In this document: piece by piece, positions 1 through 64,000 of the stretch
Position numbering within the stretch: the stretch's first letter is position 1
Layout of the letters: every line of letters starts with the position of its first letter
Source: Escherichia coli
GTDB lineage: Bacteria; Pseudomonadota; Gammaproteobacteria; Enterobacterales; Enterobacteriaceae
DNA length: 64,000 nucleotides
NCBI RefSeq assembly: GCF_002854065.1
Contig: NZ_CP024151.1
Direction: 5' to 3' (one strand)
Notes under the pieces: model-generated
Database searches by the model: none
Told to the model about the DNA's origin: nothing
What the model saw: only the letters and a program-made list of their open reading frames with translations
Translations under genes and position numbers: made by a program

Positions 1-549
1 CTTACCGATTGCTGCAGTGTAATAACCATGATTCTGAAGTAATTCAGACAGGAATGTTTCTTCCAGAGGGATACCATCCTGTGCATCAGAATTTGAATAT
101 ACACCGAAGCGAGCAGGAGCTCGCGCCGTCAGGATTGCGGCACGTGAAGGGCCAGAGACACCGTGTGCAACATAGCCGTTAGTGAATTTTACACCTTCGT
201 CCATCAGGGCCGCTAATGTTGGAGTGGATTTTTTTGCAGCTTCAATTGCTTTATCAATACCTATTTTGTATGTATCAACAACATTTCGGTTATCCATCGT
301 TTTAGGGTCAAATGAACTATCATCAAAAGGCAATTGTCCATACCCTAAATCATCCATTGTTAAAACAATGATATTTGGCTTACCTTTAGTGCTGTATTCC
401 GTCGGCGTGAAGTCCGCAAAGGCAACATTGGTTTTTGTTGCTTTGAGCTTAACATCATCTGCTGCATTTGCAGTACTCATCATCAGACCAGATGCTAATA
501 TAAGTGATATTGATGAGTTAAGCAGTTTTTTATTTAACTGATGTTCCAT
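1..549 (-). CDS. Sulfatase-family protein, N-terminal part (gene runs off the left window edge)
   Basis: Reverse-strand translation from ATG at 549: MEHQLNKKLLNSSISLILASGLMMSTANA (signal peptide) ... VAHGVSGPSRAAILTARAP, i.e. the S-x-P-S-R-x-x-x-L-T-x-R sulfatase signature (Ser-type). Not in the ORF track because it is truncated. Confidence 0.6.
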   Translation of the reverse strand, partial: MEHQLNKKLLNSSISLILASGLMMSTANAADDVKLKATKTNVAFADFTPTEYSTKGKPNIIVLTMDDLGYGQLPFDDSSFDPKTMDNRNVVDTYKIGIDKAIEAAKKSTPTLAALMDEGVKFTNGYVAHGVSGPSRAAILTARAPARFGVYSNSDAQDGIPLEETFLSELLQNHGYYTAAIGK

Positions 550-644
550 ATGGTATTCCTTCTGAGTTGCATCACGAACATTTATTAATAATAAAAGCCT
601 CTGATATAAATAAAAACTATGTAAATCGTTTAAATGGATACCTG

Positions 645-1781
645 TTAAAACTGATACATCATACCAACAGCAAGTATATTATCGGTTGCAACTCCAGCCT
701 TTTTGGTAAATTCGCTTTCATCAATAAGGTTAATTTTGTAATCAATAAGAAGTGACATGTTTTTGTTCAGAAAGTAGTTTGCGCCAACATCAATATACTC
801 AACAAGAGACTGATCGCCATAGTTTACTATTCCACCTTTAACATCCATCCCTTTGGACTGAACGTAAGCCAGTGAAGGACGCAGGCCGAAATCAAACATA
901 TACTGAGCCACAACTTCAATATTCCGTGCTTTATCTGCGATGCCTGCGCTACCAAATGGAGTCATATTTCGGGTTTCAGAGTAGTCAGCTGCCAGATACA
1001 GGTCATTATCATTATACTTGACCCCAACACCTGCAAACTCCGCATGTTTTCCCCCGGCAATCCAGCGAGGCGTAATAACTTCTTTTCCTTCTGAATCTTT
1101 CGATGTCATGAAACGTTTACGGCCTTCTTTTTCCTGCAGACTGGTTCTGTCGGCATTAGTGTAAGCGGCAACGATTCCAAAACCTTCATAGTCATAGCTT
1201 ACGGAGAAACCATATCCATCACCATTAGCTTCAAGTAAATTATCACGGTCATTTTTACCCTGATATTGAGCAGAAAAAGTAAGTCCATCAACAAGCCCGA
1301 AGAAATCTGTATTGCGCCAGGTCAGAACTCCGGTTGTTCTGCCGGTCATATAGTTATCAGAGTAAGTCCAGCTGTCACCACCAAAGTCCGGAAGTACGTC
1401 AGTCAGAGCCCCCACATCATAGGCAACACCATAGTTTCGCCCATAATCAAGTGAACCGAGTATATTGTGGCGAATACCTGCAAATGCCAGACGATTTTTA
1501 TCGTTGCGTACTTCACTTTCTGTCTTAAACCCCAGGAACTGGTATTCCCACTGACCAAAGCCAGTCAGGCTCTCATTAATTTGTGTTTCGCCTTTGAAAC
1601 CAAGACGTGCAAATGTTCTGTCGCCATCCATAGAACCATCAGAGATGTAATGACGGGCTTTAACGCGACCATAAAAATCCAGTTTATTACCGTCTTTATT
1701 ATAGATTTCTGCTGCCTGTGTTGCCTCACACAGCATTAATGCAGAAACGACAGAGCACACAACCACACTTAATTTTCGCAT
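645..1781 (-). CDS. General bacterial porin (OmpC/OmpF/PhoE family)
   Basis: Track ORF 645..1802, start taken at MRKLSVVVCSVVSALMLCEATQA signal peptide; 16-strand porin-like sequence with C-terminal ...AVGMMYQF, the typical terminal aromatic motif of enterobacterial porins. Confidence 0.85.
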   Translation of the reverse strand: MRKLSVVVCSVVSALMLCEATQAAEIYNKDGNKLDFYGRVKARHYISDGSMDGDRTFARLGFKGETQINESLTGFGQWEYQFLGFKTESEVRNDKNRLAFAGIRHNILGSLDYGRNYGVAYDVGALTDVLPDFGGDSWTYSDNYMTGRTTGVLTWRNTDFFGLVDGLTFSAQYQGKNDRDNLLEANGDGYGFSVSYDYEGFGIVAAYTNADRTSLQEKEGRKRFMTSKDSEGKEVITPRWIAGGKHAEFAGVGVKYNDNDLYLAADYSETRNMTPFGSAGIADKARNIEVVAQYMFDFGLRPSLAYVQSKGMDVKGGIVNYGDQSLVEYIDVGANYFLNKNMSLLIDYKINLIDESEFTKKAGVATDNILAVGMMYQF

Positions 1782-2334
1782 AAAAAAATCCCCTGTGCAC
1801 ATTTTTAGTATGGTTTTAAAAATTAAACTATGGCGAAAAAATTATCACCATGCAAATATGTAACAAAATATTTCTCGGTGATCTATGTTGTTGTTTTTAT
1901 TTGAGGTTGTATATTTTCTAGTGTATTTGACTTTTCTTTCTTAAGTGTTATTTCTCGACCTTTATCACAGAACCATCTCCCTGGATATCCCCATAACATT
2001 GCATGAAAAGCAAGTTTTACCAATCTTGATTTTCAGTGTTAAATAAGATTAATAACTGTAATTCTGCAAAAAAAAGAACACCATATGTAGTATGACTACG
2101 TATTCCACTCTGTTCGTTCACGGACTGGCATCGAAGTCTGAGGTGTACTGGCAATAGCGGATACAGTCATTTGTTCTTTTTTTAAGCATTCATCCGATGA
2201 TACTTTTCCTGAATGCTACCGGAGTGGTATTCCCCTGCCGTGATAGACTGGCCCCCTGAATCTCCAGACAACCAATATCACTTAAATAAGTGATAGTCTT
2301 AATACTAGTTTTTAGACTAGTCATTGGAGAGCAG

Positions 2335-2700
2335 ATGATTGATGTCTTAGGACCGGAGAAACGCAGACGGCGTACTACACAGGAAAAGATCGCTATTGTT
2401 CAGCAGAGTTTTGAACCGGGAATGACGGTCTCCCTTGTAGCCCGGCAACACGGTGTGGCAGCCAGCCAGCTATTTCTCTGGCGCAAGCAATACCAGGAGG
2501 GAAGTCTTACTGCTGTGGCCGCAGGAGAACAGGTCGTTCCTGCCTCTGAACTTGCTGCTGCCATGAAGCAGATTAAAGAACTCCAGCGCCTGCTCGGCAA
2601 AAAAACGATGGAAAATGAACTCCTTAAAGAAGCCGTTGAATATGGGCGTGCAAAAAAGTGGATAGCGCACGCGCCCTTATTGCCCGGGGATGGGGAGTAA
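2335..2700 (+). CDS. insC: IS2 transposase OrfA (InsC)
   Basis: Translation [56 protein letters not shown]... matches InsC of IS2; HTH N-terminal domain. Confidence 0.85.
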
Positions 2701-3563
2701 GCTTAGTCAGCCGTTGTCTCCGGGTGTCGCGTGCGCAGTTGCACGTCATTCTCAGACGAACCGATGACTGGAAAGATGGTCGCCGCAGCCGTCACTCAGA
2801 TGATATGGATGTACTTCTCCGTATACACCATGTTATCGGAGAGCTGCCCACGTATGGTTATCGTCGGGTATGGGCGCTGCTTCGCAGACAGGCCGAACTT
2901 GATGGTATGCCTGCGATCAATGCCAAACGTGTTTACCGGATCATGTGCCAGAATGCGCTGTTGCTTGAGCGAAAAACCGCTGTACCGCCATCGAAGCGGG
3001 CACATACTGGCAAAGTGGCCGTGAAAGAAAGCAATCAACGATGGTGCTCTGACGGGTTCGAGTTCCGCTGTGATAACGGAGAAAAACTGCGAGTCACGTT
3101 CGCGCTGGACTGCTGTGACCGTGAGGCACTGTACTGGGCGGTCACTACGGGCGGCTTCGACAGTGAAACAGTACAGGACGTCATGCTGGGAGCGGTTGAA
3201 CGCCGCTTCGGCAACGAGCTTCCGGCGTCTCCAGTAGAGTGGCTGACGGATAATGGTTCATGCTACCGGGCTAATGAAACACGGCAGTTTGCCCGGATGT
3301 TGGGGCTTGAACCGAAGAACACGGCGGTGCGGAGTCCGGAGAGTAACGGCATAGCAGAGAGCTTCGTGAAAACGATAAAGCGTGACTACATCAGTGTCAT
3401 GCCTAAACCAGACGGGTTAACGGCAGCAAAGAACCTTGCAGAGGCGTTCGAGCATTATAACGAATGGCATCCGCATAGTGCACTGGGTTATCGCTCGCCA
3501 CGGGAATATCTACGGCAGCAGGCCAGTAATGGGTTAAGTGATAACAGGTGTCTGGAAATATAG
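2658..3563 (+). CDS. insD: IS2 transposase OrfB (InsD, DDE domain; expressed by -1 frameshift fusion with OrfA)
   Basis: 301-aa ORF overlapping the insC 3' end in the -1 frame; DDE integrase-like sequence (..WCSDGFEF.., ..[11 protein letters not shown].., ..[12 protein letters not shown]..). Confidence 0.85.
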
Positions 3564-3974
3564 GGGCAAATCCAGTATCCGGATGTGCTGCCAGCCTTCT
3601 CAGTTAACCGATGTTTTCCGGGCTTTTTGCCATACTGAGGACTGATAACGTATTCCTGGTCGTAAAACCCGTCAATATGCGCCGGGGCATCGACAAAACT
3701 GACACAGTACGTCCGGAAAGAACTTAACGCTGCATGGCACGACAATGCTGCCTTTGTCTTTACCAACAAGGCTCGTTCCCGCATAAAAGTTCTACGCCGG
3801 GATAAACATGGCGTATGGCTGCGTCAGGCCTTCACTACTTCACACCGGAAGTCTTCCAGCCTGACACGAATATACCGTCCGGGCTCTTTCGCAGGTGCAA
3901 ACAGTTTTTCACATTCGGCGAATGTCATTTCTGAATCCTGGTAACGCAACCACTGAACCGGCATATTACCGGGT

Positions 3975-4580
3975 TTGATTATTGTCGCAGTTATTTTATA
4001 TCGTTTCCCCATATCGCCTCTCATCCTGACAACAAAATTACCGGCTGAGCCAGGGGGCCCTCACCCCCCTATAAGGGGTCCGCTTGGAAACATATCGAAG
4101 AAAACGGCCGGCGGGAGGAATACGGCGCGCTACCTGGGTCGTTATCTGAAGAAGCCGCCGATAGCAGCCTCCCGGCTGGCACATTACAACGGAGGGGCGA
4201 GCCTGAGCCTCCGTTACCTGGACCACAAAATGGGAGAAACGGCGACGGAAACGCTGACACAGCGAGAGCTGGTCGCGAGGCTGAAACAGCACATCCCGGA
4301 GAAGTTTTTTAAGATGGTGAGGTACTTCGGGTTCCTTGCCAACCGGGTGTGTGGAGAGAAGCTGCCGCAGGTGTACCGTGCTCTGGGGATGGATAAACCG
4401 GAAGCAGTGGCGAAAGTGTGCTATGCACAAATGATGAAACAGTTCCTGAGTCGTGATCCGTTCGAATGCGTGCTGTGTGGCAACCGGATGGTATACCGCC
4501 GGTCCCTTGCGGGGCTGAATGTATCAGGGCTGAAGAAAAACGCGCGGGATATCAGTCTGCTGAGGTATATGCTGGCCTGA
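3975..4580 (+). pseudogene. C-terminal fragment of an IS91-family (HUH Y2) transposase
   Basis: ORF translation ...RYLGRYLKKPPIAASRLAHYNGG...MVRYFGFLANR...CVLCGNRM resembles the C-terminal zinc-binding region of IS91/IS801-type transposases; no N-terminal catalytic half upstream. Family assignment is from memory. Confidence 0.4.
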
Positions 4581-4846
4581 CGCAGGCTAAGTGTGCCCGG
4601 GAATTGGTGCAGGAATAAAAAACAGCCTGTTGCGGTATAAGAATCGACCATGCAGAGAGATAAAACACCGGAGTGGTGGGAAAAGCAGAAGAGCTCACGT
4701 GGCATAAGGCGTGGACAGCGGTATCGTCTGGTTTTTCAATTTCCTATACGTCAAGGATATTTAATGGAATATCAAACATTTGGCCTGATAACAATGCTCA
4801 AGGATTAATACCTGCAGGCTATGTTAAAGTTGTCCCCACACACAAT

Positions 4847-5122
4847 CTACCTGTTTTCTCGTGTGTGCCACAGGCGCAATACATAAATAGTCTGGCCAGT
4901 AAGTTCGTAACGGATTTCGTACTCGCCAGCATAAATCCGTCTGACCTCCCTGGGTTCAAACTGAAACAACTGTTCTCCCATACGTGGATGAGTTAACAGA
5001 ATGACCGGTGCCTGTGTCAGGGACTGCACCGTTCTGGCTGCAGCTGGTTTACTGGCCAGCGCCAGAAAATCATATAACCGCGCCAAATCAGAAAGCGCCT
5101 TACTGGTCCACTTCAGTTCCAT
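4847..5122 (-). CDS. RelE/ParE-superfamily type II toxin
   Basis: 91 aa; ...REVRRIYAGEYEIRYELTGQTIYVLRLWHTRE is the characteristic RelE/ParE C-terminal pattern; start overlaps the stop of the upstream antitoxin. Confidence 0.8.
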   Translation of the reverse strand: MELKWTSKALSDLARLYDFLALASKPAAARTVQSLTQAPVILLTHPRMGEQLFQFEPREVRRIYAGEYEIRYELTGQTIYVLRLWHTRENR

Positions 5123-5406
5123 CAGCGAGGCACCGGTAACGGATTGTCAGTACCGAGGCTGTCCGCCCAGGCCTGTACAGCCTGATGGTCGATAACCTGT
5201 CCGGATGTCACATCGTCCAGGGCTTCCAGCGTCAGGCGATTACGCTCCTCCTCCTGGGCAAGCCATGCAGAAAGCGCCTGTTTGATAATCCAGCCCCGGG
5301 ACCGTTCCAGTCTGGCGGCCATCTGGTCGACTTTATCAGCCATAGGTAATGGCACATGCGCAGTAATTACTTTTGTTACTTGTGCGGTATTGTTTTTCAT
5401 TTGCAT
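5122..5406 (-). CDS. Ribbon-helix-helix (CopG/ParD-like) antitoxin
   Basis: 94 aa, directly upstream of and overlapping the toxin; RHH-like N-terminal region (..RLERSRGWIIKQALSAWL..). Start codon uncertain (several in-frame Met). Confidence 0.7.
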   Translation of the reverse strand: MQMKNNTAQVTKVITAHVPLPMADKVDQMAARLERSRGWIIKQALSAWLAQEEERNRLTLEALDDVTSGQVIDHQAVQAWADSLGTDNPLPVPR

Positions 5407-5949
5407 ATCCGATTAGTTGTTAATCATATTTAATCATAGTGATTACTTTCAGACGGAACAAGACAAATAATGCGCGTCAGCGCATGTAAGGCGGCATACG
5501 GTGGTTACATGTAGCACAGGAGTAAAACCGCCGAAGCCCGGCGTAAGCCGGTACGGACTGATAGATTTCACCTTACCCATCCCCAGCCCTGCCAGACCAT
5601 ACCCGCTTTCAGCCATGAGAGAGCTTCTGTGCGCGGTCGGAGTGGTCCCGACGAGGGTTTACCCGAAGTCGGGGCGTATCTCCGCGTTAGCGGGCCGTCA
5701 GGGCCGCTTACGAGCGTGTACTGAGAACTTCCAGCCAGAAGACTGACAGCAATGATAATGTAGTTACAACATTCATAATTAAAAGCGACTCTGTTCCGGC
5801 CCGAAGGGCCGGGGCGGGGCCGCTTTTCAGTTATGAGGGAGGGGCTTTGTGGTTTCAGTTCTGCGCGGGACCGGGGTTTTCCTGGTGGTTGTATTTGAGT
5901 GTTGTAACTAAAATGGCTCCGGTCGGGGCCCGCCGCTTGCGGTGGGAGG

Positions 5950-6316
5950 TGCATATCTGTCTGTCCACAGGACAGGCAGTGAATAGGTTTTCTTTTTAAA
6001 TGAATGTAGTTAAGTAGTTTAAAGGAGATATAAACAGGTGTTTAAAAGATACATTGCACCCTGTAAGGCTGGCGGATGGCGCTTTATGACATGAACGGTT
6101 GTAACCTTATGGGGAAGTCCCTTGCAGTTAAATGTGGATAAGCAAAATTCCTCGTCTGTGAGGCGTGTTTTGTATCAAAAACAGGAGGGACCGGATGCAC
6201 CTGAAGGTGGATGATGAGGTTGTTTTTTGTATGCGGTGCTGTTTTTTTGTTCGCCGACAGGCTTCAGGCGTGCAGATGCCTCCGGTGCGGGCCGGATTAT
6301 TCAGAGGAGGTCACTT
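5950..6316. other. RepFIIA vegetative origin region (oriR) downstream of repA1
   Basis: Non-coding stretch immediately 3' of repA1 with AT-rich tract (about 5990-6050) and a consensus DnaA box TGTGGATAA at 6134..6142; position matches IncFII oriR. Boundaries approximate. Confidence 0.5.
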
Positions 6317-7174
6317 TCAGGGGGAAGCTGTGGCCAGCCGGCTGTAATTACGGTTACGTGACAGAATCATGCGCTCTTTCACACGACGCTCCACTTCGCG
6401 TTTTACCGCCTCACGATTGGCAGTGAAGCGCCCTTCCGAGATTTCACGCGTCAGCTGCCGTTTCACCAGGGTGACGATATCCTGACGTTCCCTGTTCGCA
6501 TCACGACGCGCACGGGCACGCTTTATTCCACGGGACTTAAGCTCTGTCTGGTAACTGCGGAAACGCTCACGCACAAAACGCCAGGCTTTCGCTATCAGTT
6601 CATCCATACCCAGGGTATCCAGTCCCTGCTTTTTGCGCTGTCTGTTTTCCCATTCAACACGACTGCGGCGCGCAGCAACTACTGCATCCTCAGACACATC
6701 AAGGGCGGCAAATAGCGCCGGTGTGAACGTGATATCGGTCGGAATGTAGCACCCGATAAGCGGATCATATTCCGTCTGGTAGGTAATCAGTCCCAGCTCT
6801 GCAAGGAACGTCAAGGCTCGGGTGGCCCGGGTGATGGAGAGTTTTCCGGCAGCAGACTCCGTCGCCAGTCCGCACTCAATGGCCAGCGTAGTGATGGAGC
6901 ACTGGACGCGGTTGGCCAGCGGGTCATAGTGAAAACACAGCCCCTGCAGCAGCGCATCAATAGCCCGGCGACGCAGTACCGGTGGCATGCGCCGACGCAG
7001 TCCCTTCGAACGGGCATGTGCCACATGAATGGCGAAATCAAAACGGGAGGTGAAGCCCACCGCCTTTTCCATCAGTTTTTCGCAGAACTTCAGCGTTCCG
7101 GCACCTTCACGGGGTGTGAACACCGGATTCGGGTTTTTAACCTGTGAATAGTATTTTTGAAGGAGATCAGCCAT
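6317..7174 (-). CDS. repA1: Replication initiator RepA1 (IncFII / RepFIIA)
   Basis: 285 aa from [77 protein letters not shown]..., near-identical in pattern to R100/R1 RepA1; SD GGAGGGGG before ATG at 7174. Confidence 0.92.
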
Positions 7175-7250
7175 GTCCCCCTCCAACACTATTCCCCCTC
7201 CTACGGGCGGCAACTAGCTCGTCTGGGCCGACACGTAAAGTTTCGAACAT
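7167..7250 (-). CDS. Candidate repA leader peptide (tap/repA6-like), translationally coupled to repA1
   Basis: In-frame Met 27 codons before a stop (GGACATGGCTGA) that overlaps the repA1 start; position matches the IncFII tap-repA coupling. Start codon uncertain; it is the 3' end of a longer 164-codon ORF. Confidence 0.3.
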
Positions 7251-7779
7251 ATCTGGTCTGAACCAGATGGTTCCTCCATCAAAAGCGATGAGATGAAGAT
7301 CATTATCAAGAGTTTTGAGGGCTCTCCAAACACGAGTGTATGAACCTCCACTACAAACTGAAAGCTCTTTAACAGATAAGTTAACTTTGTTCGTATCAGG
7401 GATGTAGTGTGCGCACATTACTTGTACGAGGGAAACATAAAAACTAACCATCGACGCGCTGATTTTATTTTTACGTTTGCCATGCGCTATTGCAAGAAAA
7501 CCTCTGATGAAGATCAGATGCTTGAAGGAGTCAAAATGAGCCCTTTTCTGGAGAAGGCAGCAAAACGGGTGAGGATACTTGCTGGAATCAATGTGAAGAT
7601 CTGATTCAATCCCACCCGCTATTACTGAATGTGTTTCATGATTAGCCACACCATCCTGCACTTACAATGCACAGAAGGAGTGAGCACAGAAAGAAGTCTT
7701 GAACTTTTCCGGGCATATAACTATACTCCCCGCATAGCTGAATTGTTGGCTATGCGGTTTTATGGGGCCCCGGTAATCT

Positions 7780-7890
7780 TTCTAGTCGCCAAACTTGAAG
7801 AAGATTATCGGGGTTTTCGCTTTTCTGGCTCCTGTAAATCCACATCAGAACCAGTTCCCTGCCACCTTACGGCGTGGCCAGCCACAAAAT
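7780..7890 (+). ncRNA. copA: Putative CopA/CopT antisense copy-number control region
   Basis: Located in the repA leader just downstream of copB, opposite strand to repA; contains CGCCAA and GC-rich hairpin-capable sequence I associate with R1/R100 CopA/CopT. Exact ends and strand not verifiable without alignment. Confidence 0.35.
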
Positions 7891-7947
7891 TCCTTAAACG
7901 ATCAGCAATCTACCACTCACTCCTGAGATAAGCAAGAATGTGAATAT

Positions 7948-8205
7948 TTACGAAGTCGCTCTGCGTTTCAACTCTGATTCAATCAGTTTTTCAAGCATCT
8001 GCGCCTGAGTAATACCTTCCTCATCCGCAAGTTCACTCAGCCTGTCTTTTAACCGGGCCTGAATAACCGCATGAAAAGCCTTATGAGTGTTGCTTCTGCG
8101 AGCCAGAGAAGCTCTTTGCCTCTCTCTGGCCGGAACAGGGTTACCTTTCCGGTATGTACGCTTGGTGCCTGATGAGGAAGTCACTGCATTTTCTGTCTGC
8201 GACAT
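7948..8205 (-). CDS. copB: Replication copy-number repressor CopB (RepA2)
   Basis: 85 aa, [23 protein letters not shown]...; small basic protein immediately upstream of the repA leader, as in IncFII replicons. Confidence 0.8.
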
Positions 8206-8467
8206 CTCGCCTCCTCAATTCTCAAACAGGGATCGTTTCGCAGAGAATACTACAGTTTTTTGAAATCAGCGACTTGAAAGTTGTGACGATGATCTGTGTT
8301 GGCGCACAAATCATGTCTGATTACGACCGTTTAATGTGATTTTGATAATGAAATGACTGAAAAGCTGGAAATGCCTTAGCCAGGGTGCCGGCCCCGGGCG
8401 GGACCGGCTGTTTCTGGTATATAGGATGTCTGCCCCTGAAATACCTCACACTTCCGGAAAGCGGGGA

Positions 8468-8671
8468 CTTCCGTGCTTCGTAGGCCAGAGTTACCTGCAC
8501 CACTGTATTTCCTCTGTGAATATTCAGCTCACATAACCGTTCCCTGAATATCAGTGAAAAACACAACACCATGGCGCACACGGCGAGCAACCCGATAAGG
8601 GCATATTTCGTCATAAACTTTGACCTCTCTGCAAAGAAGAGGCTACAATCAGTAGTGTTAAGGTACTTCAT
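8468..8671 (-). CDS. srnB: Hok/Gef-family type I toxin homologue (SrnB-like)
   Basis: Translation MKYLNTTDCSLFFAERSKFMTKYALIGLLAVCAMVLCFSLIFRERLCELNIHRGNTVVQVTLAYEARK matches the SrnB sequence as I remember it; single TM helix plus conserved C-E-L motif. In this sequence the frame reads on to 8321 with no stop after ...EARK. Confidence 0.7.
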
Positions 8672-9619
8672 GCAGACCTCACGAGTTAATGGATTAACGA
8701 GTGGGGTCTTCGCATTTCTGGTACCTGCGTCTTGCCTGAACCAGAAAGGCTCAGACACCCGCCGCGATAATACCACATTCCCTGTTGCTGGCTATTACCC
8801 CCATTTGCCTGTTTTTGTTACAAAAACGCCGGGAGCGGGGGAAAACTTACTTTTTCCCGTTTCCGGGGGGGACAACTGAGCATTGCGAACGCGTCAGCTA
8901 CGATGTTCCGGTGATTGCTGATCAGCCCCTGTTGTATTCATAAACTAATTAACATTCATTCCGTCTGGTGCATAAATCTGCCCGTGAACATCTGCAGACA
9001 ATACCGACCATAAAAAAATAAATAATCCCAGTAGAATATATTTCCTCATATTATTATCCATAACAAATAAATGGCACCTGTACACCTGTATTTCAGGCAA
9101 TCCTGAATATTGCAGCGCACATTGAATAAGACGTTATTTCGTGACATTAATCACAAAATATAAAATCGCGACTTAATACGGAAAAAACTCTGTGCTACTC
9201 AGAACTGACTGGTCATACTGCCCGACCGGATATTAAAAAAGCAAATCTCATAAACTCCTTTCAGCCTTCTGACTCCTGGAGTAATGAAGGCTGCTTTTTC
9301 GTTACACCCTTCCCCGGCAGCGCCGGTAGCAGTGTTCAGCCCTTTTTCGGGCAAACTGCTGCCAGTCTGTCCGGGGCGCAACACAGGCAGCCCGTCGCCA
9401 TCCTTCTGCCGCTTCCATCCAGCGTCCACTGACCTCCAGAATAACGGCCCGGCTTCCGGCACGCTGCCAGCGCCAGACCTGACCGTTCCGTGAACTGTTT
9501 CTGAATCCATTCATCTTTATCACTCCTCTTTAACCCGTCAGTATTATGGTGTTAAATAATCTACTGAATTGGCTTCCTTTCGGGTACGGAAGTTTATTTC
9601 CTTTTAAGCCTTATTTCCC

Positions 9620-9650
9620 TGCCTCCTCTCTCTGATGGAGGCTTTTTTTA
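9620..9650 (+). terminator. Hairpin plus T-run (possible bidirectional terminator at the finO 3' end)
   Basis: GCCTCCTCTCTCTGATGGAGGC stem-loop followed by TTTTTTT on the plus strand, directly abutting the finO stop. Confidence 0.35.
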
Positions 9651-10208
9651 CTTCTCATCAAGCACGGCCTGAAGTTCTGCCTTTATCCGGTTCTGGCGGC
9701 GGATTTTATCCAGACGCTCTGCCGCATACGCTTCCTCCTCCTGAGAAATATGCTCCGTCACATACCCTTCCGTGTCATACCGGCAGGCACCGGCTTTCAT
9801 GGCACACAGATAGCTTTCTGAACGGGTGATGGCCTTCAGCGCCCTGCGCAGTTTTTTATGCGAGAGCGGGATATTCCGCTGCGCCACGTCTTCCAGTAAC
9901 ACGTCCCGGATACCGCAGGCCAGAAGCCGGGGGGTGTCACCGTCAAATAATCCCGGCCACCAGGGCTTCAGGGTGTTCACGGCTTCATCCAGTGTGGGCA
10001 GGTTCAGATAAATGGACAGCGCCTGTCTGGCCTGCGCTTTTTTTGCCGCCAGCTCTGCCTCCCGAGCCGCTTTCTCCACCAGCTTCTGCTTTTTCACCTT
10101 CCATTTTGGTGGCGTGGTGACATTGATGATGGTTTTCCGGTTGCGGACAGGCGCTGTTCCCTCTGTCTTCCGCTTCAGTGTCAGTACCGGTCGCTTCTGC
10201 TCTGTCAT
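9648..10208 (-). CDS. finO: Fertility inhibition protein FinO (RNA chaperone for FinP)
   Basis: 186 aa, uninterrupted; basic N-terminal region and ...[26 protein letters not shown]...; last gene distal to traX as in R100-type plasmids. Confidence 0.9.
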
Positions 10209-10262
10209 GCTGTGTTCTGCCTCTGACGAATCATCCTCTTGCGGCCAAAGATACCATACCCG

Positions 10263-11009
10263 TCACAGCGCCAGAACGTCCAGCACAGCCAGATGACAGG
10301 CATAGAACGTCGGGAAAAAATCCCCGGGCCAGAAACGGGGTAATGATTTTCCTGCACACGACACCAGACCAACGGTCAGCACCGTCATCACAAGGCCGGC
10401 CACCGCCGCTGCATCACTGGTGGCAAGGTTAAGCGCCGGAATAACAGCCAGCAGGCAGGCGACCAGCGCCAGACGTTCCATTCTGTCTTCCGCCCGGTAC
10501 AGCCTGTGGCTGACTGCCAGCATCAGCAGCCCGGCAATGCCGTAACTGGTGCCGGAGAAAGGCAACCACATTGCCAGAAGCAACATGGTCTCTGCGGAAC
10601 GCCACCAGGTGCGCGTTTCACACCATGTCAGCACCTGTGCCGTAACTGCAAAGGCAAACAGGATATTCCCCTCATACCAGGGAAAGCCGGCCAGATAATA
10701 TGCGAACTGGGCAATCACCGCCCATCCCCACAGCCGGTTAATGGCCTCCTGCCGGATATGCGTATGACGGGACAGATTCAGCCCCCACACCAGGGCAAAC
10801 AGCGGAAAGGCCCCACGCCCGACCAGAAACATCCACGACTGGTCCAGATGCAGAATGCGGTTTGCATGGTCCAGAACCATCAGCACCAGTGCCACCGTTT
10901 TGATGATATCCCGCTGTCCGGGTGACCAGACCAGCAACGACTGCAACCAGGTATCGGTCCGGGCAGCCAGTGAATCATTACGTGTTGTGTTCGTGTTATC
11001 CGTTGTCAT
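10263..11009 (-). CDS. traX: TraX, F-pilin N-acetylase (polytopic membrane protein)
   Basis: 248 aa hydrophobic protein immediately downstream of traI; matches the TraX family. Confidence 0.88.
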   Translation of the reverse strand: MTTDNTNTTRNDSLAARTDTWLQSLLVWSPGQRDIIKTVALVLMVLDHANRILHLDQSWMFLVGRGAFPLFALVWGLNLSRHTHIRQEAINRLWGWAVIAQFAYYLAGFPWYEGNILFAFAVTAQVLTWCETRTWWRSAETMLLLAMWLPFSGTSYGIAGLLMLAVSHRLYRAEDRMERLALVACLLAVIPALNLATSDAAAVAGLVMTVLTVGLVSCAGKSLPRFWPGDFFPTFYACHLAVLDVLAL

Positions 11010-11028
11010 CAGCGTTTATCTTCCTGTA

Positions 11029-14000
11029 TCAGTCTCCGCCCAGGGTTTTCTCTTTCTGCAGGGCACGAACCATATCCCGCTCCATCTGCTGCAGTCGCTC
11101 CTGCAGCAGATTTTCCCGGGCAACATCCCGGACCGCTTCCCGCACCCGTTGTGATTCACGCAGCACACTCTCCGGCAGCGCGGCTTCCCGTTCAGATATG
11201 GCAGACCGGTCACGCTCCTGCCCGGCAATCTCCCTGACAGCCTGCTCTGTTTTGCCATCCGGCAGGTCAGGTTTGTTCTCTGCCATTTTACGGACAATTT
11301 CATCCGCACGGCGTTCCGTTTCACGGCGGATGGCCTCTTCAGCTTGCCGCTGTGCCAGTACCTCTGCCGTGACCGGTTCGCCATTTCCGGCTCCCGGCTG
11401 AACGCTGTTGTCCGGGATATCCCCCCACACGCGACCACCGGTGATGGTACCGGGATTCCACGGACGACCTTCACCGGCGATTCTTACCACCACACCGCTG
11501 TCAGGATTATCACGGGCAATCCGGACACCATCCTGCATATTATCAGCCAGCAGGCTCTCTCCGTTACGGCTGCCCTGCAGGGCCACGAACTGCGCATCCC
11601 CGCTGCCTTTCACCCGGCCTTCACCACTGAAGCCCCGCAGCCCGTTTCCGTCATCCGTGGTCAGCGGATTCAGCCAGATACCGGCGGACTTGCCGTTACG
11701 GTCAAAAGCCGGCAGTGCCACATACGGCTGCGGATATTTGCGCCCGGGTGCAATAAACCGTGCAGGATTGTCTCCCCCGGCAAGTCCCGCCTGACGGAGA
11801 ACGGCACGGCCGGCCGCCACGTCCCGCAGCTCCCGCGCCGTACTGAACAGCCGCTCTGCATTCATGACCTCCCGGTCCGATTTCGGCTCAAGCACATCGT
11901 GGGCAGTTCCTTTCTGTACGGCATTGTTAATGGCATCCGTCCAGCCCTGACGGTTATCGGTATACACCTGCACATGCTGCTTCATACGCGACAGGGCCAC
12001 GTAGGCTGACTCAAAGCCGGCCATCTGTTTCCGGCTGCCTTCCGTACCTTCAAGCGCGATGGCAAAGGTTTCACTTGCCCCCTGCGCACCGTGGGCGGTG
12101 ATGGCATAGGCCAGGTCAATATGTTGCTCTGCCCGCTCCTGACCGGGGCGAATCACCCGGGTCTGCTGTCCGTCCGACAGCGTGACACTGTCACCGGAAA
12201 CCGCTGTCACCGTCCAGACGCTGTTGGCCACATAACCGCGCTCCCGGTCACTCTTCGTGAAGCGCATCCGGTCACCGGTTCCCACCCGGATGGTGTCCGG
12301 GGTGTACAGTGTGACGCCTTCAGCCACCGCCTCCCGGGGCGAAATCAGCCGCGTGTTACCTTCAGCATCCTGCAGGGTTATCAGCCCGTCATCCCTGCTG
12401 ATACCGGCAATCCGGTGATACACATTATCCACCAGGGCAAGTGCGTCCCGATGTGTCTCCCAGGTGGAGAGACGACGCAGCTCCCCGTCGCGTATATTCG
12501 CTGTGTTCAGGACAGGCACCATGACCTGCTCTTTTCCCAGCTCACCGGCCTTTTCCCGTGCATCATGAATCATGCTGTTCAGCACGCGCCGGTCCTCATT
12601 CAGGTGCGTGACAATCAGCGTCTGCTCCCGTGCTTCCGGTGTTCTGCCGGTATAGTCGCGGACAATGGCTTCATACAGTGTCATGGGGACATCCGGGAAA
12701 GCCTCGCCTTTCAGCATCGCCTTCTGCTGCGCTTCTGCCAGTTTCGCTTCCTGGCTGTGACTGAACTCCATCACGGAGTGCTCCGGTGCCCATGCGCCCT
12801 CCAGACGTGGCACCTGAGACGGTTTCACACTCTCAAGCCCGGATAGTGCCCTTTCCACATCCCGGTTAATCAGGTTGTATACCGCCTCCCGCAGTTCCGG
12901 CGTCTGACGCACAATCTCCTTCATGATGGCCACATCGGCAGCACTGCGCGTCTGCTGGAGACGGAAAGGCTGACCGGGCGCGATGGCCTGCAGCTGGTCC
13001 GTGTCACCACTGGCCACGGCACGACCGCCACCGGCCGCAATCAGGGCGTATGCCCGTGCCATGTCGGTATTGCCCACCATTGAGCTCTCATCGAGCAGGA
13101 ACAGCGTGTTGCTGAAATCCGGCGTTTCTCCGCTGCGCTGCTGCAGCTGCGTGTCATGCAGAAAAGACGCCAATGTCTGCGCATCCACGCCGGCGCTGCG
13201 CATCTCCCCGACCGCACGGTGTGTGGGACCCAGCCCAACGACACGGGGACGCTCACTCTCCGGCAGCATGTTCACGGCTGACATCACCGCCCGGAACTGT
13301 GTGGTCTTACCCACACCGGCATAGCCCTGCACCACCGTGAAGCGGTCGGACGTTTCCAGTATCATGCGGGTGGCGGCGCGCTGTCCTGATGTCAGTTTCT
13401 CCATGAGTTCGCCAGGTACTCTCTCCATCAGCGGCGTGACCGCCTCCTTACCTTCGAGAATATGGCGAAGAATGCTCTTTTCTGCCTCATACGACGCACG
13501 GGAAACCAGCAGGCCTGTGCCATAGTCTTTTGCCACATCCACATACAGTAAATCACCCCGTTTTATCTGCGCATCGATTTCCCCTCCCAGTTCAGTAAAA
13601 CTGGTTCCTTCTGCAGCAAACGACTTCGCCTCTGTCAGCAGGTCCACCATGCTGAAGGCCAGGTTTTTACTTTCCAGCACAGGAAGGGCCAGATGAATGG
13701 CCTGCTGTGCCGGCGTGTGAAGCCCGGCTTTCTGCAGACTGATAGCGGTTTCCAGCAATGTCTCACCGGCACGCGCCTTTATCTGCTCAGAAACCACCGT
13801 AAAGGAGGGATGGCGGGCAAGTTTTTCCGCAGTACGGGTTTCATCCAGTGAGGAATACAGCCGGACATCACGACCGCTGCGGGCCAGACCGTTCAGGGTG
13901 GCGTTGTCCATTGCCATCTGTGTGACGGAGGCAAAAACCTTCGCACTGTCGCTGACGGAATGCCCGGGCGTTTCCACCCAGCCGCTCTCCAGCTTCAGTG

Positions 14001-16299
14001 CCGTGAACGGTGAATCAGCCACAGGCAGGGAGGCCGGTTCAGCCCGTCCCGGCACAACAACCGTCATCGCGTCCTCGCTGACGGATGCCACCTGCAGGAG
14101 GTCACCGCCGGAGACGCGGAGTCCGGGAATTTTCCCGGTCACCCTCAGACGCTCGCCGTCTGCCACCGGCATTTTTTCCGGCCGGAACAGCGACCAGCTG
14201 CTGTCCAGGGAGGAAATACGCACCACCTGCGTTTCACCCTGCGCATCCCGCAGGGTCAGGCTGTGACTCTGCGCCGTCACCCGGTCGATAACATAGCGGT
14301 CATGACTGCGTGTCTCCGGGTTCCACTGCTCCATCACCATCCCCGGACGGTACATATCCCGCAGATAACGGCTCCGGCTGTCCAGCCAGACCGGTGACAG
14401 TGCCGTCATGGTTACCTCCGGGTGTCCGAGCACGCCCTGTGTTTTCAGCTCACTGCGAATGGCCTGTGTCAGTATGGCCTGTTCCCGTACCCCGCTGACC
14501 TGTGCCACGCTCTCTTCTCCGGCTTTCACGCTGGCCGCAAAATCTCCTGCCAGCCGGGCATAGCGGACATTACGGTCCGGTTCACTGATGATGGTGGCCG
14601 GCCGCTGTTCTCCCCCCTGCCAGCGATATGTGTTCACCCCGGCATCTTTCATGGCCATCAGTGCACTGCCTGTACCGGTTCGCTGCCCGCTGTCGGTTAT
14701 CAGGACCTGTACGTTATGACGTGCAGCACCGTCCAGCAGGGTTAACGTCTCTTTCAGGGAGAGTTTTTCGCCCTGGTCAACGATAACAGTATTGCCCGGC
14801 GTGAAGGCCATGCCCTCCTGCAGCTGACGACGTCCGGTTATCAGCTCACCGGACAGCCGTTCATCCTGCTTCAGGTTCATCTGCGAGCGACGGTCAGCGG
14901 CGATAATCTGCACCTCCCGCCCCTGCTCCCGGGCCATCATGACCAGCTCCGCCACCCGCTCACGCTGCCCGGCTGCACCGCCCTGCCCGGACACAATAGC
15001 CAGCGACGGGCGATCCTGTGCCAGAACACTGACCGCATCGCTGTAACCGGCCGTCCGGGGGACACTTTTCTCCGGATGTACGGTCACCCGGTTCTGTTTC
15101 ATGATGTCACGACTGAGTGCCCGGACTGACAGCTCATCGAGCACATGAATCCCGGACGTGAACAGCCCCTTCTCACGATCGAGGGGGATAAGCTGCTCAC
15201 GGCTGATGGCCTCATCGATACCGGCGCGTGCCCGTTCAATCACACCATTTTCCGGCGGCAGTATGCCGACCGTTCTGGCCAGCACGTCCGTGTACGTAAA
15301 CTGCACTTTGCGTTCACTTAATCCGGCAATCGCCTGTGTCACCGCCTGCTGCACATCCGGCCCGTCCGGTGAAGCAGGCCCGGGCGCCTGCGTGCGGGTC
15401 TCCGCCCGTTGATCCGCCGCGTCACGATACGCCCGGATGTCGAACCCGGTTTCCCTCAGCGTCTGCATCCATTCAGCCATTCTGACTTCAGGATCGACGT
15501 GCTGTTTGGATTTTCGCGTATCCAGTGCCGCCACATCCCGGGATTTCAGCGAGGCATCTTCCCCGACGGCCTCCCGGATAGTCTGTGAGCGTCCGGAAAA
15601 GGCCTCCACCGGTACGCCCGGCATCTCCCACATACCGTGCTTACCCACCACTTCGGTTTCATAGCCCAGCGCCTCAACCTGCTCTTTCAGTTTTTCCCGG
15701 TAGAGCCTGCCAAAGGCAATCTGATTAGCGTACACATTCTCAATGAACCCCGTTTTCCCCACTTTGTCACTGCTCAGTGTCTTCCACTCACCGTTATGCT
15801 GCGTAACATTAGCCACCACCGCATGCGTGTGTAACTGTGGTTCCTGATCGCGACTGGTGTCGTGGTTAAACAGTGCCATCACCAGATTACCGGTCAGTAC
15901 CGTTTCTGACTGTCCGTCCGTCATCACCCGTGTGGAGGCCAGCGCCTCCACCTGACGAACAGCAAAGTCCACGGCCTGGTTATGTGCATCAATCAGGCGC
16001 TTATCGCCACCTAACATGGCCATCATGGAGACACTTTTGGGGGCGGAGAAGGTCAGGTCGTAGCCGGGACGATGCTTATTACTGCCATCCTGCATGCGGC
16101 TTAGATCCGCTCCGTCCGGCAGCCTTCCCTCCAGAAGACGGGTAAAAACATCCTTATCGACACTGCCCTGCAGTCCCAGCTGTTCAGCCCCCCTGCCGGC
16201 CCAGCGTTCTCCCATGCTGCCCAGTACATAGTAATTATCCTTGTCGGTATAATAGTTACCGGCACTTCCGGCCGATCTGACCTGCGCGATACTCATCAT
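11029..16299 (-). CDS. traI: TraI relaxase/helicase (MOBF)
   Basis: 1756 aa; N-terminal relaxase region ([24 protein letters not shown]...) and Walker A GYAGVGKT in the helicase domain; size and position classic for F-like TraI. Confidence 0.95.
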   Translation of the reverse strand: MMSIAQVRSAGSAGNYYTDKDNYYVLGSMGERWAGRGAEQLGLQGSVDKDVFTRLLEGRLPDGADLSRMQDGSNKHRPGYDLTFSAPKSVSMMAMLGGDKRLIDAHNQAVDFAVRQVEALASTRVMTDGQSETVLTGNLVMALFNHDTSRDQEPQLHTHAVVANVTQHNGEWKTLSSDKVGKTGFIENVYANQIAFGRLYREKLKEQVEALGYETEVVGKHGMWEMPGVPVEAFSGRSQTIREAVGEDASLKSRDVAALDTRKSKQHVDPEVRMAEWMQTLRETGFDIRAYRDAADQRAETRTQAPGPASPDGPDVQQAVTQAIAGLSERKVQFTYTDVLARTVGILPPENGVIERARAGIDEAISREQLIPLDREKGLFTSGIHVLDELSVRALSRDIMKQNRVTVHPEKSVPRTAGYSDAVSVLAQDRPSLAIVSGQGGAAGQRERVAELVMMAREQGREVQIIAADRRSQMNLKQDERLSGELITGRRQLQEGMAFTPGNTVIVDQGEKLSLKETLTLLDGAARHNVQVLITDSGQRTGTGSALMAMKDAGVNTYRWQGGEQRPATIISEPDRNVRYARLAGDFAASVKAGEESVAQVSGVREQAILTQAIRSELKTQGVLGHPEVTMTALSPVWLDSRSRYLRDMYRPGMVMEQWNPETRSHDRYVIDRVTAQSHSLTLRDAQGETQVVRISSLDSSWSLFRPEKMPVADGERLRVTGKIPGLRVSGGDLLQVASVSEDAMTVVVPGRAEPASLPVADSPFTALKLESGWVETPGHSVSDSAKVFASVTQMAMDNATLNGLARSGRDVRLYSSLDETRTAEKLARHPSFTVVSEQIKARAGETLLETAISLQKAGLHTPAQQAIHLALPVLESKNLAFSMVDLLTEAKSFAAEGTSFTELGGEIDAQIKRGDLLYVDVAKDYGTGLLVSRASYEAEKSILRHILEGKEAVTPLMERVPGELMEKLTSGQRAATRMILETSDRFTVVQGYAGVGKTTQFRAVMSAVNMLPESERPRVVGLGPTHRAVGEMRSAGVDAQTLASFLHDTQLQQRSGETPDFSNTLFLLDESSMVGNTDMARAYALIAAGGGRAVASGDTDQLQAIAPGQPFRLQQTRSAADVAIMKEIVRQTPELREAVYNLINRDVERALSGLESVKPSQVPRLEGAWAPEHSVMEFSHSQEAKLAEAQQKAMLKGEAFPDVPMTLYEAIVRDYTGRTPEAREQTLIVTHLNEDRRVLNSMIHDAREKAGELGKEQVMVPVLNTANIRDGELRRLSTWETHRDALALVDNVYHRIAGISRDDGLITLQDAEGNTRLISPREAVAEGVTLYTPDTIRVGTGDRMRFTKSDRERGYVANSVWTVTAVSGDSVTLSDGQQTRVIRPGQERAEQHIDLAYAITAHGAQGASETFAIALEGTEGSRKQMAGFESAYVALSRMKQHVQVYTDNRQGWTDAINNAVQKGTAHDVLEPKSDREVMNAERLFSTARELRDVAAGRAVLRQAGLAGGDNPARFIAPGRKYPQPYVALPAFDRNGKSAGIWLNPLTTDDGNGLRGFSGEGRVKGSGDAQFVALQGSRNGESLLADNMQDGVRIARDNPDSGVVVRIAGEGRPWNPGTITGGRVWGDIPDNSVQPGAGNGEPVTAEVLAQRQAEEAIRRETERRADEIVRKMAENKPDLPDGKTEQAVREIAGQERDRSAISEREAALPESVLRESQRVREAVRDVARENLLQERLQQMERDMVRALQKEKTLGGD

Positions 16300-18461
16300 C
16301 AGAAATCATCTCCCGGCTCAACATCCTCCCCACGCTCCCGGTGCACATTAATGTTCACCTCTTCACGACGCTGCATCTGCTGCTGGATGTCCGGATGATT
16401 TTCCTGTTGCCATGCCTCATAAGCGGCCATATCCACCACTTCACCGGATTCACTGATCCCGGGTGGCAGTTGCTGTTCCATCTCTTCTTCCGGTTTCATT
16501 TTCAGCTCCTGCTCGATCCCCCCTGCCGGAACATTCACACCTGAATCTGACTTCTTATCGTTTATGGCAGGAGACACCGGCTGTTGCGGCTGTTGCGGCT
16601 GTTCAGCCTGAGTCACGTCTTCTCCGGAAACAACTTCCGGCACATCCGGTTCGAAGAGGCTGGCCATCTGACGACCTTCTGCTTCCCTTGCGGCAAGTAC
16701 GGCACTCAGACGGTTCTCCATTTCCGGGTTGATGTCACGCGGAATAAACTCAGGGGCAACCTTCGGACGTGCCTGATATTTCAGTGAGAGTTTTACTGCC
16801 GGATACGGTCCGGGCAGGGTGACATAACAAGTCAGATCCGGCAGAGACTGAATGTCGGAATAACTGACCAGCGTCTGGCGCTCCATATCCTTACCGGTCG
16901 ATACCCCGTCACGTACCGGATCAGCACCGTAGGAATACTGCTCGCTGGCTTTCAGGTGCTCTTTCTCACCAATCTCACCGGCAGCGAACTCTGCAATCTT
17001 ATGGCTGGGAGAACGGAAAAAGGCACGAGTGTTCATGACGTCAAACAGCGTGGCAGCCGCTTTCTCACCGTAGATATCTTCCAGCTGGGCATAGGACTGG
17101 ATACCAAACACATAACAGCCACCGAACTTACGGGCTTCCGGCAGGATCTCCACCAGGTCCGGCAGTTTGTGTAACGTGGGTAGCTCATCACAGAAAAACC
17201 ACACACGACGGTTACGGTTTTCTCCCATTGCCAGCAGACCACGAATGGCAATGGACAGCCACATGGAGATCACCGGCTTCAGGGAGGCATGGGTGTCGGC
17301 ATTCGACGAGATAAACAGCCAGCCGTTTTTCTGATCTTCCCGGACACCCCGCATCCAGTCACGGATGGTAAAAGACTCACCGTTATGCTCAATCCCCTGC
17401 AGGTAACGGATGGCTTTCACGTAGTTGGTCAGCACAGCACGGATGGAAATCGCCGTTTTCTCAATTTTCTCTTCCACCAGGTTGGCCGCCGGTGAATTAC
17501 GCAGGAAGGTACGCAGTTTTTCGATTTTGATGGAAAGCAGTGTGTCCACCAGTTTGCTGTAGCTGCGGTTGGGGTCATTACGCATCAGGTACGCCGCTTC
17601 CGCAAAAATGGTACGTCCTGAACCCTGCCAGAACGGGTCCTCTTTTGTGCCCATCGGGATCAGAGTATTTGCGGTATTATCAAAATCCGGCTGTGTCAGG
17701 CACTCCTTCCACAAATCCCAGGCGGCACAACGGGCATCCAGCGGATTCAGGATTTTATCGATGGAGGGATCATAGTAACTTTTAACAAATTCCCCTGAAC
17801 GGTCATAAATCACCACCATATCTCCACGCTGACGGGCGTAGTTGGCCAGACGACGGATAACTTCCGACTTACCGGCCCCGACCGTGCCGTGCAGACAGAA
17901 GTTCTGGATTTCGGAATCCCGGATAATCGGCAGGTCGCCAATCCGTATATCGGAGTCCTTGCCGTCTTTTTTCAGCATCCGGGCAACGTCTTTCGGGTTC
18001 TCCGTCAGCTGACGACCACCTGTGACTTCATTTTCGCTCTGTTGTTTACCCTGACGCCCCAGAATCCAGGAGACAACAAAGAAGGTAATCAGGCAAATAA
18101 CCAGTGCCACAACTGTAGCCAGAACGAATGCGGACCATAGCTGCTCTCCGCACCAGATCATATATTTATCATGCAGTACCTGAGCAGCGTTCATCCGGAA
18201 GGTTTTGCCGTAATACTGGATCTCATAGACCGGCTGGGACTTGATTAAATCCCGCATGCCTTCCAGCGTGGTACACCACCAGTAAATACAGCCGTTCACA
18301 AACGTCTGCCAGCTTATTTTTACCCATAAAACCAGACCAACGAGTATCCAGAAAAAAATAAACAGGCAGTAAAGCATGATATTGGCGATCTGGCTGAACA
18401 TGCGGATACGCATGGACGCAATCTGACCGCCCTGGGTCATATCCTTTGCGTTAAAACTCAT
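16299..18461 (-). CDS. traD: TraD type IV coupling protein
   Basis: 720 aa; N-terminal TM segments, Walker [12 protein letters not shown]; C-terminal Q/P-rich repeat (QPQQPQQP) and acidic tail typical of F-like TraD. Confidence 0.95.
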
Positions 18462-18712
18462 GATGATATTCCGAAGAAAAAAGTCAGTCGGACTGATTAT
18501 TAATGATGAAAAGATTAATAACCGTTAAATTCCGGCTTCGCCGGCAACACTTCACGGTCGCACAAAGAATTTGCACAACCGCTCAGTGTTTTCATATTTA
18601 TTTCGGAAACGCCGGGGAGAAATAAAATTTATTTTATTTCTTTCCGGGGTTGGACAACGAGCAAAGCGAGGCGTCAGTCAGGAGGCCGGTCAGACCAGCC
18701 TCCGGAAGATAA

Positions 18713-19444
18713 TCAGAGAATATTTGCGATTGATTTGGCCAGCTGGTCTTCGAGAACAGGCTTCGCCTCTTCAAATTTCAGGTTAACCTTGTTCGCATTT
18801 GAGACCACACGGGTCTGGTATTTATGCTGGTTACCTGTTTCAGTACTGGTCTGAATTTTCGCACCTGATGTGCCCTGACGCAGGGCGGCAACATTATCCG
18901 TTGTCACCGTTGCCTTAGTACGCTCTGCAATCTGCACATCCGTGATCATGGTATAGTTCACATCTTCCACCATCGCATCTGCAGCCATACCCACCAGACC
19001 GGCAGCAAGGCCCACACCGAGTGTGGCACCGGCAGAACTGGAATTATATCCGGTGATACCGGCACCTAACGCTGCACCAACTGCTGCGCCCTCATAACCA
19101 CGGTTCAGCCATCCCTGAGACTCCCGCAGATCCATCTTATCGGCCTTCAGCACATTCGCCTGAATCCAGTAGTAGGCTTTATCCGGAGAAGTCACCACCT
19201 GATATCCTTTTGCTTTCACAGCATCAGCAATTTTGCCCTGCAGCCCACTCATGTCTTTATCAGACGTGTTTTTGATCTGCAGAAATACCGTGCGTTCGCT
19301 GGCGGGTTCAAGCCAGATGGTCTCACTCATCTGAGTCTTCACCTCAAGGTTACGCTTCTTGATTGCTGTGCTCATCGCACCACACCCTGAAAGGGCCAGA
19401 GTGGAACTGACCAGTGCAACCATCATCAATTTTTTTGTTTTCAT
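18713..19444 (-). CDS. traT: TraT surface-exclusion outer-membrane lipoprotein
   Basis: 243 aa; lipobox LALSGC; sequence closely matches F/R100 TraT. Confidence 0.93.
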
Positions 19445-19457
19445 CCAAAATATCCTT

Positions 19458-19967
19458 TTAACTAACAGACTCTTTTTTGAACAGTCCTATTACTGAGGCT
19501 ATAGCTGAGAGATTATAACGATTTATATCTATGGTATACACCAAGAAAAATAATATGAATGTAATCATTAGTGCAAAAACATATAAGATAGAATGCATAA
19601 ACGAAACCATAGAAAAAACAATCAAAAACAACAAAATATATGTCTTACTCTTAGAATACATAAAATTTATTATTTTTGAATCCTTTCTGAAACTATCAGG
19701 AATCGCAAGGTATAACATCATTCCATTTGTAATAGCCACAAAAAGCAGGAACCCCATCATTCCACTAGCACATATATCAAAGCCAACATCCCTGACATCA
19801 CTTTTAACCGATACTAAACGCAGAAAAGTTGGCCATAATAAAACCCATAAAAACACATAAGTTCCCGGCTTTATGACTTGTAATAATGATGGGATATTAA
19901 CACCCTCTACAGAGAGTACCTCCTTTAGTTTTTGCATCTCCATTCTTATATCATAGTGAGTGATCAT
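19458..19967 (-). CDS. traS: TraS entry-exclusion inner-membrane protein
   Basis: 169 aa, very hydrophobic, AT-rich gene located between traG and traT (conserved position of the variable traS). Confidence 0.75.
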
Positions 19968-22789
19968 AATGGCCCCTTCAATCGTTCTTTCTTATCATCC
20001 ACCATCTGTTTTAACGCATCTTCAGACGGTGTTGGCATTAATTTCTGTCGTTTATTTTCTTCATTATATCTGTTGTTTTGTTGAATTTCTTCCTGTTTGT
20101 GATTATTTTTTAACTCTGAATATTGTCTGTCTACAATATTTTCTTCGCCATGAATACTATTCTGAGTATCTCCGATATTCCCTTTATATTCTGTGACCAT
20201 ATTATCAACCTGATGTTTTACATCATTACGGATATTACTGTCCTGCGTTCTTTGATCAATAATGGCCTGATGCCCCTGATGGTCAGCAATAATATCCTGG
20301 CTGCCACCACCCGAAGGTACGCTCTCCATTCCTTTACCAATATCCCCACGGGATTCACGCCAGGCATTATCAACACCAGGCTGCACCTGTTCCTGAACAA
20401 AAGACCATGCCATCGCCCGACGGCGTTCTGCAATCTCCGGTGAACTGGTGTTTGTCAGAATAGCTTCGGCATCCTGCGGTGCGTGTTTCATCACATACTG
20501 TGCAAACTGTTGCGACAAATCTTCGCTCATCTGCCCACTCATGCTTTCAGTACGGGATGCCATTTCAGCATATTCATGGCTGCGGGTCATATTCGTCGTG
20601 TACTGGTCGTAACTCTGTTTCGCTGAGTTCAGGGCTGCAGACAACTGGTCCACGCGGGAATCGGCATTATTGTCAGTATGGCTGCCGGATTCACTGACTT
20701 TGCGACTGGTAAAGTAATCGCTGGCCTCTTTAAAGTCCTTACTGGCTTTAGCATCGATATCATGGCGAGCATCATGGGTAGCCCTGCTGCCACTACTTGC
20801 TGAATGTGAGTCATCATCCGTTGCATCCAGGCTCCCCTTAAATCCACCTCTGATGCCTACCCCACCACCAACACCAAGAATTTTAGGTTTAACCCCCCAT
20901 TCAGCATGAGCATCAGCATACATTCCACCAGATAGCCTGGTACTTGTTGATGCCAGTTCCTGAGTCGCCTGCTCATTACTGATATTATGCGCCTTCGCAT
21001 AGCTTTCCACTGCACTGCGCATACGGCTGGCCATCATGGAGTCCTGAGCACTCATCGTGCTGTCAGCACCACCGGTGACAGAATCACTGCTCCCCCGGTT
21101 AGAACCAAACTGACTGAGCGTGTTCCAGGCACTGGCAATACTGCTGCTGAACCCATGCAGGGCACTTTCTGCTCTGTTCGATGCTTCCCGGGCCATTTCC
21201 TGTTGTGCCGCCGCAATCTGACGCGTTGCATTGATGCCGACCGGTAACCGGGACATCGCTCCGCTTGCATCCATCACCATATTACCGTCACGGGTCTGTG
21301 TGGCGGTTGCGCCACTGCCGGTCTGGTACATCATCTGACCAAACGACGTGGTGCTGTTGGTGCTCCAGCTGAAGCCGTTAACATTCTCCGTCTGCATGTT
21401 GCCGTAGGAGTAATTACCGTCAACCACACTGCCTGCTGCACTGGCGGTCGGGCTGATAGCAGAGGAAGCGAAATGGCTGTACACACTGGAAAATCCTGCC
21501 CCGAGCCCCCTGACCATCATCCAGGATAATGGCGGGATCATCATGGAAAGATACCCGGCAGTGGAAGCCAGATCGGAGTATTTCAGCTGTATCTGTGAAA
21601 TTTCCGAGAGCACCACCGGTGCACCATTCTGCTTTGCATAAAATGTCATGGCGCTGTTCAGAATGGCGTACAACATTGGCCATGACTGCAACCACATCAG
21701 GGCAAACACATAGCCTTTCAGGACGGACAGCGTCAGTTTGTTGAAGACAGCCGCCAGTACCAGGAGCGGGAAAATACCGATGGCGATCCCCGTCAGGATG
21801 GTCTGCGTCATGGGCAGTGTCCGCATCGCCACATGACCGATGGAGACATGTGCCAGACGTTGCTTCTCCATCGATGATGTGGTGGCCAGATTCACCAGGC
21901 TGGCCGAATCACCATTACGTGCGGCATAACTGGTGATCCCCTCCTTCAGCGCATTGATGGTGACATTCTGGCGGATGATCTGGCTGGCTGATTTACTTGA
22001 GCCATAGAAGTAACTGTAACTGTCGCCAATCAGCGTACTGAACAACAGGTTCGGATCAGGGCGTCCACCAAATAGCTGCTGGGCATAATAATGCCATGTT
22101 TTTCCGCCACTCTGTGTGTCCAGATTCAGCTTGTCTTTCAGCGAAACCGACGCGTCCTTACAGGTCACGAAATTATTATTGCTGTCATAAACGCCCCGCA
22201 GCGGACTGGGGCGGGAAAAAATCAGCGTGTAAGGATCAGCGGAGGCCATCAGTTCCTCCAGCGTGTATTTGTGGTTCAGGTAAATATCCCCCATCACGCA
22301 GTTCTGCACATAATCCTGGAAAAGATTGGCGATTTCCGGATTACGGGACAAAAAGTCGGTGCTTTTTGATACCAGTTCTGCGCCAAACAGCATCCCCGTT
22401 TTGCTGTAGGTGACACTGTCCGGTTGCGTGAAGATCATCTCGTAACTGGCCACCATTGCATGCCCGATACGGGTCGTCAGTGAAAGTGGCATCGCCAGTC
22501 CGACCGGCACATTATCCACCCGGTGAACTTTGACCAGGTCACTGTTATCAATAATCTGCACCGATGTGCGGACATTAACCAGCAGGCTGATAAGCACAAA
22601 CACGGCCACCCAGCCCAGCAAATCCATCACGTTGTGCCGCTGTACCCACATTACGGCCACCGCGAGAACAGACAATGTGAGCGCAATTTTTTCAATGGAA
22701 TCCCACGTCCGGGTCCCCATAAAGGCGGCAATGGCATTCAGGTTATTCCGCAACCACTCACCACCGGCAATCACATAAACTTCATTCAC
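19964..22789 (-). CDS. traG: TraG (mating-pair stabilisation / entry-exclusion partner; VirB6-like N-terminal domain)
   Basis: 941 aa; multi-TM N-terminus and large periplasmic C-terminal domain; position after traH. Confidence 0.92.
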   Translation of the reverse strand: MNEVYVIAGGEWLRNNLNAIAAFMGTRTWDSIEKIALTLSVLAVAVMWVQRHNVMDLLGWVAVFVLISLLVNVRTSVQIIDNSDLVKVHRVDNVPVGLAMPLSLTTRIGHAMVASYEMIFTQPDSVTYSKTGMLFGAELVSKSTDFLSRNPEIANLFQDYVQNCVMGDIYLNHKYTLEELMASADPYTLIFSRPSPLRGVYDSNNNFVTCKDASVSLKDKLNLDTQSGGKTWHYYAQQLFGGRPDPNLLFSTLIGDSYSYFYGSSKSASQIIRQNVTINALKEGITSYAARNGDSASLVNLATTSSMEKQRLAHVSIGHVAMRTLPMTQTILTGIAIGIFPLLVLAAVFNKLTLSVLKGYVFALMWLQSWPMLYAILNSAMTFYAKQNGAPVVLSEISQIQLKYSDLASTAGYLSMMIPPLSWMMVRGLGAGFSSVYSHFASSAISPTASAAGSVVDGNYSYGNMQTENVNGFSWSTNSTTSFGQMMYQTGSGATATQTRDGNMVMDASGAMSRLPVGINATRQIAAAQQEMAREASNRAESALHGFSSSIASAWNTLSQFGSNRGSSDSVTGGADSTMSAQDSMMASRMRSAVESYAKAHNISNEQATQELASTSTRLSGGMYADAHAEWGVKPKILGVGGGVGIRGGFKGSLDATDDDSHSASSGSRATHDARHDIDAKASKDFKEASDYFTSRKVSESGSHTDNNADSRVDQLSAALNSAKQSYDQYTTNMTRSHEYAEMASRTESMSGQMSEDLSQQFAQYVMKHAPQDAEAILTNTSSPEIAERRRAMAWSFVQEQVQPGVDNAWRESRGDIGKGMESVPSGGGSQDIIADHQGHQAIIDQRTQDSNIRNDVKHQVDNMVTEYKGNIGDTQNSIHGEENIVDRQYSELKNNHKQEEIQQNNRYNEENKRQKLMPTPSEDALKQMVDDKKERLKGPL

Positions 22790-24162
22790 AGCGTGCTCCC
22801 TCCGAAGTGATAGTTGTTCTGGTAACGACTGAGCATGCGGGCGGAAAGCTGCTGACGCATGTAGCTCATCTGACGATCGACAACCAGCAGCGCATCCTGC
22901 TGTACCTGCACCTGTGACTGAAACGCCGCAATCTGCCGGGTGGCATCATTCATGTTGTCGTTAATATGTTCGATAACTGCTTCGTCATAATTTCCTGTGG
23001 CCACCATCGCCCGGGCCTGCTGTATCAGCTCCTGAATGTACTGCAGCAGGATGTCGTAACCGATATAGTCCGTCAGCTGGTAAATCATACTGTTGGAAAC
23101 ACCGAGCATTTGCGGGTCAACCAGGTATTTGAAGACGGGGATGGTGGTACTGGAAATAAAGCCTTTTTCCTTGTCATCCAGAGGCGTGTCACTGACCGCC
23201 TTGTTCTGAATGCTGGCCAGAAGTTTAGTAATCTGAGACTTCAGTGCATTATCCCGGCTGATGGTCACCGGTGTGTCTGCCACCACTTTCAGGCATTTAT
23301 CAGAATCGTTGCAGTGATAAATTTTTGCTGTGCCGCCTTCCATCATGGCCCGGATAATTGAGCGGTCAGTGGTTCTGGCTGATAGCGGTGTGATTTCGCC
23401 GTTGGGACCAAACACCAGTGAGCCGGTCAGCGTCATCACAAATTCTTTCAGCTCTTTGTTGCCATCAAACATTCTGTTTTTGGAAAGCGCATTCCACATG
23501 ATGTTGATGTTTTTGGTCACCCGCTCCTTATCCTTGTCGCTGGCTTTATCCCTGACGCTGTCAGATTTCCCGCCAACGGTACATCCCTGCCGGGAAGCCG
23601 CCCAGTCAGCAAAAATATTGCTCTCACCGGCAATGTCCTGACAGACTTTCTGCTGGGACACCTGCGTCCGGGGGAAAAGCCCGCCGATAATCCCCTGTGC
23701 AGCCTGGCAGGAACTGAGGTTCATACTGTTAATGTCGCTTGCCATTTTCTGCAGGAAGTCTTTTGCGGTTTTGATTTCCGGCACCGTTGTCTGCAGGGCA
23801 AGGTCAAAAAAGTAACCGGCAGCATTGCTCATAATCTGCTTAACAAAACGCTGCAGCTGCTCGCCATTAATAAAACTGAACGAACCGAGGTAGGCGTCGA
23901 TGCCGCCACATCCGGCATTGATATCCGGCAGCGTCATGGAAATCAGCTGAACATTTTTGACCTGAGTACGGGCATACAGGGAGCCACCGTAAGCATAACC
24001 GGCGGCCTGCCCCTGCCAGACGCCCGGCTGTGTGGTATTGGAGGCGAAGCCCAGCTTGTTAAAGAACTGATTCATGTCGCTGTTCACATCCGCTGACGCT
24101 GCGGGTGTGACCGTCAGTAAAGCAGCACAAAGAACCAGAAGAGGTTTAATGCGTGGCATCAT
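22786..24162 (-). CDS. traH: TraH pilus assembly protein
   Basis: 458 aa with signal peptide MMPRIKPLLVLCAALLTVTPAASA; F-like TraH family by sequence and synteny. Confidence 0.92.
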   Translation of the reverse strand: MMPRIKPLLVLCAALLTVTPAASADVNSDMNQFFNKLGFASNTTQPGVWQGQAAGYAYGGSLYARTQVKNVQLISMTLPDINAGCGGIDAYLGSFSFINGEQLQRFVKQIMSNAAGYFFDLALQTTVPEIKTAKDFLQKMASDINSMNLSSCQAAQGIIGGLFPRTQVSQQKVCQDIAGESNIFADWAASRQGCTVGGKSDSVRDKASDKDKERVTKNINIMWNALSKNRMFDGNKELKEFVMTLTGSLVFGPNGEITPLSARTTDRSIIRAMMEGGTAKIYHCNDSDKCLKVVADTPVTISRDNALKSQITKLLASIQNKAVSDTPLDDKEKGFISSTTIPVFKYLVDPQMLGVSNSMIYQLTDYIGYDILLQYIQELIQQARAMVATGNYDEAVIEHINDNMNDATRQIAAFQSQVQVQQDALLVVDRQMSYMRQQLSARMLSRYQNNYHFGGSTL

Positions 24163-24461
24163 TCTTGCCCTCCCTTAATTTGTTCTCCCGGCGCATACGA
24201 CATTTCAGCAGGAATATCCTGATATTTCCGTCCAGTCCTGCGGCTGTAATATATTTCAGACACCGAAATCCATCCCACAATTGCCCCCACAAAAAACACA
24301 ACAGAAACAGAAAAGGTAAGGCACAGCGAAACGACAATTTCTACAGGGCTGGCGGGATAAAAAAGCCCCTGACGGATAAAGGGGATATTCAGGCTGACGA
24401 TTATTCCCGTCGCGATGCCGGATATTCCGGCAATGAGTAACACCACCTGCTTATTTCGCAC
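24159..24461 (-). CDS. trbF: TrbF (small membrane protein)
   Basis: Hydrophobic ...NKQVVLLIAGISGIATGIIVSLNIPFIRQ...; proposed GTG start at 24461 preceded by GGAGGA; position between trbB and traH. Start uncertain. Confidence 0.5.
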   Translation of the reverse strand: MRNKQVVLLIAGISGIATGIIVSLNIPFIRQGLFYPASPVEIVVSLCLTFSVSVVFFVGAIVGWISVSEIYYSRRTGRKYQDIPAEMSYAPGEQIKGGQE

Positions 24462-24996
24462 CTTTTTTTCCTCCGTACATCTGCAGAACGGTATCCATCC
24501 GCGCCATAAAACCGGCGGCATCCGTTGCCCCCTGTAAAAGCGGTAATGCCTCAAGCGTGTTGACGTTGACCAGGAAGGTGGTCGGTGTGGCCACCGGGAT
24601 ATTCGGGAAGAAGGTCTGCATCACGTCCGGTGGCACCGGTAATGCTTCCGGAAAGGCGGTATCCCCCTGACCATCCAGGGTGTAGGGAAAAACGGAAAAG
24701 CCGTACTGCTGTGCCAACTGCTTCAGTACCGGGTCAAACTGGTGACAGTAAGGGCAATGCCCCTGCATAAACAGCACCACCTTCCAGTCGGCCAGGTTAA
24801 CCTGCCTGCCGTTGCTGAGGCGGAACCAGCGGGGAGCCGGCTTTTCTGTCCTGGCTGATGTGTCTGCTGCCGGTTGTGCAGGCTGCGCGGCCATGCCCTG
24901 CGGATTCCAGAGTCGTTCAATTTCATCCCGGGTGGAGGCCTGCACGGCAGCGGCTGCCAGCAACAGGGTGAACAACAGTGATTTAATGAGAGACAT
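24451..24996 (-). CDS. trbB: TrbB periplasmic thiol:disulfide isomerase (thioredoxin fold)
   Basis: 181 aa; signal peptide and CPYC active-site motif (..FMQGHCPYCHQFDP..). Confidence 0.9.
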   Translation of the reverse strand: MSLIKSLLFTLLLAAAAVQASTRDEIERLWNPQGMAAQPAQPAADTSARTEKPAPRWFRLSNGRQVNLADWKVVLFMQGHCPYCHQFDPVLKQLAQQYGFSVFPYTLDGQGDTAFPEALPVPPDVMQTFFPNIPVATPTTFLVNVNTLEALPLLQGATDAAGFMARMDTVLQMYGGKKGAK

Positions 24997-25267
24997 GTCT
25001 GCCCTCCTGCTGCCCTTCCATCATGGCCTGTTGTCTTGCTTCCAGCGCCTCACGCTCTTCCCGGCTGACACGGGCAATCCATGCATCCAGCACCTGGTAT
25101 GCGCCGAACAGCACGAGAATGGCCGCAATCAACTCCGCCAGAAAAAAAGCCATCCAGGGTTTGCTGTAAACAAGACGGGCGACGATATGAAACCAGACAC
25201 CCAGGGAAAATACCCACATTCCCGTAATATCAAGCCGGGGTAAAGAGAATCTGCGTTTACTTATCAT
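24983..25267 (-). CDS. traQ: TraQ pilin chaperone
   Basis: 94 aa inner-membrane protein, MISKRRFSLPRLDITGMWVFSLGVWFHIVA...; position and size match F TraQ. Confidence 0.85.
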   Translation of the reverse strand: MISKRRFSLPRLDITGMWVFSLGVWFHIVARLVYSKPWMAFFLAELIAAILVLFGAYQVLDAWIARVSREEREALEARQQAMMEGQQEGRHVSH

Positions 25268-25385
25268 GTTAAACTCCGGTTATTATTTACATGAGAGTAT
25301 TTATGTCTGTAATATTCGCGTTTGTGTGATATTAATCAGATCAACCTCATTATTTTGTATGGTTTTTATTACCGTTTTATATGAC

Positions 25386-25733
25386 TTAGCCTGTCATAAG
25401 CCCCCTTATAAAAAACCACATCACTCCGGACCATACTGATGACAACATAATACAGATAAATATTCTTCTGAACCCGTCGAAGCTCGTAACATTCGGTAAT
25501 GAGCCAATAACCATTGGAACAACCATTGCTGCGCCCTGATTCATAATTGCACCACACAGAAACCAGAGACTGGCAGTCAGCACATATAAACACGCGATAT
25601 TAATAACAAGGAAAACCAGTGAGCTCAGGAGAAACATTTTCCTGTCATTACGCTCAGAAAAAAAATAACCGGCAATAATGACAAATATTAACAGAACAAC
25701 ACCTGTAAACAGTTTCAAATAATCTTCACTCAT
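25386..25733 (-). CDS. trbA: TrbA (membrane protein)
   Basis: 115 aa, multi-TM; position between traF and traQ. Confidence 0.75.
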   Translation of the reverse strand: MSEDYLKLFTGVVLLIFVIIAGYFFSERNDRKMFLLSSLVFLVINIACLYVLTASLWFLCGAIMNQGAAMVVPMVIGSLPNVTSFDGFRRIFICIMLSSVWSGVMWFFIRGLMTG

Positions 25734-25748
25734 AAATCAAATCCGCGA

Positions 25749-26492
25749 TTAAAAATTGGGTTTAAAATCTTCAGAAACGTTTAGGAATTGTTTTGCCAGG
25801 TCGTCCTGCGAAATAAAGCCGTATGATAACGGGCGAACACTGCCCTGTTTCGGGTCAACCAGCATCATGGCCGGGAAATATTTCACGCCGAGGCGCTGCG
25901 CCTGCCCCTGGTCAGTCCGGGAATCCGGCAACAGCGGATTAATCACACCATCCACGGAAACGGGAATAACACTCAGACCATAGGTATCCCTGAAGCCATT
26001 AATGACCTGCGCCAGCTGCCCGTCGATGGGGTCCTGCCCCCGGTAAAAGAACATGATGCCGTAGTGTTCAGCCAGTTTCGCAATGGCCTGTCGCTGCTGC
26101 ACCTGGTCTGCCGCCAGCTGGTTCCGGACCGTGCCGTTGTAATGGCTGTACTGCAGGTTATAGTCCAGTTCGGGATGCGCCAGCATGGATTTTTTGGCGC
26201 TCATGGTGAAAAGCCCGGCCTGCTGAGTCCAGTAATTCTGCAGCCGGAAATATTTCACAAAATTATCCACGCCGGGATACAGAATAGCTTCGTACAGCGC
26301 CCGCTTTGTTGCCGTCTGCAGTGCGGCCAGTTTCTGCATAATGTCCGGCTCCTGACGGGGGGCTGCAGGTACTGGTTTATTTTCTTTTTCCTTCGGATTT
26401 ATTTTCTCGTTATACCACTGCCAGCCTGCATCTTTTCCTGACGCCGGAAAAATAAAGCAGCAGAGTAACAGTGGCAGTAATGCTTTATTCAT
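25749..26492 (-). CDS. traF: TraF pilus assembly protein (thioredoxin-like, lacks CxxC)
   Basis: 247 aa from MNKALLPLLLCCFIFPASG (signal peptide); F-like TraF family. Track ORF extends 10 codons upstream. Confidence 0.9.
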   Translation of the reverse strand: MNKALLPLLLCCFIFPASGKDAGWQWYNEKINPKEKENKPVPAAPRQEPDIMQKLAALQTATKRALYEAILYPGVDNFVKYFRLQNYWTQQAGLFTMSAKKSMLAHPELDYNLQYSHYNGTVRNQLAADQVQQRQAIAKLAEHYGIMFFYRGQDPIDGQLAQVINGFRDTYGLSVIPVSVDGVINPLLPDSRTDQGQAQRLGVKYFPAMMLVDPKQGSVRPLSYGFISQDDLAKQFLNVSEDFKPNF

Positions 26493-26745
26493 CTTCATTC
26501 CTTTCATCACTTTTTCTTTCATCAGGTTTCTGCAGGTCAGTCAGGGCAGAAAAACAAAAATACAGAATAAACAGGAGCACACCGGAGTAAAAAATAACGA
26601 AAGCAGCAGCAAGTATCTCACCTGCAGTGGTTTCTTTTACCGTATCCCACGACCAGATAATTACCGGGGAAATGACAATCGCTGTAATCAAAAGCCGGAT
26701 AAGAAAATCAATAAAACGGTTCGACGTGAATATGACTTTCATCAT
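26485..26745 (-). CDS. trbE: TrbE (small membrane protein)
   Basis: 86 aa hydrophobic protein between traN and traF. Confidence 0.7.
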   Translation of the reverse strand: MMKVIFTSNRFIDFLIRLLITAIVISPVIIWSWDTVKETTAGEILAAAFVIFYSGVLLFILYFCFSALTDLQKPDERKSDERNEDE

Positions 26746-26768
26746 TTTCCCCGGTTATTTTCCCTACC

Positions 26769-28577
26769 TTACTGTCCTGCCTGTTTCAGCTGGTCAGCAA
26801 TCTGCTCTTTCACTTTCTGCGTCAGAACACCACTGTCCGGGATTTTCTGGTTATTCATCAGGTCTTCGTAGAAGTTAGTGAAATCCAGTCTGTCGAACTG
26901 AATTTTCTGCAGCTCATCAACCGTAATCCCCCGACAGTCAGGATGCTTCGCACTGCCAAAACTGATACGCAGCTGTCCGTTGCGCCCCTGCTGCTGGACT
27001 ATCTGCGCCAGCTTCGAATCAAACTGACAGTAACTGCGTTTTTTCTCCAGGCAGACACCCAGCACTTTCTTCGAACAGAACTCTCCGACACTGACGGTCA
27101 GTTTGTTTGATTTTGCTTTAGCCAGGGCTTTTTCATCACTGCTGCATTTGGCCAGCCCGATATCCTGTCCCCAGCCGCTGTCCTTACAGCAGTTGCTGTA
27201 TCCGGCTGCAGCCTTCTTACAAAATTTCGCCTGACCGGTGAAAGCACGGACATCCACCCCGTTCAGCGCCGCAACATCCTTACCTGCTGCGGCCAGTGCC
27301 GCCAGCTGAGAAACGGCTTCGGCAAAATCATTACTCTTCCCGCTCTGAGCCTTATCGCATTCGCCATCGAGACAGAAGACGTCTCCCCCACAGACCATCA
27401 TTTTCCCGGATGTTTTTGACTCACAGGAGTACGTGGCATATTCATGCAGACAGGCACCTTCTTCGGAGTAAAAGGCGCACTGGTGTGACACCAGGGTACA
27501 GGCAGGATTGTCGGTGTAGGTCTGACAGGTTCCCTTGTCTGCTGACTGTGTGACATACGTGTCCCGGTATGCCCAGCAGCTCTGGTACATGCTGTATGAC
27601 TGACCGTCTTTCACCAGCGTCCTGTTCCCGCCAGCCTCCGTACATTCTGTTTTTGTCAGTTTCCCCAGCTCCTTGCTGAACGGGCAGCTTTCAGACCAGA
27701 CAACATACGGGGTGTACGAGGCTTTTTTTACCCTGACAACCAGACGCAGCTTCATTGCCGTATGACGTCTGAATTTTGTATTCCCGACCCGGACGGGGTG
27801 AGATGACGTAAAAGCCACACCGGCAGTCAGTGTTTTCTGTACTGGTGTAAATGAGGCATCTGCTGAGTATTTGGCATTCCAGCTCAGTGGGGTTCCCAGT
27901 ACTGTAATTGTCATAGGTACACTCTTCTGCAGGTAAGTACGACTCCAGCTGTAATGCGCATCGACAATTTCACCGGTAACGGGAGAGGTAATGGAGACAA
28001 CATACTGACCATTCACTTCACGTGCAGGTAGCTGACTCATTTCATACTCCAGCGTCCGGGTTTCCCATGTGGTACTCCCCTGCAGCTCCATACGGGCAGT
28101 TCGTGTGCAGTACTGCTCCACCTGTAAATCCCGCTCACAGGAGTAATTCGTGTATTCACTCCGGCTAATCTCCTGCGCACTGCACTGCTGCCCGGTGTTT
28201 CCCACAATGCTGTCAGCCCGGTTCACCACATCCCTGCCGGTCTGGATAAACGGTGCATCCGGTGAAAGAATGTCTTTCGGCTTGTTCATGAATGACTCTG
28301 TGATGGTTTTTCCGGTTTCACCGGTCGCCCATTCCGTGGTGCCGTCATTTTTCAGGCCGCCATCCCCGCCGGCAGTCACGCCACCGTAGTATTTTGTCTC
28401 GTCCGGATTCGCGTTATAGCCGGGGATACTCTCCTGTGGCTTAAAGCCCTGAATACTGCTGCTTCCCTGTCCTTTGATCTGGTGAGCAAAATCAGAGCCG
28501 GCCCGGTAATCACTGTTGCTGTCAGCCTGTGCCATGCCGGCAACCAGAGCCAGTATCAGAGGTAAAATACGTTTCAT
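26769..28577 (-). CDS. traN: TraN mating-pair stabilisation outer-membrane adhesin
   Basis: 602 aa, signal peptide, cysteine-rich C-terminal region (numerous C-x-C spacings) typical of TraN. Confidence 0.93.
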   Translation of the reverse strand: MKRILPLILALVAGMAQADSNSDYRAGSDFAHQIKGQGSSSIQGFKPQESIPGYNANPDETKYYGGVTAGGDGGLKNDGTTEWATGETGKTITESFMNKPKDILSPDAPFIQTGRDVVNRADSIVGNTGQQCSAQEISRSEYTNYSCERDLQVEQYCTRTARMELQGSTTWETRTLEYEMSQLPAREVNGQYVVSITSPVTGEIVDAHYSWSRTYLQKSVPMTITVLGTPLSWNAKYSADASFTPVQKTLTAGVAFTSSHPVRVGNTKFRRHTAMKLRLVVRVKKASYTPYVVWSESCPFSKELGKLTKTECTEAGGNRTLVKDGQSYSMYQSCWAYRDTYVTQSADKGTCQTYTDNPACTLVSHQCAFYSEEGACLHEYATYSCESKTSGKMMVCGGDVFCLDGECDKAQSGKSNDFAEAVSQLAALAAAGKDVAALNGVDVRAFTGQAKFCKKAAAGYSNCCKDSGWGQDIGLAKCSSDEKALAKAKSNKLTVSVGEFCSKKVLGVCLEKKRSYCQFDSKLAQIVQQQGRNGQLRISFGSAKHPDCRGITVDELQKIQFDRLDFTNFYEDLMNNQKIPDSGVLTQKVKEQIADQLKQAGQ

Positions 28578-29215
28578 TTCCCGGAATCTCCTTTCCCTGC
28601 CAGTAAATCATGAGCCACCTGCCGGCAGTCACCCGTGGCGGCCACTTTCTCCAGCGCCTGGCCGACCCGCAGGTTTCCCCGGATGATGTCGTATCCCTGA
28701 CTGCAGAACACCACCAGTGCCGGTACACTGCGAATGCCGTACTGTGAAAACAGCGTCGGGTCGATCTGAACACCATCAGTCGCGCCGTCTTTCACCAGGG
28801 ACAGTACGGCTTCAGCGGTGGTCTTCAGGTCATTGTTCACCATGCCCCGCAGTGTGGCGGGTATACCGTAGTGCCGGGTTTCGCCCAGCATTCGTTTCAG
28901 CCCCTCTTCGGGAATGGAAAACGACACAAAATACAGGGCACCCTGCCGGGGTTTCCCGTCCTGCGAAGCCTGCTGTTTACGAACCAGCTCATCCAGGAAA
29001 TGGTTATCTGAACGCTGAAGGGGGTTTTCCAGCACCTGCTTCTCCGCCCAGGCTTTCAGCTGATGGTCAGGTTTTTCACGCAGTTGTCTGCTTAAATTTT
29101 CCTGCTGCTTCAGGAACTGGCGGTTTTCAGGAGTGTTCACGTTTTCTGACGCCATAACCGCCCCGTTCAGCATCATCAGCAGTGCTGCCAGAGATTTCAT
29201 ACTCAGCTTCATCAT
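28574..29215 (-). CDS. trbC: TrbC pilus assembly periplasmic protein
   Basis: 213 aa with signal peptide; position between traU and traN. Confidence 0.88.
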   Translation of the reverse strand: MMKLSMKSLAALLMMLNGAVMASENVNTPENRQFLKQQENLSRQLREKPDHQLKAWAEKQVLENPLQRSDNHFLDELVRKQQASQDGKPRQGALYFVSFSIPEEGLKRMLGETRHYGIPATLRGMVNNDLKTTAEAVLSLVKDGATDGVQIDPTLFSQYGIRSVPALVVFCSQGYDIIRGNLRVGQALEKVAATGDCRQVAHDLLAGKGDSGK

Positions 29216-29220
29216 TCACC

Positions 29221-30213
29221 TCACAGGAAGACACAGTTACGTTTACGCCACATCAGGTAGCCGAAGTTTTTCTTTGTATTGGGCGGATTTTTCCCGGTTT
29301 CCCAGCGGGTCACACTGCGCCCGAACGGGTGGCACTGTCCGCTGTCCGGGTACATATTCACCATCTGATAACGCCAGCGTTCTTTGGGCAGGATTGGGGA
29401 CGGATATTCATTACAGACGGCGTTATTTTTCCCGATGGTTTCCATAATCATGCCCTGACGGTGCAGCTTGAACGCCATGCGTTCACTGACCAGCAGGGAG
29501 GACTGCAACGGACTGGACTCATTACTCACCCAGCCATTGAACGGGTACATACTGCCCTGCGAACCGGCACACCAGAACAGAACATCGAGAGGCATATTAA
29601 AGGCGCTGGCAATGGCATCTGCTGCACAGGCCCCCTGTGCTATCGGATTGGCAAAGATGACAGCTTCCGGATTGAGAATGGTGGTCAGGCTGCTGTCCGT
29701 CCAGGTGGGGTCAATTTCAGAAAGATAAGCGATATCCAGGTCACCACCTTCCAGACAGCCCAGCGATGTGATGATGTTAAGCCAGTACGTCAGCGGGTAT
29801 TTGTACCAGTGAACGTGATAGAACGCCCCGTTCACCTGCTTCTCATCTTTTTTCGCCGTTCCCTGTGCCGTTTTACCAAAAGCCGGCAGGCTGAAGCCCA
29901 GGTTAACCATGCATCCCGGTGACCGGGTGACGTCCGTCAGCGCCATCGGCTCCCAGTAACCAATGGCCAGCCCGATACGCCTGAACAGCGGCGGCGGTGC
30001 CGGACAAATCTGAATGGGCATCGACGGGTTCGCCGTGTCGGGGACCTTACCCTGACTGACTTTGATACTGCCCAGCGAGAGCGGGAAAATACAGCTCCAG
30101 CAGATATCCGTGATCGGGTTTACAAAACGCCCCTCACAGGCAGAATCCGCAGACGCTGCAGGGACATGACCGGCGAGAAGGAATAACATCAGCAGCCACA
30201 GGCTTCGCTTCAT
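29221..30213 (-). CDS. traU: TraU pilus assembly/DNA transfer protein
   Basis: 330 aa, signal peptide MKRSLWLLMLFLLAGHVPAASA; conserved TraU family sequence. Confidence 0.92.
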   Translation of the reverse strand: MKRSLWLLMLFLLAGHVPAASADSACEGRFVNPITDICWSCIFPLSLGSIKVSQGKVPDTANPSMPIQICPAPPPLFRRIGLAIGYWEPMALTDVTRSPGCMVNLGFSLPAFGKTAQGTAKKDEKQVNGAFYHVHWYKYPLTYWLNIITSLGCLEGGDLDIAYLSEIDPTWTDSSLTTILNPEAVIFANPIAQGACAADAIASAFNMPLDVLFWCAGSQGSMYPFNGWVSNESSPLQSSLLVSERMAFKLHRQGMIMETIGKNNAVCNEYPSPILPKERWRYQMVNMYPDSGQCHPFGRSVTRWETGKNPPNTKKNFGYLMWRKRNCVFL

Positions 30214-30842
30214 TTTCTGCCCTCCTCTGCCGGAATAAATTCCACCTTCAGGAAGCGATCGCCGGGAACGGCGCTCACCCGTGCCGGGACCTGATCAATG
30301 CCGAGGCGCTGGCAGAGCACACCGTTCTGGTCAAAGTAAACACGGCTGTCCAGAGACTTCTGCATCTCCGGGATACTGCCCTGCACGAGGATAATTTTGC
30401 TCTCCAGTGTGGGCGGCGTCTGGCGTTTCATCCAGGCCACCTGCGCCGGATCATCGCCATTGATGAAATACAGCGTCTGGTTAAAAGGAACATACTGCAG
30501 CGGATTCATCACTTCACCCTGACGGGCAAACACCCGCCCTTCGTTATCCCGGATATCCGCAGCCAGTCTGACGGACGGGTCAAACAACCGGCTACCGTAT
30601 TTCTCCGTGCGTCCGATACCGGGCACGGCAGGGGGCCGCAGACTGTTGCGGATCACCCGCTCCTTAAAGGCATCCATTTTCCGGCCCATCTCACCGGACT
30701 GCTCCAGTGCCGTCAGGCGCTGCATGATCACCGTCAGCATGTCCGGCTCCTTTACCGGCCACAGATCGCCCCAGGTACCAAGATCGGCGGCGGCCACACT
30801 CTGCCCCCATATCAGCAGGGCAATCAGCCCCCGGCATCTCAT
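30210..30842 (-). CDS. traW: TraW pilus assembly protein
   Basis: About 210 aa from MRCRGLIALLIWGQSVAA (signal peptide); start overlaps trbI stop (ATGA). Confidence 0.88.
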   Translation of the reverse strand: MRCRGLIALLIWGQSVAAADLGTWGDLWPVKEPDMLTVIMQRLTALEQSGEMGRKMDAFKERVIRNSLRPPAVPGIGRTEKYGSRLFDPSVRLAADIRDNEGRVFARQGEVMNPLQYVPFNQTLYFINGDDPAQVAWMKRQTPPTLESKIILVQGSIPEMQKSLDSRVYFDQNGVLCQRLGIDQVPARVSAVPGDRFLKVEFIPAEEGRK

Positions 30843-31225
30843 GGTTCCGCCCTCATTCGCCGGGCAATATCCTGCTGGATTTCCCGGGTGATATCCGGAG
30901 CCCCCTGTACCACGGCAGGCGACACCAGAATGACCGCGTGGTGTTTCTGCTGCCACGCCTGCAGGCTGGCTTCCAGTGCCGTGTTAAAACGCGCTGAAAG
31001 GGCTTTTGACTGTGCTTCTGACAGTTGTTTCTGACTGGCGCTGTCAAAAAACGCATCCACGGTCTGTTTCATGTTGAAGGCGGCAGTCACCGGTGCGTTC
31101 AGTCTGACAATGCCGTAACTGATGGCTGCGTTCAGTAACACCATTGCCAGGTATCCCGGCACCGTCCACCACCAGTGGCTGCGTCGAGGGGCTGTAACGT
31201 CAGTCGTTTTTTGCGTTGTGGTCAT
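30839..31225 (-). CDS. trbI: TrbI
   Basis: 128 aa, single TM; located between traC and traW. Confidence 0.85.
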   Translation of the reverse strand: MTTTQKTTDVTAPRRSHWWWTVPGYLAMVLLNAAISYGIVRLNAPVTAAFNMKQTVDAFFDSASQKQLSEAQSKALSARFNTALEASLQAWQQKHHAVILVSPAVVQGAPDITREIQQDIARRMRAEP

Positions 31226-33849
31226 GCAACACTCCTGTATTTCTCATGCTCTTCAAGCCAGGCTTCCAGCGAAGCCATCTCCGGCCCTGATTTCTTCCAC
31301 GCCAGCTGCCACACCGCCTCATGAATACTCAGCCCCTCTTTACGCTTCTGCTGTACAAACTCAAAGTCCGGGCCGTCAGAGCTGTACATGGCACGGCTTA
31401 ACGGGTCCACAAACAGACGGTGCCAGGAGGAATGGTTTTCCACCTGCAGCAGGAAGGAACTGAACCACTGGTCTTTGGCCGCACCAAACTTGCCAATCAT
31501 GTCGCGCTGCAGTGGCAGGAACTGGTCCGGATACAGCTGGTTGTATTTCGCGAACTCCTTCGCACTCTGTTTGAGGATAATTTTGTAGGAGGAGTTACCC
31601 CATGCCGCACGGGCAGCACTGGATGCCTTGTCAGAGTCAAAGTCGACGATGTTCTGTGTGATGGTGATATAGGCACCGGTATGACGGCGGGCGGTACGGT
31701 AACCTTTCTCAATAAACTCACCGACCTTGTGATTTTTGAAGTCCAGCAGACGCCAGCCTTCATCAATAACGTTCAGTTTTTTGAGATTACGCGGCGTGCG
31801 GTACATCCTGTTCTCGATGTAGATAATCAGGGAGAACATCACCGCAACCAGCAGTGACGGACGGTCTTCCAGTCCGCCCAGCTCCAGCACCACCATTTTT
31901 GCGTCATCCCGCAGGGACGGCTCATCAGAGTTAAAATACTGGCCGTAAGTGCCGTTGGCAGTGTACTGGTCAAGCAGCACAATCATTTCGTCCAGACGGC
32001 TGCGGATAGTCGGTGACTCGGCATACTGCTCGCTGTCACTGGCGTTTTTCAGGAAATCCACCACGTCATCAATACGTGCCCTGTTCTCTTTGGTCCGCCA
32101 TGATGCCCTGACGGCCTGCAGCAGCAGACCTTCATGCACTTCATCCAGGTTACCGTTGGGGCTGGCCATCACCGACAGCTGGTCGCGGACACGCTCCGCT
32201 GACTGGTCAATATCGGTGATGTTCGCAAACGGGTTAAAGCGCAGGGTTTCACCGTCCAGATATACGCCCCCCATGTTCTCACACAGGGACTTGTAGCCAT
32301 CCCCCATGTCGAACACCACGGCAAAGCCCCCGGAGTCCAGCACGCTGCGGATAAGTGGCTGTATCAGCCCGGTTTTACCGGCCCCGGAGGTGCCACAGAC
32401 CGCCATGTTGTAGTTGGTGTTATTCATCCCCCGGAAGAAAATATCGATAAACGCCAGCTGGTTACGGTAGGTGGGTGCCAGCAGACCTGCCGGTGTCAGG
32501 GGGTTATCCGCCACTAACGGCATCAGGTTGGCCACATTAAAGCTCTCTGCGCGCTGTACCACTCCGGCCTCTTTCAGCTGTTTAAACAACCCTTTCCCGG
32601 CCATAAAGGGCAGACAGGTCAGGAAATTGCGCATGTGGTTAAAGCGCGGTGAAATCAGCTCAAAACCGTTTTTACGGAAGCTGTTCAGGATGTCCTGCTC
32701 CACTTCCAGCGCCGTTTCATTATTGTCCTTGCAGAAGGCTGTGATGTTGAGGAAGTAGGACACCACGGAGGACTGACCGGAGCCCAGCCGCTGACGCAGT
32801 TCCCCCCACTCCTTCGCCTCTTTCTCCACGGACGGAAACCATTTGGCATAGGAGGTCTTCGACTTTTTCTCCAGGTCCATGTACTTCAGGTTGGCTTCGC
32901 TGTGGGTTTTCACCTGGTCTTCCACCACCAGAGTCAGCGTCAGGATGAACGGACAGGAGATGGACAGTTCCGGGTTCAGCAGGTTGCTGTAGTTGTCAGC
33001 CATGTTCCACAGGAAGGCGATTTCCGGGTTACGGGCCAGATGGAAATTCAGGATGCGGGCCGTGCTGTTCCTGCCGTTCTCACGCAGGCCCAGCGTCAGG
33101 TAATCAGCCCGGACTTTCAGATCAAAACTGTCCTCCACACACTGATAATTCAGATCAGAATACGGGTCCAGCTGACGTCTTTTCGGGTACAGGGAGTCCG
33201 GGTTATGGTTAATCATCTCCCCGACAATATCGATAAAGGCCTGTGCATCCACCGTCTGTGTGGTGATACTGGCCCCCTGTAACGACGCCCGGATGATTTT
33301 CACCAGGTTTTCCATTTCCAGAATGTCGGCCCGGCTTTTTTTCTTCGAAGGAGAACAGTACGAGATAAACACCCGGTAATGGCGCAGGGTCAGGGGCAGA
33401 TTCATCCCCTCCGGCAGCGGAAACTGTGTCGCTGCCGCTTTCATATAATAGGCCCGGGTAATGGCGTTAAACCGTTCAGCCTGTTCACCTGACCAGGAGA
33501 ACTCACGCAGCCCGTATTCAATCCTGTCACCAACCAGCTGACTGGACATCAGATGGATACACAACGGAATACCGCGCGGCAGTTTGGTGCGCAGCATGTG
33601 ATCGAGGGCCTCCACAATGGACTCATTCGCCCCATTGATGGGGATGGCTTCCAGCATAAAGCCCATCGTGGTGTCATTCATGAACAGACCGGATTCCTGG
33701 TTGTAATCACGGTACGGCAGCAGACGGCTGAACTGCGGGAAGCTCATTTCGCCCAGAACTTCATTGGCCTTTGCGGATTCGTCAGGCAGTTTCAGTGCTG
33801 TGACGAGGGAGTTAACCGCCTGAGTGACGGCCTCAAGTGGGTTATTCAC
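31222..33849 (-). CDS. traC: TraC (VirB4-family ATPase)
   Basis: 875 aa; Walker A GTSGAGKT; F-like TraC. Confidence 0.95.
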   Translation of the reverse strand: MNNPLEAVTQAVNSLVTALKLPDESAKANEVLGEMSFPQFSRLLPYRDYNQESGLFMNDTTMGFMLEAIPINGANESIVEALDHMLRTKLPRGIPLCIHLMSSQLVGDRIEYGLREFSWSGEQAERFNAITRAYYMKAAATQFPLPEGMNLPLTLRHYRVFISYCSPSKKKSRADILEMENLVKIIRASLQGASITTQTVDAQAFIDIVGEMINHNPDSLYPKRRQLDPYSDLNYQCVEDSFDLKVRADYLTLGLRENGRNSTARILNFHLARNPEIAFLWNMADNYSNLLNPELSISCPFILTLTLVVEDQVKTHSEANLKYMDLEKKSKTSYAKWFPSVEKEAKEWGELRQRLGSGQSSVVSYFLNITAFCKDNNETALEVEQDILNSFRKNGFELISPRFNHMRNFLTCLPFMAGKGLFKQLKEAGVVQRAESFNVANLMPLVADNPLTPAGLLAPTYRNQLAFIDIFFRGMNNTNYNMAVCGTSGAGKTGLIQPLIRSVLDSGGFAVVFDMGDGYKSLCENMGGVYLDGETLRFNPFANITDIDQSAERVRDQLSVMASPNGNLDEVHEGLLLQAVRASWRTKENRARIDDVVDFLKNASDSEQYAESPTIRSRLDEMIVLLDQYTANGTYGQYFNSDEPSLRDDAKMVVLELGGLEDRPSLLVAVMFSLIIYIENRMYRTPRNLKKLNVIDEGWRLLDFKNHKVGEFIEKGYRTARRHTGAYITITQNIVDFDSDKASSAARAAWGNSSYKIILKQSAKEFAKYNQLYPDQFLPLQRDMIGKFGAAKDQWFSSFLLQVENHSSWHRLFVDPLSRAMYSSDGPDFEFVQQKRKEGLSIHEAVWQLAWKKSGPEMASLEAWLEEHEKYRSVA

Positions 33850-34007
33850 ATGAATTCCTTAGTTGAAAATAAAGCGAGAAATGCGGTAGCCATGAAGGGA
33901 ATACCTGTAATTAACGCGCCATTTCCCGGCGCATATACAAAGATTTCTGTTTTCTGAATATCCACTCATGTTCATCCGGAATTAAATCACTATGTTCTGC
34001 GACTGAC

Positions 34008-34229
34008 TTATGCATAATGTTTTCTCTGTCTTTCCTGATACGCCTGACATTCAACGCACAACGTCACACCGGGAAATATTTTCCGCCGGGCTTCCGGAAT
34101 AGGATTTCCGCATGCTTCACAGAGATAAACAGGAATACCATGAGCATTTATTTTCTGGCGTATCCGGTTTATTCCTGTCATGGTCAGTTGTTCTGTCACT
34201 GAATATGCTTCATCGGCTTCATCACTCAC
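34008..34229 (-). CDS. traR: TraR (DksA/TraR-family zinc-finger protein)
   Basis: 73 aa with C-x2-C-x17-C-x2-C (CEACGNPIPEARRKIFPGVTLCVECQ). Confidence 0.88.
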   Translation of the reverse strand: MSDEADEAYSVTEQLTMTGINRIRQKINAHGIPVYLCEACGNPIPEARRKIFPGVTLCVECQAYQERQRKHYA

Positions 34230-34363
34230 GGAATATTCCTCCCGACATGTTCTGACACGCTACCGCCCATCCCTTTTCACGCACAGGGCACTCGTTTTAC
34301 AGGCAGATTTTGAATACAGAAAGCCCGCCGGCATTGCCGGCTGATATACAACTTCAGGGCCAG

Positions 34364-34879
34364 TTAATTAATACGTGGTTTTCCCCACGCAGACGGTTTA
34401 ATAACAAAAAACACGCTGGATGGCTGATGATAAACATCCTGGTTATCAATATAAGGCGCTATCCATAATGCTGCCGTCTGCTCACCCGTTCTTAGCGGAC
34501 GAGGAGGTGTTACCGGCGTAACTGAACTGACCGGAACAACCGTTTTCACTTCCCGGGCAGCGGTAAACAGCGGGCGAGGTGCCAGCAGTTTCTGCTCCGG
34601 ATGTGCTGTCACCGCAGGTCTGCTGCCGGACGGAGTGGTCGCGGTGACGGTCTGCACCGGCATTGTCCGGAAGTTCCCTTCAGCCAGGCGCGGCAGTGAT
34701 GCCGCAACCGGCTTTGCTTCTGAGGACTGCTCCAGTTTTTTGGCCTTCTCATTGGCCTGCTCCATCGTCATACAGGTATCTGATGTGGTGGCGTTACACT
34801 CAAATTCCGTATTAGTTCCGGCACAGCCAGAAAGTAATAACGTCCCCAGCAGAGGAATAAATAAAGAAATCTTTTTCAT
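34364..34879 (-). CDS. traV: TraV outer-membrane lipoprotein (secretin-like core component)
   Basis: 171 aa; lipobox LLLSGC; Pro/Thr-rich middle region. Confidence 0.9.
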   Translation of the reverse strand: MKKISLFIPLLGTLLLSGCAGTNTEFECNATTSDTCMTMEQANEKAKKLEQSSEAKPVAASLPRLAEGNFRTMPVQTVTATTPSGSRPAVTAHPEQKLLAPRPLFTAAREVKTVVPVSSVTPVTPPRPLRTGEQTAALWIAPYIDNQDVYHQPSSVFFVIKPSAWGKPRIN

Positions 34880-35196
34880 TACCCTTCTCCTTTTTTATTA
34901 TTCTCCACAACAGCAGAAATTAACTCTGCTGTCAGATTTGTTTTCCCTGCACAGGGTTGTCCGAAGACTACTGTATTTCCCGGAGAAGAAAATAAGCTCA
35001 TCGACATACCCTTCTTCATCACACCGACAGCTGCCATATTAAAATTGTGCGGCAATGATTCAGAACCGAATTCCTTCAGTGCAGGAAGTACGATTCTTGT
35101 GGTGCAGTTACTGAGAACAGCATTCATAAAATCATCTGATACGCTTTTATCCGGTACAGAGCGTGCAGTAATAATATTAATATTACGCATGTTCAT
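34879..35196 (-). CDS. trbG: TrbG-like small protein (trbD/trbG region)
   Basis: ORF between traP and traV; product MNMRNINIITARSVPDK...; boundaries and identity uncertain (by synteny only). Confidence 0.4.
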   Translation of the reverse strand: MNMRNINIITARSVPDKSVSDDFMNAVLSNCTTRIVLPALKEFGSESLPHNFNMAAVGVMKKGMSMSLFSSPGNTVVFGQPCAGKTNLTAELISAVVENNKKGEG

Positions 35197-35770
35197 TTTT
35201 ATCTCCGTTGCTTCTGTTTGTTCGGTCATCAGGGAAATAAACATGGCATTTCCTGATTTTTTCCGGCAGGGAAGCATCTTCCGTAAGAACTTCCTTCAGA
35301 TGTTCATCTGCAGTTGCGACCCGGACACATTTCATTTTTCCGGGTCGCATCGGATATTTTCCGGAGATCACCGCCAGCGAGACATACATCAGTGCCAGCG
35401 TTGCCCATAATGCGGTGAACAGTTGCATCAGAAACTGGTCAGTCTCCCTGGCATATTCTGCAGCATCCCCCCGGCGAAAACCGCACGTTACAGACGGAGG
35501 CATCGCTAAATCGGAACCAAAACTGTTCGAGCAGTATCGGACTGGATACAGCCCGGCTGGCGTTCTGCCCCTTACAAACTCGATCTCCTGAACCAGCAAT
35601 TTCCCCGGTGTGGTGTTGTCCTTCCATAAAACCAGTAACGCCAGCAGAGCCATTGTGGCCAGCGGCAGAATGACGGCGTATTTCAGACACCAGAACAACC
35701 AACACAGGCCCTGGGCAACAACATACCGGGTGGCATGGCATATCTGACGGAGTGACATATTATTTGCCAT
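35183..35770 (-). CDS. traP: TraP
   Basis: 195 aa membrane protein downstream of traB; F-like TraP by synteny and sequence. Confidence 0.8.
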   Translation of the reverse strand: MANNMSLRQICHATRYVVAQGLCWLFWCLKYAVILPLATMALLALLVLWKDNTTPGKLLVQEIEFVRGRTPAGLYPVRYCSNSFGSDLAMPPSVTCGFRRGDAAEYARETDQFLMQLFTALWATLALMYVSLAVISGKYPMRPGKMKCVRVATADEHLKEVLTEDASLPEKIRKCHVYFPDDRTNRSNGDKNEHA

Positions 35771-37187
35771 CGTTGCCCCCTCCCTGGCTGCCGGACATAA
35801 ACTGCTGCGGATTCAGGTTGCCCAGCTGCTTCAGCATCTGGTCAGTATTAAAGCCGTTAAGATGACTTTCAGCCGATGGCGGAACAGAAACCGGACTTTC
35901 CGGATTGTCTTCTTCCGCTCTGCTCTGCGTGCGTTCCAGCGCCATCTCTTCCACGGTTTTCAGCTGGAAGCCGTCCTGGAACACCACGGTCACTTCGTTG
36001 CCCGCACCAATCGGTATCACCGGGTGATACTGTTCGGCACGTTTGATGTAGTAGTCACTGAGCGTCTGTGCGGCTTTCGATGCGCCGCCACCGATACCCA
36101 TTTTAAGGACATCGCCGGCCCCGTAAGCAGCGGTGGCACCCAGCCCGACAGCCGGCTGGGAGGCGCGCTCCATTCCCTGACCGATACCGTCAACAAATCC
36201 CGCGCCCCATGCCCAGCCGAGGATTTTGCCGTTACGCATCACCACTTCGCCCTTGATACCGTTTTTACCCCGGAAGCTGACATGCCCCTTAATCGGCATA
36301 TCAATGGTTTTGCCGTCCTTCAGGCAGCTGATATTGCGGGTGCGTACAATGGCACGCTCACTGGAGACATCCCCCCAGGCTTCCAGCCCCACAAAACATC
36401 CCGTTGCGTCATACGTTTTGCTGTTCGGCATTTCCACCAGGCCGGTGATACGCAGCTGCATCGGCACCGTGGATTCATTACCGGTGACCGACGCATTGGC
36501 ATCCGCCCCTTCAATCAGCATGGCTTTCGCAAAACTTCCTGACGGAATGTACGGCAGTGATGGTCCCTGTTTTCCCTCATTACGGGTAAACACCTTACGC
36601 TGTATCCGGTTAGGCACCGGCACAGACTGGTACGTCACCTGTGGTGGTGGCGTGACACCATTCCCGGGATAAAACGCCGTCGGCGGTGGAACAGCAACGC
36701 TGCCCTGCGGCGGGAAGGATACGGGGGTGTTTCCTGGCTGTGGTTCGCCTTCCGGGCCGGGCGGTGAGGCAGGCATCTGCGGTACAGGCTCACCGGTCGC
36801 CGTGACGGGATTAGCACCCAGGGCTTTCACCTGCTCTGCCAGGGCGGCATTATCCTGTCCCAGCTTTTCAATACGACGCTGGTCATCACCGCGCTGTTTG
36901 TTCAGGACATCCAGCTCGCGACGGATTTCCTCATACTGCTTCTGCATCTGCGCTGCCGTCACCTGCATCTCTGTGGTGGCATGCTGACGCACCTTGTCAT
37001 CAAAGGTCGTATCCACCACACCGGTCATATCCGGCACGGGTTCCTGTTCAGCCACGGCCTCACCGTTACCGGACATGTCCACATCAGACAGATACAGTGC
37101 ACCACCAATCGCGGAGGCTGCACCGACAACCACAATCCCCAGCCACAGGTACTGCTTGCGTTTCACAATGGTATTGATACTGGCCAT
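35760..37187 (-). CDS. traB: TraB (VirB10-like)
   Basis: 475 aa; N-terminal TM, Pro-rich linker (PQMPASPPGPEGEPQPG), conserved C-terminal beta-barrel region. Confidence 0.93.
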   Translation of the reverse strand: MASINTIVKRKQYLWLGIVVVGAASAIGGALYLSDVDMSGNGEAVAEQEPVPDMTGVVDTTFDDKVRQHATTEMQVTAAQMQKQYEEIRRELDVLNKQRGDDQRRIEKLGQDNAALAEQVKALGANPVTATGEPVPQMPASPPGPEGEPQPGNTPVSFPPQGSVAVPPPTAFYPGNGVTPPPQVTYQSVPVPNRIQRKVFTRNEGKQGPSLPYIPSGSFAKAMLIEGADANASVTGNESTVPMQLRITGLVEMPNSKTYDATGCFVGLEAWGDVSSERAIVRTRNISCLKDGKTIDMPIKGHVSFRGKNGIKGEVVMRNGKILGWAWGAGFVDGIGQGMERASQPAVGLGATAAYGAGDVLKMGIGGGASKAAQTLSDYYIKRAEQYHPVIPIGAGNEVTVVFQDGFQLKTVEEMALERTQSRAEEDNPESPVSVPPSAESHLNGFNTDQMLKQLGNLNPQQFMSGSQGGGNDGK

Positions 37188-37915
37188 CAGTTGCCCTCCC
37201 CGTCACGGATGACATACACATCCATGCGCGCACCTGCCAGTAACTGGCTGGCAGGCTGGCTGAACATCACGGCACGGGTTCCCGGCTGCCAGAAATCACT
37301 TTCCCGGATATTCAGGGCAGACAGCGTTTTATTTTCCACGGCAAAGCGGACCATCTTCAGGTGATTCCCCGTCCATACGGCATCTGCCACTGAAGACAGC
37401 CCCGCCGGGGCCTGCAGGGTTTCCTTTGTCACCGGGACCTGATACCAGCCTGCGGGTAATTTTCCGCCACGGACGGCCTGGCTGATGGTCACAAGCAGGG
37501 ATTCGTAAGGCGTGGACGTTTCCCACGCACCGGCTTCTTCTCCGGTTCCGCGCAGGTCACTGACCAGCTGAATGGTACGCCCCGCGCCTTCACGGGGAAC
37601 GGCCTGAATGGAAAGATTCAGACCACGTTCTGTTTCCAGAATGAACGTAAAGGGCTTTTTGTTGACGGTGGCCACCACCACACCGCCGGAGGCGGTCTGC
37701 TCATTATTGGTCAGGGCACCATCCAGACTGTTCACGGCGATAATCCGGTCACCGGGAACGGTAAACAGATTCGGGCTGGTATTGCTGATGGCAATACTGG
37801 CCTGACCACCGTTCACCATTGGCACCACGGTGGGGGCCAGCGTACCGTTTGCGGCCATCACGCTGCAGGAAAAAAACAGGCTGCCGAATATTATTGCCGT
37901 ATTATTTTTTCTCAT
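37187..37915 (-). CDS. traK: TraK (VirB9-like)
   Basis: 242 aa with signal peptide; position between traE and traB. Confidence 0.9.
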
Positions 37916-38468
37916 CGTCTGTTTCCCCGAAATTATCCAGCCAGGTCACCCCGTTTTCCCGCTTCAGAATAAGGATGTAATGTTTGATATCAGTGAAAGG
38001 TTTTGAATCACCAATCCAGGTTTTAAGCACACCACGAATTTCCACACGGCCATACTGAGGCCAGACACGAACACTGGTCTGGAAAAAGGCTGAGTTCACG
38101 TTATCGTTTTTAATACGCTTCGCTTCTTCAGCCAGAATAACTTTCATCTGGTTCTGTGCGCCCGGGCGGATATATTGCAGAAGCGCCTGATGTGAGGCAT
38201 CGACGGTTTCTGATGAAACATTCAGACGGAGGGCAATAAATGACAGCGCCATCTGCTGTAAATAAGAGGCGTCGGCACTGTTCTGTGACACGGCAAAGGG
38301 AGCATTAAATGCCATTGGCGTCACGGCAGTGCGTTGCTCATTCTGAAGACGGTAGTTATTCACTCCCTGAATGACGTTAACAGAGAGGCTGAGAACAATA
38401 AGCACTGACATAAATATAAAGGCGATGGCCATTACACGACTGGTACTTAAACGGGCACCGTGTTCCAT
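37902..38468 (-). CDS. traE: TraE (VirB5/VirB8-like pilus assembly protein)
   Basis: 188 aa, N-terminal TM anchor; F-like TraE. Confidence 0.9.
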
Positions 38469-38489
38469 ATAACAATCCTGGTATCAGTT

Positions 38490-38801
38490 CTATTTAATCC
38501 ACTGCCGGAAACACGAATCGGGAACATTATGAAAAATACCGCGCAGCAGGGCTGTTGGCATATACCAGTAAATCAGGTCTCGTAACCAGGAACTGCCCCG
38601 CCCTTTTTTCAGTTTTTTAATCCCGAAATAAACCAGAACCGCTGCACCAATACCGAACAGATATTTCGATGTTGTGATACCCCAGCCAATACAGATTGCT
38701 GCGGGGATCAGTTCATCCAGTGGCAGGCCAAACCAGCGGCTCTGGTTGGTCAGTGTTTCCGGGAAACGATATTTCTTAAGTTTATTCTCGTCTCCCGACA
38801 T
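38490..38801 (-). CDS. traL: TraL (VirB3-like)
   Basis: 103-aa [33 protein letters not shown]...; matches F TraL family. Confidence 0.85.
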
Positions 38802-38815
38802 CGTTTTATTTCCTG

Positions 38816-39181
38816 TCAGAGGCCAACGACGGCCATACCCACAGCAATAAATACAGAGATGATGGCGAAACCGGCCAGGAACTTGACGTTTTTGGTCATC
38901 ATGTACATGACCGCACCGACCAGAACTTCAGCCAGAACAACCCATTTAACAATACTGGAGTCCTTACCGAAGGTCGCCTTAACCGTGTTGTTACCACTTG
39001 CCATCAGGTCCTGACCACTGCTGCTAGCGGCCATCGCCAGTTGCGGGAAGAACATCATCAGAACAGCAGCCGGGATCACAGCGCGAGCCAGGCGAAGCAT
39101 ATTCAGACGAGTGAATTTGGAAAAAAACGACTTCTTTTTGACGGGCGCAGAAGCACCCTGAACACTTAAAACGGCGTCCAT
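38816..39181 (-). CDS. traA: TraA propilin (F-pilin precursor)
   Basis: 121 aa; ...[94 protein letters not shown], near-identical to F/R100 pilin with leader peptide. Confidence 0.95.
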
Positions 39182-39214
39182 ATGATTCCTCTGTTTAATA
39201 TTGATAGATAAAAA

Positions 39215-39442
39215 CTAAAGTTCTTTAAATGTTGACTCGCTCTCTTCGGTCACCTCCCTGAATATTTCTTCGTTATAGAAATCAGGAAATCGTTTCAGAT
39301 GATCTCTGAGACGGATCTGGACTTCTATCGTTTTACTTCTTCCACTACGATCTTTGGCCTTAATAAGTCGGTTATTTGTATCTTCATCGAGATACACCGA
39401 GACTGTTCTGCTTATACCGCCTCTCGCGTTACGCCTCCTCAC
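39215..39442 (-). CDS. traY: TraY (RHH oriT-binding relaxosome accessory protein)
   Basis: 75 aa basic protein between traA and traJ; R100-type short TraY. Confidence 0.85.
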   Translation of the reverse strand: MRRRNARGGISRTVSVYLDEDTNNRLIKAKDRSGRSKTIEVQIRLRDHLKRFPDFYNEEIFREVTEESESTFKEL

Positions 39443-39536
39443 TCAATTCACCTCTGTTTCCCGACTAATAAAATTATGATTGCACAGAAACCGACGAAAA
39501 AAAAACACGCCAAAATTGGCGTGCCTTATTTAACAT

Positions 39537-40223
39537 TTACTTAACGCTATAAAATTCACGAATTATATTTAATAGCAAATCTATTTTCCCTTTATAGATA
39601 CATGACACTCTGAATAAATCAAAGTGTTCAAAAAATTCTTTTATTTTCCGTTTAACTGGTTTAATTCGATCCTCAGATGCTCTGTCTGTAATACCCAATT
39701 CTCTGGCAATTGTTGCATGACCAACACCCAGCATATAAAAAGAGAAAACAAGCAATGTCCCGGGGGAAAGATCATTCCATATCGTTAATTTATCAGAAGT
39801 ATTTGTATTACTTCCACTCTGACTTAACGCAAAAAATGGATAATCAGGAAACGGATTAATTTGCCATAAAACAACAGATTCGTCATTATAAAAAGAAACA
39901 TTCTCCATCCTTATCTGATAGATTTCGCCATGAAAATTAAAACGACGACAAAATGCAGAGCCATGTCCAAGAGCCTGGCATTCCAATTCAAGTGATGAAA
40001 GAAAAATTTCAACCTGCAGACGTATATAACTCTCTCCGGATAAGGGTTTATCTTCTCTGGAAAAGAGTTCAATAAAAGCCCCATTGGCATAAAGGATTTT
40101 CCGGTTTTTGTTACGGACACAAACCGGAACGGGAGAATTTCTGTAGATATTCTGAACGTTAAGGATGTACTTATTTACAGATTGACTGTTAAGTGGCCTT
40201 TCTCTACGATCCAGCGCACACAT
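39537..40223 (-). CDS. traJ: TraJ transfer operon activator
   Basis: 228 aa from [14 protein letters not shown]...; C-terminal HTH; start at 40223 preceded by GGAGG and embedded in the FinP-complementary leader. Confidence 0.85.
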
Positions 40224-40296
40224 AGGAACCTCCGTTAAGGATTCTATGGACAGTCGATGCAGGGAGTTCAGACCTCCCTGCATCGGCGATTTTCAG
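40217..40296 (+). ncRNA. finP: FinP antisense RNA (complementary to traJ 5' UTR/start)
   Basis: Two stem-loops on the plus strand opposite the traJ RBS/start: CATAGGAACCTCCGTTAAGGATTCTATG and GATGCAGGGAGTTCAGACCTCCCTGCATC followed by GGCGATTTT (intrinsic terminator). Ends approximate. Confidence 0.6.
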
Positions 40297-40413
40297 TTTC
40301 AATTTTTAACGTGGCATTAACCACGTAATTAATATACTAATTATCTGACGTATTGTCATCTTTTTGAATCATAAAAATTCTTATATTTGAACCAACTCAA
40401 ACTTCATTTTCAT

Positions 40414-40797
40414 TTATTCATCATCATTTTTTGGAAAAAACCGGTCCATCTCAACAGACACTTTCTCTCTGATATCGTCAACCATACTGGCATATTCAAA
40501 CTTCGGGTTTCCGGAGACATGAGGACTGAGAGACTCAATACCTAAAATCTTTGCCACCGTTGACTGTGTTTTTACAACACATTCAAGAAGAAGTTTATTA
40601 AACTCTGTCTGGTTAAACGCAGACTCTTTACGCTCCATCTGTGCATCATATACGCGAAGCCCCAATTCAAGAAGCATTGAAGCAGTTCCTGAAAGGCTTA
40701 TATCTTTATCTCTTGCTCCCTCCTGACGACGCTTTTCAACAATCATGTTAATTTTTTCATGAACCTCATTACTGATATACAGATTTACTCTGGCCAT
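40414..40797 (-). CDS. traM: TraM relaxosome accessory protein
   Basis: 127 aa, MARVNLYISNEVHEKINMIVEKRRQEGARDKDISLSGTASMLLELGLRVY...; first gene distal to oriT. Confidence 0.92.
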   Translation of the reverse strand: MARVNLYISNEVHEKINMIVEKRRQEGARDKDISLSGTASMLLELGLRVYDAQMERKESAFNQTEFNKLLLECVVKTQSTVAKILGIESLSPHVSGNPKFEYASMVDDIREKVSVEMDRFFPKNDDE

Positions 40798-40829
40798 AAG
40801 ACAGTACCTTTTATATTCTGAAACAAGTG

Positions 40830-41200
40830 TTTTATTTCATTTACTAATAGTTTGGTCTGAAAAAAGAAGAGCACCCCTAGCAGCGCCCCTAGGGGCATAC
40901 TATAAAAAAACGCACGGCGCTGCTAGGGGCGGCCCTAATATATCCAAATGTTTTTCATAAAATTTGTCAGTACTGACCCTAACAAGGGTCGCCATAGGGT
41001 CGCCATAGGGTCGTCAACGCCCCTATTTAATAATGTAAAATAAATTAAAATACATTATTTAAAACATAAGCTAATGATTCAAAAAGCAAATCAGCAAAAA
41101 CTTGTTTTTGCGTGGGGTGTGGTGCTTTTGGTGGTGAGAACCACCAACCTGTTGAGCCTTTTTGTGGAGTGGGTTAAATTATTTACGGATAAAGTCACCA
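40830..41200 (+). other. oriT: oriT (origin of transfer); nic predicted between 41120 and 41121 on the plus strand
   Basis: F-type nick-region sequence TTTGCGTGGGGTGT|GGTGCTTTTGGTGGTGAGAACCACCAAC on the plus strand; upstream direct repeats GGGTCGCCATAGGGTCGCCATAGGGTCG and inverted repeats GCACCCCTAGCAGCGCCCCTAGGGGC (TraM/TraY-site-like). Confidence 0.8.
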
Positions 41201-41211
41201 GAGGTGGGAAA

Positions 41212-41721
41212 ATGAAAAAATGGATGTTAGCCATCTGCCTGATGTTTATAAATGAGATCTGTCTGGCCACTGATTGCTTTGATCTTGCAGGCAGGGATTA
41301 CAAAATAGATCCTGATTTACTGAGAGCAATATCATGGAAAGAATCCCGTTACCGGGTTAATGCCATCGGTATTAATCCGGTAACGGGATATGGCAGCGGA
41401 CTGATGCAGGTAGATTCCCAGCATTTTAACGAACTGGCCCGCTATGGAATTAAGCCGGAACATCTGACAACAGATCCCTGCATGAACATTTATACCGGTG
41501 CTTATTATCTGGCAATAGCCTTTAAAAAATGGGGCGTCTCCTGGGAGGCCGTTGGTGCATACAATGCCGGATTCAGGAAAACCGAACGCCAGAACCAGAG
41601 ACGTCTTGCCTACGCATCAGATGTTTACCGGATTTATACCGGGATAAAAAGCAGTAAAGGTATCCGGCTTCCGGCCACGAAGAAATCACTTCCGGAAATT
41701 AACAGCGAGCAGAACAATTAA
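41212..41721 (+). CDS. Lytic transglycosylase (orf169/geneX/P19 type), first gene of the leading region
   Basis: 169 aa from [12 protein letters not shown] (signal peptide) with SLT-like core ...[14 protein letters not shown]...GLMQV...AYNAG; SD GAGGTGGG before ATG 41212. Confidence 0.85.
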
Positions 41722-41974
41722 TCTTACAGACATTGTCAGATACCGGTTATGCCGCAAAAGCGGCATGGAAGGCCACACACAAAAATATCATATGAGTGAC
41801 AATACTGACTGGCCGAAGCCCCGCGAAGCGGGAACCCATCTTATATATACCCGGTAACTGCGCAGCCTCCTGCCAGACCATTTTTCGCGGGCACAATATT
41901 TACAGACAACCGGAAAGCCGGTTGATGAAATCGAGGTATATCAGACGACACAGCAATGCCGAAAAATGATAATA

Positions 41975-42003
41975 TAAGTAAAGCCCCGAAAATTTTTTCG
42001 GGG
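41975..42003. terminator. Bidirectional hairpin terminator
   Basis: AAAGCCCCGAAAATTTTTTCGGGGCTTT perfect inverted repeat flanked by A/T runs, between convergent orf169 and the DUF932-like gene. Confidence 0.55.
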
Positions 42004-42017
42004 CTTTACTTATATTA

Positions 42018-42839
42018 TCATGACTTCCACTTTCTGAACTGTTCGGCAATCACCCATAACGCCTTGTTGATTCTTATATCACCATCAATACCTGTAATGG
42101 CTCTTGTCATGGTATTTTTCCCGGAGGCACTTCGCCCCGATAATCCACCTTTTATCATATTCTCCTGAACCCGCTGCCAGGTCGTCCAGAGATCGTTCTG
42201 TTTATCCTCCCGACGACGGGGAGTAATTATCTGTTCAGGCGTCACTGGCGTTTTATTTTCATCTTCATACCTGACCATCAGTGCAGCTCTGCCAAATAAA
42301 TGTTGCTCGTCACTGTTAAGATGAATTTCTTTCATCGCCTCCATATTATCAGTGACCTTATCAAAGACACCGAGTACTTCATACGCTCCCTCGATAACCT
42401 GCCCGACAATATCACCTTTATGTGGAACGCGGATTTCGCCAAAATTATTTCCGCACACCAGGCCATTTGTGCAGACAAAACGAAAAATTCCGGGGATCAT
42501 CTGATAACTGGATGAACCATCATGTGAATTAAGCAGGATAATTTCAGGAACTTCCTGCCCGTTAATATGCCCTTCCCTGCGAAGACGTAACATATGTTTA
42601 CTGTATTCGCGACGTCCCAAATCACGAACCCGACTCTGACAGGCAAAGAATGGCTGGAAACCTTCATCACGTAACTTATTGATGATATTGATTGTTGGAA
42701 TATACGTATAACGTTCACTCCGGGACTTATGTTTATCACCGGAAAATACCGAAGGCACGAACTGCATTAATTCATCATCCGTTAAAGGACGTTCACGGCG
42801 GATGGAATTATACCGACCAAAACGGGAAGTTAATCGCAT
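42018..42839 (-). CDS. Leading-region protein, DUF932-like (function unknown)
   Basis: 273 aa from MRLTSRFGRYNSIRRERPLTDDEL...; SD AAGGAG before ATG at 42839. Family name from memory. Confidence 0.7.
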   Translation of the reverse strand: MRLTSRFGRYNSIRRERPLTDDELMQFVPSVFSGDKHKSRSERYTYIPTINIINKLRDEGFQPFFACQSRVRDLGRREYSKHMLRLRREGHINGQEVPEIILLNSHDGSSSYQMIPGIFRFVCTNGLVCGNNFGEIRVPHKGDIVGQVIEGAYEVLGVFDKVTDNMEAMKEIHLNSDEQHLFGRAALMVRYEDENKTPVTPEQIITPRRREDKQNDLWTTWQRVQENMIKGGLSGRSASGKNTMTRAITGIDGDIRINKALWVIAEQFRKWKS

Positions 42840-42957
42840 AACAGCTACTCCTTTATGAAAGAATAAATTTAATAAAAAATTTTTCCGCTTAATATAATCC
42901 CCCCCGATCTCCATTAACAAGATTGCAACAATCAGGAGGGGTATTCATCACATCCGG

Positions 42958-43245
42958 TCAGCAGATCGCCCGGATATCGAGGCCGGCACGCTTAATCTGA
43001 CGCAGGAACTGTTTGAAGTGATCGGCTTCCGCAATGTTGATATGGCGGAACTGCTTATCCACACCCTGACTGAGCGCGTAGCTATAACTGAAGGCCATCT
43101 TTTCCGGGTGGCTTTTGCGATATTTTTTCAGCTCAGTCAGGCTGCTGAATTCCAGGACGTCCCACTCTTCCCCGGTGTTTTTTTTCTTCCCGGCAACAAG
43201 AAGCGTGTACGACGCGGTGTTAACGTGGATATTTCGGGTACTCAT
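42958..43245 (-). CDS. Small leading-region protein (DUF905-like), unknown function
   Basis: 95-aa ORF directly downstream (in transcription sense) of Frpo-like repeat copy 1. Confidence 0.6.
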   Translation of the reverse strand: MSTRNIHVNTASYTLLVAGKKKNTGEEWDVLEFSSLTELKKYRKSHPEKMAFSYSYALSQGVDKQFRHINIAEADHFKQFLRQIKRAGLDIRAIC

Positions 43246-43261
43246 CCTGCTTTCTCCTCTC

Positions 43262-43885
43262 TCTGGTTTTCAGCCCCCATCATCTGTTGAGTTTCGGGAG
43301 CCGCGGTTTTGACGTTTTGCGGGGACCTGCCTTTTGTTCCCTCCGGTATTCACCATCACCTTTTTGAGAACCTTCGCCGCAAGGGGCATCACTGCCACGG
43401 CCGGAAACGACTGTCCGGGGGCAGACCGCAAAAGTTTTTGCCTGCTTTTGAGCAAAAAGTTTTGCGGGATGTGCATTTCACCCCTGGACTGGCGGAGACG
43501 GTTGTGGCTGTCTATGCCCCCGGCGACAGGGGCTTAAACAGGTGAATGGCACCGGACACAACAACGGGCAGGGACCCGCCGCAACGACGTGAAGCGCGGT
43601 TTGCGAAACGGCGTTGCCCCTTACATCCCGGCGGCCTTTTGCCGGGATGCCGGGAGCGCAGGCCACGGCGCGACAGAGGCGGCGCGACCGGAACGGTCGC
43701 TGCAAGCCCGGGGTTTTCACGCATCGGACCGTAGCGACAGCCCGAAACCGCGCCAGCGGGTTCGGCGGAGACTGGCAGGTGCGCCAGCAGCTGCCTGTCG
43801 GAGTCGGGTCTGACGACCGGATGCCGCCAGGCAGCCGGGAGCCGAAGGTGCGCCCGGCAGACAGGACAACACTGCAGTAGTCAGA
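43262..43885 (+). repeat. Dispersed leading-region repeat, copy 1 (Frpo/ssi-like candidate single-strand promoter)
   Basis: About 620 bp, roughly 98% identical to 48604..49220 by eye; GC-rich with many inverted repeats; non-coding despite multiple track ORFs on both strands. Confidence 0.6.
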
Positions 43886-44166
43886 ATCAGAGCAGGAAGA
43901 AAAAGAGAATAATCACAGGGAAGGTGATGTGATTTCTGACAGGCCATAACCAGAGAAGGCGGGGGAAAAGAACGGGCGCCGCAGGCGCGCGTTCATCCCC
44001 GTTCCTGAAGGGAAACGACCTTCCTGAAGTCAGGTTGTTCATGCCCGTACAACATCAGCAAGGAGAAAGGGGCTACCGGCGAACCAGCAGCCCCTTTATA
44101 AAGGCGCTTCAGTAGTCAGACCAGCATCAGTCCTGAAAAGGCGGGCCTGCGCCCGCCTCCAGGTTG

Positions 44167-44325
44167 CTACTTACCGGATTCGTAAGCCATGAAAGCCGCC
44201 ACCTCCCTGTGTCCGTCTCTGTAACGAATCTCGCACAGCGATTTTCGTGTCAGATAAGTGAATATCAACAGTGTGAGACACACGATCAACACACACCAGA
44301 CAAGGGAACTTCGTGGTAGTTTCAT
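44167..44325 (-). CDS. hok: Hok-family type I toxin (flmA/hok-like)
   Basis: Reverse translation [52 protein letters not shown], a 52-aa Hok; below the 60-aa track cut-off, found by reading the overlapping mok frame. Confidence 0.9.
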
Positions 44326-44383
44326 GGCCTTCTTCTCCTTGCGCAAAGCGCGGTAAGAGGCTATCCTGATGTGGACTAGACAT
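44171..44383 (-). CDS. mok: Mok (modulator of killing), overlapping reading frame of the hok locus
   Basis: 70-aa track ORF overlapping hok in an alternative frame and starting upstream, as in hok/mok/sok loci. Confidence 0.7.
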
Positions 44384-44400
44384 AGGGATGCCTCGTGGTG
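44325..44400 (+). ncRNA. sok: Predicted Sok-type antisense RNA
   Basis: Inferred from locus architecture (antisense to the mok translation-initiation region); no sequence-level confirmation, coordinates approximate. Confidence 0.35.
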
Positions 44401-44604
44401 GTTAATGAAAATTAACTTACTACGGGGCTATCTTCTTTCTGTCACACAACACGGCAACAAACCACCTTCACGTCATGAGGCAGAAAGCCTCAAGCGCCGG
44501 GCACATCATAGCCCATATACCTGCACGCTGACCACACTCACTTTCCCTGAAAATAATCCGCTCATTCAGACCGTTCACGGGAAATCCGTGTGATTGTTGC
44601 CGCA

Positions 44605-45324
44605 TCACGCCGCCTCCCGGAGTTTGTTCGGCACCATCCATCGCTCCATCTCACGGACGGCATGACCGGCCTCCCTTGCCGCCATACCAGCCTCTGCGAT
44701 GACCTGCCAGAATGGCATATCCTGCCACTGCCAGCGTTCCATTCCGGCCAGTGACGGAAAACGCTCGCCCCACTGCCAGAACAGGGTTTCCAGGTCATGC
44801 TCTGCCACCCGGTCACTCCAGCGTGCATGCCAGCTTCCGACTGTTTCCGGTGAATGAAATGCCAGTTCGATTTCAGCCTGAGCGACCAGCGCCTGGTACG
44901 CACGGGCTTTCTGCTCTGTCTCCCTCGCCTGCTGGCGGCTGTACTTCTGCATGACCAGCGCGGATTTATGGCGACTGCGTTCCCTGACACGAAACCGCAC
45001 CGACGGGAACAAGCGCTCTGCTGCATCACCGGGAAGGGGAAGGAGGCAGACCTCGCCCTGTGTTTCAATCAGCACATCGATGGCATACAGCCACTGAAGA
45101 CGGTTGCCGTGCAGTTCTTCTGCGGTCAGGGACGGCATGAAAAATCGCAGGTCAGACAGCGATATCCTGCGGCTTCCGTTCAGACAGCGGAAAAACGCCC
45201 CCGCATACGGATATTCAGCCAGCGTGTTACCCTGATGGCGGCGTTTTTCGGTCTCCGCCACCGCCCGCCATGCGGCCTGTTGCTCTGTGCTGAGAGGAAC
45301 CAGTGCCTGTGAACGTGCGCTCAT
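44605..45324 (-). CDS. psiA: PsiA (plasmid SOS inhibition protein A)
   Basis: 239 aa; sequence pattern and position directly downstream of psiB, as in F/R100. Confidence 0.88.
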
Positions 45325-45755
45325 GCCTGACCTCCTTCCGCCATCAGGATATGGATGATGTCGTTAACGCTGTATCCCTGCGTATCCAGTGACGCCGCCA
45401 GTGCCAGTGAATGGCTGACGGCTTCCGGTGCAAACCGCCGCTGTACCTGAACCACCGCAAACGGCTCACCACCGGCATTCACCAGAACCAGCACCCAGAC
45501 CTGGGAGACATCGCCCGGTGAACATAACGCCAGGTGAAAACGTTCGTGGGCAGGCGTGAAACGGACCTGGACGGGGAAAAAGCCGCCAAACTCGCTGCCG
45601 TACTCGCCGTTCATCGTCCAGTTGTCCGGCGCATCCAGCTCCCGCATCACGGCGTGTGTCAGCTCACGGCGTGCATCACTTCCGGCAGCCCGGATATCTT
45701 CATATTCCTGTGCGTTCATGGTATGTAATACATTCAGAGTCAGTTCAGTTTTCAT
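45321..45755 (-). CDS. psiB: PsiB (anti-SOS, RecA inhibitor)
   Basis: 144 aa from [73 protein letters not shown]...; near-identical to F PsiB. Confidence 0.93.
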
Positions 45756-45809
45756 CACGGTATCTCCCTTGCTGCCGCCCCGTCTCCGGCGGGGCGGTGT
45801 GGTTGTTCA

Positions 45810-47768
45810 TCAGGCGGCATCAGCCAGGTTATCGGTGCGTTCAGTGGCATCCGTCTGTGGGCGTGGTGCACACATCCAGCCAGGCACCCAGCGGTTGTCT
45901 TTCATATGGTGCTCTGCATGTTCAGCCGCATCGCCTTTCTTCATCTTCTCCGCGTCCCGTGCGGCACCGGATAGTCCTGCCTCATTCAGGGCTGCGATAA
46001 TCTGCGGCTTTTTCAGGTGTCCGAAAAAGTTTGCTTTCGTCGGCTGCCACCAGTCGCGCATGTGAAAGCCGATGGCGCTCTCCAGCGTGTCCAGCGGACT
46101 GCGTGACGTGTGACCATACTCACGGGTCTGGACACCGTGGATACTGCACGCGGTGCAGAAACTGAGCAGTGATAACAGCACCTCCTGACTGAGTGACAGG
46201 AACGTCGTCATATCCCGTGCCCATCCATCCGGCAGCAGGGCGGCAAGACGGGCTTTTTCTGCCATCATCGTCATGAATGCGGCACCTTCCTTCCCTGACG
46301 GCGCATCGCTGGTCAGCGAATAATGCTCACATTCCAGGCGGATTCTGGCGGGATTGCTGTAAGCTCCGCTGCCAAATACATTCAGACAGAGTGTCCATGC
46401 CAGAAGTGCCAGGGATTTGTCCGGCTGCTGCATCAGTGCTGCCTGGACTGCCAGCGTGCGCTCTGAGGACATTTTCGTCAGCAGTGGCAGACTGATTTCC
46501 TCCACGGAGGCTTTCTCCTGCACCTGTTCCGTGTGGTCAGCGTCGTCAGCCACATCATCCTCACTGCGTAACTGCACACCACGCTGGACACATACGTTTC
46601 CATAACGCCAGGACACCACCACGCCACTTCCGGCACGCATCTCCGGCGTCCACGCCCTGACCTTCGCCATGCAGTCAATCAGCTTCATTTCTGCTTCCAG
46701 CAGGTCGGATTCCTCACACTGGTTTTCCAGCGCATCGTAACGTGCCATCAGTTTGTTCAGGCGTTCTTCTTCTGCCTCCGTCAGCACCGCTTCCGGCTCC
46801 GGCAGACTGCGGTATGTTCCGGCATCCTCACGGCACTCACCAACGGCCTCCATGCGTCCGGCACACCATCCCCAGCCCTCGGCTTCCCGAAGGTGTTCAG
46901 CAACAGCCTGGAGTTTTTCCAGCAGGGCAGCATCGAGCGCAACACAGTCCACATAGCCACCCTCGTCGTCGCTGAACAAATCGGTGCGCAGTTCATCTGG
47001 CGAGAAGGCATCAGCCCCCACAAAGCGGAATTTAGTGTTCCCCGCCACCGCCACTTCACTTTCGGTCACCAGACGACGAATGGTCTGTACTTCCGGTTTT
47101 CCGCCCCATCCCGACTGACAGGCAGCTTCAAACACCTGCACCTGACGCGCGGTGTCGTTCTCCAGCGCCAGCGCCTGACAGTGCTCTGTGGTGATGCGGT
47201 CTTCTGCCAGCGCATCGAGGATGACAGGCGCAAGGTCTGCCAGTTTCAGCATTCGCTGAACGTGGCGGGGTGAATAGCCCAGCAAATCACCGATTTGTGC
47301 AGGCGTTTTGCCTTCCTGCGCCATTGCACGGAATCCGGCAATCTGTTCGGCAGGGTGCATATCCCGACGATGACCGTTTTCAGTCATTGATGCGGCAGTC
47401 GCCAGTTCCTGCGGAATAACCTTCACGCGGACAGGCCAGTCAGCCGGAAGGATGTTGCGCTCTGCCAGCATGTTGAGTGCTGCCAGTCGGCGACCGCCTG
47501 CGGCGACACCGTAACGGTCACCTGGCAGGGCATGAACAACCAGATTCTGCAGCAGGCCGACGCCCTTAATGGACTCTGCCAGTTCGCTGACAGACTCCGC
47601 AGAATACGGCACCGTGCGCACATTCAGCGGTGACTTAATCAGCGAGGCCAGCGGCACGCTCACTTCAGCCGTCTCCGCCAGCAGGGCCGACAGGACTGTT
47701 TCCTGCGTTTTTGCAGGTTTACGGCTGGATTTACGCTCCGTTTTTACCTTAGACTCTGTAACTGACAT
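45810..47768 (-). CDS. Large ParB/Srx-like nuclease-domain protein of the leading region
   Basis: About 652 aa from MSVTESKVKTERKSSRK...; N-terminal ParB-like region (..GLLQNLVVHALPGDRYGVAAGGRRLAAL..); SD AAGGAG before ATG at 47768. Confidence 0.8.
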   Translation of the reverse strand: MSVTESKVKTERKSSRKPAKTQETVLSALLAETAEVSVPLASLIKSPLNVRTVPYSAESVSELAESIKGVGLLQNLVVHALPGDRYGVAAGGRRLAALNMLAERNILPADWPVRVKVIPQELATAASMTENGHRRDMHPAEQIAGFRAMAQEGKTPAQIGDLLGYSPRHVQRMLKLADLAPVILDALAEDRITTEHCQALALENDTARQVQVFEAACQSGWGGKPEVQTIRRLVTESEVAVAGNTKFRFVGADAFSPDELRTDLFSDDEGGYVDCVALDAALLEKLQAVAEHLREAEGWGWCAGRMEAVGECREDAGTYRSLPEPEAVLTEAEEERLNKLMARYDALENQCEESDLLEAEMKLIDCMAKVRAWTPEMRAGSGVVVSWRYGNVCVQRGVQLRSEDDVADDADHTEQVQEKASVEEISLPLLTKMSSERTLAVQAALMQQPDKSLALLAWTLCLNVFGSGAYSNPARIRLECEHYSLTSDAPSGKEGAAFMTMMAEKARLAALLPDGWARDMTTFLSLSQEVLLSLLSFCTACSIHGVQTREYGHTSRSPLDTLESAIGFHMRDWWQPTKANFFGHLKKPQIIAALNEAGLSGAARDAEKMKKGDAAEHAEHHMKDNRWVPGWMCAPRPQTDATERTDNLADAA

Positions 47769-47832
47769 ATATTTCTCCTTTGACCGGGGTGGTTGTATGT
47801 CTGCCGGACGTGATCCCCGTCCGGCACCTCTC

Positions 47833-48580
<748 letters not shown>

Positions 48581-48603
48581 GATGTGCCTCCTTCTGTTGA
48601 TGT

Positions 48604-49220
48604 TTTCAGCCCCCATCATCTTTTGAGTTTCGGGAGCCGCGGTTTTGACGTTTTGCGGGGACCTGCCTTTTGTTCCCTCCGGTATTCACCATCACCTTTT
48701 TGAGAACCTTCGCCGCAAGGGGCATCACTGCCACGGACGGAAACGACTGTCCGGGGGCAGACCGCAAAAGTTTTTGCCTGCTTTTGGGCAAAAAGTTTTG
48801 CGGGATGTACATTTCACCCCTGGACTGGCGGAGACGGTTGTGGCTGTCTTTGCCCCCGGCGACAGGGGCTTAAACAGGTGAATGGCACCGGACAGAACAA
48901 CGGGCAGGGACCCGCCGCAACGACGTGAAGCGCGGTTTGCGAAACGGCGTTGCCCCTTACATCCCGGCGGTCTTTTGCCGGGATGCCAGGAGCGCAGGCC
49001 ACGGCGCGACAGAGGCGGCGCGACCGGAACGGTCGCTGCAAGCCAGGGGTTTTCACGCATCGGACCGTAGCGACAGCCCGAAACCGCGCCAGCGGGTTCG
49101 GCGGAGACTGGCAGGTGCGCCAGCAGCTGCCTGTCGGAGTCGGGCCTGACGACCGGATGCCGCCAGGCAGCCGGGAGCCGAAGGTGCGCCCGGCAGACAG
49201 GACAACACTGCAGTAGTCAG
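48604..49220 (+). repeat. Dispersed leading-region repeat, copy 2 (Frpo/ssi-like), upstream of ssb
   Basis: Near-identical to copy 1; immediately 5' (in minus-sense) of ssb, the classical position of the F Frpo element. Confidence 0.6.
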
Positions 49221-49246
49221 AATCAGAGCAGCAGGAAAAAGAAGAA

Positions 49247-49294
49247 CAGTAGCAGTAGCAGTAGCAGTAGCAGTAGCAGTAGCAGTAGCAGTAG
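49247..49294. repeat. Hexanucleotide microsatellite (CAGTAG)x8
   Basis: Perfect tandem array adjacent to repeat copy 2; the homologous positions after copies 1 and 3 lack the array. Confidence 0.9.
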
Positions 49295-49472
49295 CAGGAA
49301 CAACAACATCAGTAACAGACAAATGACAGGCATGAAGAAACAGAAGCCCCCATCAGAACGTCCGCGTAATGAAAGGGGCGGCGCGTGAGCGCGGCCCCTT
49401 TCAGCACCACCGGCGCGCGTTTTTTCCCGGCGCGGGCAGACAGGCATTTATCCTCCCGCCGGCCCTGTGTCA

Positions 49473-50036
49473 TCAGGCACGCAGACGAATAATCATCGTC
49501 GGGACATCGGTATAAGCAAACGTGCCGCGCGGCAGCTCCTCGCGGACGTCAGAAAACGGTAACAGCTTCTCCTGCTGGCGTGGTCCGTTGAGACAGACGG
49601 CGACCAGCACGCCACCCGGACGCAACAGGGAAAAGGCCCGCAGGATATGCCGGATATCCTGCCCGTGGCTGAACGGCGGATTCATGATAACCCGGCTGTA
49701 ATACTGCACCGGCTGCCATTCCATGAAGTCGCCACACTGAACCCTGACACCGTTAAAATTTTCCCGCAGATACCGGACCAGCCCGCTGTTGATTTCCACC
49801 GCATCACACATGGCCCCCGGCGCGGTATCCCGAATCGCCCGCAGTATGGCCCCGGTGCCGGCAGAGGGTTCCAGAATGTGATCACGGTTGCTGATCTCCG
49901 CCAGCATCACCAGGCGATCACAGACCGGGGCAGGAGTCACAAAAAGCTGAGATTCAGCCCGGATTTCAGCAACCGGCGCGGCGTTATCCAGCCTTGCGCG
50001 CATCAGCCGGATACGTTCTCTTAACTGACTGTGCAT
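49473..50036 (-). CDS. Small class I SAM-dependent methyltransferase (N6-adenine/N4-cytosine-type motifs)
   Basis: 187 aa; motif I ILEPSAGTGAI and motif IV VIMNPPF; substrate (DNA, RNA or protein) cannot be decided from sequence. Confidence 0.7.
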   Translation of the reverse strand: MHSQLRERIRLMRARLDNAAPVAEIRAESQLFVTPAPVCDRLVMLAEISNRDHILEPSAGTGAILRAIRDTAPGAMCDAVEINSGLVRYLRENFNGVRVQCGDFMEWQPVQYYSRVIMNPPFSHGQDIRHILRAFSLLRPGGVLVAVCLNGPRQQEKLLPFSDVREELPRGTFAYTDVPTMIIRLRA

Positions 50037-50083
50037 ATCATTATCTCCGTCATCCCCCGGGGATTTTCCCGGGGGGATATACC

Positions 50084-51445
50084 TTATTTCTGTGGGATTT
50101 CCGTGATTTTCATGTCGGAGATATACACATTCACCAGGCGGAAATTATTGTCCATTGTGCGGCGGTACCGGTATGCCCCGTGGTCTTCTGCTTCTGCCAC
50201 ACTGCGCACGGCCTTACAGTCCCGGGGCAGGGCGGCCCACTGTGCCTTTGTCATTTCCCGGAAACCTTCCCCCGGATAGTTGACTACCGGCGGACGCTTC
50301 GCGGCCTGACTGGCGACGGCAGCCTCTTCTGCCGATGGTGCTTTGTAGTCCGTGATGCGATCGGGCGTCACTTTCATCGTGCCGCTGTACCCGAGAAAAC
50401 TGTAATTTGGCGTTGTGACTGAACTCACCGCCCCGTTGCTTTTGTTCACACGGATGATGGTCAGCCACTCGCCCCGGCTGAAAACCTGTCCGCCCGGCTC
50501 AAAATCCTGTGTCCGGGTAACCACGCCGCCGCTTTCGTCCAGCATGGCACGCTCATAGATCAGGCGGTTCTGATAGTGGTTAACCCAGCGTTGTTGATGC
50601 TGAATCTGCCGTTCATGACAGCGGATCGCAATTTCGCGGGCCTGCTCCGTGGTGATGATGTCATCATCCAGGGCCGACCATAACGATCGACTTCCTTCAT
50701 ACTGGCTTTTTTCTGCCGGGCGCGGATACGTATCCAGCGGGAAACAGGCGCTGATATGGTCATGACTGCTGATGAGTTTTGCCATATTCAGATCCAGCGA
50801 TTCAGCCCGCCACATCGTCAGATATTTCTGCGACTGCGCGATGGTCTTTTCAGCCTTGCGCAAATCAGCTTCGATTTTTTTGATACGACGCCAGCGAACG
50901 TCCGGACGTTCTTTATACTTCGCGTGAAGCAGTGCCGACCGCGCCCGCTCTTCCCAGTATTCCGCACGTTCAAAGAGCATCACGGCTCGTTTCATGCCGT
51001 TTTCAATACGCTGCGCATCACGACGGGCGCGGCGTTCGCTGTGATGCCCCACAAGAATGGGCTGACCGGGCGGGATCATCGCGGCCAGTCTTTCCACTTC
51101 ATCAAGTGCCTGTGCGGATTCACTGGCCCGCTTTCCGCTGTATCCGGTAAACCGCTCCGCCCGTGCTTCCTGACGTTCAGCGAGCGTGCTGTCTTCATCC
51201 TCAATCTCTCCGGCAAGTGAGAGGAGCACGTCTTCCCGGCCCGGTGTCCAGGCTGGCGCGACAAACAGCGCCTGTTTGGGTGCCCAGCGAAAACCGGCAT
51301 CATGCACTTTTTTATACGTCTCCGGGTCGAGGCGTGACGCGGCATACAGGCGCAGTTTGTTGTCATCCGGTGAGTAGGTCGCGCGGTACATCTGCACAGG
51401 GCTGGCGGCTTCCGGGGCGGTCATGGTGATTGCTGCTAATGTCAT
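50084..51445 (-). CDS. Hypothetical protein, 453 aa (leading region)
   Basis: Long ORF with coiled-coil-like basic/acidic middle region; no motif recognised by inspection; co-directional and tightly spaced with flanking genes. Confidence 0.65.
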   Translation of the reverse strand: MTLAAITMTAPEAASPVQMYRATYSPDDNKLRLYAASRLDPETYKKVHDAGFRWAPKQALFVAPAWTPGREDVLLSLAGEIEDEDSTLAERQEARAERFTGYSGKRASESAQALDEVERLAAMIPPGQPILVGHHSERRARRDAQRIENGMKRAVMLFERAEYWEERARSALLHAKYKERPDVRWRRIKKIEADLRKAEKTIAQSQKYLTMWRAESLDLNMAKLISSHDHISACFPLDTYPRPAEKSQYEGSRSLWSALDDDIITTEQAREIAIRCHERQIQHQQRWVNHYQNRLIYERAMLDESGGVVTRTQDFEPGGQVFSRGEWLTIIRVNKSNGAVSSVTTPNYSFLGYSGTMKVTPDRITDYKAPSAEEAAVASQAAKRPPVVNYPGEGFREMTKAQWAALPRDCKAVRSVAEAEDHGAYRYRRTMDNNFRLVNVYISDMKITEIPQK

Positions 51446-51496
51446 AAAATGTTCTCCTTCCGTCTGTTGCCGCCCCTCGCGGGGCGGCTCACCTCA

Positions 51497-51727
51497 TCAG
51501 TTAAAAGCGCGTTTCAGTTCGAGTGTGCGGAGCACCTGCCCGAAGGCCGTGTTTTTCATGGCGGGGATGTGTACACCACGCCCCCGGTGAAAACTCCGGG
51601 CAATGTGTCGCCCGAAGGCTTTCAGCACGGGGTCAATTTCCGGCGCGGGGATGTCTTCGCGTCTGAAACGGGGATGACGGCGGGGCTTTACAGCCGCTGC
51701 GGAAGGTGAAACAATACTTACTGTCAT
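51497..51727 (-). CDS. Hypothetical small basic protein, 76 aa
   Basis: First ORF downstream (minus-sense) of repeat copy 3; Arg/Lys-rich. Confidence 0.45.
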   Translation of the reverse strand: MTVSIVSPSAAAVKPRRHPRFRREDIPAPEIDPVLKAFGRHIARSFHRGRGVHIPAMKNTAFGQVLRTLELKRAFN

Positions 51728-51964
51728 AAATGAAACTCCTTATGACAAATTGGTTAACAATGCCGTCAAAATTGGTTGTGCAATTCTTACGGCGTGGATT
51801 AAGCAGGTCCCTGACCTGCTTTTTTCATATCTGCGTCTGACGTTCTACGGTGTTTTCCTCCTTCTGTTCCTGCGTTCTCATTACCTGCCAGCCGGATGAC
51901 TGACAGAACAAATAAATGCATATTGCCGGAGCCTGAAATAAATCCTGATTTTTAAAGAACATCA

Positions 51965-52575
51965 CCCGTTGAGTTTCGGGAGCCGCGGTTTTGACGTTTC
52001 GCGGGAACCTGCTGCTGTATTCCCTGTGGTATGAACTTCACCCGTTTGAGAACCTTCGCCGCAAGGGGCATCACTGCCACGGCCTGACGCACCTGTCCTG
52101 GGCAGAACGCAAAATTTTTTACCGGGTTTTGGGTAAAAAATTTTGTGGGCTGTTCATTTACCCTGGACAGTCAGTGCGGCAGGTTGTGGCTGTATCAGCC
52201 CCCGGCGACAGGGACTCATACGGGTGTGTGGCACCGGCAGGCAATGAGCAGGGACCCGCCGCAACGACGGAGAGCGCGTGCGCGAAACGGCGTTGCCCCT
52301 TACATCCCGGCGGCCTTTTGCCGGGATGCCGGGAGCGCAGGCCACGGCGCGACAAGGGTGGCGCGACCGGAACGGTCGCTGCAAGCCCGGGGTTTTCACG
52401 CATCGGACCGTAGCGACAGCCCGAAACCGCGCCAGCGGGTTCGGCGGAGACTGGCGGGTGCGCCAGCAGCTGCCTGTCGGAGTCGGGCCTGACGACCGGA
52501 TGCCGCCAGGCAGCCGGGAGCCGAAGGTGCGCCCGGCAGACAGAACAACACTGCAGTAGTCAGAATCAGAGCAGC
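51965..52575 (+). repeat. Dispersed leading-region repeat, copy 3 (Frpo/ssi-like), 5' half diverged
   Basis: 3' about 330 bp near-identical to copies 1 and 2 (CCCGCCGCAACGAC...GCAGTAGTCAGAATCAGAGCAG); 5' half recognisably related but diverged. Confidence 0.6.
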
Positions 52576-52764
52576 AGATAAAGGAACAACAACATCAGGA
52601 ACAGTTCCATAACATAAGAAAGAAACACTCCTGAGTCAGACACATCACAGACGGGAAGGGTAACGGGCGACGCGCCAGCGTGGCCCGCTTCCCTTCCGGC
52701 AGGCGTCAGCCTGCCAGGGGTTTTCGCGCGGACTGACAGGCGGCCTCCACCGCCTGCCCCTGTA

Positions 52765-52956
52765 TCACCTGTTTCTGCTACCCTGTAAGATGTAGTGACC
52801 GCCCAGGAAAACCGCCTGCTGATTCGCCACAAAATCGCAGATTTCATCAACAATCTGCGCGGTGGTGAGCGGTTTCTGCCCCATTTCACGACGCCGCGCA
52901 TTAATCACGGCCCTGTAATTACGCAGAATTTCGCGGGTTTCTGTGCTGATATTCAT
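52765..52956 (-). CDS. Hypothetical small protein, 63 aa
   Basis: Start overlaps the stop of the upstream 144-aa gene by 4 nt (translational coupling). Confidence 0.4.
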   Translation of the reverse strand: MNISTETREILRNYRAVINARRREMGQKPLTTAQIVDEICDFVANQQAVFLGGHYILQGSRNR

Positions 52957-53387
52957 GACATCGTCTCCCCGTCCAGCGCCTGTAACACAACGTCCATTGC
53001 TTCGCGTTCCTCCCTGACGAATGCGTCACCGTCGCCCCCGTTCTCACTCCCGACGGCATACAGGCGCTTCATTTCACTGCCTGCCAGCGCCATCACTTTT
53101 TCCAGCATCACCGCCGGGACTGTCACCTGACGGCTGGCGCGCTTTTCTTCCATCAGTTCATGAACAACGCCGTGAACAACGCCGTGAACAACGCTGACAT
53201 CCGCACCATATTCAAAGGCATCGTCCAGCCGCTGCATGACGGTTTCCAGCTCATCGTCTGTCAGACTCCAGTCCTGGGCTATGTGACGCACATCCCCACG
53301 GGTCAGCACCACGGCAAAAACGCATTCACTGTCCGGCACGTCTGTATCCAGCACTTCGCGGATAATTTCTTTAACAGTACAGTACAT
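52953..53387 (-). CDS. Hypothetical acidic protein, 144 aa (paralogue A)
   Basis: Shares ends and central motif (RQVTVPA) with the 55103..55537 product; SD AAGGAG before ATG 53387; contains an in-frame 12-bp x3 tandem repeat. Confidence 0.65.
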   Translation of the reverse strand: MYCTVKEIIREVLDTDVPDSECVFAVVLTRGDVRHIAQDWSLTDDELETVMQRLDDAFEYGADVSVVHGVVHGVVHELMEEKRASRQVTVPAVMLEKVMALAGSEMKRLYAVGSENGGDGDAFVREEREAMDVVLQALDGETMS

Positions 53388-53433
53388 GTTCTCGTCTCCT
53401 TTACAGGGGCGGCATTGCCGCCCCGTCCGTTAA

Positions 53434-53859
53434 TCAGTCCAGAGCCGCGTAAATCGCGTTGCATTCGGGGTGAAATTCGATGTGACGCCACAACTGCGCA
53501 TCGCGCATCCGGTAAAGCTGGGTCAGTCCTGCATCCCCGCTGTCGTGGTACAGCCACAACTGGCGGTTAATCACAAGGGAGGTCAGGATGATGCCTGCGG
53601 CATCAGCACTCACGGTACGGTCAAACCAGTTTGCACCGTTCACCATGTGGAAACGGTCGCCATCCGGCATCATGTAACCGCCACCGTCCGGCAGGCGGAT
53701 GAAGTGCCAGAAGCCTCCCTGATATTCCGGCATCATTTTTTGCGCCAGCGCGTACACATACGCCTCGGCATACAGAAAATCGTTGCCAAACAGATACGGC
53801 AGAAAGGAGAGACGGTCGCACTCTTCAACATTCAGAGTGACAGGTTTCGCATATTGCAT
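53434..53859 (-). CDS. klcA: KlcA/ArdB-family antirestriction protein
   Basis: 141 aa; ...[21 protein letters not shown]...[18 protein letters not shown]...[27 protein letters not shown]...[12 protein letters not shown], the conserved KlcA/ArdB pattern as I remember it. Confidence 0.85.
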
Positions 53860-54275
53860 GATGTTTTCCTCCGTTGTTCACATATTCCGCGACACCGGGC
53901 GGTGCCGTGCCTCCATAAAAGCCGGGCGAACAGGCGGGGATGCAGGGGCGCAAGGGAAGCCGCAGCCTGACGCACACGGCTGACGGGAGTTGCAGGGTGA
54001 GACCGCGAAATCTGAGCGGGTGAACGACCGGAAAATCACGGCAGACGGGAAGGAGGGACCGGGTGACCGCAGCGGCGAAGCGTACCCTTGCATCAACGCC
54101 AGCCCGGCTAAGATGGAGGCACGGCACAGCCCGCACACGACGCTGAGGCCACATAACTGAAAAACCACAAGGCCATGCCCTGCATGGCCGGGTAAAGCGG
54201 AGCCGGCGGCGACTTCCTTTGTGCTCTGTCCGGGGACCGGCAGGAAAAAGGCGGGGATTTACCCCGCCAGTGTCA

Positions 54276-55103
54276 TCATTTCCGGATTTTTGCCAGGGCA
54301 TCCGCCATGCTGCGGATTTCGGTCCGGGCTTCCCGGACCACCTCCCGCAGAACACCACGGTCAAACCAGCGGCGGGGCGGTTCATCCGGTATACGCAGCA
54401 CATCGCAGGCCAGCCCACTGGACAGGATATGCTCAATACACTCACTGACCAGATACATTTCCACCGACGAAAAACGTGCTCCCCGGTTCACGATGGCATC
54501 GAGCACCACGGGCAGGTTTTCGTCATCTTCATCGAGCCAGCAGGGGTGATCGCTTTCCTTCACGACCAGGCGAAAGCGGCGCGTCTGGCGGGTCAGCAAC
54601 GTCTGACCGGTGGTGGTCAGCGCCGCACGGATACGCCGCGCATCTTCTGCCACCTGGTAACAGATGCTTCGTACCGCATCGTGCACCGCATCAAGAACAG
54701 CCTTGATTTCGTCTTCGGTCAGCCATTCTCCGGCATACGGGAAAGACACCTGCGTTCCGTCTGCCGGAAGTACCGGCAGCGACTGCCACTGACTGCCGGA
54801 CAGTACCAGTTCCGCCCCGGTTCCGGTCAGTCTCTGAATGGCGGAGGCCAGGAGCGGCGGCAGTACGCCGCCGTGACGGTTGATAAGTAACGTCGCCAGC
54901 CGGGGCGCATCCAGCCGCACGTAAATGCTGATCCAGCCCGGATAGTTCGGATTTCGCTGGTCAACATCCGTCTCTTCCGGCCAGTCCTGCGCCAGCAGCA
55001 GGTTACGGGCGTGACGACAAATCAGTGCGTTCAGCGTGCTGTTTTCGTTCATGATTAAGCGTTCTCCCTGTATCGCCGCCCGCAGGGCAGGCGGCGATAA
55101 CAT
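54276..55103 (-). CDS. Hypothetical protein, about 258-275 aa (leading region)
   Basis: Track ORF; alternative start at 55052 ([10 protein letters not shown]...). Stop/start abuts the upstream paralogue-B gene. Confidence 0.6.
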
Positions 55104-55537
55104 CAGTTGTTTTCGTGTGTGTTGTTTTTCAGCAGGGTGCGGGCCTGATTAACCACCGCCTGACGGCGGGTAACGCATTCCGGGACGGCGAGGCCGTTAT
55201 CACGGGCGGCCCACTCACGTTTCCACAGTGCCTGTTCAGCGGTCTGAATCAGGGACGCCAGCAGTTCAGCAGGGACGGTCACCTGGCGGTTTTCGCTCAC
55301 GTTGCTGATAATCTCCATCACCGCGGCGGAAGAAATACCGGATTCAGTCCGCTGGTCTTCCGGGATGTCCTCCATGCGCGCCAGGACGGTCCTGATTTCA
55401 TGATCGGTCAGAGAAATTTCCATACCGTCAGCCAGTGCCTGAATCTCTTCCGGGGACCAGATAACCAGCATCAGCGGCGCGTCTCCCGGATACTTTGCTG
55501 CCAGCTCCCGGCATAGCGTTTCGCATGTTCCGTACAT
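55103..55537 (-). CDS. Hypothetical acidic protein, 144 aa (paralogue B)
   Basis: Paralogous to 52953..53387 (same length, MY.T..E..RE N-terminus, ...LTD.E..TV..R..D..., RQVTVPA core); near-identical RBS context (AAGGAGACGAGAA-ATG). Confidence 0.65.
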
Positions 55538-55550
55538 TCTCGTCTCCTTC

Positions 55551-55772
55551 TCAATCTTTGAAGCAGGAATCCAGTTCCAGAATTTCGGTATACGCCTCCA
55601 TAAACAGGCGATTGGCGCGATACAGCGTCTGGCGTGTCAGGCGTTCAACAAGCACATCGGAATCAAAGCGACAGCGATGCTCCATATCGTTCAGCCTAGC
55701 CCGAAGGTCACACATGGTGTTGGCCACCTCCGCCACGTCGGCGCGAAGTTTTTCGTGTCCGGCATAGTTCAT
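55551..55772 (-). CDS. Hypothetical small protein, 73 aa
   Basis: ORF immediately downstream of the methyltransferase gene (adjacent stop/start). Confidence 0.45.
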   Translation of the reverse strand: MNYAGHEKLRADVAEVANTMCDLRARLNDMEHRCRFDSDVLVERLTRQTLYRANRLFMEAYTEILELDSCFKD

Positions 55773-56456
55773 TTACGCAGCCTCCGGTTCAAACCAGTTA
55801 TCATTCGCGGCCCCCTGCTGCATGGCCCGTTGCACGGCGGCCAGTCGTTGCTGTCCGGCACGGTGATACTGTTCAAGCAGCTCGATACCGATATACCGGC
55901 GTCCGGACTGGAGGGCGGCCACGCAGGTTGAGCCGCTGCCTGCAAACGGGTCCAGCACAATCGCGTTCGGATGTGTGAAGCTCTCAATCAGTGGTTGCAG
56001 GCTGGTAACGGGCTTTTCCGTCGGGTGATGGCGGTTGCCCGAATATTTCCAGCCCAGCACGTCGGGTAATGGCTTCGGAGGCAGCGCCGGACGGCCTTTT
56101 GCCAGGATATAGGCGCATTCGTGACGGTACGCGACATACGCAGATTTGGATGTGTAGCTTTTGGTGAACACAAGGTGCCCTACAACGCTGAATCCGGCGC
56201 GTTTCCAGGCTGCCATAAAGCGGTCAATACGGTTCCAGCCATAGAAACTCACCATCAGCGCATCTTTTTTTAGTACGCGGTACATCTCATTACTGGCAGG
56301 TTGCAGCCAGTCATCGTTAACGTCACCGGCAATGGTGCGCCCGGAACGGTCACGAAAACCAACGAGATATGGTGGGTCGGTTAAGATGAAATCAATGGCG
56401 TTATCAGGAATCGTGGCCATAACACGCACGCAGTCACCCAGGATAAAACGGGACAT
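55773..56456 (-). CDS. Orphan DNA methyltransferase, beta class (N6-adenine or N4-cytosine; YhdJ-like)
   Basis: 227 aa; motif IV DPPY near the N-terminus (..DFILTDPPYLVGF..), HPTEKP, and motif I DPFAGSGST near the C-terminus, the circularly permuted beta-class order; no adjacent restriction endonuclease candidate. Confidence 0.85.
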   Translation of the reverse strand: MSRFILGDCVRVMATIPDNAIDFILTDPPYLVGFRDRSGRTIAGDVNDDWLQPASNEMYRVLKKDALMVSFYGWNRIDRFMAAWKRAGFSVVGHLVFTKSYTSKSAYVAYRHECAYILAKGRPALPPKPLPDVLGWKYSGNRHHPTEKPVTSLQPLIESFTHPNAIVLDPFAGSGSTCVAALQSGRRYIGIELLEQYHRAGQQRLAAVQRAMQQGAANDNWFEPEAA

Positions 56457-56841
56457 AACAGCACTCCTCCTCTTACAGAGGGCACCGGGAGGGCGCCCCT
56501 GTGGCGCCCGTTCTCCGCTGCCTGTGGGCTGTTCACCGCGTCCGGTAACGGGTCAGGCCGACCGTGGAATACCGCAGCCGTCGTCTTTCTGACGGCGAGG
56601 ATATGCCGCGAAAGCGGCTTGAAGGGCATTCATCAGAAAAGGGCGACAGGCTGGCGTACACTGTCACCGACGCCAGCCAGGAGCGGTAAAAGCGCCCGTC
56701 CCGTGCCCGGCCGGACACGGGACACTGACCACAGGCAGCGTTCCTGCCGCGCCGCGTCAGCCGGCGCAGTAAAAAGAGGAGCACGGCGACATCCTTTGTC
56801 GGAAAAGAAACGGGCGGTTGCCCGCCCGTCTCCGTCATACT

Positions 56842-57768
56842 TCATCCGCCATAATGCGCCACCTTGTCGACTATCCACGCAGGTCCGGTGACTTCCGGCA
56901 GCTCATCGTCATCTGTCGGGGAAGACCATTCAAGTTCCCCCCACAGCACATCAACGAGCTCTCCACGCTCATACAACTGCCAGCCACAGAAATTGCAGCC
57001 TTGTTCGGCGTACCAGTGCTCCAGCGTGCAGCTGAAACGGCGGCTTAATTCTGCAACAACGTCGCTTTCCGGCTGACACCACGGCGTGTCGAAATCCACC
57101 TGAATGAAGTTTTCTCCCTGACTGCTGATATTCAGGTCATACCCACAAGGCCACTTCACGCCATACCGTTCGGTATACCAGTGATATGCAGAAGGAACAC
57201 CGTTCAGAACACCACCGTTAAAGCCATTCACTTCAACATCCAGGCGGGTCGGCAGAACCGTCAGCAGGTCAAACGGCATGGTTTTTTCCGGCAGCACGTT
57301 GTCACACAGACGGTTCCACCACACCGATACATCCTCGTTACCCCAGATGTCACACCAGTCACCTCTTTTTGCGGTGAAATGCACAGTGATGATTTCCCTG
57401 ACATCATCCGGTAATCCTTCCCAGCGACGCTGTCCAGTACCGCTCTGCAGCCAGAGTTTATGCAGCATCAGGCAGTTTTGCTCATCCAGCAGTACACCGT
57501 CCTGCAGGTATGTCAGCCAGCGGGTGAACGCGATATTCTCCGGCGATACAACGCCACGCCCGGCAGCCGTCAGTCCGGGGCATGGTTCAAACCGCACATC
57601 TTCAGTGGTCTGCAGAAGTCCGGCACTTCCGGCCAGAAACAGCTGAATACCTTCATTTGTGGCGCGGCGATAAAGCGGTGTGACTGCACCGCTGGCCAGT
57701 CGTTTAATCTCAGCAATCTGTGCCGGTTCACCAGAAAAATGCATACGATTTGAGCACCAGTTTGGCAT
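56842..57768 (-). CDS. Conserved leading-region protein (DUF1281-like), unknown function
   Basis: 309 aa from MPNWCSNRMHFSGEPAQIAEIKRL...; SD AGGAGA before ATG 57768; Trp/Cys-rich. Family name from memory. Confidence 0.7.
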   Translation of the reverse strand: MPNWCSNRMHFSGEPAQIAEIKRLASGAVTPLYRRATNEGIQLFLAGSAGLLQTTEDVRFEPCPGLTAAGRGVVSPENIAFTRWLTYLQDGVLLDEQNCLMLHKLWLQSGTGQRRWEGLPDDVREIITVHFTAKRGDWCDIWGNEDVSVWWNRLCDNVLPEKTMPFDLLTVLPTRLDVEVNGFNGGVLNGVPSAYHWYTERYGVKWPCGYDLNISSQGENFIQVDFDTPWCQPESDVVAELSRRFSCTLEHWYAEQGCNFCGWQLYERGELVDVLWGELEWSSPTDDDELPEVTGPAWIVDKVAHYGG

Positions 57769-58122
57769 GGGAATTCTCCTCTCACATGCGGCCTCTATCA
57801 GGCCGTGCCGCACCTGTAACCGGGCGACCGCATACGAATGCAGGTGCGGCCCCGAAGCCGCAGCGCGTGGAGGAGGAACGACGAAACGTGACCGGGTGAG
57901 GAGGCCGGCGACAGCGACACACTTGCATCGGATGCAGCCCGGTTAACGTGCCGGCACGGCCTGGGTAACCAGGTATTTTATTCACAGAACCGTGCGCAAA
58001 ATGCTGTGGATAAGCTGGACACAGCAGTCCACAGCAGGCATACAGCCACACCCTCAGAGAATTGAGCGTTTTTTAGTCACAATAATGACATTTGACTGTG
58101 TGTGGATTCAGTTATTAGAATG

Positions 58123-58138
58123 CTGTATATACATACAG
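58123..58138 (+). promoter_or_regulatory. LexA (SOS) box overlapping the promoter of the dinI/umuDC-like operon
   Basis: CTGTATATACATACAG (CTGT-N8-ACAG) immediately downstream of TTGACT (58092..58097) and TAGAAT (58116..58121) with 18-bp spacing. Confidence 0.8.
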
Positions 58139-58161
58139 CAATAGAAAAGGGAGATGAGAAC

Positions 58162-58410
58162 ATGATCCGCATTGAAATTCTTTTCGACCGCCAGAGCACA
58201 AAAAACCTCAAATCAGGCACACTTCAGGCGCTACAGAATGAAATCGAACAACGTCTGAAACCACACTCCCCGGAAATCTGGCTGCGTATAGACCAGGGCA
58301 GCGCCCCGTCTGTATCTGTCACAGGAGCCCGCAACGACAAGGATAAAGAACGTATCATGTCTCTGCTGGAAGAAATCTGGCAGGACGACAGCTGGCTGCC
58401 TGCAGCATGA
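58162..58410 (+). CDS. DinI-family protein (ImpC-like)
   Basis: 82 aa from MIRIEILFDRQ...; resembles DinI; SD AAGGGAG before ATG 58162; first gene of the SOS-box operon. Confidence 0.75.
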   Translation: MIRIEILFDRQSTKNLKSGTLQALQNEIEQRLKPHSPEIWLRIDQGSAPSVSVTGARNDKDKERIMSLLEEIWQDDSWLPAA

Positions 58411-58844
58411 GTACCGTTTATCACCGTCCGGCTGACCCTTCAGGCGATGACAGTTACGTGCGACCGTTGTTTGCCGATCGTTGCCAGGCCGGTTTTCCTT
58501 CGCCTGCCACTGATTATGCTGAGCAGGAACTGGATCTGAACAGCTATTGCATCAGCAGACCTGCAGCCACCTTCTTTCTGCGCGCCAGCGGTGAATCGAT
58601 GAACCAGGCTGGCGTGCAGAATGGTGATCTGCTGGTAGTGGACAGGGCCGAGAAACCACAACACGGGGACATCGTTATCGCTGAGATCGACGGTGAGTTC
58701 ACCGTCAAACGACTGCTGTTGCGCCCACGCCCGGCACTGGAGCCGGTTTCAGACAGCCCGGAATTTCGCACACTGTATCCGGAAAACATCTGTATTTTTG
58801 GTGTTGTCACTCACGTGATACACAGGACGCGGGAGTTACGCTGA
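58407..58844 (+). CDS. UmuD/ImpA/MucA-family protein (LexA-like S24 peptidase, Pol V accessory subunit)
   Basis: 145 aa; C-terminal peptidase-S24 region with ...RASGESMNQAGVQNGDLLVVDRAEKPQHGDIVIAEIDGEFTVKRL...; overlaps dinI-like stop. Confidence 0.88.
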   Translation: MSTVYHRPADPSGDDSYVRPLFADRCQAGFPSPATDYAEQELDLNSYCISRPAATFFLRASGESMNQAGVQNGDLLVVDRAEKPQHGDIVIAEIDGEFTVKRLLLRPRPALEPVSDSPEFRTLYPENICIFGVVTHVIHRTRELR

Positions 58845-60114
58845 TGTTTGCACTGGCTGATATCAACAGTTTCTACGCCTCATGTGAAAAAGTTTTCCGC
58901 CCGGACCTTCGCAACGAACCGGTCATCGTACTCAGCAATAACGATGGCTGTGTGATCGCGCGCAGCCGGAGGCAAAAGCCCTTGGCATCAGAATGGGGCA
59001 GCCCTGGTTTCAGGTGAGACAGATGCGCCTGGAGAAGAAAATACATGTATTTTCCAGCAATTATGCGCTGTACCACAGCATGAGCCAACGGGTCATGGCT
59101 GTTCTGGAGTCGCTTTCTCCCGCAGTTGAGCCCTACTCAATTGATGAAATGTTCATTGATTTGCGGGGGATAAATCATTGCATCTCTCCGGAGGTTTTTG
59201 GTCATCAGCTCAGGGAACAGGTAAAGAGCTGGACAGGACTCACCATGGGGGTGGGCATTGCGCCTACAAAAACGCTGGCTAAAAGTGCACAGTGGGCAAC
59301 AAAGCAATGGCCACAGTTTTCCGGTGTGGTCGCGCTGGAGGCAGAAAACCGTAATCGGATCTTGAAGCTACTGGGGCTGCAGCCAGTTGGTGAGGTCTGG
59401 GGAGTAGGACGCAGACTGACGGAAAAGCTGAATGCGCTGGGTATTAACACAGCACTGCAGCTGGCGCAGGCTAACACGGCATTCATCCGGAAAAACTTCA
59501 GCGTCATTCTTGAGCGTACGGTACGCGAACTCAACGGCGAGTCCTGCATATCCCTGGAAGAAGCACCACCGGCAAAACAGCAGATTGTCTGTAGTCGCAG
59601 TTTTGGTGAACGAATCACAGACAAAGATGCCATGCACCAGGCTGTTGTTCAGTATGCAGAGCGGGCCGCAGAGAAACTACGTGGGGAGCGTCAGTATTGC
59701 CGGCAGGTGACGACATTTGTACGGACATCCCCCTTTGCAGTAAAAGAACCCTGTTACAGCAATGCCGCTGTGGAAAAGCTTCCATTACCCACACAGGACA
59801 GCCGGGACATTATTGCCGCAGCATGCAGAGCGTTAAACCATGTCTGGCGTGAAGGGTACCGCTATATGAAGGCAGGAGTCATGCTGGCTGATTTCACACC
59901 ATCGGGTATAGCGCAGCCGGGATTATTTGATGAGATCCAGCCCCGTAAAAACAGCGAAAAGTTAATGAAAACACTCGATGAACTGAACCAGTCTGGAAAA
60001 GGGAAAGTGTGGTTTGCGGGGCGAGGAACCGCCCCTGAATGGCAAATGAAACGGGAAATGCTCTCGCCTTCGTATACAACACAATGGACTGAGATCCCCA
60101 TTGCTTCATTCTGA
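58844..60114 (+). pseudogene. UmuC/ImpB/MucB-family Y-family DNA polymerase gene interrupted by a -1 frameshift near 58960
   Basis: N-terminus MFALADINSFYASCEKVFRPDLRNEPVIVLSNNDGCVIAR is in one frame (58844 onward, stops at 59017); the rest (AQPEAKALGIRMGQPWFQ... to ...TQWTEIPIASF) continues in another frame from about 58960 (track ORF 58993..60114). Confidence 0.7.
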
Positions 60115-60118
60115 TATA

Positions 60119-60547
60119 TCAGAATAATTTTTGCATTTTAAGGCGCACATCATTCATTGCCTCCTGCACCGAATCAGTAGCAGAAGGAGGCATTTTTTCA
60201 GCAGATTGCAAAGCACCGAGTTCAGTCAACACAGCTCTGATATCGGCCTGAGAAGGCTTCCATCCTGTCGTCTGACTGAGTAAGGTTACAACCTGATCTG
60301 CTGAAAACTCCTCGCTCAAAATGGCAGTCAGCAATACAGGCAGGCGAGGATCAAGTTGGTGTAACGCCATTCCAGAAATAAATGCATTCCGGAACAGCTC
60401 ACCACGCTCAGAACGCGGAACGGACTCTATCGCTTCCAAAGCTTGAAAGTCTGCAGCTTTTTCCGGATGCAGATAAAGTGTGAATTTTTTCCTTTTCCGT
60501 TCATCGTCCACAATATTACTCCTCTTTGAAAGCCGCGATAGCTTCAA
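60119..60547 (-). CDS. parR: ParR-like centromere-binding protein (StbB; type II partition)
   Basis: 142-aa ORF downstream of the actin-like ATPase; central region NAFISGMALHQLDPRLPVLLTAILSEEFSADQVVTLL aligns with R1 ParR as recalled. Confidence 0.7.
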   Translation of the reverse strand: MKLSRLSKRSNIVDDERKRKKFTLYLHPEKAADFQALEAIESVPRSERGELFRNAFISGMALHQLDPRLPVLLTAILSEEFSADQVVTLLSQTTGWKPSQADIRAVLTELGALQSAEKMPPSATDSVQEAMNDVRLKMQKLF

Positions 60548-61487
60548 CCAGTGCTGTCTGTGGCGACTCCATCATCACTACTTTTTGCCCAAGATGGTGC
60601 CATGCCGTTTTTATCGAATCATAGATCAACGGGGCCCCACCACCGACAACATAAACACGATTCACATGATGAAAATCACCGAGCTCATTGACTACTTGCT
60701 CCCCCAGACTGGCAATAGCCCCCTCAATGGTATTAAGGACCAGATCAGTTTTTGTTTCGTCATTTATAACCTGCCGAACAAAGTCCGGGTCATTACGACG
60801 TTTAATCAATTCATCTGCAACGAGGAAACTGGTATCACTGGATGCCATGCGCAATGCACTCATTGCAGCTTTCGTAACTGAAGACACACCAATGCCAGAA
60901 TTACCATGAATGGCACTTACAGAGTCAAATTGACCAACGATAACACCAACATCAAGCGTAGTGCCGCCAATATCAACTACCAGCGATTTTTCGAACTGAC
61001 CAACTTTATCCATGACCAGACGAGAAAACACAGCTGGCAATGATTCAGGCATCACATCAACGTGTTCAATGGTGAAAACATCGCCTTTATTAAGACGAAT
61101 CGGCCTCATTAAATTCTCAATTTTACGCTGAATGTTGAGTTCATTTTTTTGACACTCTTTCGTGTAGAACTCACTGATAGGCAAAGTCACAGTCAATGAT
61201 ACAGGCTGAGGCGCTAATCCACTATTCAGTAAAGCGTGATGCACAGCTAACAGGTTAACATCCGTATATTGATACTCAATATGAGTCGTAAGAATAGATT
61301 GGTTGCTAACTTCATCATACGTGTATTTTTTACCATCCAGTTCATAGTTAAATGTCTGGCGAATCCCTAACCCGTCAACCTTCCATCCATGACGAAATGA
61401 GTTTTGCGACAACGACTTACAGATTTTCCCATTGTCATTCCATGCCAACTTGATTGTTGTTGAACCATCATCGCAGTATACGTTCAT
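60516..61487 (-). CDS. parM: ParM-like actin-type partition ATPase (StbA)
   Basis: 323 aa; MNVYCDDGSTTIKLAW... N-terminal phosphate-1 motif, ...VDIGGTTLDV... and ...VYVVGGGA... actin-fold motifs. Confidence 0.88.
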   Translation of the reverse strand: MNVYCDDGSTTIKLAWNDNGKICKSLSQNSFRHGWKVDGLGIRQTFNYELDGKKYTYDEVSNQSILTTHIEYQYTDVNLLAVHHALLNSGLAPQPVSLTVTLPISEFYTKECQKNELNIQRKIENLMRPIRLNKGDVFTIEHVDVMPESLPAVFSRLVMDKVGQFEKSLVVDIGGTTLDVGVIVGQFDSVSAIHGNSGIGVSSVTKAAMSALRMASSDTSFLVADELIKRRNDPDFVRQVINDETKTDLVLNTIEGAIASLGEQVVNELGDFHHVNRVYVVGGGAPLIYDSIKTAWHHLGQKVVMMESPQTALVEAIAAFKEE

Positions 61488-61715
61488 CTATAGCCCCTTA
61501 AATACTCAATCTGAGTAAATCACTGTTTCTGGTTGCAAGGTAATACTCAATTTGAGCACTATCATAGTTATGAAATCACAAAACACAAGTAATATTTATT
61601 ACATCATATGACATACTTCATATTTCATACTTCATAAATATGAATGCATGTTGACACATCAGGTTACCGTGTCAAAATATCATCATACTTCACACATCAC
61701 ATTTATGAGGTTGCA
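61488..61715. promoter_or_regulatory. Divergent promoter/centromere region between the parMR-like and parAB-like operons
   Basis: AT-rich intergenic region with short direct repeats (CATACTTCATATTTCATACTTCATAAATATGAA; TGAAATCACA motifs) between divergently transcribed partition operons. Confidence 0.55.
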
Positions 61716-62360
61716 ATGATTACTGTAGTTGGTGGGAACAAAGGTGGTTCAGGGAAAACTACCATTGCATCAAACCTGGCTATTGCTCTCGCAAATAAAG
61801 GAAGGGAAGTCTGCCTGTTAAACGGAGATCTACAACGAACAGCCGCAAAACATCATGCGGAACGAGAAGCTGCAGGACTGTTACCAGCAATAACCCTTGT
61901 TGAGAAATTTGATAACCTGACACAAACACTACAGGCTCTGAATGAAAAGTTCGATGATGTAATAGTGGATGTCGCAGGAAGAAACTCAAAGGAATTCATA
62001 ACGAGTGGAGTTGTCGCACATCAAATAATTGCGCCACTACAGTGTTCTCAACCAGATCTGGATACTCTTACAGAACTAGAACAACAGATAGACGCAATGC
62101 GTAACCTTAACCCGGAACTTAAGGTTTATTGTTTACAAAGTATGGCAACAACCAATCCGGTTTTGAGGGGAAATGAGAGAAAAGAATTCCTTGAATATCT
62201 TGAAGAATTCCCAACAATTCAAGTCCTGGATTCAGTTATTTGTTTCAGAAAAGTCTATCGCGATTGCATGAGCAACGGCACCGGTGTAGTAGAAACGAAC
62301 AATACAGCAGCCAGAGCAGAAATTGAACATTTAATGAATGAGGTATTTGGCCCATGGTGA
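61716..62360 (+). CDS. parA: ParA-family partition ATPase (small type Ib)
   Basis: 214 aa from MITVVGGNKGGSGKTTIASNLA (deviant Walker A); SD GAGG before ATG 61716. Confidence 0.88.
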   Translation: MITVVGGNKGGSGKTTIASNLAIALANKGREVCLLNGDLQRTAAKHHAEREAAGLLPAITLVEKFDNLTQTLQALNEKFDDVIVDVAGRNSKEFITSGVVAHQIIAPLQCSQPDLDTLTELEQQIDAMRNLNPELKVYCLQSMATTNPVLRGNERKEFLEYLEEFPTIQVLDSVICFRKVYRDCMSNGTGVVETNNTAARAEIEHLMNEVFGPW

Positions 62361-62629
62361 AGAAACCCAGCCAGCAAGCATTAAACAGAGCTGCAGTTAC
62401 GGTAGAACAAGCAGAGGCTCTGGCTCAGCGCCTTGCGGATAAACCATACGGCGCGCCGGAAAAACTCGAACCAGAAAAACAATGTCGGACGACAATCTCT
62501 CTTGGTGAAAGCATGCTTGTCACAATAGAAGATCTGGCATTGAGGAATAAACGCAATGGTAAAGATCCAAAAAATGTAAGTGCCATCGTCAGAGTAGCCC
62601 TTGAGCAATACTTAAAAACACTAACGTAA
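62354..62629 (+). CDS. parB: Small partition adaptor / centromere-binding protein (ParG/ParB-like, predicted RHH C-terminus)
   Basis: 91 aa immediately downstream of and overlapping parA; C-terminal ...VSAIVRVALEQYLK RHH-like. Confidence 0.65.
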   Translation: MVKKPSQQALNRAAVTVEQAEALAQRLADKPYGAPEKLEPEKQCRTTISLGESMLVTIEDLALRNKRNGKDPKNVSAIVRVALEQYLKTLT

Positions 62630-62639
62630 TAATCAAGAA

Positions 62640-62700
62640 GTTATTACTTATGAAATCACACTTATGAAATCACACTTGTGAATTCACACTGTTTAAGCAC
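62640..62700. repeat. Direct repeats downstream of the parAB-like operon (candidate second centromere site)
   Basis: CTTATGAAATCACACTTATGAAATCACACTTGTGAATTCACACT: three copies of a roughly 12-bp unit; the same TGAAATCACA motif occurs in the 61488..61715 region. Confidence 0.5.
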
Positions 62701-62780
62701 CCTTGCATACAAGAGATCACATATTGCAGTGGTCTCTTCTTTTATAGAATAAATCACAATTCATAATTATGATTTGTGAC

Positions 62781-63572
62781 TTATGCGTGTCTGTTTTTCA
62801 GCATTGTGACAGCATCGGACTCAGGCATCGAAAACTGCACCCGGTGCCGTGCAGCCACATCCAGCGCAAACACCTTCGTGTACACCTCTGTCGAACTAAT
62901 CGACTTGTGCCCCATCAGGCTCTGCAGCACCTTCAGCGGAATACCAGCATACAGCATATGCATCGCGTAGGAATGGCGGAAAGTATGTGGGGTAACCGGA
63001 ACAGAGAACGTCACGCCGTCGGCCGCAGCGGCCTCTACAGCTTCATTCAGCCAGGTGCGAACTGTGCGGTCGGTGATTCCCCAGATGCGCGCCTTCTCCA
63101 TTCTTCCGGTTCGTTTGTTTCTGCGCTCCAGTGGGATTTTCAGCGTGGCCACCATCATCTGCAGTTGGCTGACGTATTGTGTATCGGACAGGGGAACCAG
63201 GCGATGCACCTGACTGCCAGCAGGGACACGGCCTGCCGTTCTGGTCGCTTTTTCAGTCCGTTGTTTGAGCGTGGCCAGCTGTACGAACGGATATGGCGGC
63301 GCCAGAGAAAAATCTCCCCGCGTCAGCGCCAGCACTTCGTTTATACGTGCGCCCGTGTTCCACAGGGTGGCCAGCAACATTTTGCGGTGCAGATCCGGTA
63401 CATAGTGGAGCAGGGCGCTGATCTCCGGCGCCAACAGATATTTTGGTAATTCGTCCTGCACAAGTGCCATCTGACGTAGTGCCAGCGCAGCCGGGTAATC
63501 AATGGCAACAGGTAATGTTGCCGGAGGCGTTAAAAAAGAACCTGGCAGGGAAAGCAATTGTGGGCCACTCAT
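62781..63572 (-). CDS. resD: Tyrosine site-specific recombinase (ResD-like multimer resolvase)
   Basis: 263 aa; C-terminal catalytic signature ...HTFRHSYAMHMLYAGIPLKVLQSLMGHKSISSTEVYTKV (R..H-x-x-R..Y). Confidence 0.85.
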   Translation of the reverse strand: MSGPQLLSLPGSFLTPPATLPVAIDYPAALALRQMALVQDELPKYLLAPEISALLHYVPDLHRKMLLATLWNTGARINEVLALTRGDFSLAPPYPFVQLATLKQRTEKATRTAGRVPAGSQVHRLVPLSDTQYVSQLQMMVATLKIPLERRNKRTGRMEKARIWGITDRTVRTWLNEAVEAAAADGVTFSVPVTPHTFRHSYAMHMLYAGIPLKVLQSLMGHKSISSTEVYTKVFALDVAARHRVQFSMPESDAVTMLKNRHA

Positions 63573-64000
63573 GATGTCCCCTTTATGAAATCCTCAATCT
63601 CTTGCTCGGTCTTTTTAGACTTCTTTACCATTTCGTACTCCTTTTGGAGTGTTTTACCTCTGGCTTTCAACAATACCAACCTCGTTGGCGATAGTGTATC
63701 GGAAAGGCCGTGCAGAGGGAGGCCACATAACATTCTCAGTTCTCGTGATAACCGCAGTGCTTTTACTCCCAACATAGCTGCGTTTTTATGCAAACTATAT
63801 TCACCCGCTCCACCATAAGGAGTATCTTCAACAAACACATTATCTACACACACGACAGCTTCGTAGCTGAGAACAGAGAGTTCGCTGAGCCTATACATCA
63901 GGCCAGAAGGAAGGGAGCGCCAGTTACCAGATACCGGGGAATAATCGATTTCCGGTAATAAGAACTCAGCTTCTCCTCTGCCATCCTGATCGTGCTCCAC
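63569..64000 (-). CDS. Hypothetical protein, C-terminal part (gene starts beyond the right window edge)
   Basis: Open frame running to the window end, stop overlapping the resD-like start; no recognisable motif. Confidence 0.4.
   Translation of the reverse strand: MEHDQDGRGEAEFLLPEIDYSPVSGNWRSLPSGLMYRLSELSVLSYEAVVCVDNVFVEDTPYGGAGEYSLHKNAAMLGVKALRLSRELRMLCGLPLHGLSDTLSPTRLVLLKARGKTLQKEYEMVKKSKKTEQEIEDFIKGTS

Follow-up and report, generated by a model that had tools for sequence, protein, structure and literature searches.

The two GC-rich intergenic blocks that precede klcA and a DNA methylase gene in a 64,000-nucleotide stretch of Escherichia coli DNA (the window) are very probably leading-region promoters that act from single-stranded DNA (ssDNA), the klcA-proximal block (block A) belonging to class 2 (ssp2-type) and the methylase-proximal block (block B) to class 3 (M.EcoGIX-type). 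The case made here combines homology, strand, fold, promoter geometry, conservation and covariation, while induction, transcription start sites and roadblock activity have been determined by others on orthologues. As judged from sequence, block A corresponds to ssp2/class 2 and block B to class 3; both are already known elements, described experimentally in December 2025 and January 2026. For this plasmid, we infer the exact transcription start and the block B promoter boxes.

Plasmid context, transferred strand and published counterparts

By sequence, the window reads as an IncF plasmid. The 3.8-kb stretch around the blocks matches at 100% identity the IncFIB/FIC plasmid NZ_CP055056.1 (117 kb, conjugative) of Shigella dysenteriae, and more than 5000 plasmid records match the same stretch at 92% identity or higher. 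All genes of the leading region (psiA, psiB, a parB-like gene, ssb, klcA, the DNA methylase gene and a DUF1281 gene) lie on the - strand, with a divergent dinI-umuD pair beyond them. The sequence TTTTTGCGTGGGGTGT and GGTGCTTTTGGTGG, joined at the nick, occupies 41105-41133 of the + strand with an exact core 13-mer at 41114-41126, and we take it to be the F oriT nick site, with the nick falling between 41120 and 41121. Because this F nick sequence sits on the + strand, the + strand is the one transferred, as the preliminary description had assumed; its 5' end leads into the recipient, higher coordinates follow, and every leading-region gene is templated by it. Lying on the - strand 12.8 kb from the nick, klcA has the leading-region position and the + strand template expected for class 2. 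Three Frpo-type repeats were located by sensitive blastn at 43266-43906, 48600-49250 and 51960-52591. A strong fold at 41750-42049 proved to be a plain bidirectional terminator.

Block A (53860-54275) fills exactly the gap between the klcA ATG (53859) and the stop codon of a 275-aa open reading frame (54276), and block B (56457-56841) that between the methylase ATG (56456) and the stop codon of the DUF1281 gene (56842). The preliminary description had called both blocks non-coding, GC-rich and dense in inverted repeats, and each point was borne out. The GC contents were 63.5% (block A) and 64.9% (block B); the window as a whole has 52.4%, and the flanking genes have 55-60%. Folded as + strand ssDNA, a check that had been proposed for them, the blocks reached -103.1 kcal/mol (z = -4.4 versus dinucleotide shuffles) and -108.4 kcal/mol (z = -6.1), respectively, and none of 100 shuffles folded as well as either. 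The - strand of both blocks folds equally well, and folding energy does not tell the strands apart. In a rerun of the published screen over 40000-64000, with DNA parameters and 300-nt windows moved in steps of 10 nt, the only elements to pass the -75 kcal/mol threshold were the three Frpo repeats, block A (-80.0 kcal/mol) and block B (-87.8 kcal/mol). As also claimed beforehand, the blocks share no sequence with the three repeats: sensitive blastn returned no significant similarity of either block to the Frpo copies (best E = 0.18), so that the sequence homology of class 1 (Frpo/ssi) is absent from both, and it likewise found none between block A and block B. No Rfam family matched the blocks.

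The published counterparts come from two recent studies. In RNA-seq of early transconjugants of the IncI1 plasmid pESBL with donors removed, Wen et al. (Nucleic Acids Res 2025, gkaf1299) saw strong induction of six operons. Hairpins of the ssi1-3/Frpo type (class 1) drive three of them, two hairpins that resemble each other and lie 5' of klcA and ardA (class 2) drive another two, and a distinct hairpin 5' of M.EcoGIX (class 3) drives the last. The authors also describe start sites mapped by 5' RACE in transconjugants, transient induction that was prolonged or stronger in a uvrD recipient, in which conversion to duplex is delayed, and conservation of classes 2 and 3 in F. A preprint from the Lesterlin group (January 2026, bioRxiv 10.64898/2026.01.09.698686) names the F elements ssp1 (Frpo), ssp2 and ssp3. 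There, ssp2 controls and drives yfgB, a KlcA/ArdB homologue; the ssp2 stem holds up synthesis of the complementary strand at its end until UvrD melts it; and deletion of ssp2 lowers transfer into restricting E. coli hosts by at least 21-fold. In the same preprint, ssp3 has a promoter strength like that of ssp2 without roadblock activity, and placing it where ssp2 had been restores transfer into a type II restricting host. Going by the numbering only, ssp3 of F is presumably class 3.

We aligned the gaps matching the two blocks in pESBL-EA11 and F. In the three-way alignment, block A showed 97% mean column identity to the klcA-upstream regions of pESBL and F (97.3% and 96.5%, respectively, over the hairpin itself), and block B showed 97% to the stretch preceding M.EcoGIX in pESBL and to the equivalent stretch of F, with 95-96% identity over the structure in five plasmids. 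This degree of identity to published class 2 and 3 elements upholds the earlier suggestion that the blocks are divergent members of the Frpo functional class, placed where promoters of leading genes would be. Block A agrees with class 2 of pESBL and ssp2 of F in position, KlcA protein (the accession in Table 1 is common to the window and pESBL), strand and fold, and differs in nothing material, the few substitutions falling mostly at unpaired positions. Block B, like class 3 of pESBL, lies directly upstream of a homologous methylase gene; it carries window-specific substitutions, including TTCC versus TTTA at 56742-56743 in the junction region. With class 1 (Frpo, which is ssiD of F, and ssi1-3 of ColIb-P9; Masai & Arai 1997; Bates 1999; Nasim 2004) the blocks have no sequence similarity, yet they share its logic: a leading-region hairpin of the transferred strand rebuilds sigma-70 elements with an unpaired -10 and falls silent once duplex. 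In the three Frpo copies of the window the corresponding TACATT lies in a 9-nt bulge. In class 1, whose hairpin measures 319 nt, the promoter is placed close to the apex and the -10 in a one-sided bulge; in class 2 the promoter is in the basal third and the -10 in a symmetric 3x3 loop.

Anatomy of the two hairpins

Coordinates are collected in Table 1. For klcA to be transcribed, the + strand has to be read in the direction of falling coordinates, which makes the 5' arm of the block A hairpin the template and the 3' arm the non-template strand. The 3' arm carries TTGCAT-15-TAAGAT, the best sigma-70-like match on the + strand, directed toward klcA; in the predicted fold the first T of the -10 is paired, AAG lies in the bubble and the final AT is paired. 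Block A therefore has what distinguishes class 2, a stem-loop of the transferred strand that rebuilds a -35 and a -10 pointing at the gene. The non-template spacer of 15 nt (20 nt in the variant allele described below) is outside the sigma-70 optimum, and on the modelled fold bulges must make up the promoter geometry. Transcription would start 7 nt past the -10, at A54121 opposite T53908, giving a leader of approximately 49 nt with a GGAGG ribosome-binding site. A consensus scan of the duplex found no sigma-70 consensus promoter on the coding strand within either block, and the duplex coding strand of block A reads CTGCAT-19-TTTTAT; shut-off upon conversion to double-stranded DNA fits this absence.

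Table 1. Features of the leading region discussed in the text, with positions in the window.
Feature	Position	Strand	Remarks
F-type oriT nick region	41110..41130	+	GCGTGGGGTGT and GGTGCTTTT on either side of the nick; exact match
klcA/ardB-type antirestriction gene	53434..53859	-	WP_001198928.1; served by block A
klcA 5' leader with Shine-Dalgarno	53860..53887	-	GGAGGAAAACATC-ATG; hairpin base to start codon
Class 2 (ssp2-type) hairpin, 255 nt	53888..54142	+	Fold; 96-97% identity to pESBL/F; covariation
Predicted template position of start	53906..53910	+	About 53908, opposite A54121; from -10 spacing
-35-like TTGCAT	54088..54093	+	All paired with 53941-53946 (one G.T pair)
-10-like TAAGAT	54109..54114	+	54110-54112 (AAG) opposite 53917-53919 (AAA); 3x3 internal loop
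Terminator-like hairpin	54171..54189	-	GGCCATGCAGGGCATGGCC + TTGTGGTTTT
Rho-independent terminator of upstream operon	54250..54268	-	GGCGGGGTAAATCCCCGCC + TTTTT
DNA methylase gene, M.EcoGIX homologue	55773..56456	-	Served by block B
Class 3 branched stem-loop of transferred strand	56467..56781	+	Fold; 95-96% identity
Side hairpin GGGCGCC-CCTGT-GGCGCCC	56491..56509	+	Compensatory G-C to A-T in 3 of 6 plasmids
Hairpin GTCCCGTG...CACGGGAC	56698..56723	+	Example in preliminary description; partly pairs with 5' arm in minimum-energy fold
Candidate class 3 -10, T[AAA]AA	56770..56775	+	Bulged AAA at base of structure; putative
Rho-independent terminator of DUF1281 gene	56810..56829	-	ACGGGCGGGCAACCGCCCGT + TTCTTTTCC
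DUF1281 gene	56842..57771	-	Likely true start ATG 57771 behind GAGAGGAG, versus annotated 57744
Block C, class-2-like hairpin, 165 nt	57799..57963	+	blastn, folds, module alignment

Block B serves an operon in which the methylase gene is followed by open reading frames of 73 aa, 144 aa (DUF1380) and 275 aa. A strong fold of the transferred strand stands directly 5' of the methylase gene, which is the arrangement of class 3. The basal helix (CTCCTCTT-AC paired with GT-AAA-AAGAGGAG) takes in the methylase ribosome-binding site; above it, a long stem joins 56516-56545 with 56711-56740, and there are several apical branches and side hairpins, one of the latter at 56749-56767. The block contains a 12-bp perfect stem (CGCTGCCTGTGG with CCACAGGCAGCG) that extends into a longer imperfect one. 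No convincing -35/-10 pair was found in block B, a sigma-70 weight-matrix scan giving only weak matches. The closest analogue of the class 2 design is the candidate -10 with the bulged AAA, yet it has no T-7, and a transcript from it would have a leader of just ~11 nt. TACACT (56657), the sole TAnnnT on the 3' half of the block, was rejected as a -10: it sits in an apical loop, where a template geometry is impossible.

RefSeq places a 101-104-aa 'hypothetical protein' inside block B and annotates it in thousands of plasmids. Over the first ~45 codons, the frame in pESBL and pU13A_B differs from that in the window and F by a 1-nt indel, leaving no protein similarity, although the DNA of the reading frame is ~95% identical. 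Because the N-terminal half is in a different frame in different plasmids, we consider the reading frame spurious and the block non-coding.

A GC-rich stem with a T run after a stop codon, the signature of Rho-independent termination, occurs only at the far end of each block, and each block would be an ssDNA promoter fused there to the terminator of the preceding operon. The terminator alternative raised in the preliminary description accordingly holds for the far ends and fails for the rest, the terminators taking up less than 100 nt of each ~400-nt block. Both example hairpins offered in that description belong to block B, and neither lies inside 53860-54275. The second (ACGGGCGGTTGCCCGCCCGT, 56810-56829), presented as a promoter-class hairpin, belongs to no promoter: read on the coding strand, it serves the DUF1281 gene as Rho-independent terminator. 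The far-end terminators had been missed there, as had a third hairpin upstream of the DUF1281 gene.

Conservation, covariation and a candidate further member

Conservation was assessed in a panel of pESBL, F and three other plasmid contigs; one further locus (L017), whose genes are full of frameshifts, was left out. Throughout this panel the hairpins were conserved at least as well as neighbouring genes, with per-plasmid identities over the hairpins of 89.8-100%, a range spanned by block A alone; the block B hairpin was 95-96% identical versus 87-90% for the methylase gene. The comparison with F-like leading regions that had been proposed as a check thus came out in favour of conservation, and the stems covary, as set out below. 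Of 5426 complete E. coli genomes, 3683 contained block A and 3436 contained block B, nearly always on plasmids.

A second allele of block A lies within the 80-90% identity band, to which 1357 E. coli records belong; pU13A_B, RMDEC364 and one further locus (L005) were checked as examples. It changes precisely the promoter region, and does so on both arms. The -35 goes from TTGCAT to TTGCAA with a compensatory ATGCAG to TTGCAA on the template arm, and the -10 is now TACGAT, opposite template bases that have turned from AAAA into CTTT and are still largely mismatched. The extra spacer bases also move, from the template arm (19 vs 15) to the non-template arm (20 vs 15).

More distant relatives were found among the computational 'Frpo-like' candidates from an insect-gut metagenome element in Supplementary file 4 of Samuel et al. 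(Nature 2024). Frpo' 4 of that file is a diverged homologue of block A along its full length, and Frpo* 1 (TTGCGA-15-TAAGGT) and Frpo* 3 (TTGTCT-15-TACAGT) share the class 2 promoter module; all three differ from block A in being computational candidates only, in having been given no separate class and in residing on a different host element. We aligned the modules of six types without gaps: the three metagenome sequences, block A, its second allele and block C (the third hairpin, described below). In all six class 2 modules the -10 keeps T-12, A-11 and T-7. In the two flanking stems 90.6% of cells pair, compared with 29-38% in slid registers; 7 of 23 pairs were changed on both sides, and the covariation score was reached by none of 500 shuffles. 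Only 4 of the 18 cells of the -10 loop are able to pair. Such a pattern is expected if selection maintains a sigma-70 -10 in a pre-opened bubble. Folding the variants separately and aligning the modules without gaps worked better than RNAalifold on a MAFFT alignment of block A variants, which mis-registered the -35 region and yielded little covariation. When the class 2 core pattern was searched for in a set holding a single genome for each species, 10 stretches only were returned, and no new diversity. Among the matches set aside, one in hisIE of Idiomarina was a chance match without a hairpin, three were mini-F BAC/fosmid vector backbone ending inside block C, and the remainder were fragments of enterobacterial plasmids within assemblies that bear the names of other taxa.

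Block C lies upstream of the DUF1281 gene. Both arms of block A were matched there by blastn, in order, at 57802-57864 and 57890-57960, and the 3' arm reads TTGCAT (57923-57928), 15 nt and TAACGT (57944-57949), the AC of which is unpaired. Block C therefore has both homologous arms of class 2, and its -35, GCCCGG spacer, bubbled -10 and GGCACGGC start region follow one another in the class 2 arrangement. The distance from hairpin base to ATG is 28 nt in block C and about 28-29 nt in block A, and an ATGTGA motif is common to the two leaders. Block C was 98.8-100% identical in pESBL, F and two other plasmids (95-97% for the DUF1281 gene), occurred in 2821 of 5426 complete E. coli genomes, and is kept in F though the DUF1281 reading frame is split there. 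It differs from class 2 of pESBL in being 90 nt shorter and in preceding a DUF1281 gene. In the published-style screen it reached -74.1 kcal/mol, narrowly short of the -75 cut-off.

Our tentative suggestion, which we hold to be possible rather than probable, is that block C is a third, compact class-2-type ssDNA promoter or priming signal, serving the DUF1281 gene in IncF and IncI plasmids and unlisted owing to its -74.1 kcal/mol. Wen et al. (gkaf1299) do not name it in their text as one of the six pESBL promoters; the DUF1281 gene (O3K_RS25890 in pESBL) may perhaps not be strongly induced, and block C as an extra class 2 member may be unreported. With it included, class 2 would be a module family consisting of a paired TTGnnn, a GCCCGG-containing spacer, a TAnnnT with an unpaired centre and a paired GGCACGGC, with at least two common ssp2 alleles whose spacer bulges are on opposite arms. 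If true, this module is directly searchable.

Proposed mechanism, alternatives and significance

On the reading that we favour, conjugation would bring the + strand in 5' first from 41120/41121, so that block A would arrive after ~12.8 kb and block B after ~15.4 kb, and each block would fold on itself once both of its arms were inside the recipient. The 3' (non-template) arm of block A would then show the host's sigma-70 RNA polymerase a paired TTGCAT and a mismatch-opened TAAGAT, while the 5' arm, as template, would run on into klcA and the downstream genes, allowing transcription without a complementary strand. Anti-restriction and methylase genes would in this way be expressed within minutes of entry. 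Once the complementary strand had been made, the hairpin would be ironed out, leaving only the poor coding-strand promoter, and expression would stop. The F copy of block A, in addition, stalls complementary-strand synthesis until UvrD acts, which would keep downstream promoters single-stranded for longer. ssDNA phages offer parallels in the minus-strand origin of M13/f1, which is read by sigma-70 RNA polymerase, and in the hairpin promoters of the N4 virion RNA polymerase; in both, RNA polymerase recognises a folded single strand before a complementary strand exists. They are unlike the blocks in that the M13 product is a primer, not an mRNA, that N4 uses its own polymerase and small hairpins, and that there is no sequence relation.

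An alternative, which we consider unlikely, is that the blocks are mainly structural, acting as priming sites (ssi) or programmed roadblocks with promoter activity secondary or absent. Class 1 Frpo transcripts do prime DNA synthesis, ssp2 does stall synthesis until UvrD acts, and GC-rich stems of 255-315 nt far exceed what a promoter needs. Against this, ssp2 drives yfgB (klcA), and ssp3 substitutes for ssp2 in transfer into a type II restricting host though it is no roadblock; moreover, the invariant T-12, A-11 and T-7 and the conserved bubble are features of a promoter rather than of a helicase barrier. For block A, a structural role complements the promoter reading rather than replacing it. 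Less likely still, by a clear step, is that these are ordinary intergenic regions combining a duplex promoter for the downstream operon with an upstream terminator. Rho-independent terminators do end each block (54250-54268, 54171-54189 and 56810-56829), but they occupy a minor part of it, the coding strand offers no sigma-70 consensus (in block A, only CTGCAT-19-TTTTAT), and the orthologues were induced transiently in transconjugants, more so with delayed conversion in a uvrD mutant, as reported by Wen et al. (gkaf1299).

We regard as extremely improbable both a role at the RNA level (as leader, attenuator or small RNA, or through a 101-aa protein encoded by block B) and, to the same degree, the notion that the blocks are non-functional filler or decayed repeats. 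In keeping with an RNA role, the RNA-sense - strand folds about as well as the + strand, and RefSeq does list a reading frame in block B; yet Rfam holds no match, the terminators part the blocks from upstream transcription, and the frame switch between plasmids over the first ~45 codons excludes a coding function. Furthermore, if transcription starts near 53908, only ~20 nt of one arm would be included in the klcA mRNA, and the hairpin could therefore not form in RNA. Filler is suggested by lack of annotation only; it is contradicted by the spread of the blocks among 5426 complete E. coli genomes (3683 with block A, 3436 with block B), by conservation like or above that of adjacent genes, by the compensatory changes and by the reported loss of transfer into restricting hosts when ssp2 of F is deleted.

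With the blocks read as ssDNA promoters, a sequence-only reading has recovered a recently published class of elements; what is added here is that the class 2 module is defined more sharply, in both sequence and structure, and gains one candidate member. The hairpins are found in roughly two thirds of complete E. coli genomes; in RefSeq they are unannotated or mislabelled as a hypothetical protein. They would let the plasmid express its KlcA/ArdB and protective methylase genes before the host attacks the incoming DNA.

A further hairpin upstream of the DUF1281 gene

Block C, 165 nt long and located 5' of the DUF1281 gene, is a hairpin whose arms, -35 (TTGCAT), GCCCGG spacer, bubbled -10 (TAACGT) and GGCACGGC region are homologous to their counterparts in block A, the class 2 hairpin upstream of klcA. 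It is conserved at 98.8-100%. Its fold score of -74.1 kcal/mol narrowly misses the published screen cut-off for such hairpins (-75 kcal/mol), and it is absent from the six pESBL promoters named in the text of Wen et al. (gkaf1299). For the downstream gene, ATG 57771 (- strand), preceded by GAGAGGAG, is the probable start; the annotated start in the window's own record is 57744 (- strand), and the pESBL annotation uses the equivalent of ATG 57771. DUF1281 is probably a pseudogene in F because its reading frame there (L004 4811-5781) is split into two ORFs of 183 and 145 aa, yet the hairpin is retained in F at 97-99% identity despite this disruption.

Coordinates of the features (window unless a comparison locus, L, is named)
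Feature	Position	Strand	Remark
Second GC-rich folding regions, Frpo repeats	43560-43859, 48900-49199, 52220-52519
Block C	57799-57963		upstream of DUF1281 gene
Block C counterparts	L003:3255-3450, L004:4639-4834	-
Second class 2 klcA promoter allele	L015:3501-3771, L016:3501-3771, L005:6899-7169
Perfect 26-bp palindrome ATGATAATATAAGTAAAGCCCCGAAAA/TTTTCGGGGCTTTACTTATATTATCAT	41965-42020
AS-pc01 antisense RNA	51722-51824	+	Rfam, 91.3 bits, exceeds gathering score
sok antitoxin RNA	44323-44499	-	Rfam, exceeds gathering score; adjoins hok
Consensus-like promoter TTGACT-18-TAGAAT	58092-58138	+	upstream of dinI-umuD
Mini-F backbone, assemblies under other taxon names	L007 5531-10210, L010 10248-11710, L013 2629-3032
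RefSeq 'hypothetical protein' WP_063073472.1	56533-56838	-	overlies class 3 hairpin

Probable database artefacts at the hairpins

Mini-F backbone (repE-sopABC) at 99.4-99.9% identity was found in assemblies labelled Raphidiopsis brookii D9, Alicyclobacillus fastidiosus (on 'plasmid unnamed3', 39.8 kb) and Aeromicrobium sp., and in all three the match terminates within block C, which points to leftover BAC/fosmid vector in public genomes. Equivalents of WP_063073472.1 are annotated not only in F and pESBL but across thousands of plasmids; since the frame of the N-terminal half varies from plasmid to plasmid, this ORF is a spurious gene call.

Neighboring elements

The promoter upstream of dinI-umuD overlaps the LexA-box-like CTGTATATACATACAG and is divergent from block C; it is a predicted conventional SOS-regulated duplex promoter adjoining a single-strand element. 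The palindrome, which sits between an SLT-domain gene and the DUF932-like ORF with which it converges, in a region (41700-42100) with a folding z of -9.0, looks like a bidirectional terminator. All three ~640-nt Frpo repeats (class 1 promoter copies) carry an additional, very stable fold upstream of the 319-nt promoter hairpin (GC 71-72%; between -88 and -93 kcal/mol for each 300-nt stretch). The AS-pc01 match lies immediately downstream of the first gene of the third repeat.

A second allele of the klcA promoter

A second klcA promoter allele is common; it falls in the 80-90% identity band, which comprises 1357 E. coli records. Its boxes are TTGCAA (-35) and TACGAT (-10), the template bases opposite the -10 are CTTT, compared with AAAA in block A, and the spacer bulges lie on the opposite arm, with a non-template spacer of 20 nt rather than 15 nt. 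Compared with block A, this allele may be a stronger or weaker promoter or act differently as a roadblock.

What the first reader, a model, noticed from the sequence alone, without database searches (positions are those of the whole stretch)
54276..56456. Tightly coupled operon: orphan beta-class DNA methyltransferase, then 73-aa, 144-aa and ~275-aa unknown proteins
The four ORFs have adjacent or overlapping stops and starts (56456..55773, 55772..55551, 55537..55103, 55103..54276) and sit behind a hairpin-rich block. The methyltransferase has beta-class motif order (DPPY then FAGSGST) and no cognate endonuclease. Its three partners are unassigned. Orphan methyltransferases in leading regions are thought to pre-protect incoming DNA, but the co-transcribed partners are not explained by that role.
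Basis: partly seen in the sequence, partly recalled or inferred. Interest (0 to 1): 0.55.

Follow-up and report, generated by a model that had tools for sequence, protein, structure and literature searches.

The report
Known plasmid early-entry methylase operon
This is the already described "M.EcoGIX" operon of F-like and I1-like resistance plasmids, switched on from a folded single-stranded DNA promoter as the plasmid enters a new cell; its methylase shields the incoming DNA from restriction, while its three small companion proteins are real, very common and still of unknown function.

Summary
The four genes are real and lie in the leading region of an IncF plasmid, 13-15 kb from the oriT nick (41115-41128, + strand). 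The same block occurs at 90% identity or more in over 5,000 plasmids and, in the same gene order, in IncI1 plasmid pESBL. There the methylase (M.EcoGIX, 92% identical) has been shown to methylate single-stranded DNA and protect against restriction, and the upstream hairpin block (95% identical) was mapped as a "class 3" single-strand promoter. I confirmed that this block is a conserved branched hairpin of about 223 nt with strong covariation that favours the transferred strand. One correction: the last gene starts at 55052 (258 aa), not 55103, after a 50-nt spacer holding a conserved hairpin. The partners (YubE; YubF, a DUF1380 protein; YubG, also called YchA) are under purifying selection and have no known function. 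YubG gives a confident model with no structural match. Comparative loci show the operon is modular. YubG occurs without the others, DUF1380 is variably present, recombination breakpoints lie inside the operon, and the promoter class is swapped in some plasmids. Only MTase-YubE is consistently translationally coupled. The locus is known; the partners' function is a recognised open question.

The parts
56517..56739 (+). Branched hairpin of about 223 nt on the transferred (template) strand. It is the class 3 / ssp3-type single-strand DNA promoter of the operon. The closing helices are 56517-56545 paired with 56711-56739. The invariant GCCGCGAAAGCGGC lies at 56605-56618.
   Evidence: ssDNA fold z -6.1. 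95% identical to the pESBL M.EcoGIX upstream block, which was mapped by 5' RACE (PMC12672017). Covariation: 26 of 88 pairs with double changes, 0 of 500 shuffles. The T strand folds better than the mRNA-sense strand (-125.9 vs -98.7 kcal/mol), with 94 G:T cells against 18 A:C cells. Coordinates.
56457..56516 (-). 5' leader with a small covarying hairpin (56492-56508, nested in 56477-56516) and the SD AAGAGGAGGAG.
   Evidence: Helices 1 and 2 (4 of 6 pairs in helix 2 have double changes). Sequence. Possible masking of the SD in the mRNA is not significant (z -1.7).
55773..56456 (-). yubD / yfeA: orphan beta-class N6-adenine DNA methyltransferase, 227 aa, an M.EcoGIX orthologue.
   Evidence: NF010253 at 487.8 bits. 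92% identical to M.EcoGIX. PADLOC MTase_II hit only. dN/dS about 0.1.
55551..55772 (-). yubE (Hp9 in pESBL): 73-aa protein, no predicted structure obtained, translationally coupled to the methylase (TAAATG).
   Evidence: Proteins 99-100% identical carry a precomputed PF27407 'YubE' hit. PHROG 4830. Always 73 aa, with conserved MNYxGHExLR and LDxxFxD motifs and a conserved TAATG/TGATG/TAAATG junction. dN/dS 0.13-0.22.
55103..55537 (-). yubF / yfcB (Hp10): DUF1380 protein, 144 aa, acidic (pI 4.7), predicted all-helical.
   Evidence: Pfam PF07128, E = 6e-53. pI. AF2 pLDDT 79.5, pTM 0.46, matching only generic helical bundles. dN/dS 0.25-0.33.
55071..55099 (-). Intercistronic 13-bp GC-rich hairpin with no T-run, between yubF and yubG. 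Probably a degenerate terminator, attenuator or RNA-stability element.
   Evidence: RNA -26.2 kcal/mol, z -4.1. A hairpin is present at this position in every lineage, built from at least 4 different sequences. In loci lacking yubG, the hairpin at the same position is followed by a T-run.
54276..55052 (-). yubG / ychA / ycfA (Hp11, 'NgrC'): 258-aa alpha/beta protein of unassigned fold. The start is corrected from 55103 to 55052.
54250..54268 (-). Intrinsic terminator ending the operon (GGCGGGG-TAAAT-CCCCGCC followed by TTTTT).
56802..56833 (-). Intrinsic terminator of the upstream DUF1281 gene, which marks the upstream boundary of the transcription unit.
   Evidence: -24.3 kcal/mol, z -4.6, followed by a U-run. 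Sequence.
41115..41128 (+). oriT nick sequence GGGTGT|GGTGCTTT (context). It fixes the + strand as the transferred strand and the template of the operon.
   Evidence: Exact match on the + strand. ORFs on the other side have sizes fitting traM/J/Y/A; these names are assigned from memory.

Best explanation
This is the IncF copy of the M.EcoGIX (yubD/yfeA) early-establishment operon.

1. During conjugation the + strand enters the recipient 5' to 3' from the nick at about 41.1 kb.
2. About 15.5 kb later, the roughly 223-nt element at 56517-56739 arrives and folds on the single strand into a branched hairpin. Host RNA polymerase uses it as a promoter.
3. Transcription runs through yubD, yubE and yubF, then through a hairpin that lacks a T-run into yubG. 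It stops at the terminator at 54250-54268.
4. YubE is translated by coupling to the methylase stop codon. YubF and YubG have their own ribosome-binding sites.
5. The methylase modifies adenines in the loose context SAY on the incoming single strand, which blunts type II restriction.
6. When the complementary strand is made, the hairpin disappears and the operon falls silent.

The three partners are not parts of the enzyme. They are separate, faster-evolving leading-region cassettes that share the promoter because they are needed (or tolerated) in the same short time window. I infer that YubF and YubG are small non-enzymatic binding proteins aimed at host factors, that is, candidate anti-defence or establishment factors. 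YubE is the one partner plausibly tied to the methylase itself, as a modulator or accessory.

Shown elsewhere for near-identical homologues: steps 2, 5 and 6. Shown here: the strand, anatomy, structural conservation, selection and modularity. Inferred: the roles of the partners.
For: - Identity of the locus: over 5,000 plasmids hold it at 90% identity or more. pESBL has the same gene order, with the MTase 92%, YubE 77%, DUF1380 91%, YubG 92% and the promoter block 95% identical.
- Published function: M.EcoGIX gives SAY m6A on single strands, and its knockout or oriT inversion sensitises the plasmid to EcoGIII and EcoRI (PMC4288162, PMC7736820).
- Published expression: RNA-seq induction in transconjugants, 5' RACE mapping, class 3 promoter conserved in F (PMC12672017). 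ssp3 in F (bioRxiv 2026.01.09.698686).
- Strand: nick on the + strand at 41115.
- Promoter structure. No sigma-70 duplex promoter in 53.8-57.9 kb.
- Partners are real genes: dN/dS 0.13-0.48.
- Partners are separable. YubG occurs alone between DUF1281 and KlcA (L005, L007, L008). MTase-YubE-YubG occurs without DUF1380 (L009). MTase-YubE-DUF1380 ends in a true terminator without YubG (L016, L017, L026-28). MTase-DUF1380 occurs without YubE (L031). Betaproteobacterial relatives have none of the three.
- Mosaic history: against pESBL, dS is 0.39, 0.93, 0.14 and 0.135 for the four genes.
- Promoter class is swapped in other plasmids.
- The cloned methylase ORF alone is active (PMC7736820).
- MTase-YubE coupling is conserved in all lineages, and YubE was never seen without at least an MTase remnant directly upstream.
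Against: - No experiment on this exact plasmid exists. Promoter activity, transcript extent and methylation are transferred from homologues.
- I could not place canonical -35/-10 boxes or the transcription start in the hairpin, because the published figure is not held.
- The roles proposed for the partners rest only on location, acidity, lack of catalytic motifs and faster evolution. Structure gave no assignment.
- The pESBL knockout replaced the MTase gene with a gentamicin cassette, so polar effects on the partners were not excluded. Part of the published phenotype could therefore belong to them.
- The gene order MTase-YubE-DUF1380 is kept even where the partners have diverged to 22-37% identity. 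This could mean a functional link rather than mere shared descent.
- My linkage sample was mostly anchored on the MTase.
Confidence: 0.78

Rival explanations
1. The four proteins form one functional machine. YubE, YubF and YubG would be specificity, targeting or processivity subunits that the methylase needs in its natural setting, for example to load on SSB-coated single strands or to couple to DNA polymerase I.
For: - Co-transcription and a conserved gene order in most enterobacterial loci, even at low partner identity.
- In-frame DUF1380-YubG fusions exist in several backgrounds.
- The pESBL knockout may have been polar.
- In vivo methylation by the cloned enzyme is incomplete, about 40% of sites.
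Against: - The cloned MTase ORF alone methylates single strands.
- YubG occurs without the other three, and each partner is missing from some MTase loci.
- Recombination breakpoints lie between the genes.
- The fusions are deletions at an ARNLL microhomology, seen alongside MTase-YubG, YubG-SSB and DUF1281-YubG fusions, so they reflect a deletion-prone region.
- Betaproteobacterial relatives, which include the type of the characterised M.BceJIII, lack all three.
Confidence: 0.08
2. YubE is a dedicated brake or antidote for a promiscuous and potentially harmful methylase (an inhibitor, titrator or turnover factor). YubF and YubG are unrelated passengers.
For: - The MTase stop and YubE start overlap or abut in every lineage, with the SD inside the MTase coding sequence.
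- YubE is present in 28 of about 30 enterobacterial MTase loci and was never seen without an MTase or its remnant upstream.
- Its length is fixed at 73 aa with conserved termini.
- The enzyme perturbs plasmid copy number and M13 replication, and its authors expect broad methylation to be disruptive.
Against: - The MTase is tolerated when cloned alone.
- L031 keeps the MTase and DUF1380 without YubE.
- dS differs between the MTase and YubE in the same plasmid pairs, so their alleles are not co-inherited.
- No homologue accompanies the betaproteobacterial enzymes; their 84-aa coupled ORF is unrelated (hhalign probability 0.3%).
Confidence: 0.2
3. The partners are functionless or nearly neutral hitch-hikers (or mis-called ORFs) that persist only because they sit in a successful plasmid backbone.
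For: - Tn-seq in pESBL scored Hp9, Hp10 and Hp11 the same as M.EcoGIX, which the authors state is not required for transfer to a K-12 recipient.
- There are many natural deletion derivatives.
- A clonal Salmonella lineage carries them behind a disrupted promoter.
Against: - All three have dN/dS well below 1 across saturated synonymous divergence.
- Lengths and motifs are conserved down to 22-36% identity.
- YubG gives a confident compact fold.
- They are among the 11 largest T-strand leading-region families.
- The methylase itself is also neutral in a K-12 recipient and shows its role only against restricting recipients.
Confidence: 0.1
4. The upstream hairpin block acts as a structured mRNA leader (riboregulator or attenuator), or only as a priming site for complementary-strand synthesis, rather than as a single-strand promoter.
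For: - Compensatory changes preserve pairing on both strands.
- The small hairpin next to the SD covaries (helix 2).
- The invariant GCGAAAGC mini-hairpin is, from my own knowledge, a motif known from single-strand replication origins.
- Frpo-type elements are reported to prime DNA synthesis as well.
Against: - The transferred strand gives 88 pairs at -125.9 kcal/mol, against 76 pairs at -98.7 for the mRNA sense. G:T cells outnumber A:C cells by 94 to 18.
- The upstream gene ends in a terminator, and no duplex promoter is found that could produce such a leader.
- 5' RACE in pESBL placed starts at the predicted single-strand promoters.
- No Rfam family matches.
- A priming role is not excluded and could coexist with the promoter role.
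Confidence: 0.05

Closest known systems
M.EcoGIX operon of IncI1 plasmid pESBL-EA11 (M.EcoGIX-Hp9-Hp10-Hp11/YchA), with its class 3 single-strand promoter; equivalent to YfbB in R64 and YfeA/YubD with ssp3 in F
   Same: Same gene order and flanks: DinI-UmuDC on the opposite strand, DUF1281, the promoter block, the MTase, the 73-aa gene, DUF1380, the 258-aa gene, KlcA/ArdB, a second DUF1380 and a 63-aa gene. The MTase is 92%, the promoter block 95% and KlcA 100% identical. Same orientation relative to oriT.
   Different: The plasmid backbone is IncF (MOBF, F-type nick) rather than IncI1. YubE is only 77% identical. The yubF-yubG spacer hairpin has a longer stem and loop (50-nt vs 45-nt spacer). 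Nothing has been measured on this plasmid.
Frpo / ssi (class 1) single-strand promoters of F and ColIb-P9
   Same: Long hairpin on the transferred strand in the leading region, upstream of early genes. By homology it is active only before complementary-strand synthesis.
   Different: According to PMC12672017 this is a different sequence class. Here the fold is branched, with an invariant core, and I could not identify reconstituted -35/-10 boxes. I did not test similarity to Frpo directly.
M.BceJIII-type relatives on betaproteobacterial replicons
   Same: Same methylase subfamily (61-66% identity in Achromobacter, Bordetella and Paraburkholderia loci). M.BceJIII shares the SAY single-strand specificity.
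   Different: YubE, DUF1380 and YubG are all absent. Achromobacter and Bordetella instead have an unrelated 84-aa ORF overlapping the stop codon.
Leading-region anti-defence islands (Samuel et al. 2024)
   Same: T-strand orientation, clustering with KlcA/ArdB, SSB and PsiB, and single-strand promoters. All four genes are in their top-11 families.
   Different: The partners have no match to any known anti-restriction, anti-CRISPR or anti-SOS family by sequence, either in that study's table or in my searches; YubG also has no structural match.

Membership tests
M.EcoGIX-type orphan single-strand N6-adenine methyltransferase (NCBIfam NF010253; Pfam PF01555) | Sequence membership above the curated cutoff | tested here: met
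   NF010253 at 487.8 bits against a cutoff of 244, full length 1-227. 92% identical to M.EcoGIX.
M.EcoGIX-type orphan single-strand N6-adenine methyltransferase (NCBIfam NF010253; Pfam PF01555) | Beta-class motif order (DPPY before FxGxG) | tested here: met
   DPPY at 27-30 and FAGSGST at 171-177 in the translation.
M.EcoGIX-type orphan single-strand N6-adenine methyltransferase (NCBIfam NF010253; Pfam PF01555) | No cognate restriction endonuclease nearby | tested here: met
   Neighbours have no nuclease or defence hits in NCBIfam, PHROGs or PADLOC. The annotation of identical plasmids lists none.
M.EcoGIX-type orphan single-strand N6-adenine methyltransferase (NCBIfam NF010253; Pfam PF01555) | Leading-region position, with the transferred strand as template | tested here: met
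   Nick at 41115-41128 on the + strand, genes on the - strand, 13-15 kb downstream in transfer order.
M.EcoGIX-type orphan single-strand N6-adenine methyltransferase (NCBIfam NF010253; Pfam PF01555) | m6A at SAY on single-stranded DNA, and protection from restriction in the recipient | not testable with these tools
   Shown only for M.EcoGIX and M.BceJIII (PMC7736820, PMC4288162).
Class 3 / ssp3 single-strand DNA promoter | Sequence homology to the mapped pESBL M.EcoGIX promoter block | tested here: met
   367 of 385 nt identical.
Class 3 / ssp3 single-strand DNA promoter | Large stable stem-loop on the transferred strand, conserved in evolution | tested here: met
   z -6.1. Covariation controls 0 of 500. 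Strand asymmetry.
Class 3 / ssp3 single-strand DNA promoter | -35 and -10 boxes reconstituted in the stem, and a mapped +1 | tested here: inconclusive
   A conserved TAxAxT (56657) and an invariant TTGAAG were seen, but not at workable spacing. The published figure with the +1 is not held.
Class 3 / ssp3 single-strand DNA promoter | Active on single-stranded DNA and silent on duplex DNA | not testable with these tools
   No duplex sigma-70 promoter was found in the region, which is consistent but is not a test.
DUF1380 (Pfam PF07128) | Profile match over the full domain | tested here: met
   E = 6.2e-53, residues 1-136 on model positions 1-137 of 137.
YubE (Pfam PF27407) | Profile match | tested here: met
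   The Pfam copy I could scan lacks this family. Proteins 99-100% identical carry a precomputed PF27407 hit. PHROG 4830, E = 1e-36.
Type II restriction-modification system | Methylase paired with an endonuclease of the same specificity | tested here: not met
   No endonuclease candidate in the operon or its flanks. Partner folds and profiles are unrelated to nucleases.
Known anti-restriction families (ArdA, ArdB/KlcA, Ocr-like), considered for the three partners | Sequence or fold similarity to a characterised anti-restriction protein | tested here: not met

The most novel reading that the evidence does not exclude
At least one of the three partners is a new kind of early-acting effector. The options are:
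- YubG, a confident alpha/beta fold with no counterpart among solved structures, or YubF (DUF1380) neutralises a host defence or reprograms the recipient by a mechanism not yet described.
- YubE is a dedicated modulator of a single-strand-specific methylase, which would be a new type of methylase accessory.

The faster evolution, allelic diversity, duplication (two or three DUF1380 genes per leading region) and cassette-like gain and loss would then be the signature of an arms race.
Probability: 0.35. Interest if true: 0.62.

Novelty: already known. Interest (0 to 1): 0.33.

Why it matters
This block travels on thousands of IncF and IncI1 resistance and virulence plasmids and is expressed in the first minutes after entry, when the fate of a transfer event is decided. 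The methylase and its promoter are understood in outline. The three companion proteins belong to four of the eleven most abundant leading-region gene families, and nobody knows what they do. Showing that they are under selection, separable from the methylase and, for YubG, of unassigned fold turns a vague "unknown partners" remark into specific testable questions about how plasmids establish themselves. That is relevant to blocking the spread of resistance. The finding itself, however, re-discovers a published locus.

Tried and rejected
- Pfam, NCBIfam, PHROGs and PADLOC on all partners gave only family labels of unknown function.
- Sequence searches of the PDB with single proteins and with a YubE profile found nothing beyond coiled-coil noise.
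- I first read the DUF1380-YubG and YubE-DUF1380 fused gene calls as Rosetta-stone evidence. I rejected this because they are deletions or frameshifts in a deletion-prone region, seen together with fusions to SSB, the MTase and DUF1281.
- The gonococcal island 'yfeB' is an unrelated name.
- Literature searches under the yff/yfe and yub names found nothing on the partners. One search was swamped by 'Yubi-wakka'.
- Supplementary files of PMC12672017 are not held, so per-gene induction values could not be read.
There is no phage match for YubG.
- I tried to locate -35/-10 boxes in the hairpin by eye without success.
- Rfam has no match.
- The betaproteobacterial 84-aa ORF is not a remote YubE homologue.
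- The Salmonella IS110 lineage looked at first like YubE surviving without the MTase. The copies are identical (clonal) and an MTase remnant is present, so it says nothing about selection.
Full report
**What is in the window.** The region lies in the leading region of an IncF-type conjugative plasmid. A 3-kb query around the finding matches at least 5,000 PLSDB plasmids at 90% identity or more. These are mostly Escherichia, Klebsiella, Salmonella and Shigella plasmids, and most are conjugative. Annotated copies show the classical neighbourhood: hok, psiA, psiB, a ParB-like gene, ssb, a KlcA/ArdB antirestriction gene, then this block, then DUF1281, and umuDC/dinI on the other strand. The exact F-type nick sequence GGGTGT|GGTGCTTT is on the + strand at 41115-41128, and on its other side lie ORFs whose sizes fit traM, traJ, traY and traA (names from memory, not annotated here). 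The + strand is therefore the transferred strand. It enters 5' to 3' towards higher coordinates and is the template for the minus-strand genes of the finding, which lie 13-15 kb from the nick.

**Check of the observation.** The four ORFs exist.
- The methylase (56456..55773) has a strong Shine-Dalgarno sequence.
- The 73-aa gene starts directly after its stop (TAAATG).
- The 144-aa gene follows after 13 nt with its own SD.
- The fourth junction was mis-read. The overlapping ATG at 55103 has no SD and is out of frame in pESBL, where the spacer is 45 nt rather than 50 nt. PHROG 8919 covers residues 18-275 only, and PGAP also calls the gene as 777 nt (258 aa). The gene therefore starts at 55052 and encodes 258 aa.
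- The 50-nt spacer holds a 13-bp hairpin at 55071-55099.
- A terminator follows the last stop, and another ends the upstream DUF1281 gene.
- DPPY precedes FAGSGST, and the protein is a full-length member of NCBIfam NF010253.
- No endonuclease candidate is nearby.

**The locus is already described.** IncI1 plasmid pESBL-EA11 has the same gene order. Identities are 92% for the methylase (M.EcoGIX), 77% for the 73-aa protein, 91% for DUF1380, 92% for the 258-aa protein, 95% for the 385-nt upstream block and 100% for KlcA.
- M.EcoGIX makes m6A at SAY on single strands. Its replacement lowers transfer into EcoGIII or EcoRI recipients by up to about 1000-fold, and inverting oriT has the same effect (PMC4288162, PMC7736820).
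- RNA-seq of early transconjugants showed that the M.EcoGIX operon is one of six strongly induced units in pESBL and is also induced in F. 5' RACE placed its start at a hairpin that the authors call a class 3 single-strand promoter, conserved in F (PMC12672017). A later preprint calls the F element ssp3.
- In the supplementary table of Samuel et al. 2024, the methylase is family 8 (3,753 members), DUF1380 is family 7 (3,957) and YchA/YubG is family 10 (3,556). An uncharacterised family 11 (3,388) sits at the adjacent ORF position and is presumably YubE; I infer this from position only. All are on the T strand, and the partners are labelled uncharacterised.

**The hairpin block.**
- The + strand of 56457-56841 folds as ssDNA at -108.4 kcal/mol (z -6.1).
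- I aligned the transferred strand of 16 plasmids whose blocks are 75-96% identical to the window. The consensus fold has 88 pairs, 26 of them with compensatory double changes.
- In the controls, 95.9% of cells are paired, against 34-44% when partners are slid. The double-change count is 26 against 11.8 +/- 2.0 in shuffles, reached by 0 of 500.
- The closing helices map to 56517-56545 and 56711-56739. An invariant core contains GCCGCGAAAGCGGC (56605-56618).
- Folding the opposite strand gives fewer pairs and 27 kcal/mol less stability. G:T cells outnumber A:C cells by 94 to 18. Both fit a structure selected on the transferred DNA strand.
- No duplex sigma-70 promoter and no Rfam family were found.
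- I could not place -35/-10 boxes.
- In other plasmids the operon sits behind a different, equally foldable block related to the window's klcA-upstream element. Promoter classes are therefore exchanged between operons.

**The partners.**
- **Names.** YubE is also called Hp9. The DUF1380 protein is YubF, YfcB or Hp10. The 258-aa protein is YubG, YchA, YcfA, NgrC or Hp11.
- **No assignment.** None has a functional assignment in any library or in the PDB. I found no paper on them.
- **Real genes.** dN/dS is about 0.1 for the methylase, 0.13-0.22 for YubE, 0.25-0.33 for DUF1380 and 0.2-0.48 for YubG.
- **DUF1380.** It is acidic and predicted all-helical, with only generic matches.
- **YubE.** It is always 73 aa, with conserved termini.

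**Are they a unit?** I examined loci anchored on YubG, on the methylase (48 loci from species-representative genomes) and on YubE.
- YubG occurs alone between DUF1281 and KlcA in divergent plasmids.
- MTase-YubE-YubG occurs without DUF1380.
- MTase-YubE-DUF1380 occurs without YubG, and there the hairpin after DUF1380 carries a T-run and acts as a terminator. Where YubG is present, a hairpin sits at the same position with at least four different sequences and no T-run.
- One locus has the MTase and DUF1380 without YubE.
- Betaproteobacterial relatives of the methylase (61-66% identity) have none of the three.
- Synonymous divergence differs several-fold between adjacent genes in the same plasmid pair, so recombination breakpoints fall inside the operon.
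- Fused gene calls are deletion products.
- The cloned methylase alone is active.
- Against this modular picture, the MTase stop and YubE start overlap or abut in every lineage, and YubE was never found without a methylase or its remnant directly upstream.

My reading is a three-gene core, of which MTase-YubE is the tightest pair, with YubG as an add-on read through a disabled terminator. All four are expressed together because they share the entry-time promoter, not because they form one enzyme.

**Mechanism and its status.**
- Shown elsewhere for near-identical homologues: promoter use on the single strand, induction on entry, shut-off on conversion to duplex, SAY methylation and protection from restriction.
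- Shown here: strand assignment, anatomy, structural conservation, terminators, the start correction, selection on the partners, and modularity.
- Inferred: that YubF and YubG are binding proteins directed at host factors, and that YubE modulates or accompanies the methylase.
- Caveat: the published knockout was a cassette replacement, so polarity on the partners was not excluded.

**Verdict.** The locus is already known, and what remains open is the function of three very abundant proteins. Interest is moderate to low for the finding as such. It would be higher if a partner proves to be a new effector.

Noticed in passing
window 58844-60114 (+): umuC is split by a frameshift after about 41 codons (ORFs 58844..59017 and 58993..60114), so it is probably a pseudogene. 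umuD and the dinI-like gene upstream look intact.
   Followed up: partly
window 56533-56838 (-): The 101-aa 'hypothetical protein' that PGAP annotates here (and in pESBL) lies on top of the covarying single-strand hairpin. The 16-plasmid alignment has indels of 1, 2 and 5 nt, so no reading frame is conserved. It is probably a spurious gene call.
   Followed up: partly
window 53860-54275 and 57814-58101 (+ strand): Two more strongly folding ssDNA blocks (z -4.4 and -4.5) lie upstream of klcA and of the DUF1281 gene, and they are related to each other. Relatives of the klcA block replace the ssp3-type block upstream of the methylase in other plasmids (L012, L016-L020, L022, L024, L027-L029). Promoter classes are therefore swapped, and the DUF1281 gene may also be driven from the single strand.
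   Followed up: partly
window 52765-53387 (-); L059-L063 5233-6097: A second DUF1380 paralogue (29% identical) plus a 63-aa gene follow klcA, mirroring the methylase operon. A Salmonella lineage carries two divergent DUF1380 genes in tandem. DUF1380 genes thus accumulate in leading regions like cassettes.
   Followed up: partly
L059-L063 (Salmonella contigs), about 2850-5000: An IS110-family element is inserted inside the ssp3 hairpin (near promoter position 235), and the methylase is truncated or frameshifted with loss of the DPPY region. YubE, DUF1380 x2, YubG and KlcA remain intact. The identical YubE protein is indexed in 837 blocks of the collection, so this is a recent clonal spread.
   Followed up: partly
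L011, L013, L022, L035, L036, L056: Methylase loci at 85-100% identity are filed under Streptomyces morookaense, Oscillibacter, Collinsella and Oscillospiraceae assemblies. These look like enterobacterial plasmid contamination or mis-binned contigs.
   Followed up: no
L041-L043, L048, about 5645-5900: Achromobacter and Bordetella relatives of the methylase have a conserved ORF of about 84 aa overlapping the methylase stop codon. It is unrelated to YubE (hhalign probability 0.3%), so a small coupled downstream gene may be a recurring arrangement.
   Followed up: partly
window 49473-51445 (-): A second orphan methyltransferase (class I SAM-dependent, 187 aa) sits behind a 453-aa DUF3560 gene in the same leading region.
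   Followed up: no
window 56450-56520 (-): In the mRNA, the SD of the methylase can pair with an upstream CCCUCU stretch. The fold is not significant (z -1.7), so translational masking is only a possibility.
   Followed up: partly
proteins P0070, P0088, P0104, P0113, P0118, P0003: Recurrent in-frame deletion fusions occur (DUF1380-YubG at an ARNLL microhomology, MTase-YubG, YubG-SSB, DUF1281-YubG), some of them on many contigs. The leading region is deletion-prone.
   Followed up: partly

Follow-up and report, generated by a model that had tools for sequence, protein, structure and literature searches.

What the open reading frame at 56842-57768 of the 64-kb window (the whole stretch of 64,000 nucleotides analysed here) encodes, and whether the hairpin upstream of it could drive its expression from the single strand that enters a recipient cell, are the questions raised by this locus. 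They are taken up below, from the protein and its place on the plasmid to the upstream hairpin and the roles that can be proposed for the pair.

Identity, fold and composition of the YfdA protein

The reading frame runs on the minus strand from the ATG at 57768 to the stop at 56842. Its translation, MPNWCSNRMHFSGEP...WYAEQGCNFCGWQLYERG...HYGG, is 308 aa long and not 309 aa, as had been given in a first-pass annotation of this DNA.

56842..57768, minus strand: coding sequence of the DUF1281/YfdA-YubB family, 308 aa plus stop
57776..57781, minus strand: Shine-Dalgarno sequence GAGGAG, read from the sequence, 7 nt before the ATG at 57768

Some RefSeq records start at Met9, by which the conserved MPNWC motif is lost. 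The 308-aa start is favoured because of the well-placed GAGGAG and because homologues, Api92 among them, align from residue 1-3. Assignment to DUF1281, already made from the translation, was borne out by Pfam: Both PF06924 (DUF1281; E = 1.5e-48, 165.1 bits against a cut-off of 27.3) and PF18406 (DUF1281_C; E = 4e-15, 55.9 bits against 22.8) exceed the gathering score. The protein is a member of the DUF1281/Api92 family, namely the YfdA/YubB protein of plasmid F that is called Hp8 in pESBL. Its orthologues go by several names: F YfdA is YubB, YccB, YfaB and YafB are used on other plasmids, and pESBL Hp8 is O3K_25842. Hp8 has 94% amino-acid identity to the window protein, the same neighbours on both sides and the same hairpin block (211 of 212 nt); nothing substantive differs between the window gene and F YfdA or pESBL Hp8. 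Identical copies of the gene are present in several public plasmids, and the gene is under purifying selection. The window gene is an ordinary allele of an already catalogued, very widespread uncharacterised gene. A literature search using DUF1281, Api92, yubB, yccB and yfdA did not bring up a functional study. Zero matches of YfdA were obtained in NCBIfam and PADLOC, those in PHROGs were solely to families of unknown function, and a Pfam scan of 32 homologues with E-values up to 1 returned nothing recurrent beyond DUF1281 and DUF1281_C.

Api92 of Yersinia pseudotuberculosis (PDB 2IJR; PF06924 plus PF18406) is a family relative of YfdA, which has the same three-dimensional fold. The ferredoxin-like sheet of YfdA consists of the extreme N-terminal strand-helix and residues about 210-280, and a helical domain of roughly 175 residues is inserted between these two parts. 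The term ferredoxin-like in the Pfam name denotes a beta-alpha-beta-beta-alpha-beta fold, not cluster binding. Both extreme termini, MPNWC... and ...Y/F-G-G, are kept in the family. [quoted passage not shown] Remote structural or HMM relatives are the "YubB ferredoxin-like domain" proteins of phages, giant viruses and polinton-like viruses (170-260 aa; Foldseek E = 2e-8 to 4e-4). Most of these lack the helical insertion of DUF1281, at an identity of 10-25%. The DUF1281 motifs are conserved as far as a jumbo phage homologue of 345 aa, which retains PNWCSNR, NGFNG, DFDTxWSPP, AEQGxxFCG and ...YGG. A tautomerase-like activity depending on an N-terminal proline was considered but not retained, as P2 varies within the family. 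Neither a HAD-like DxDxT interpretation of DFDT nor a palm domain was kept, on the reasoning that spacing and strand positions are wrong for them. A profile-versus-PDB match to bacterial STING (6wt5; E = 0.015) was treated as chance because structural support is absent.

The protein had been described as rich in Trp and Cys, and it is: YfdA contains 16 Trp (5.2%) and 10 Cys (3.25%), compared with 1.47% and 1.06%, respectively, in the 17 other genes of the window (binomial P = 1.8e-5 for Trp and 1.8e-3 for Cys). The Cys/Trp-rich zinc- or Fe-S-binding fold that was proposed from CxxC motifs in the C-terminal half is, however, very improbable. Several such motifs had been claimed and just one, C258-N-F-C261, is present. 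Across 32 diverse homologues C258 is conserved in 44%, C261 in 84%, C247 in 66% and C155 in 19%. At the positions of C258 and C261, Api92, the homologue with a crystal structure, has Asn and Arg, and it folds without the two cysteines. Four conserved Cys/His ligands, typically arranged as two CxxC/CxxH pairs, were not found in YfdA, and neither Pfam nor fold searches gave a match to a zinc-finger, ferredoxin-cluster or other zinc or Fe-S family or fold at a meaningful E-value. In the enterobacterial plasmid subfamily, conservation lies at 95-100% for C5, C155, C258 and C261 and likewise for H103, H251 and H305, and therefore a metal site specific to this subfamily may exist.

YfdA is an acidic soluble protein with a pI of 4.56 and a net charge of -21, values that describe its composition rather than the pattern of charge on its surface. 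Acidity runs through the whole DUF1281 family, with averages of 4.7 for the pI and -20 for the net charge. ArdA, KlcA/ArdB and Ocr are, like YfdA, strongly acidic, small to medium-sized and soluble, and by composition YfdA has the acidity of the DNA mimics ArdA and Ocr. Sequence or fold similarity of YfdA to ArdA, Ocr or KlcA, or to known anti-CRISPR or anti-restriction proteins in general, was not found.

Place in the leading region and the upstream hairpin

The features that define the surroundings of the gene are as follows.

41112..41128, plus strand: F-type oriT nic sequence GTGGGGTGT/GGTGCTTT, an exact match that defines plus as the transferred strand
55773..56456, minus strand: orphan N6/N4 DNA methylase, homologue of M.EcoGIX and F YfeA (Pfam N6_N4_Mtase, 6.7e-39)
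56457..56841, plus strand: class-3-type hairpin block filling the gap from the DUF1281 stop to the start of the methylase, candidate promoter of the M.EcoGIX homologue
57769..57980, plus (transferred) strand: ultra-conserved non-coding block upstream of the DUF1281 gene
57799..57963, plus strand: long imperfect T-strand hairpin of 165 nt, candidate class-2-like ssDNA promoter, priming site or replication roadblock
58092..58138, plus strand: divergent sigma-70 promoter TTGACT-18-TAGAAT with a LexA-box-like CTGT-N8-ACAG, at the boundary of the dinI-umuD-umuC (imp) operon

The sequence at 41112-41128 is taken here to be the F nic site; traM, traJ, traD and traI are on the minus strand to its left. 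With nic on plus and traM and traI on minus, leftward, the plus-strand template of the DUF1281 gene is the transferred strand, in line with the earlier claim that the gene lies on the early-transferred strand. The word early holds with a reservation: The start of the gene is 16.6 kb away from nic, and no further gene of the leading block follows it in the same orientation. Of the genes in that block for which the incoming single strand can serve as template, it is the farthest out. As about the 27th annotated CDS in an identical plasmid, it falls within the T-strand-transcribable leading region, taken as the first ~30 ORFs past oriT. Samuel et al. listed the YfdA/Hp8 orthologues as an uncharacterised, leading-region-enriched family 27 with 1949 members, a median ORF position of 22 and strand 1, transcribable from the T-strand (Samuel et al. 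2024). Genomic island and orientation are shared by YfdA and the anti-restriction genes of the leading region.

The DUF1281 gene adjoins the umuDC boundary and lies upstream of the M.EcoGIX homologue, DUF1380, KlcA and the rest of the block. The methylase (for the role of M.EcoGIX, see PMC4288162) is its conserved downstream neighbour, and the synteny is held down to 44% DUF1281 identity. The block at 56457..56841, between the two genes, folds as ssDNA with z = -6.1 and holds inverted repeat I4; a class 3 ssDNA promoter 5' of M.EcoGIX is described in the text of Wen et al. (2025). In unrelated elements, too, DUF1281 is accompanied by anti-restriction genes and orphan methylases: Its contexts comprise ArdC plus N6_Mtase in an ICE, KlcA-type Antirestrict, SSB-RecT-YqaJ, and both IncF and IncI plasmids.

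That the gene has its own hairpin-rich upstream block was confirmed by folding: The 333-nt spacer folds as ssDNA better than 100 of 100 shuffled sequences (z = -4.3). The arms of the hairpin, 57799-57825 and 57937-57963 (inverted repeat I5), are 27 nt each, 81% complementary and 111 nt apart, and the minimum free energy for 57790-57975 is -50.3 kcal/mol with DNA parameters. Its edge is 31 nt from the DUF1281 start codon, which places a long T-strand stem-loop immediately 5' of the gene, as in class 2 promoters. Between 210 and 211 of the 212 nt of the surrounding block are identical among the window, pESBL (IncI) and an F-like plasmid, whereas the adjacent gene has a dS of 0.13-0.17 (Poisson P about 4e-11). 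Of 4368 matching plasmids, 3710 (85%) have the block at an identity of 99% or more; for the coding sequence the figure is 18 of 4884 (0.4%). In diverged IncFII plasmids, of which the protein is 44-48% identical, DUF1281 is preceded by a long class-3-type hairpin, a copy of the type of block located at 56457..56841. No Rfam family was matched over 53500-58300. The regions upstream of distant homologues in other elements fold better than shuffled sequences (z-scores of -2.6 to -5.0) and were not counted as evidence for ssDNA promoters because they contain several short hairpins and not one long hairpin of the promoter type.

Likeness to class 2 single-strand promoters

According to the text of Wen et al. 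(2025), pESBL has six induced operons and six ssDNA promoters (ssi1-3, klcA, ardA and M.EcoGIX) and F has the ssDNA promoters ssp1a/b, ssp2 and ssp3; the class 2 promoters of klcA and ardA were validated by 5' RACE in pESBL. A long imperfect T-strand hairpin is what the class 2 promoters (ssp2; klcA/yfgB, ardA) have in common with each other and with the DUF1281 block, as far as the published descriptions go (Wen et al. 2025; bioRxiv 10.64898/2026.01.09.698686). Two hexamers in the DUF1281 hairpin are relevant to this comparison.

57923..57928, plus strand: -35-like hexamer TTGCAT in the 3' (non-template) arm, paired in the stem, with a presumed promoter function
57944..57949, plus strand: -10-like hexamer TAACGT in the 3' arm, two central bases unpaired (internal loop)

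Judged by its sequence, the hairpin upstream of DUF1281 is a divergent paralogue of the klcA/ardA class 2 promoter. An nhmmer profile of five klcA/ardA class-2 blocks, all from other plasmids and from outside the window, matches 57881-57961 (E = 5.4e-8) and 57802-57868 (E = 0.006), collinearly and on the same strand. Over the entire 64-kb window the profile finds the klcA block (1.6e-87) and the DUF1281 block only, barring reverse-strand matches that reflect the self-complementarity of the klcA arms. With blastn, the likeness of the DUF1281 block to class 2 is weak (74-77% over 71-73 nt); the klcA block of the window is 97.7% identical to its pESBL counterpart. The hairpin upstream of klcA repeats TTGCAT at 54088-54093, with the same 15-nt spacing and the same pairing state, and at the place equivalent to TAACGT it has TAAGAT with three bases unpaired. 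The arrangement of a paired TTGCAT, 15 nt and a TAACGT with 2 nt unpaired thus mirrors the klcA hairpin in sequence and predicted pairing, the spacing of 15 nt being short. Common to the DUF1281 hairpin and the ssp2 type are TTGCAT, 15 nt and TA(A/C)(G/C)(A/G)T on the 3' arm, the putative -35 being predicted as paired and the putative -10 as partly unpaired, and flanking GCCCGG and GGCACGGC stems. The DUF1281 hairpin differs from class 2 in its shorter interior (111 versus 174 nt between the arms), in an identity of just 74-77% over about 70 nt, and in that it is not among the promoters reported in the searched portions of the papers. Transcription is predicted to start near template position 57805, which would give a leader of about 37 nt. 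No sigma-70-type promoter on the minus strand upstream of DUF1281 came out of the scan that found the promoter at 58092..58138.

Possible roles of YfdA and its hairpin

Most likely, YfdA is an accessory factor that is produced for a short time in the recipient and assists establishment or counters defence. Upon entry of the T-strand, folding of the hairpin at 57799-57963 would restore a promoter, its -35 paired and its -10 melted in part, in the manner of the paralogous hairpin in front of klcA. YfdA would be synthesised in a brief burst, until the complementary strand is made. The protein would then work in the recipient as a non-essential accessory, most plausibly by binding a host factor through a cluster of conserved residues in which the beginning of strand 1 (W4-C5-x-N7-R8), the ends of strands 3 (D225-F-D227-T228) and 4 (H251, E255) and the NGFNG loop are expected to come together. 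Tn-seq scored the pESBL homologue Hp8 as "non-essential", with a probability of 1.00, both for maintenance and for transfer into K-12; M.EcoGIX, KlcA and ArdA are likewise dispensable in restriction-poor recipients. The whole sequence of events, from the burst to the accessory function, has an appreciable chance of being correct and is proposed tentatively. Against induction stands that pESBL carries the same gene with a near-identical hairpin block (211 of 212 nt) and that the text of Wen et al. (2025) nevertheless assigns Hp8/YfdA none of the six induced operons or of the promoters; the gene may simply not be induced. The dispensability of Hp8, the missing likeness to known anti-CRISPR or anti-restriction proteins, the short spacing of the hexamers, the weak homology to class 2 and the remote relatives in giant and polinton-like viruses also count against the proposal.

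This omission would be explained if the hairpin served first and foremost in DNA processing, as a priming site and/or replication roadblock for synthesis of the complementary strand at the outer end of the leading region, with YfdA expressed at a low level from the double-stranded plasmid rather than induced zygotically, and serving in maintenance or on the donor side. The class-2 hairpin ssp2 of F has been proven to act in cis as a roadblock, DNA synthesis is primed by Frpo transcripts, and the extreme conservation of the hairpin fits a function at the DNA level as well as it fits a promoter. Such an explanation is nonetheless rather unlikely: The hairpin is only 31 nt from the start codon with a strong Shine-Dalgarno sequence in between, its putative -35/-10 layout is like that of the validated klcA promoter, the scan of the gene's strand offered no alternative promoter, and Hp8 is dispensable for both maintenance and transfer. 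A different question is what the protein itself does. The remote relatives in giant and polinton-like viruses point to a generic biochemical activity rather than an inhibitor specific to bacterial immunity, and YfdA could be an enzyme or small-ligand binder acting on a universal molecule such as a nucleotide, a cofactor or a nucleic-acid end. The active site would be made up of C5, N7, E179, N181, K205, D225, D227, T228, H251, E255 and C261, with a Cys nucleophile and/or a carboxylate-bound divalent metal. The conserved residues are of polar or catalytic types, lie in loops and at strand ends and persist at 25% identity in the jumbo phage; the core domain extends to phages, giant viruses and polinton-like viruses, as expected of generic chemistry; and the extreme termini are both conserved. 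Even so, an enzymatic role is considered doubtful.

Mrr restricts m6A DNA, and YfdA has also been considered as a putative partner of the neighbouring promiscuous ssDNA adenine methylase, either shielding the methylated plasmid from type IV, Mrr-like restriction or modulating the methylase. An orphan methylase following DUF1281 is an arrangement seen with two methylase families that are unrelated to each other, PF01555 in IncF/IncI plasmids and PF02384 in an ICE. Each of the two genes has a separate candidate hairpin promoter, however, and in other DUF1281 contexts a methylase is absent nearby, which makes a partnership hardly probable. The boldest form of the establishment proposal would have DUF1281/YfdA as the founder of a new establishment/anti-defence class, with an otherwise unique Api92 fold, a previously unlisted class-2-like promoter at the outer edge of the leading region and a core shared with phages, ICEs, giant viruses and polinton-like viruses. 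It would neutralise a barrier beyond those dealt with by ArdA, KlcA, PsiB and the methylase; such a barrier might be a nucleotide-based immune signal, or restriction that depends on methylation and is set off by the neighbouring promiscuous ssDNA methylase. In this strong form the proposal is unlikely to hold.

Resistance and virulence plasmids of the IncF and IncI types carry the DUF1281 gene in their thousands, and the fold of its product is found nowhere else in the PDB. Should YfdA indeed be produced within a minute of entry and overcome a host barrier, a new mechanism would join those known for plasmid establishment, and efforts to stop resistance from spreading would have a possible target. 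What is gained more concretely concerns regulation: The hairpin, of which no mention was found in the parts of the literature searched, is held near-identical while the gene behind it drifts, and it seems to enlarge the single-strand promoter/roadblock family by one extremely conserved member.

Position of the DUF1281 gene in the leading region

The window is an F-type (IncFIB/FIC-like) conjugative plasmid, in which the DUF1281 gene lies among the following features.

11029-16299 (TraI, 1756 aa) to 40414-40797 (traM), - strand: tra operon
41112-41128, + strand: nic sequence GTGGGGTGT/GGTGCTTT, an exact match and the single occurrence in the window
about 42000-57800, - strand: leading-region genes including DUF932, hok, psiA, psiB, ParB-like, ssb, DUF3560, KlcA-type antirestriction, DUF1380 and N6/N4 methylase
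43266-43902, 48602-49238, 51948-52581: three Frpo/ssi-type repeats of about 640 nt (67-98 % identical), corresponding to class-1 blocks upstream of psi/ssb-type operons
53896-54133: hairpin upstream of the KlcA-type gene
56516-56740: hairpin upstream of the methylase gene
past the DUF1281 gene, divergent: dinI-umuD-umuC (imp) operon
58092-58121, divergent from DUF1281: sigma-70 promoter of dinI-umuD-umuC
58123-38: LexA-box-like CTGT-N8-ACAG at dinI-umuD-umuC

The sequence at 41112-41128, the F nic site, lies on the + strand; this is therefore the transferred (T) strand, entering 5' to 3' toward higher coordinates, and it is the template of the - strand genes at about 42000-57800. The gene had been placed on the early-transferred strand by the first-pass annotation. 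The T-strand is indeed its template, but the ORF (ATG at 57768, stop at 56842, - strand) is the final gene of the co-oriented block, 16.6 kb from nic. Umu operons are the usual terminal boundary of leading-region anti-defence islands (Samuel et al. 2024).

The umuC/impB-like Y-family polymerase gene was found in two overlapping ORFs (58844-59017 and 58993-60114, + strand). The intact pESBL gene measures 1272 nt and the one of the window 1271 nt (58844-60114), which indicates a 1-nt frameshift and, probably, a pseudogene. An identical plasmid has umuD but no umuC in its gene table. At 49473-50036 (- strand), where ssb was first expected, a class I SAM-dependent methyltransferase (MTS / Methyltransf_25) is encoded, so that the leading region holds two different methyltransferase genes. 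The gap between the DUF1281 and methylase genes contains a 101-aa 'hypothetical protein' of RefSeq copies (56533-56838, - strand), wholly within the class-3 hairpin block. Its translation is rich in Arg, Gly and Pro and does not resemble the small ORF that a diverged plasmid has at the equivalent site; this is unlikely to be a real gene.

The hairpin upstream of DUF1281 and its conservation

The three kinds of block in the window are exactly the single-strand promoter classes 1 (Frpo/ssi), 2 (klcA, ardA) and 3 (M.EcoGIX) of the available text of Wen et al. (2025), according to which the transcription starts of these classes were mapped in pESBL transconjugants by 5' RACE. The klcA block of the window is 97.7 % identical to that of pESBL.

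A hairpin block of its own had been ascribed to the DUF1281 gene, and this was borne out. The 333-nt spacer 5' of the gene folds as ssDNA with -73 kcal/mol (z = -4.3; 0 of 100 shuffles as good), its core being an imperfect 165-nt hairpin whose arms span 57799-57825 and 57937-57963. Judged by sequence, the block is a divergent class-2 relative, with 74-77 % identity over 71-73 nt (blastn). An nhmmer profile of five klcA/ardA blocks, all from other plasmids, found only two targets within the 64 kb, namely the klcA block (E = 1.6e-87, with reverse-strand matches to the complementary arms of the same hairpin) and the DUF1281 block, in two collinear pieces (57881-57961, E = 5.4e-8; 57802-57868, E = 0.006). 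In both hairpins the 3' arm, in its non-template role, carries a fully paired TTGCAT, followed after 15 nt by TAACGT (DUF1281) or TAAGAT (klcA), in which the middle 2-3 bases do not pair; the GC-rich stems GCCCGG and GGCACGGC flank the hexamers. Were the DUF1281 hairpin to act as a promoter, the transcript would be expected to begin close to template position 57805, and its leader, of about 37 nt, would include the Shine-Dalgarno sequence. No conventional promoter was found on the DUF1281 strand in a consensus scan.

In both class-2-type hairpins (53896-54133 and 57799-57963), the putative -10 hexamer falls on a 2-3-nt internal loop between perfect GC-rich stems; the two have this design in common, and it may melt the promoter in advance.

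The block is under exceptional constraint. Comparison among the window, pESBL (IncI) and an F-like plasmid gave 210-211 identical positions out of 212. The adjacent gene, by contrast, shows a synonymous divergence of 0.13-0.17, and a neutral block should have gathered about 27 changes (P about 4e-11). Of the 4,368 PLSDB plasmids that match the block, 3,710 carry it with an identity of at least 99 %; for the coding sequence this is true of 18 out of 4,884. The constraint on the hairpin is therefore much stronger than that on the protein. Two IncFII plasmids, from Klebsiella and Citrobacter, encode DUF1281 proteins that are 44-48 % identical, in the same gene order. Here too a long hairpin precedes DUF1281, albeit of class 3 (77-80 % identical to the methylase block of the window), and the class-3 methylase block is present in its usual place as well. 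A hairpin is thus always present, even with its type swapped.

Duplicated class-3 (M.EcoGIX-type) hairpin in IncFII loci of Klebsiella grimontii and Citrobacter freundii, one copy 5' of the methylase gene and the other 5' of DUF1281
L002: 6736-6953 and 8596-8873
L003: 6733-6952 and 8413-8678

From this duplication it is clear that leading genes exchange single-strand promoter modules.

The DUF1281 protein and the metal-binding question

The ORF is real, its product reads as first quoted, and the family assignment was right; its length is 308 aa and not 309. A Shine-Dalgarno sequence (GAGGAG) lies 7 nt 5' of the ATG. Alignments with homologues, the crystallised Api92 among them, begin at residues 1-3, so that the 308-aa start is correct; the Met9 start of some RefSeq records loses the best-conserved family motif. 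The gene, also named YubB/YfdA (F), YccB, YfaB, YafB and Hp8 (pESBL O3K_25842; 94 % identical), occurs in at least 4,884 plasmid records and is under purifying selection (dN/dS 0.20-0.25). That of the window is an ordinary allele of its family.

The reported richness in Trp and Cys was confirmed: 16 Trp (5.2 %) and 10 Cys (3.25 %), against 1.47 % and 1.06 % in 17 other genes of the window pooled (P = 1.8e-5 and 1.8e-3). The protein is acidic (pI 4.56, net charge -21), as is the family throughout (means 4.7 and -20). Its secondary structure opens with a strand (4-12) and a helix (15-25); residues 30 to 205, approximately, are helical, and a strand-strand-helix-strand unit (210-255) and two further strands follow. 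From this topology, the N-terminal strand-helix would be the first beta-alpha unit of the ferredoxin-like domain and the DUF1281 helical domain an insertion.

A metal-binding fold with several CxxC spacings, as first proposed, is not supported. The product has a single CxxC (C258-N-F-C261). In 20 sequences of the enterobacterial plasmid subfamily (45-94 % identical), C5, C155, C258, C261, H103, H251 and H305 are 95-100 % conserved. Across 32 homologues (25-61 % identity), only C5 (91 %), H251 (88 %) and C261 (84 %) of these stay conserved, with C247 at 66 %, C258 at 44 % and C155 at 19 %. Api92 has Asn and Arg at the positions of C258 and C261, and a jumbo-phage homologue has Met for C258 and lacks H251. 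Family searches with the product and its homologues gave no match to zinc or Fe-S families. The family as a whole therefore does not share a canonical four-ligand Cys/His site; the enterobacterial plasmid proteins may carry a subfamily-specific one.

Family-wide motifs of DUF1281 proteins
extreme N-terminus: M-P-N-W-C-x-N-R
E-x-N-G-F-N-G
Y-G-x-K-W-P
D-F-D-T-x-W-x-P-P
E-x-G-x-x-F-C-G
P-x-(W/Y)-I
C-terminus: (H)-(Y/F)-G-G, in 20 of 32 homologues

The C-terminal motif (56842-56850), counted in the alignment of diverse homologues, also occurs in the jumbo-phage relative; conservation of a terminal Gly-Gly is unusual. The MPNWCxN at the extreme N-terminus is likewise conserved. As the start of strand 1 and the ends of strands 3 and 4 adjoin in an antiparallel 4-1-3-2 ferredoxin-like sheet, C5/N7, D225/D227/T228 and H251/E255 should cluster, and we infer that they form a candidate binding or catalytic site.

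Early expression, DNA processing and the wider family

The first-pass annotation considered the product a candidate early-expressed effector, and early expression and an effector function remain plausible. The same gene with a near-identical hairpin (211/212 nt) is present in pESBL. One published data set may speak against strong induction of DUF1281. The F single-strand promoters named in the available texts of Wen et al. (2025) and a 2026 preprint are ssp1a/b, ssp2 and ssp3 only. Since ssp2, a class-2 hairpin, has been proven to act as a replication roadblock and DNA synthesis is primed by Frpo transcripts, the conserved DUF1281 hairpin could act in DNA processing, instead of or besides gene expression. 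Hp8 scored 1.00 for non-essential, 0.00 for maintenance and 0.00 for transfer in Tn-seq of pESBL; M.EcoGIX, KlcA and the other leading genes scored the same, the recipient being a defence-poor K-12 (Yamaichi et al. 2015).

Samuel et al. (2024; Supplementary Table 1) list the family as leading-region-enriched family no. 27 ('Uncharacterized; DUF1281'; 1,949 members, FDR P of 0), with a median ORF position of 22 from oriT on the T-strand-transcribable strand and no DIAMOND or Foldseek match to the anti-CRISPR and anti-restriction sets. In an ICE, ArdC (ArdcN + MPTase-PolyVal) and an N6_Mtase enclose an Api92-type homologue (30 % identical), next to which are a TraI_2 relaxase and an integrase. 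Another homologue follows a KlcA-type Antirestrict gene, a marine homologue lies among SSB, RecT and YqaJ, and two others within runs of small unannotated genes. Caudovirales, giant viruses and polinton-like viruses have remote relatives of 170-260 aa ('YubB ferredoxin-like domain'), and a 345-aa jumbo-phage protein keeps all DUF1281 motifs.

A full-text literature search found no functional study of DUF1281, Api92, yubB, yccB or yfdA; the 2026 preprint mentions yfdA solely to mark where parS was inserted. The finding is not new, as the family is already catalogued as a leading-region gene, a homologue has been solved and a Tn-seq result exists. The remaining interest lies in the biochemistry of a unique and very widespread fold and in the ultra-conserved hairpin, which is apparently unreported.

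Follow-up and report, generated by a model that had tools for sequence, protein, structure and literature searches.

[quoted passage not shown] In the available text of Wen et al. (NAR 2025; PMC12672017), six single-strand promoters were identified in pESBL through RNA-seq of early transconjugants together with 5' RACE, and these were divided into class 1 (ssi1-3, Frpo-like), class 2 (5' of klcA and ardA), and class 3 (5' of M.EcoGIX). The transcription starts of the klcA and ardA hairpins of pESBL were mapped there by 5' RACE, and six operons were described as induced, with some of the leading genes not being induced. For F, the accessible portion of Fraikin et al. (bioRxiv 2026) gives four operons with single-strand promoters, and the class 2 type is named ssp2. 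Samuel et al. (Nature 2024) report a T-strand location for every anti-defence, methyltransferase, SSB, and toxin-antitoxin gene within their 300 largest leading-region families.

The locus considered here lies in a stretch of 64,000 nucleotides, the whole of which is referred to as the window, and which represents an IncF plasmid's leading region. Around the feature, a stretch of 501 bases is 100% identical to IncF plasmids such as NZ_CP080082 and is matched in more than 4600 plasmid records. On the map of NZ_CP080082, traM and oriT lie to the left, and all genes from oriT to DUF1281 are on the minus strand, including hok, psiB, ssb, a klcA-type antirestriction gene, a DNA methylase gene, and DUF1281 itself. 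Because oriT lies to the left and the leading genes are all on the minus strand, the plus strand of the window serves as the template and is also the one transferred. It was noted that DUF1281 in the window is oriented like the T-strand genes of Samuel et al. The next unit is found on the plus strand and comprises the dinI-like impC, with a DinI-like product, along with umuD/umuC-like genes.

The feature sits in a 393-nt spacer (57769-58161) between the ATG of DUF1281 (57768-57766) and the start of impC (58162). The DUF1281/yfdA-family gene (56842..57768, minus strand, from the list of open reading frames) encodes 308 aa beginning with MPNWCSN, and it was assigned through Pfam to DUF1281 (E=1.5e-48) and DUF1281_C. 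Its ATG start coincides with the pESBL annotation, and a Shine-Dalgarno sequence, GAGGAG (57776..57781, minus strand), is located 7 nt upstream of this ATG. With 1949 members, the DUF1281 family ranks number 27 among the largest leading-region families tabulated in the supplement of Samuel et al. (2024). Past the DUF1281 stop, reading of the sequence revealed an intrinsic terminator on the minus strand (56802..56831), in which GACGGGCGG-gcaa-CCGCCCGT is followed by TTCTTTTCC; given this terminator, DUF1281 forms a one-gene unit. A simple terminator scan had missed the 56802..56831 element. On the opposite side of the spacer, the impCAB promoter TTGACT-18-TAGAAT (58092..58121, plus strand) belongs to the neighbouring unit and lies outside the hairpin element, and a LexA box for impCAB control, CTGTATATACATACAG (58123-58138, plus strand), forms a palindrome of the type CTG-N10-CAG. 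The Pfam assignment, the imp promoter, and the LexA box all agree with the original prediction, made from the sequence of the window, that the feature stands upstream of a DUF1281-like gene and beside an SOS operon promoter.

The long hairpin and its family

The original prediction described a large nested hairpin, composed of a local 10-bp stem and a long-range 9-bp stem, next to a perfect DnaA box. All five of the underlying motifs were recovered, with GCCGCACCTG at 57807, CAGGTGCGGC at 57841, GGCCGTGCC at 57801, and TGTGGATAA at 58005; only GGCACGGCC, at 57953-57961, was displaced by one base from its initial coordinates. Folding of the plus strand, which had been proposed as a check, gave a structure better than chance, as the 397-nt spacer segment folded as DNA to -81.7 kcal/mol (z = -5.1), a value matched by 0 of 100 shuffles. 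We found that the long-range stem extends far beyond its initial 9 bp, with 27-nt arms (57799-57825 and 57937-57963) that are 81% complementary and with pairing that goes on inward. The resulting long imperfect hairpin on the transferred strand (57799..57963, plus strand) was delineated by arm complementarity, the fold, a leave-one-out profile, and covariation in its family. The base-pair probability of the long stem is approximately 0.9, and the hairpin folded alone reaches -50.3 kcal/mol.

The nested arrangement did not survive this examination. The local 10-bp inverted repeat (57807..57850, plus strand; 57807-16 with 57841-50) overlaps the 9-bp arm at 57807-57809, and its left side falls wholly within the extended arm at 57799-57825. 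Because both stems use the same left arm, they are mutually exclusive, and the local stem had an ensemble probability of 0.004, which leaves it as an alternative fold that is not used. Approximately three perfect 10-bp inverted repeats at that spacing would be expected by chance per 64 kb (arithmetic). The nested hairpin was rejected based on this low probability and on the competition with the long stem, and in the folding model the hairpin is single and long. At the foot of the hairpin, a small hairpin consisting of CCTGG-gtaa-CCAGG followed by ATTTTATT (57959..57974, plus strand) was recorded as a terminator-like match.

We then compared the hairpin with elements of other leading regions. 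Three candidates from Samuel et al. (2024; Supplementary Table 2), Frpo'4, Frpo*1, and Frpo*3, align along the whole hairpin in the same orientation as the plus strand, and so does the spacer before the klcA-type gene of the window (53900-54128). The five-sequence alignment of these four elements with the hairpin contains 70 invariant columns. The right-arm motif GCCCGGYTANNNTNNNNNCACGGC has four matches in the window compared to 0.08 expected, and these correspond to both arms of the 57799-57963 hairpin and both arms of the klcA-upstream element. In pESBL (pHUSEC2011-1), which is 99.5% identical to the window at the feature, the motif matches the ardA, klcA, and DUF1281 spacers. Since this homology joins the hairpin to the mapped klcA and ardA promoter hairpins, it is a relative of class 2.

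The family was gathered by scanning one genome per species and filtering with nhmmer, which yielded 33 distinct members in Pantoea, Kosakonia, Siccibacter, Cedecea, Yersinia, Buttiauxella, Salmonella arizonae, and Enterobacter. It was noted that most matches to the 15-base motif in the genome collection were chance matches, and only Enterobacterales loci were left by the nhmmer filtering. A metagenome scan contributed 163 further family members. When a leave-one-out nhmmer profile was built from 30 other members, excluding the window element and its orthologue, it found 57802-57960 (E=7e-15, model positions 11-231). The consensus hairpin of the 32-sequence alignment has 39 pairs, 21 of which show compensatory changes, and the 57799-57963 hairpin forms 36 of the 39. 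Across these 32 diverse members, paired cells amounted to 93.2% compared to 34-41% after sliding the partners, and the covariation score of 0.357 (vs approximately 0.05) was reached by 0 of 500 shuffles. A Shine-Dalgarno sequence and ATG were found on the complementary strand after all 33 unique members, 20-45 nt beyond the left end of the hairpin, and the genes that follow include klcA, ardA, M.EcoGIX-like methylases, and a DUF1281 homologue in Pantoea brenneri. In the window, the hairpin likewise immediately precedes a leading-region gene templated by the transferred strand, and its foot is 31-38 nt from the DUF1281 Shine-Dalgarno sequence and ATG.

[quoted passage not shown] Its activity as a promoter is predicted from homology, covarying structure, promoter bases, position, orientation, and conservation. 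Other affiliations were also searched for. Among the Rfam 15 covariance models, no match at E<=1 was obtained for 53500-58500 on either strand. Homology to class 1 Frpo, ssiD, or ssiE was rejected by blastn, in which class 1 Frpo/ssiD/ssi1-3 showed no similarity to the hairpin (best E=0.2) and ssiE likewise showed none; the same class 1 queries found three copies elsewhere in the window, at 43274, 48610, and 51971.

Promoter signals, published units, and a probable roadblock role

The 3' (non-template) arm of the hairpin carries a -35-like TTGCAT (57923..57928, plus strand), of which the TTG is conserved in the 32-sequence alignment, and, 15 nt past it, a -10-like TAACGT (57944..57949, plus strand), whose TAnnnT positions vary little or not at all among family members. 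Beyond the TTG, the -35 hexamer covaries with the left arm, and the spacing between TTG and TA...T is fixed. The spacer between the hexamers is 15 nt on the non-template arm and 19 nt on the template arm, and the middle AC of the -10 lies within a 2x3 internal loop, compared to a 4x4 bubble in the klcA copy. At the level of sequence, the hairpin has a -35 and a -10 in its stem that face the downstream gene. Both elements, TTGCAT (57923) and TAACGT (57944), had been overlooked in the original prediction. In the duplex form, the gene-ward strand reads CTGCAT and TACAGG, without the TTG and the final T. The promoter scan of the spacer yielded no sigma-70 promoter that could serve DUF1281 in duplex form, and an ordinary duplex promoter there was discarded as a source of its transcription.

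In the proposed mechanism, the plus strand would arrive alone in the recipient with its 5' end first, and the segment 57799-57963 would fold on itself ahead of complementary-strand synthesis. The 3' arm would act as the non-template strand, presenting TTGCAT (-35) and TAACGT (-10), and the 5' arm would act as the template. Sigma-70 RNA polymerase would initiate near 57806 and proceed leftwards out of the hairpin foot. The predicted start (57804..57808, minus strand; template T opposite A57956) was placed 7 nt past the -10 and would give a 38-nt 5' UTR, so that the transcript would run from this leader, with its GAGGAG, through DUF1281/yfdA to the terminator of DUF1281. Conversion to duplex would remove the hairpin and end the transcription of DUF1281; silencing in the duplex is expected because the arm mismatches remove bases that sigma-70 needs.

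Copies of the hairpin are present in both F and pESBL, in F beside sopC. It is absent from the operons given in the available texts of Wen et al. and Fraikin et al., which counts against a class 2 promoter. The same may be said of the -10, where TAACGT makes a weaker element than the TAAGAT of class 2 and occupies a 2x3 loop and not a 4x4 bubble, of the non-template spacer of a mere 15 nt, and of the yfdA reading frame, which is split in classical F. The discovery criterion of Wen et al. was a 300-nt window folding below -75 kcal/mol (DNA parameters), which is a search threshold and not a biological definition. Repeating that scan on pESBL, we obtained exactly six regions below -75 kcal/mol, ranging from -83 to -100, and the best window of the 57799-57963 hairpin stopped at -73.1 kcal/mol.

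Because DUF1281 lies upstream of the methylase gene, identity of the hairpin with the class 3 'M.EcoGIX' promoter was considered. This was rejected, as the sixth pESBL region (the 'M.EcoGIX' hairpin) lies elsewhere, between DUF1281 and the methylase gene (window 56457-56845; -108 kcal/mol, z = -7.6), the family profile has no match there, and DUF1281 has its own terminator. The location of the sixth region, the value of only -73.1 kcal/mol, and the DUF1281 terminator together make the hairpin a separate, unlisted unit. This indicates that a fixed folding-energy cut-off misses short family members. If active, the hairpin would constitute an additional early promoter, bringing the number to seven in pESBL and five in F. 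It is carried by more than 4000 sequenced Enterobacteriaceae plasmids, and the gene that it would drive belongs to one of the thirty largest uncharacterised leading-region families.

The hairpin may also influence synthesis of the complementary strand. According to the part of Fraikin et al. that is available, the nascent 3' end stalls in F precisely where the ssp2 stem ends, which delays conversion until UvrD resolves the ssp2 hairpin. A parS site at yfdA in F is described there as converting late (60-90 s); its position is upstream of ssp2, and its timing is the same after ssp2 deletion. By analogy with ssp2, the hairpin probably also acts as a roadblock that stalls complementary-strand synthesis arriving at the far edge of the leading region. 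Its outer-edge position would make it the first obstacle for this synthesis, and thus a candidate cause of the yfdA delay in F, and no other such structure appears to lie in the path of synthesis before yfdA. We infer the roadblock role in the same way as transcription from the hairpin and its start site.

It is also conceivable, although on the unlikely side, that the hairpin is mainly structural, serving as a roadblock to synthesis from the maintenance side with a promoter that is weak or absent, an arrangement that is compatible with the promoter reading. A pure roadblock would have no need for a TTG and TA...T kept at fixed spacing, and it would leave DUF1281, which possesses its own ribosome site and terminator, with no other promoter. 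The hairpin (-50 kcal/mol) is also shorter than the ssp2-type copies, at 166 vs 229 nt. The structural explanation nevertheless draws on the stalling at the end of the homologous ssp2 stem, on the map, where the hairpin is the first structure met by synthesis entering the leading region, on the independence of the yfdA parS delay from ssp2, which lies beyond yfdA, and on the absence of the hairpin from the induced operons in the published text at hand. A class 2 promoter with a probable additional roadblock role remains our preferred reading of the hairpin.

DnaA boxes and conservation of the spacer

The perfect DnaA box of the original prediction is present as TTATCCACA on the minus strand (box B, 58005..58013), and it is invariant in 8 sequence variants. 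A further box on the plus strand, TTATTCACA (box A, 57978..57986), is an 8/9 match that fits TTWTNCACA, and F and most variants carry the allele TTGTCCACA, also 8/9. Box A lies 18 bases to the left of box B in the opposite orientation, forming a convergent pair. The two boxes pair at 9/9 positions with one wobble in both alleles, the wobble of the window falling on the N of TTWTNCACA. The preferred local hairpin is a different one, the inverted repeat TGCTGTGGA / TCCACAGCA (58002..58036), which involves box B and a weak third box (C) at 58027-58035; this B-C hairpin reaches -14 kcal/mol vs -4 for A-B and leaves only 6-7 bp of box duplex.

Counting both strands, the window contains three perfect DnaA boxes compared to approximately 0.5 expected per 64 kb, and the chance of a perfect box within the 393-nt spacer is approximately 0.003 (arithmetic). 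Chance is an improbable explanation for the DnaA box. Avoidance of substitutions at box B was not significant among the 8 variants (0 vs approximately 1.2 expected). A 95-nt flank with the boxes accompanies the hairpin even where sopC replaces imp, and the box pair is a conserved feature separate from the hairpin, just 3' of it. The earlier suggestion of a primosome/ssi-type priming site or a DnaA-regulated early promoter held in part. Its ssi and early-promoter direction fits the hairpin, a homologue of single-stranded-DNA promoters, the kind first isolated as ssi. Regulation of the promoter by DnaA was not borne out, as the box is positioned 3' of the hairpin and not within it, overlaps neither hexamer, and showed no link to the promoter.

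Similar pairs were encountered in other plasmids. The arrangement TT(G/A)TCCACA-N27/28-TGTGGA(T/C)AA occurs 76-87 nt 3' of related hairpins in Pantoea, Buttiauxella, Yersinia, and Cedecea plasmids. The metagenome loci (951 kb) contained 40 such pairs in 39 loci, and unrelated control loci (873 kb) contained one. When at most one mismatch was permitted per box in the 951 kb, 25 convergent pairs were found compared to 0.5 expected, along with 3 direct pairs (1.0 expected) and 1 divergent pair (0.45 expected). The boxes were the most conserved blocks of those spacers, with one pair per plasmid region examined. No such pair was found in R46 (IncN), and a single perfect box upstream of umuD was noted in Enterobacter Ag1, S. 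arizonae, and Klebsiella pBSI010 (different lineage, unrelated spacer). The box arms showed no covariation, and a fully complementary A/T at box position 3 was never seen. Because both arms are invariant, the covariation test of the DnaA hairpin is uninformative, and with no covariation the data cannot separate a single-strand hairpin with one duplex box from two duplex sites. Our literature search found no paper on leading-region DnaA boxes. Conserved pairs of this strictly convergent kind next to such hairpins are apparently undescribed, and they offer a handle on how the host starts copying the incoming strand.

One interpretation, which we consider unlikely, is that the boxes act on the duplex plasmid as a roadblock or insulator, as a modulator of the imp/umuDC-like operon, or in DnaA titration. 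Their invariance without covariation is what would be expected for protein recognition of duplex DNA, although the strictly convergent layout (25 vs 3 and 1) has no obvious reason on a duplex. The single perfect box found upstream of umuD in the Enterobacter, Salmonella arizonae, and Klebsiella plasmids has the same orientation, and the Pantoea-type pair lies past the end of one operon and ahead of the promoter that follows, both of which suit sites of this kind. Modulation of imp is harder to reconcile with the boxes being approximately 80 nt from the imp -35, and F-type plasmids retain the boxes even though sopC, not imp, follows.

A more doubtful interpretation, by analogy, is that of an A site, in which box A would pair with box B on the incoming strand and DnaA would bind the duplex box and load DnaB-DnaC. 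DnaB would then leave the leading region behind, moving 5' to 3' on the transferred strand while primase primed repeatedly. Paired in this way, the boxes would have the defining layout of the ABC-primosome A site, with 9/9 pairing and a single wobble in both alleles, but A-B makes only a weak hairpin (-4 kcal/mol) that gives way in the fold to B-C (-14), and the arms are without covariation. Inverted boxes are complementary by construction, so their hairpin potential proves nothing. The recurrence of convergent pairs by related hairpins (25 vs 0.5 expected, against 3 direct and 1 divergent) and the standing of the boxes as the best-conserved blocks of those spacers, one pair per plasmid region examined, favour such a site, while the lack of a pair in R46 does not. 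Classical work reportedly described recipient conjugal DNA synthesis in dnaB(ts) recipients, which is counted against an A site. In support of it, conversion outside the leading region is continuous, rifampicin-insensitive, and repeatedly primed in the available text of Fraikin et al.

Extending this interpretation, a natural A site beyond the last single-strand promoter might launch a DnaA/DnaB-primase primosome that moves with the entering DNA, away from oriT, a proposal that we regard as improbable. If true, an A site would account for the continuous, rifampicin-insensitive, and repeatedly primed conversion outside the leading region. The leading region, being 5' of the loading site and behind roadblock hairpins, would then stay single-stranded and transcribed for longer.

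We also assessed how the spacer is conserved between plasmids. Between the window and F, identity is 100% in the leader and 98.8% in the hairpin, compared to 94.6% in the DUF1281 coding sequence, 89.2% in the right flank, and 88.5% in the methylase gene. Among the best 5000 plasmid records, 3797 have at least 99% identity. The hairpin is thus conserved in related plasmids, where a lack of conservation had been named at the outset as evidence against it, and the conservation of the hairpin and leader fits function as judged from sequence. It appears very improbable that the hairpin is a decaying, non-functional class 2 copy accompanied by a chance DnaA box. The leader and hairpin form the most conserved stretch locally, above the flanking coding sequences, and the promoter-critical bases have all been kept despite the weaker -10 and lower folding energy that decay would explain. 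A diverged orthologue precedes DUF1281 in Pantoea, and the DnaA pair is found again in independent spacers, although box B was not significantly avoided by substitutions (0 observed vs approximately 1.2 expected in 8 variants). Decay would also be in line with the split yfdA of F and with the hairpin not being among the published promoters in the texts available.

Comparison with known systems

The DnaA boxes resemble the ABC-primosome A site (Masai et al. 1990) in that the A-B hairpin would hold a full DnaA box in its stem, within DNA that occurs single-stranded in vivo. Unlike that site, the A-B hairpin is weak and outcompeted in the predicted fold, and the likeness is one of layout alone. 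The long hairpin resembles class 1 Frpo/ssiD/ssi1-3 (Masai and Arai 1997) in outline, as in both a transferred-strand stem-loop rebuilds, or here is predicted to rebuild, a -35 and -10 for the host RNA polymerase, driving early leading-region genes that fall silent once duplex. In contrast to this shared outline, there is no sequence similarity to class 1 (best E=0.2).

A closer resemblance was found with Frpo*1 and Frpo*3, which have the short form, and with Frpo'4, which has the long form, all of which align over the whole hairpin (Frpo*1 vs the hairpin, E=2e-8). These are candidates from an insect-gut metagenome and are also computational predictions only (Samuel et al., Nature 2024), and they differ from the present hairpin in their plasmids and downstream genes. 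The short forms were rated there as having 'limited similarity' to known Frpo.

Judged from the available paper text and our refolding, the hairpin lies outside the six published units of pESBL and the four of F. It differs from the class 2 elements (klcA and ardA in pESBL; ssp2 in F) in being approximately 63 nt shorter at the apex (166 vs 229 nt), in having the -10 TAACGT in a 2x3 loop vs TAAGAT in a 4x4 bubble, in folding to -73 kcal/mol, short of -75, in preceding a one-gene DUF1281 unit, and in having a start that is predicted only. It shares with class 2 the homologous arms and the same covarying hairpin on the transferred strand, the same placement of TTG and TA...T with a 15-nt non-template and 19-nt template spacer, and a location just ahead of a leading-region gene templated by the transferred strand.

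Hairpin arms and neighbouring reading frames

We found an arm variant of the 57799-57963 hairpin in one comparison sequence (NZ_CP073590.1), where the left arm, aligned to window positions 57810-57821, reads GGCACGTTAACC in place of GCACCTGTAACC and thereby matches the right arm with perfect complementarity. Such a change looks like a quasipalindrome correction closing the -10 loop and suggests an interaction of the two arms of the hairpin in vivo.

The umuC-like impB gene (58844-60114) is broken into two overlapping ORFs, 58844-59017 and 58993-60114, and is probably a frameshifted pseudogene, since no CDS is annotated for it in the identical plasmid. In the classical F plasmid (NC_002483.1; positions 6853-7781 of comparison locus L125), the DUF1281/yfdA frame is split into two pieces of about 168 and 145 aa, and the hairpin and DnaA boxes upstream of it are undamaged and adjoin sopC.

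DnaA boxes in other loci

The metagenome loci (L131-L250) were found to carry approximately one convergent DnaA-box pair each, of the form TT(G/A)TCCACA-N27/28-TGTGGA(T/C)AA, as in L246 (1945-1990) and L209 (8312-8357). Across these loci, 25 convergent pairs were observed where chance would give 0.5; for direct and divergent pairs, the counts were close to expectation. Of the 40 pairs of the above form, 18 had a class-2-like hairpin 76-87 nt to their 5' side. Convergent pairs were also located in the comparison loci L105 (8693-8738), L079 (11048-11093) and L119 (3014-3058).

Single perfect boxes were encountered as well. Plasmids of Enterobacter, S. arizonae and Klebsiella possess one perfect box at the leading-region boundary, TGTGGATAA on the umuD coding strand, approximately 130 nt 5' of umuD (L009, 8415; L057, 3874; L126, 15884), within a spacer whose sequence is unrelated to that of the window. 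Another perfect box in the window, at 43055, falls within a coding region and is without a good partner.

Other single-strand promoter elements in the window

The + strand of the window also carries a copy of F ssiE (41716-41904), three class 1 Frpo/ssiD copies (43274-43623, 48610-48959 and 51971-52302) and a long class 2 hairpin 5' of a klcA-type gene (53900-54128). We noted a conserved motif, GGAGC..GCGAC(A/T)TCCTT, in the interval separating a leading-region unit's terminator from the next single-strand promoter hairpin; its copies in the window are at 54199-54219 and about 56779-56797. It is present in the right flanks of most class 2 hairpin homologues collected from Enterobacterales plasmids, and the flank of the 57799-57963 hairpin lacks it.

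Directly 5' of the methylase, the + strand at 56457-56845 folds very strongly (-108 kcal/mol; z -7.6). The "hypothetical protein" ORF annotated inside this hairpin region in many records (56533-56838, - strand) is probably not a gene, and the region itself most likely corresponds to the class 3 promoter already published.
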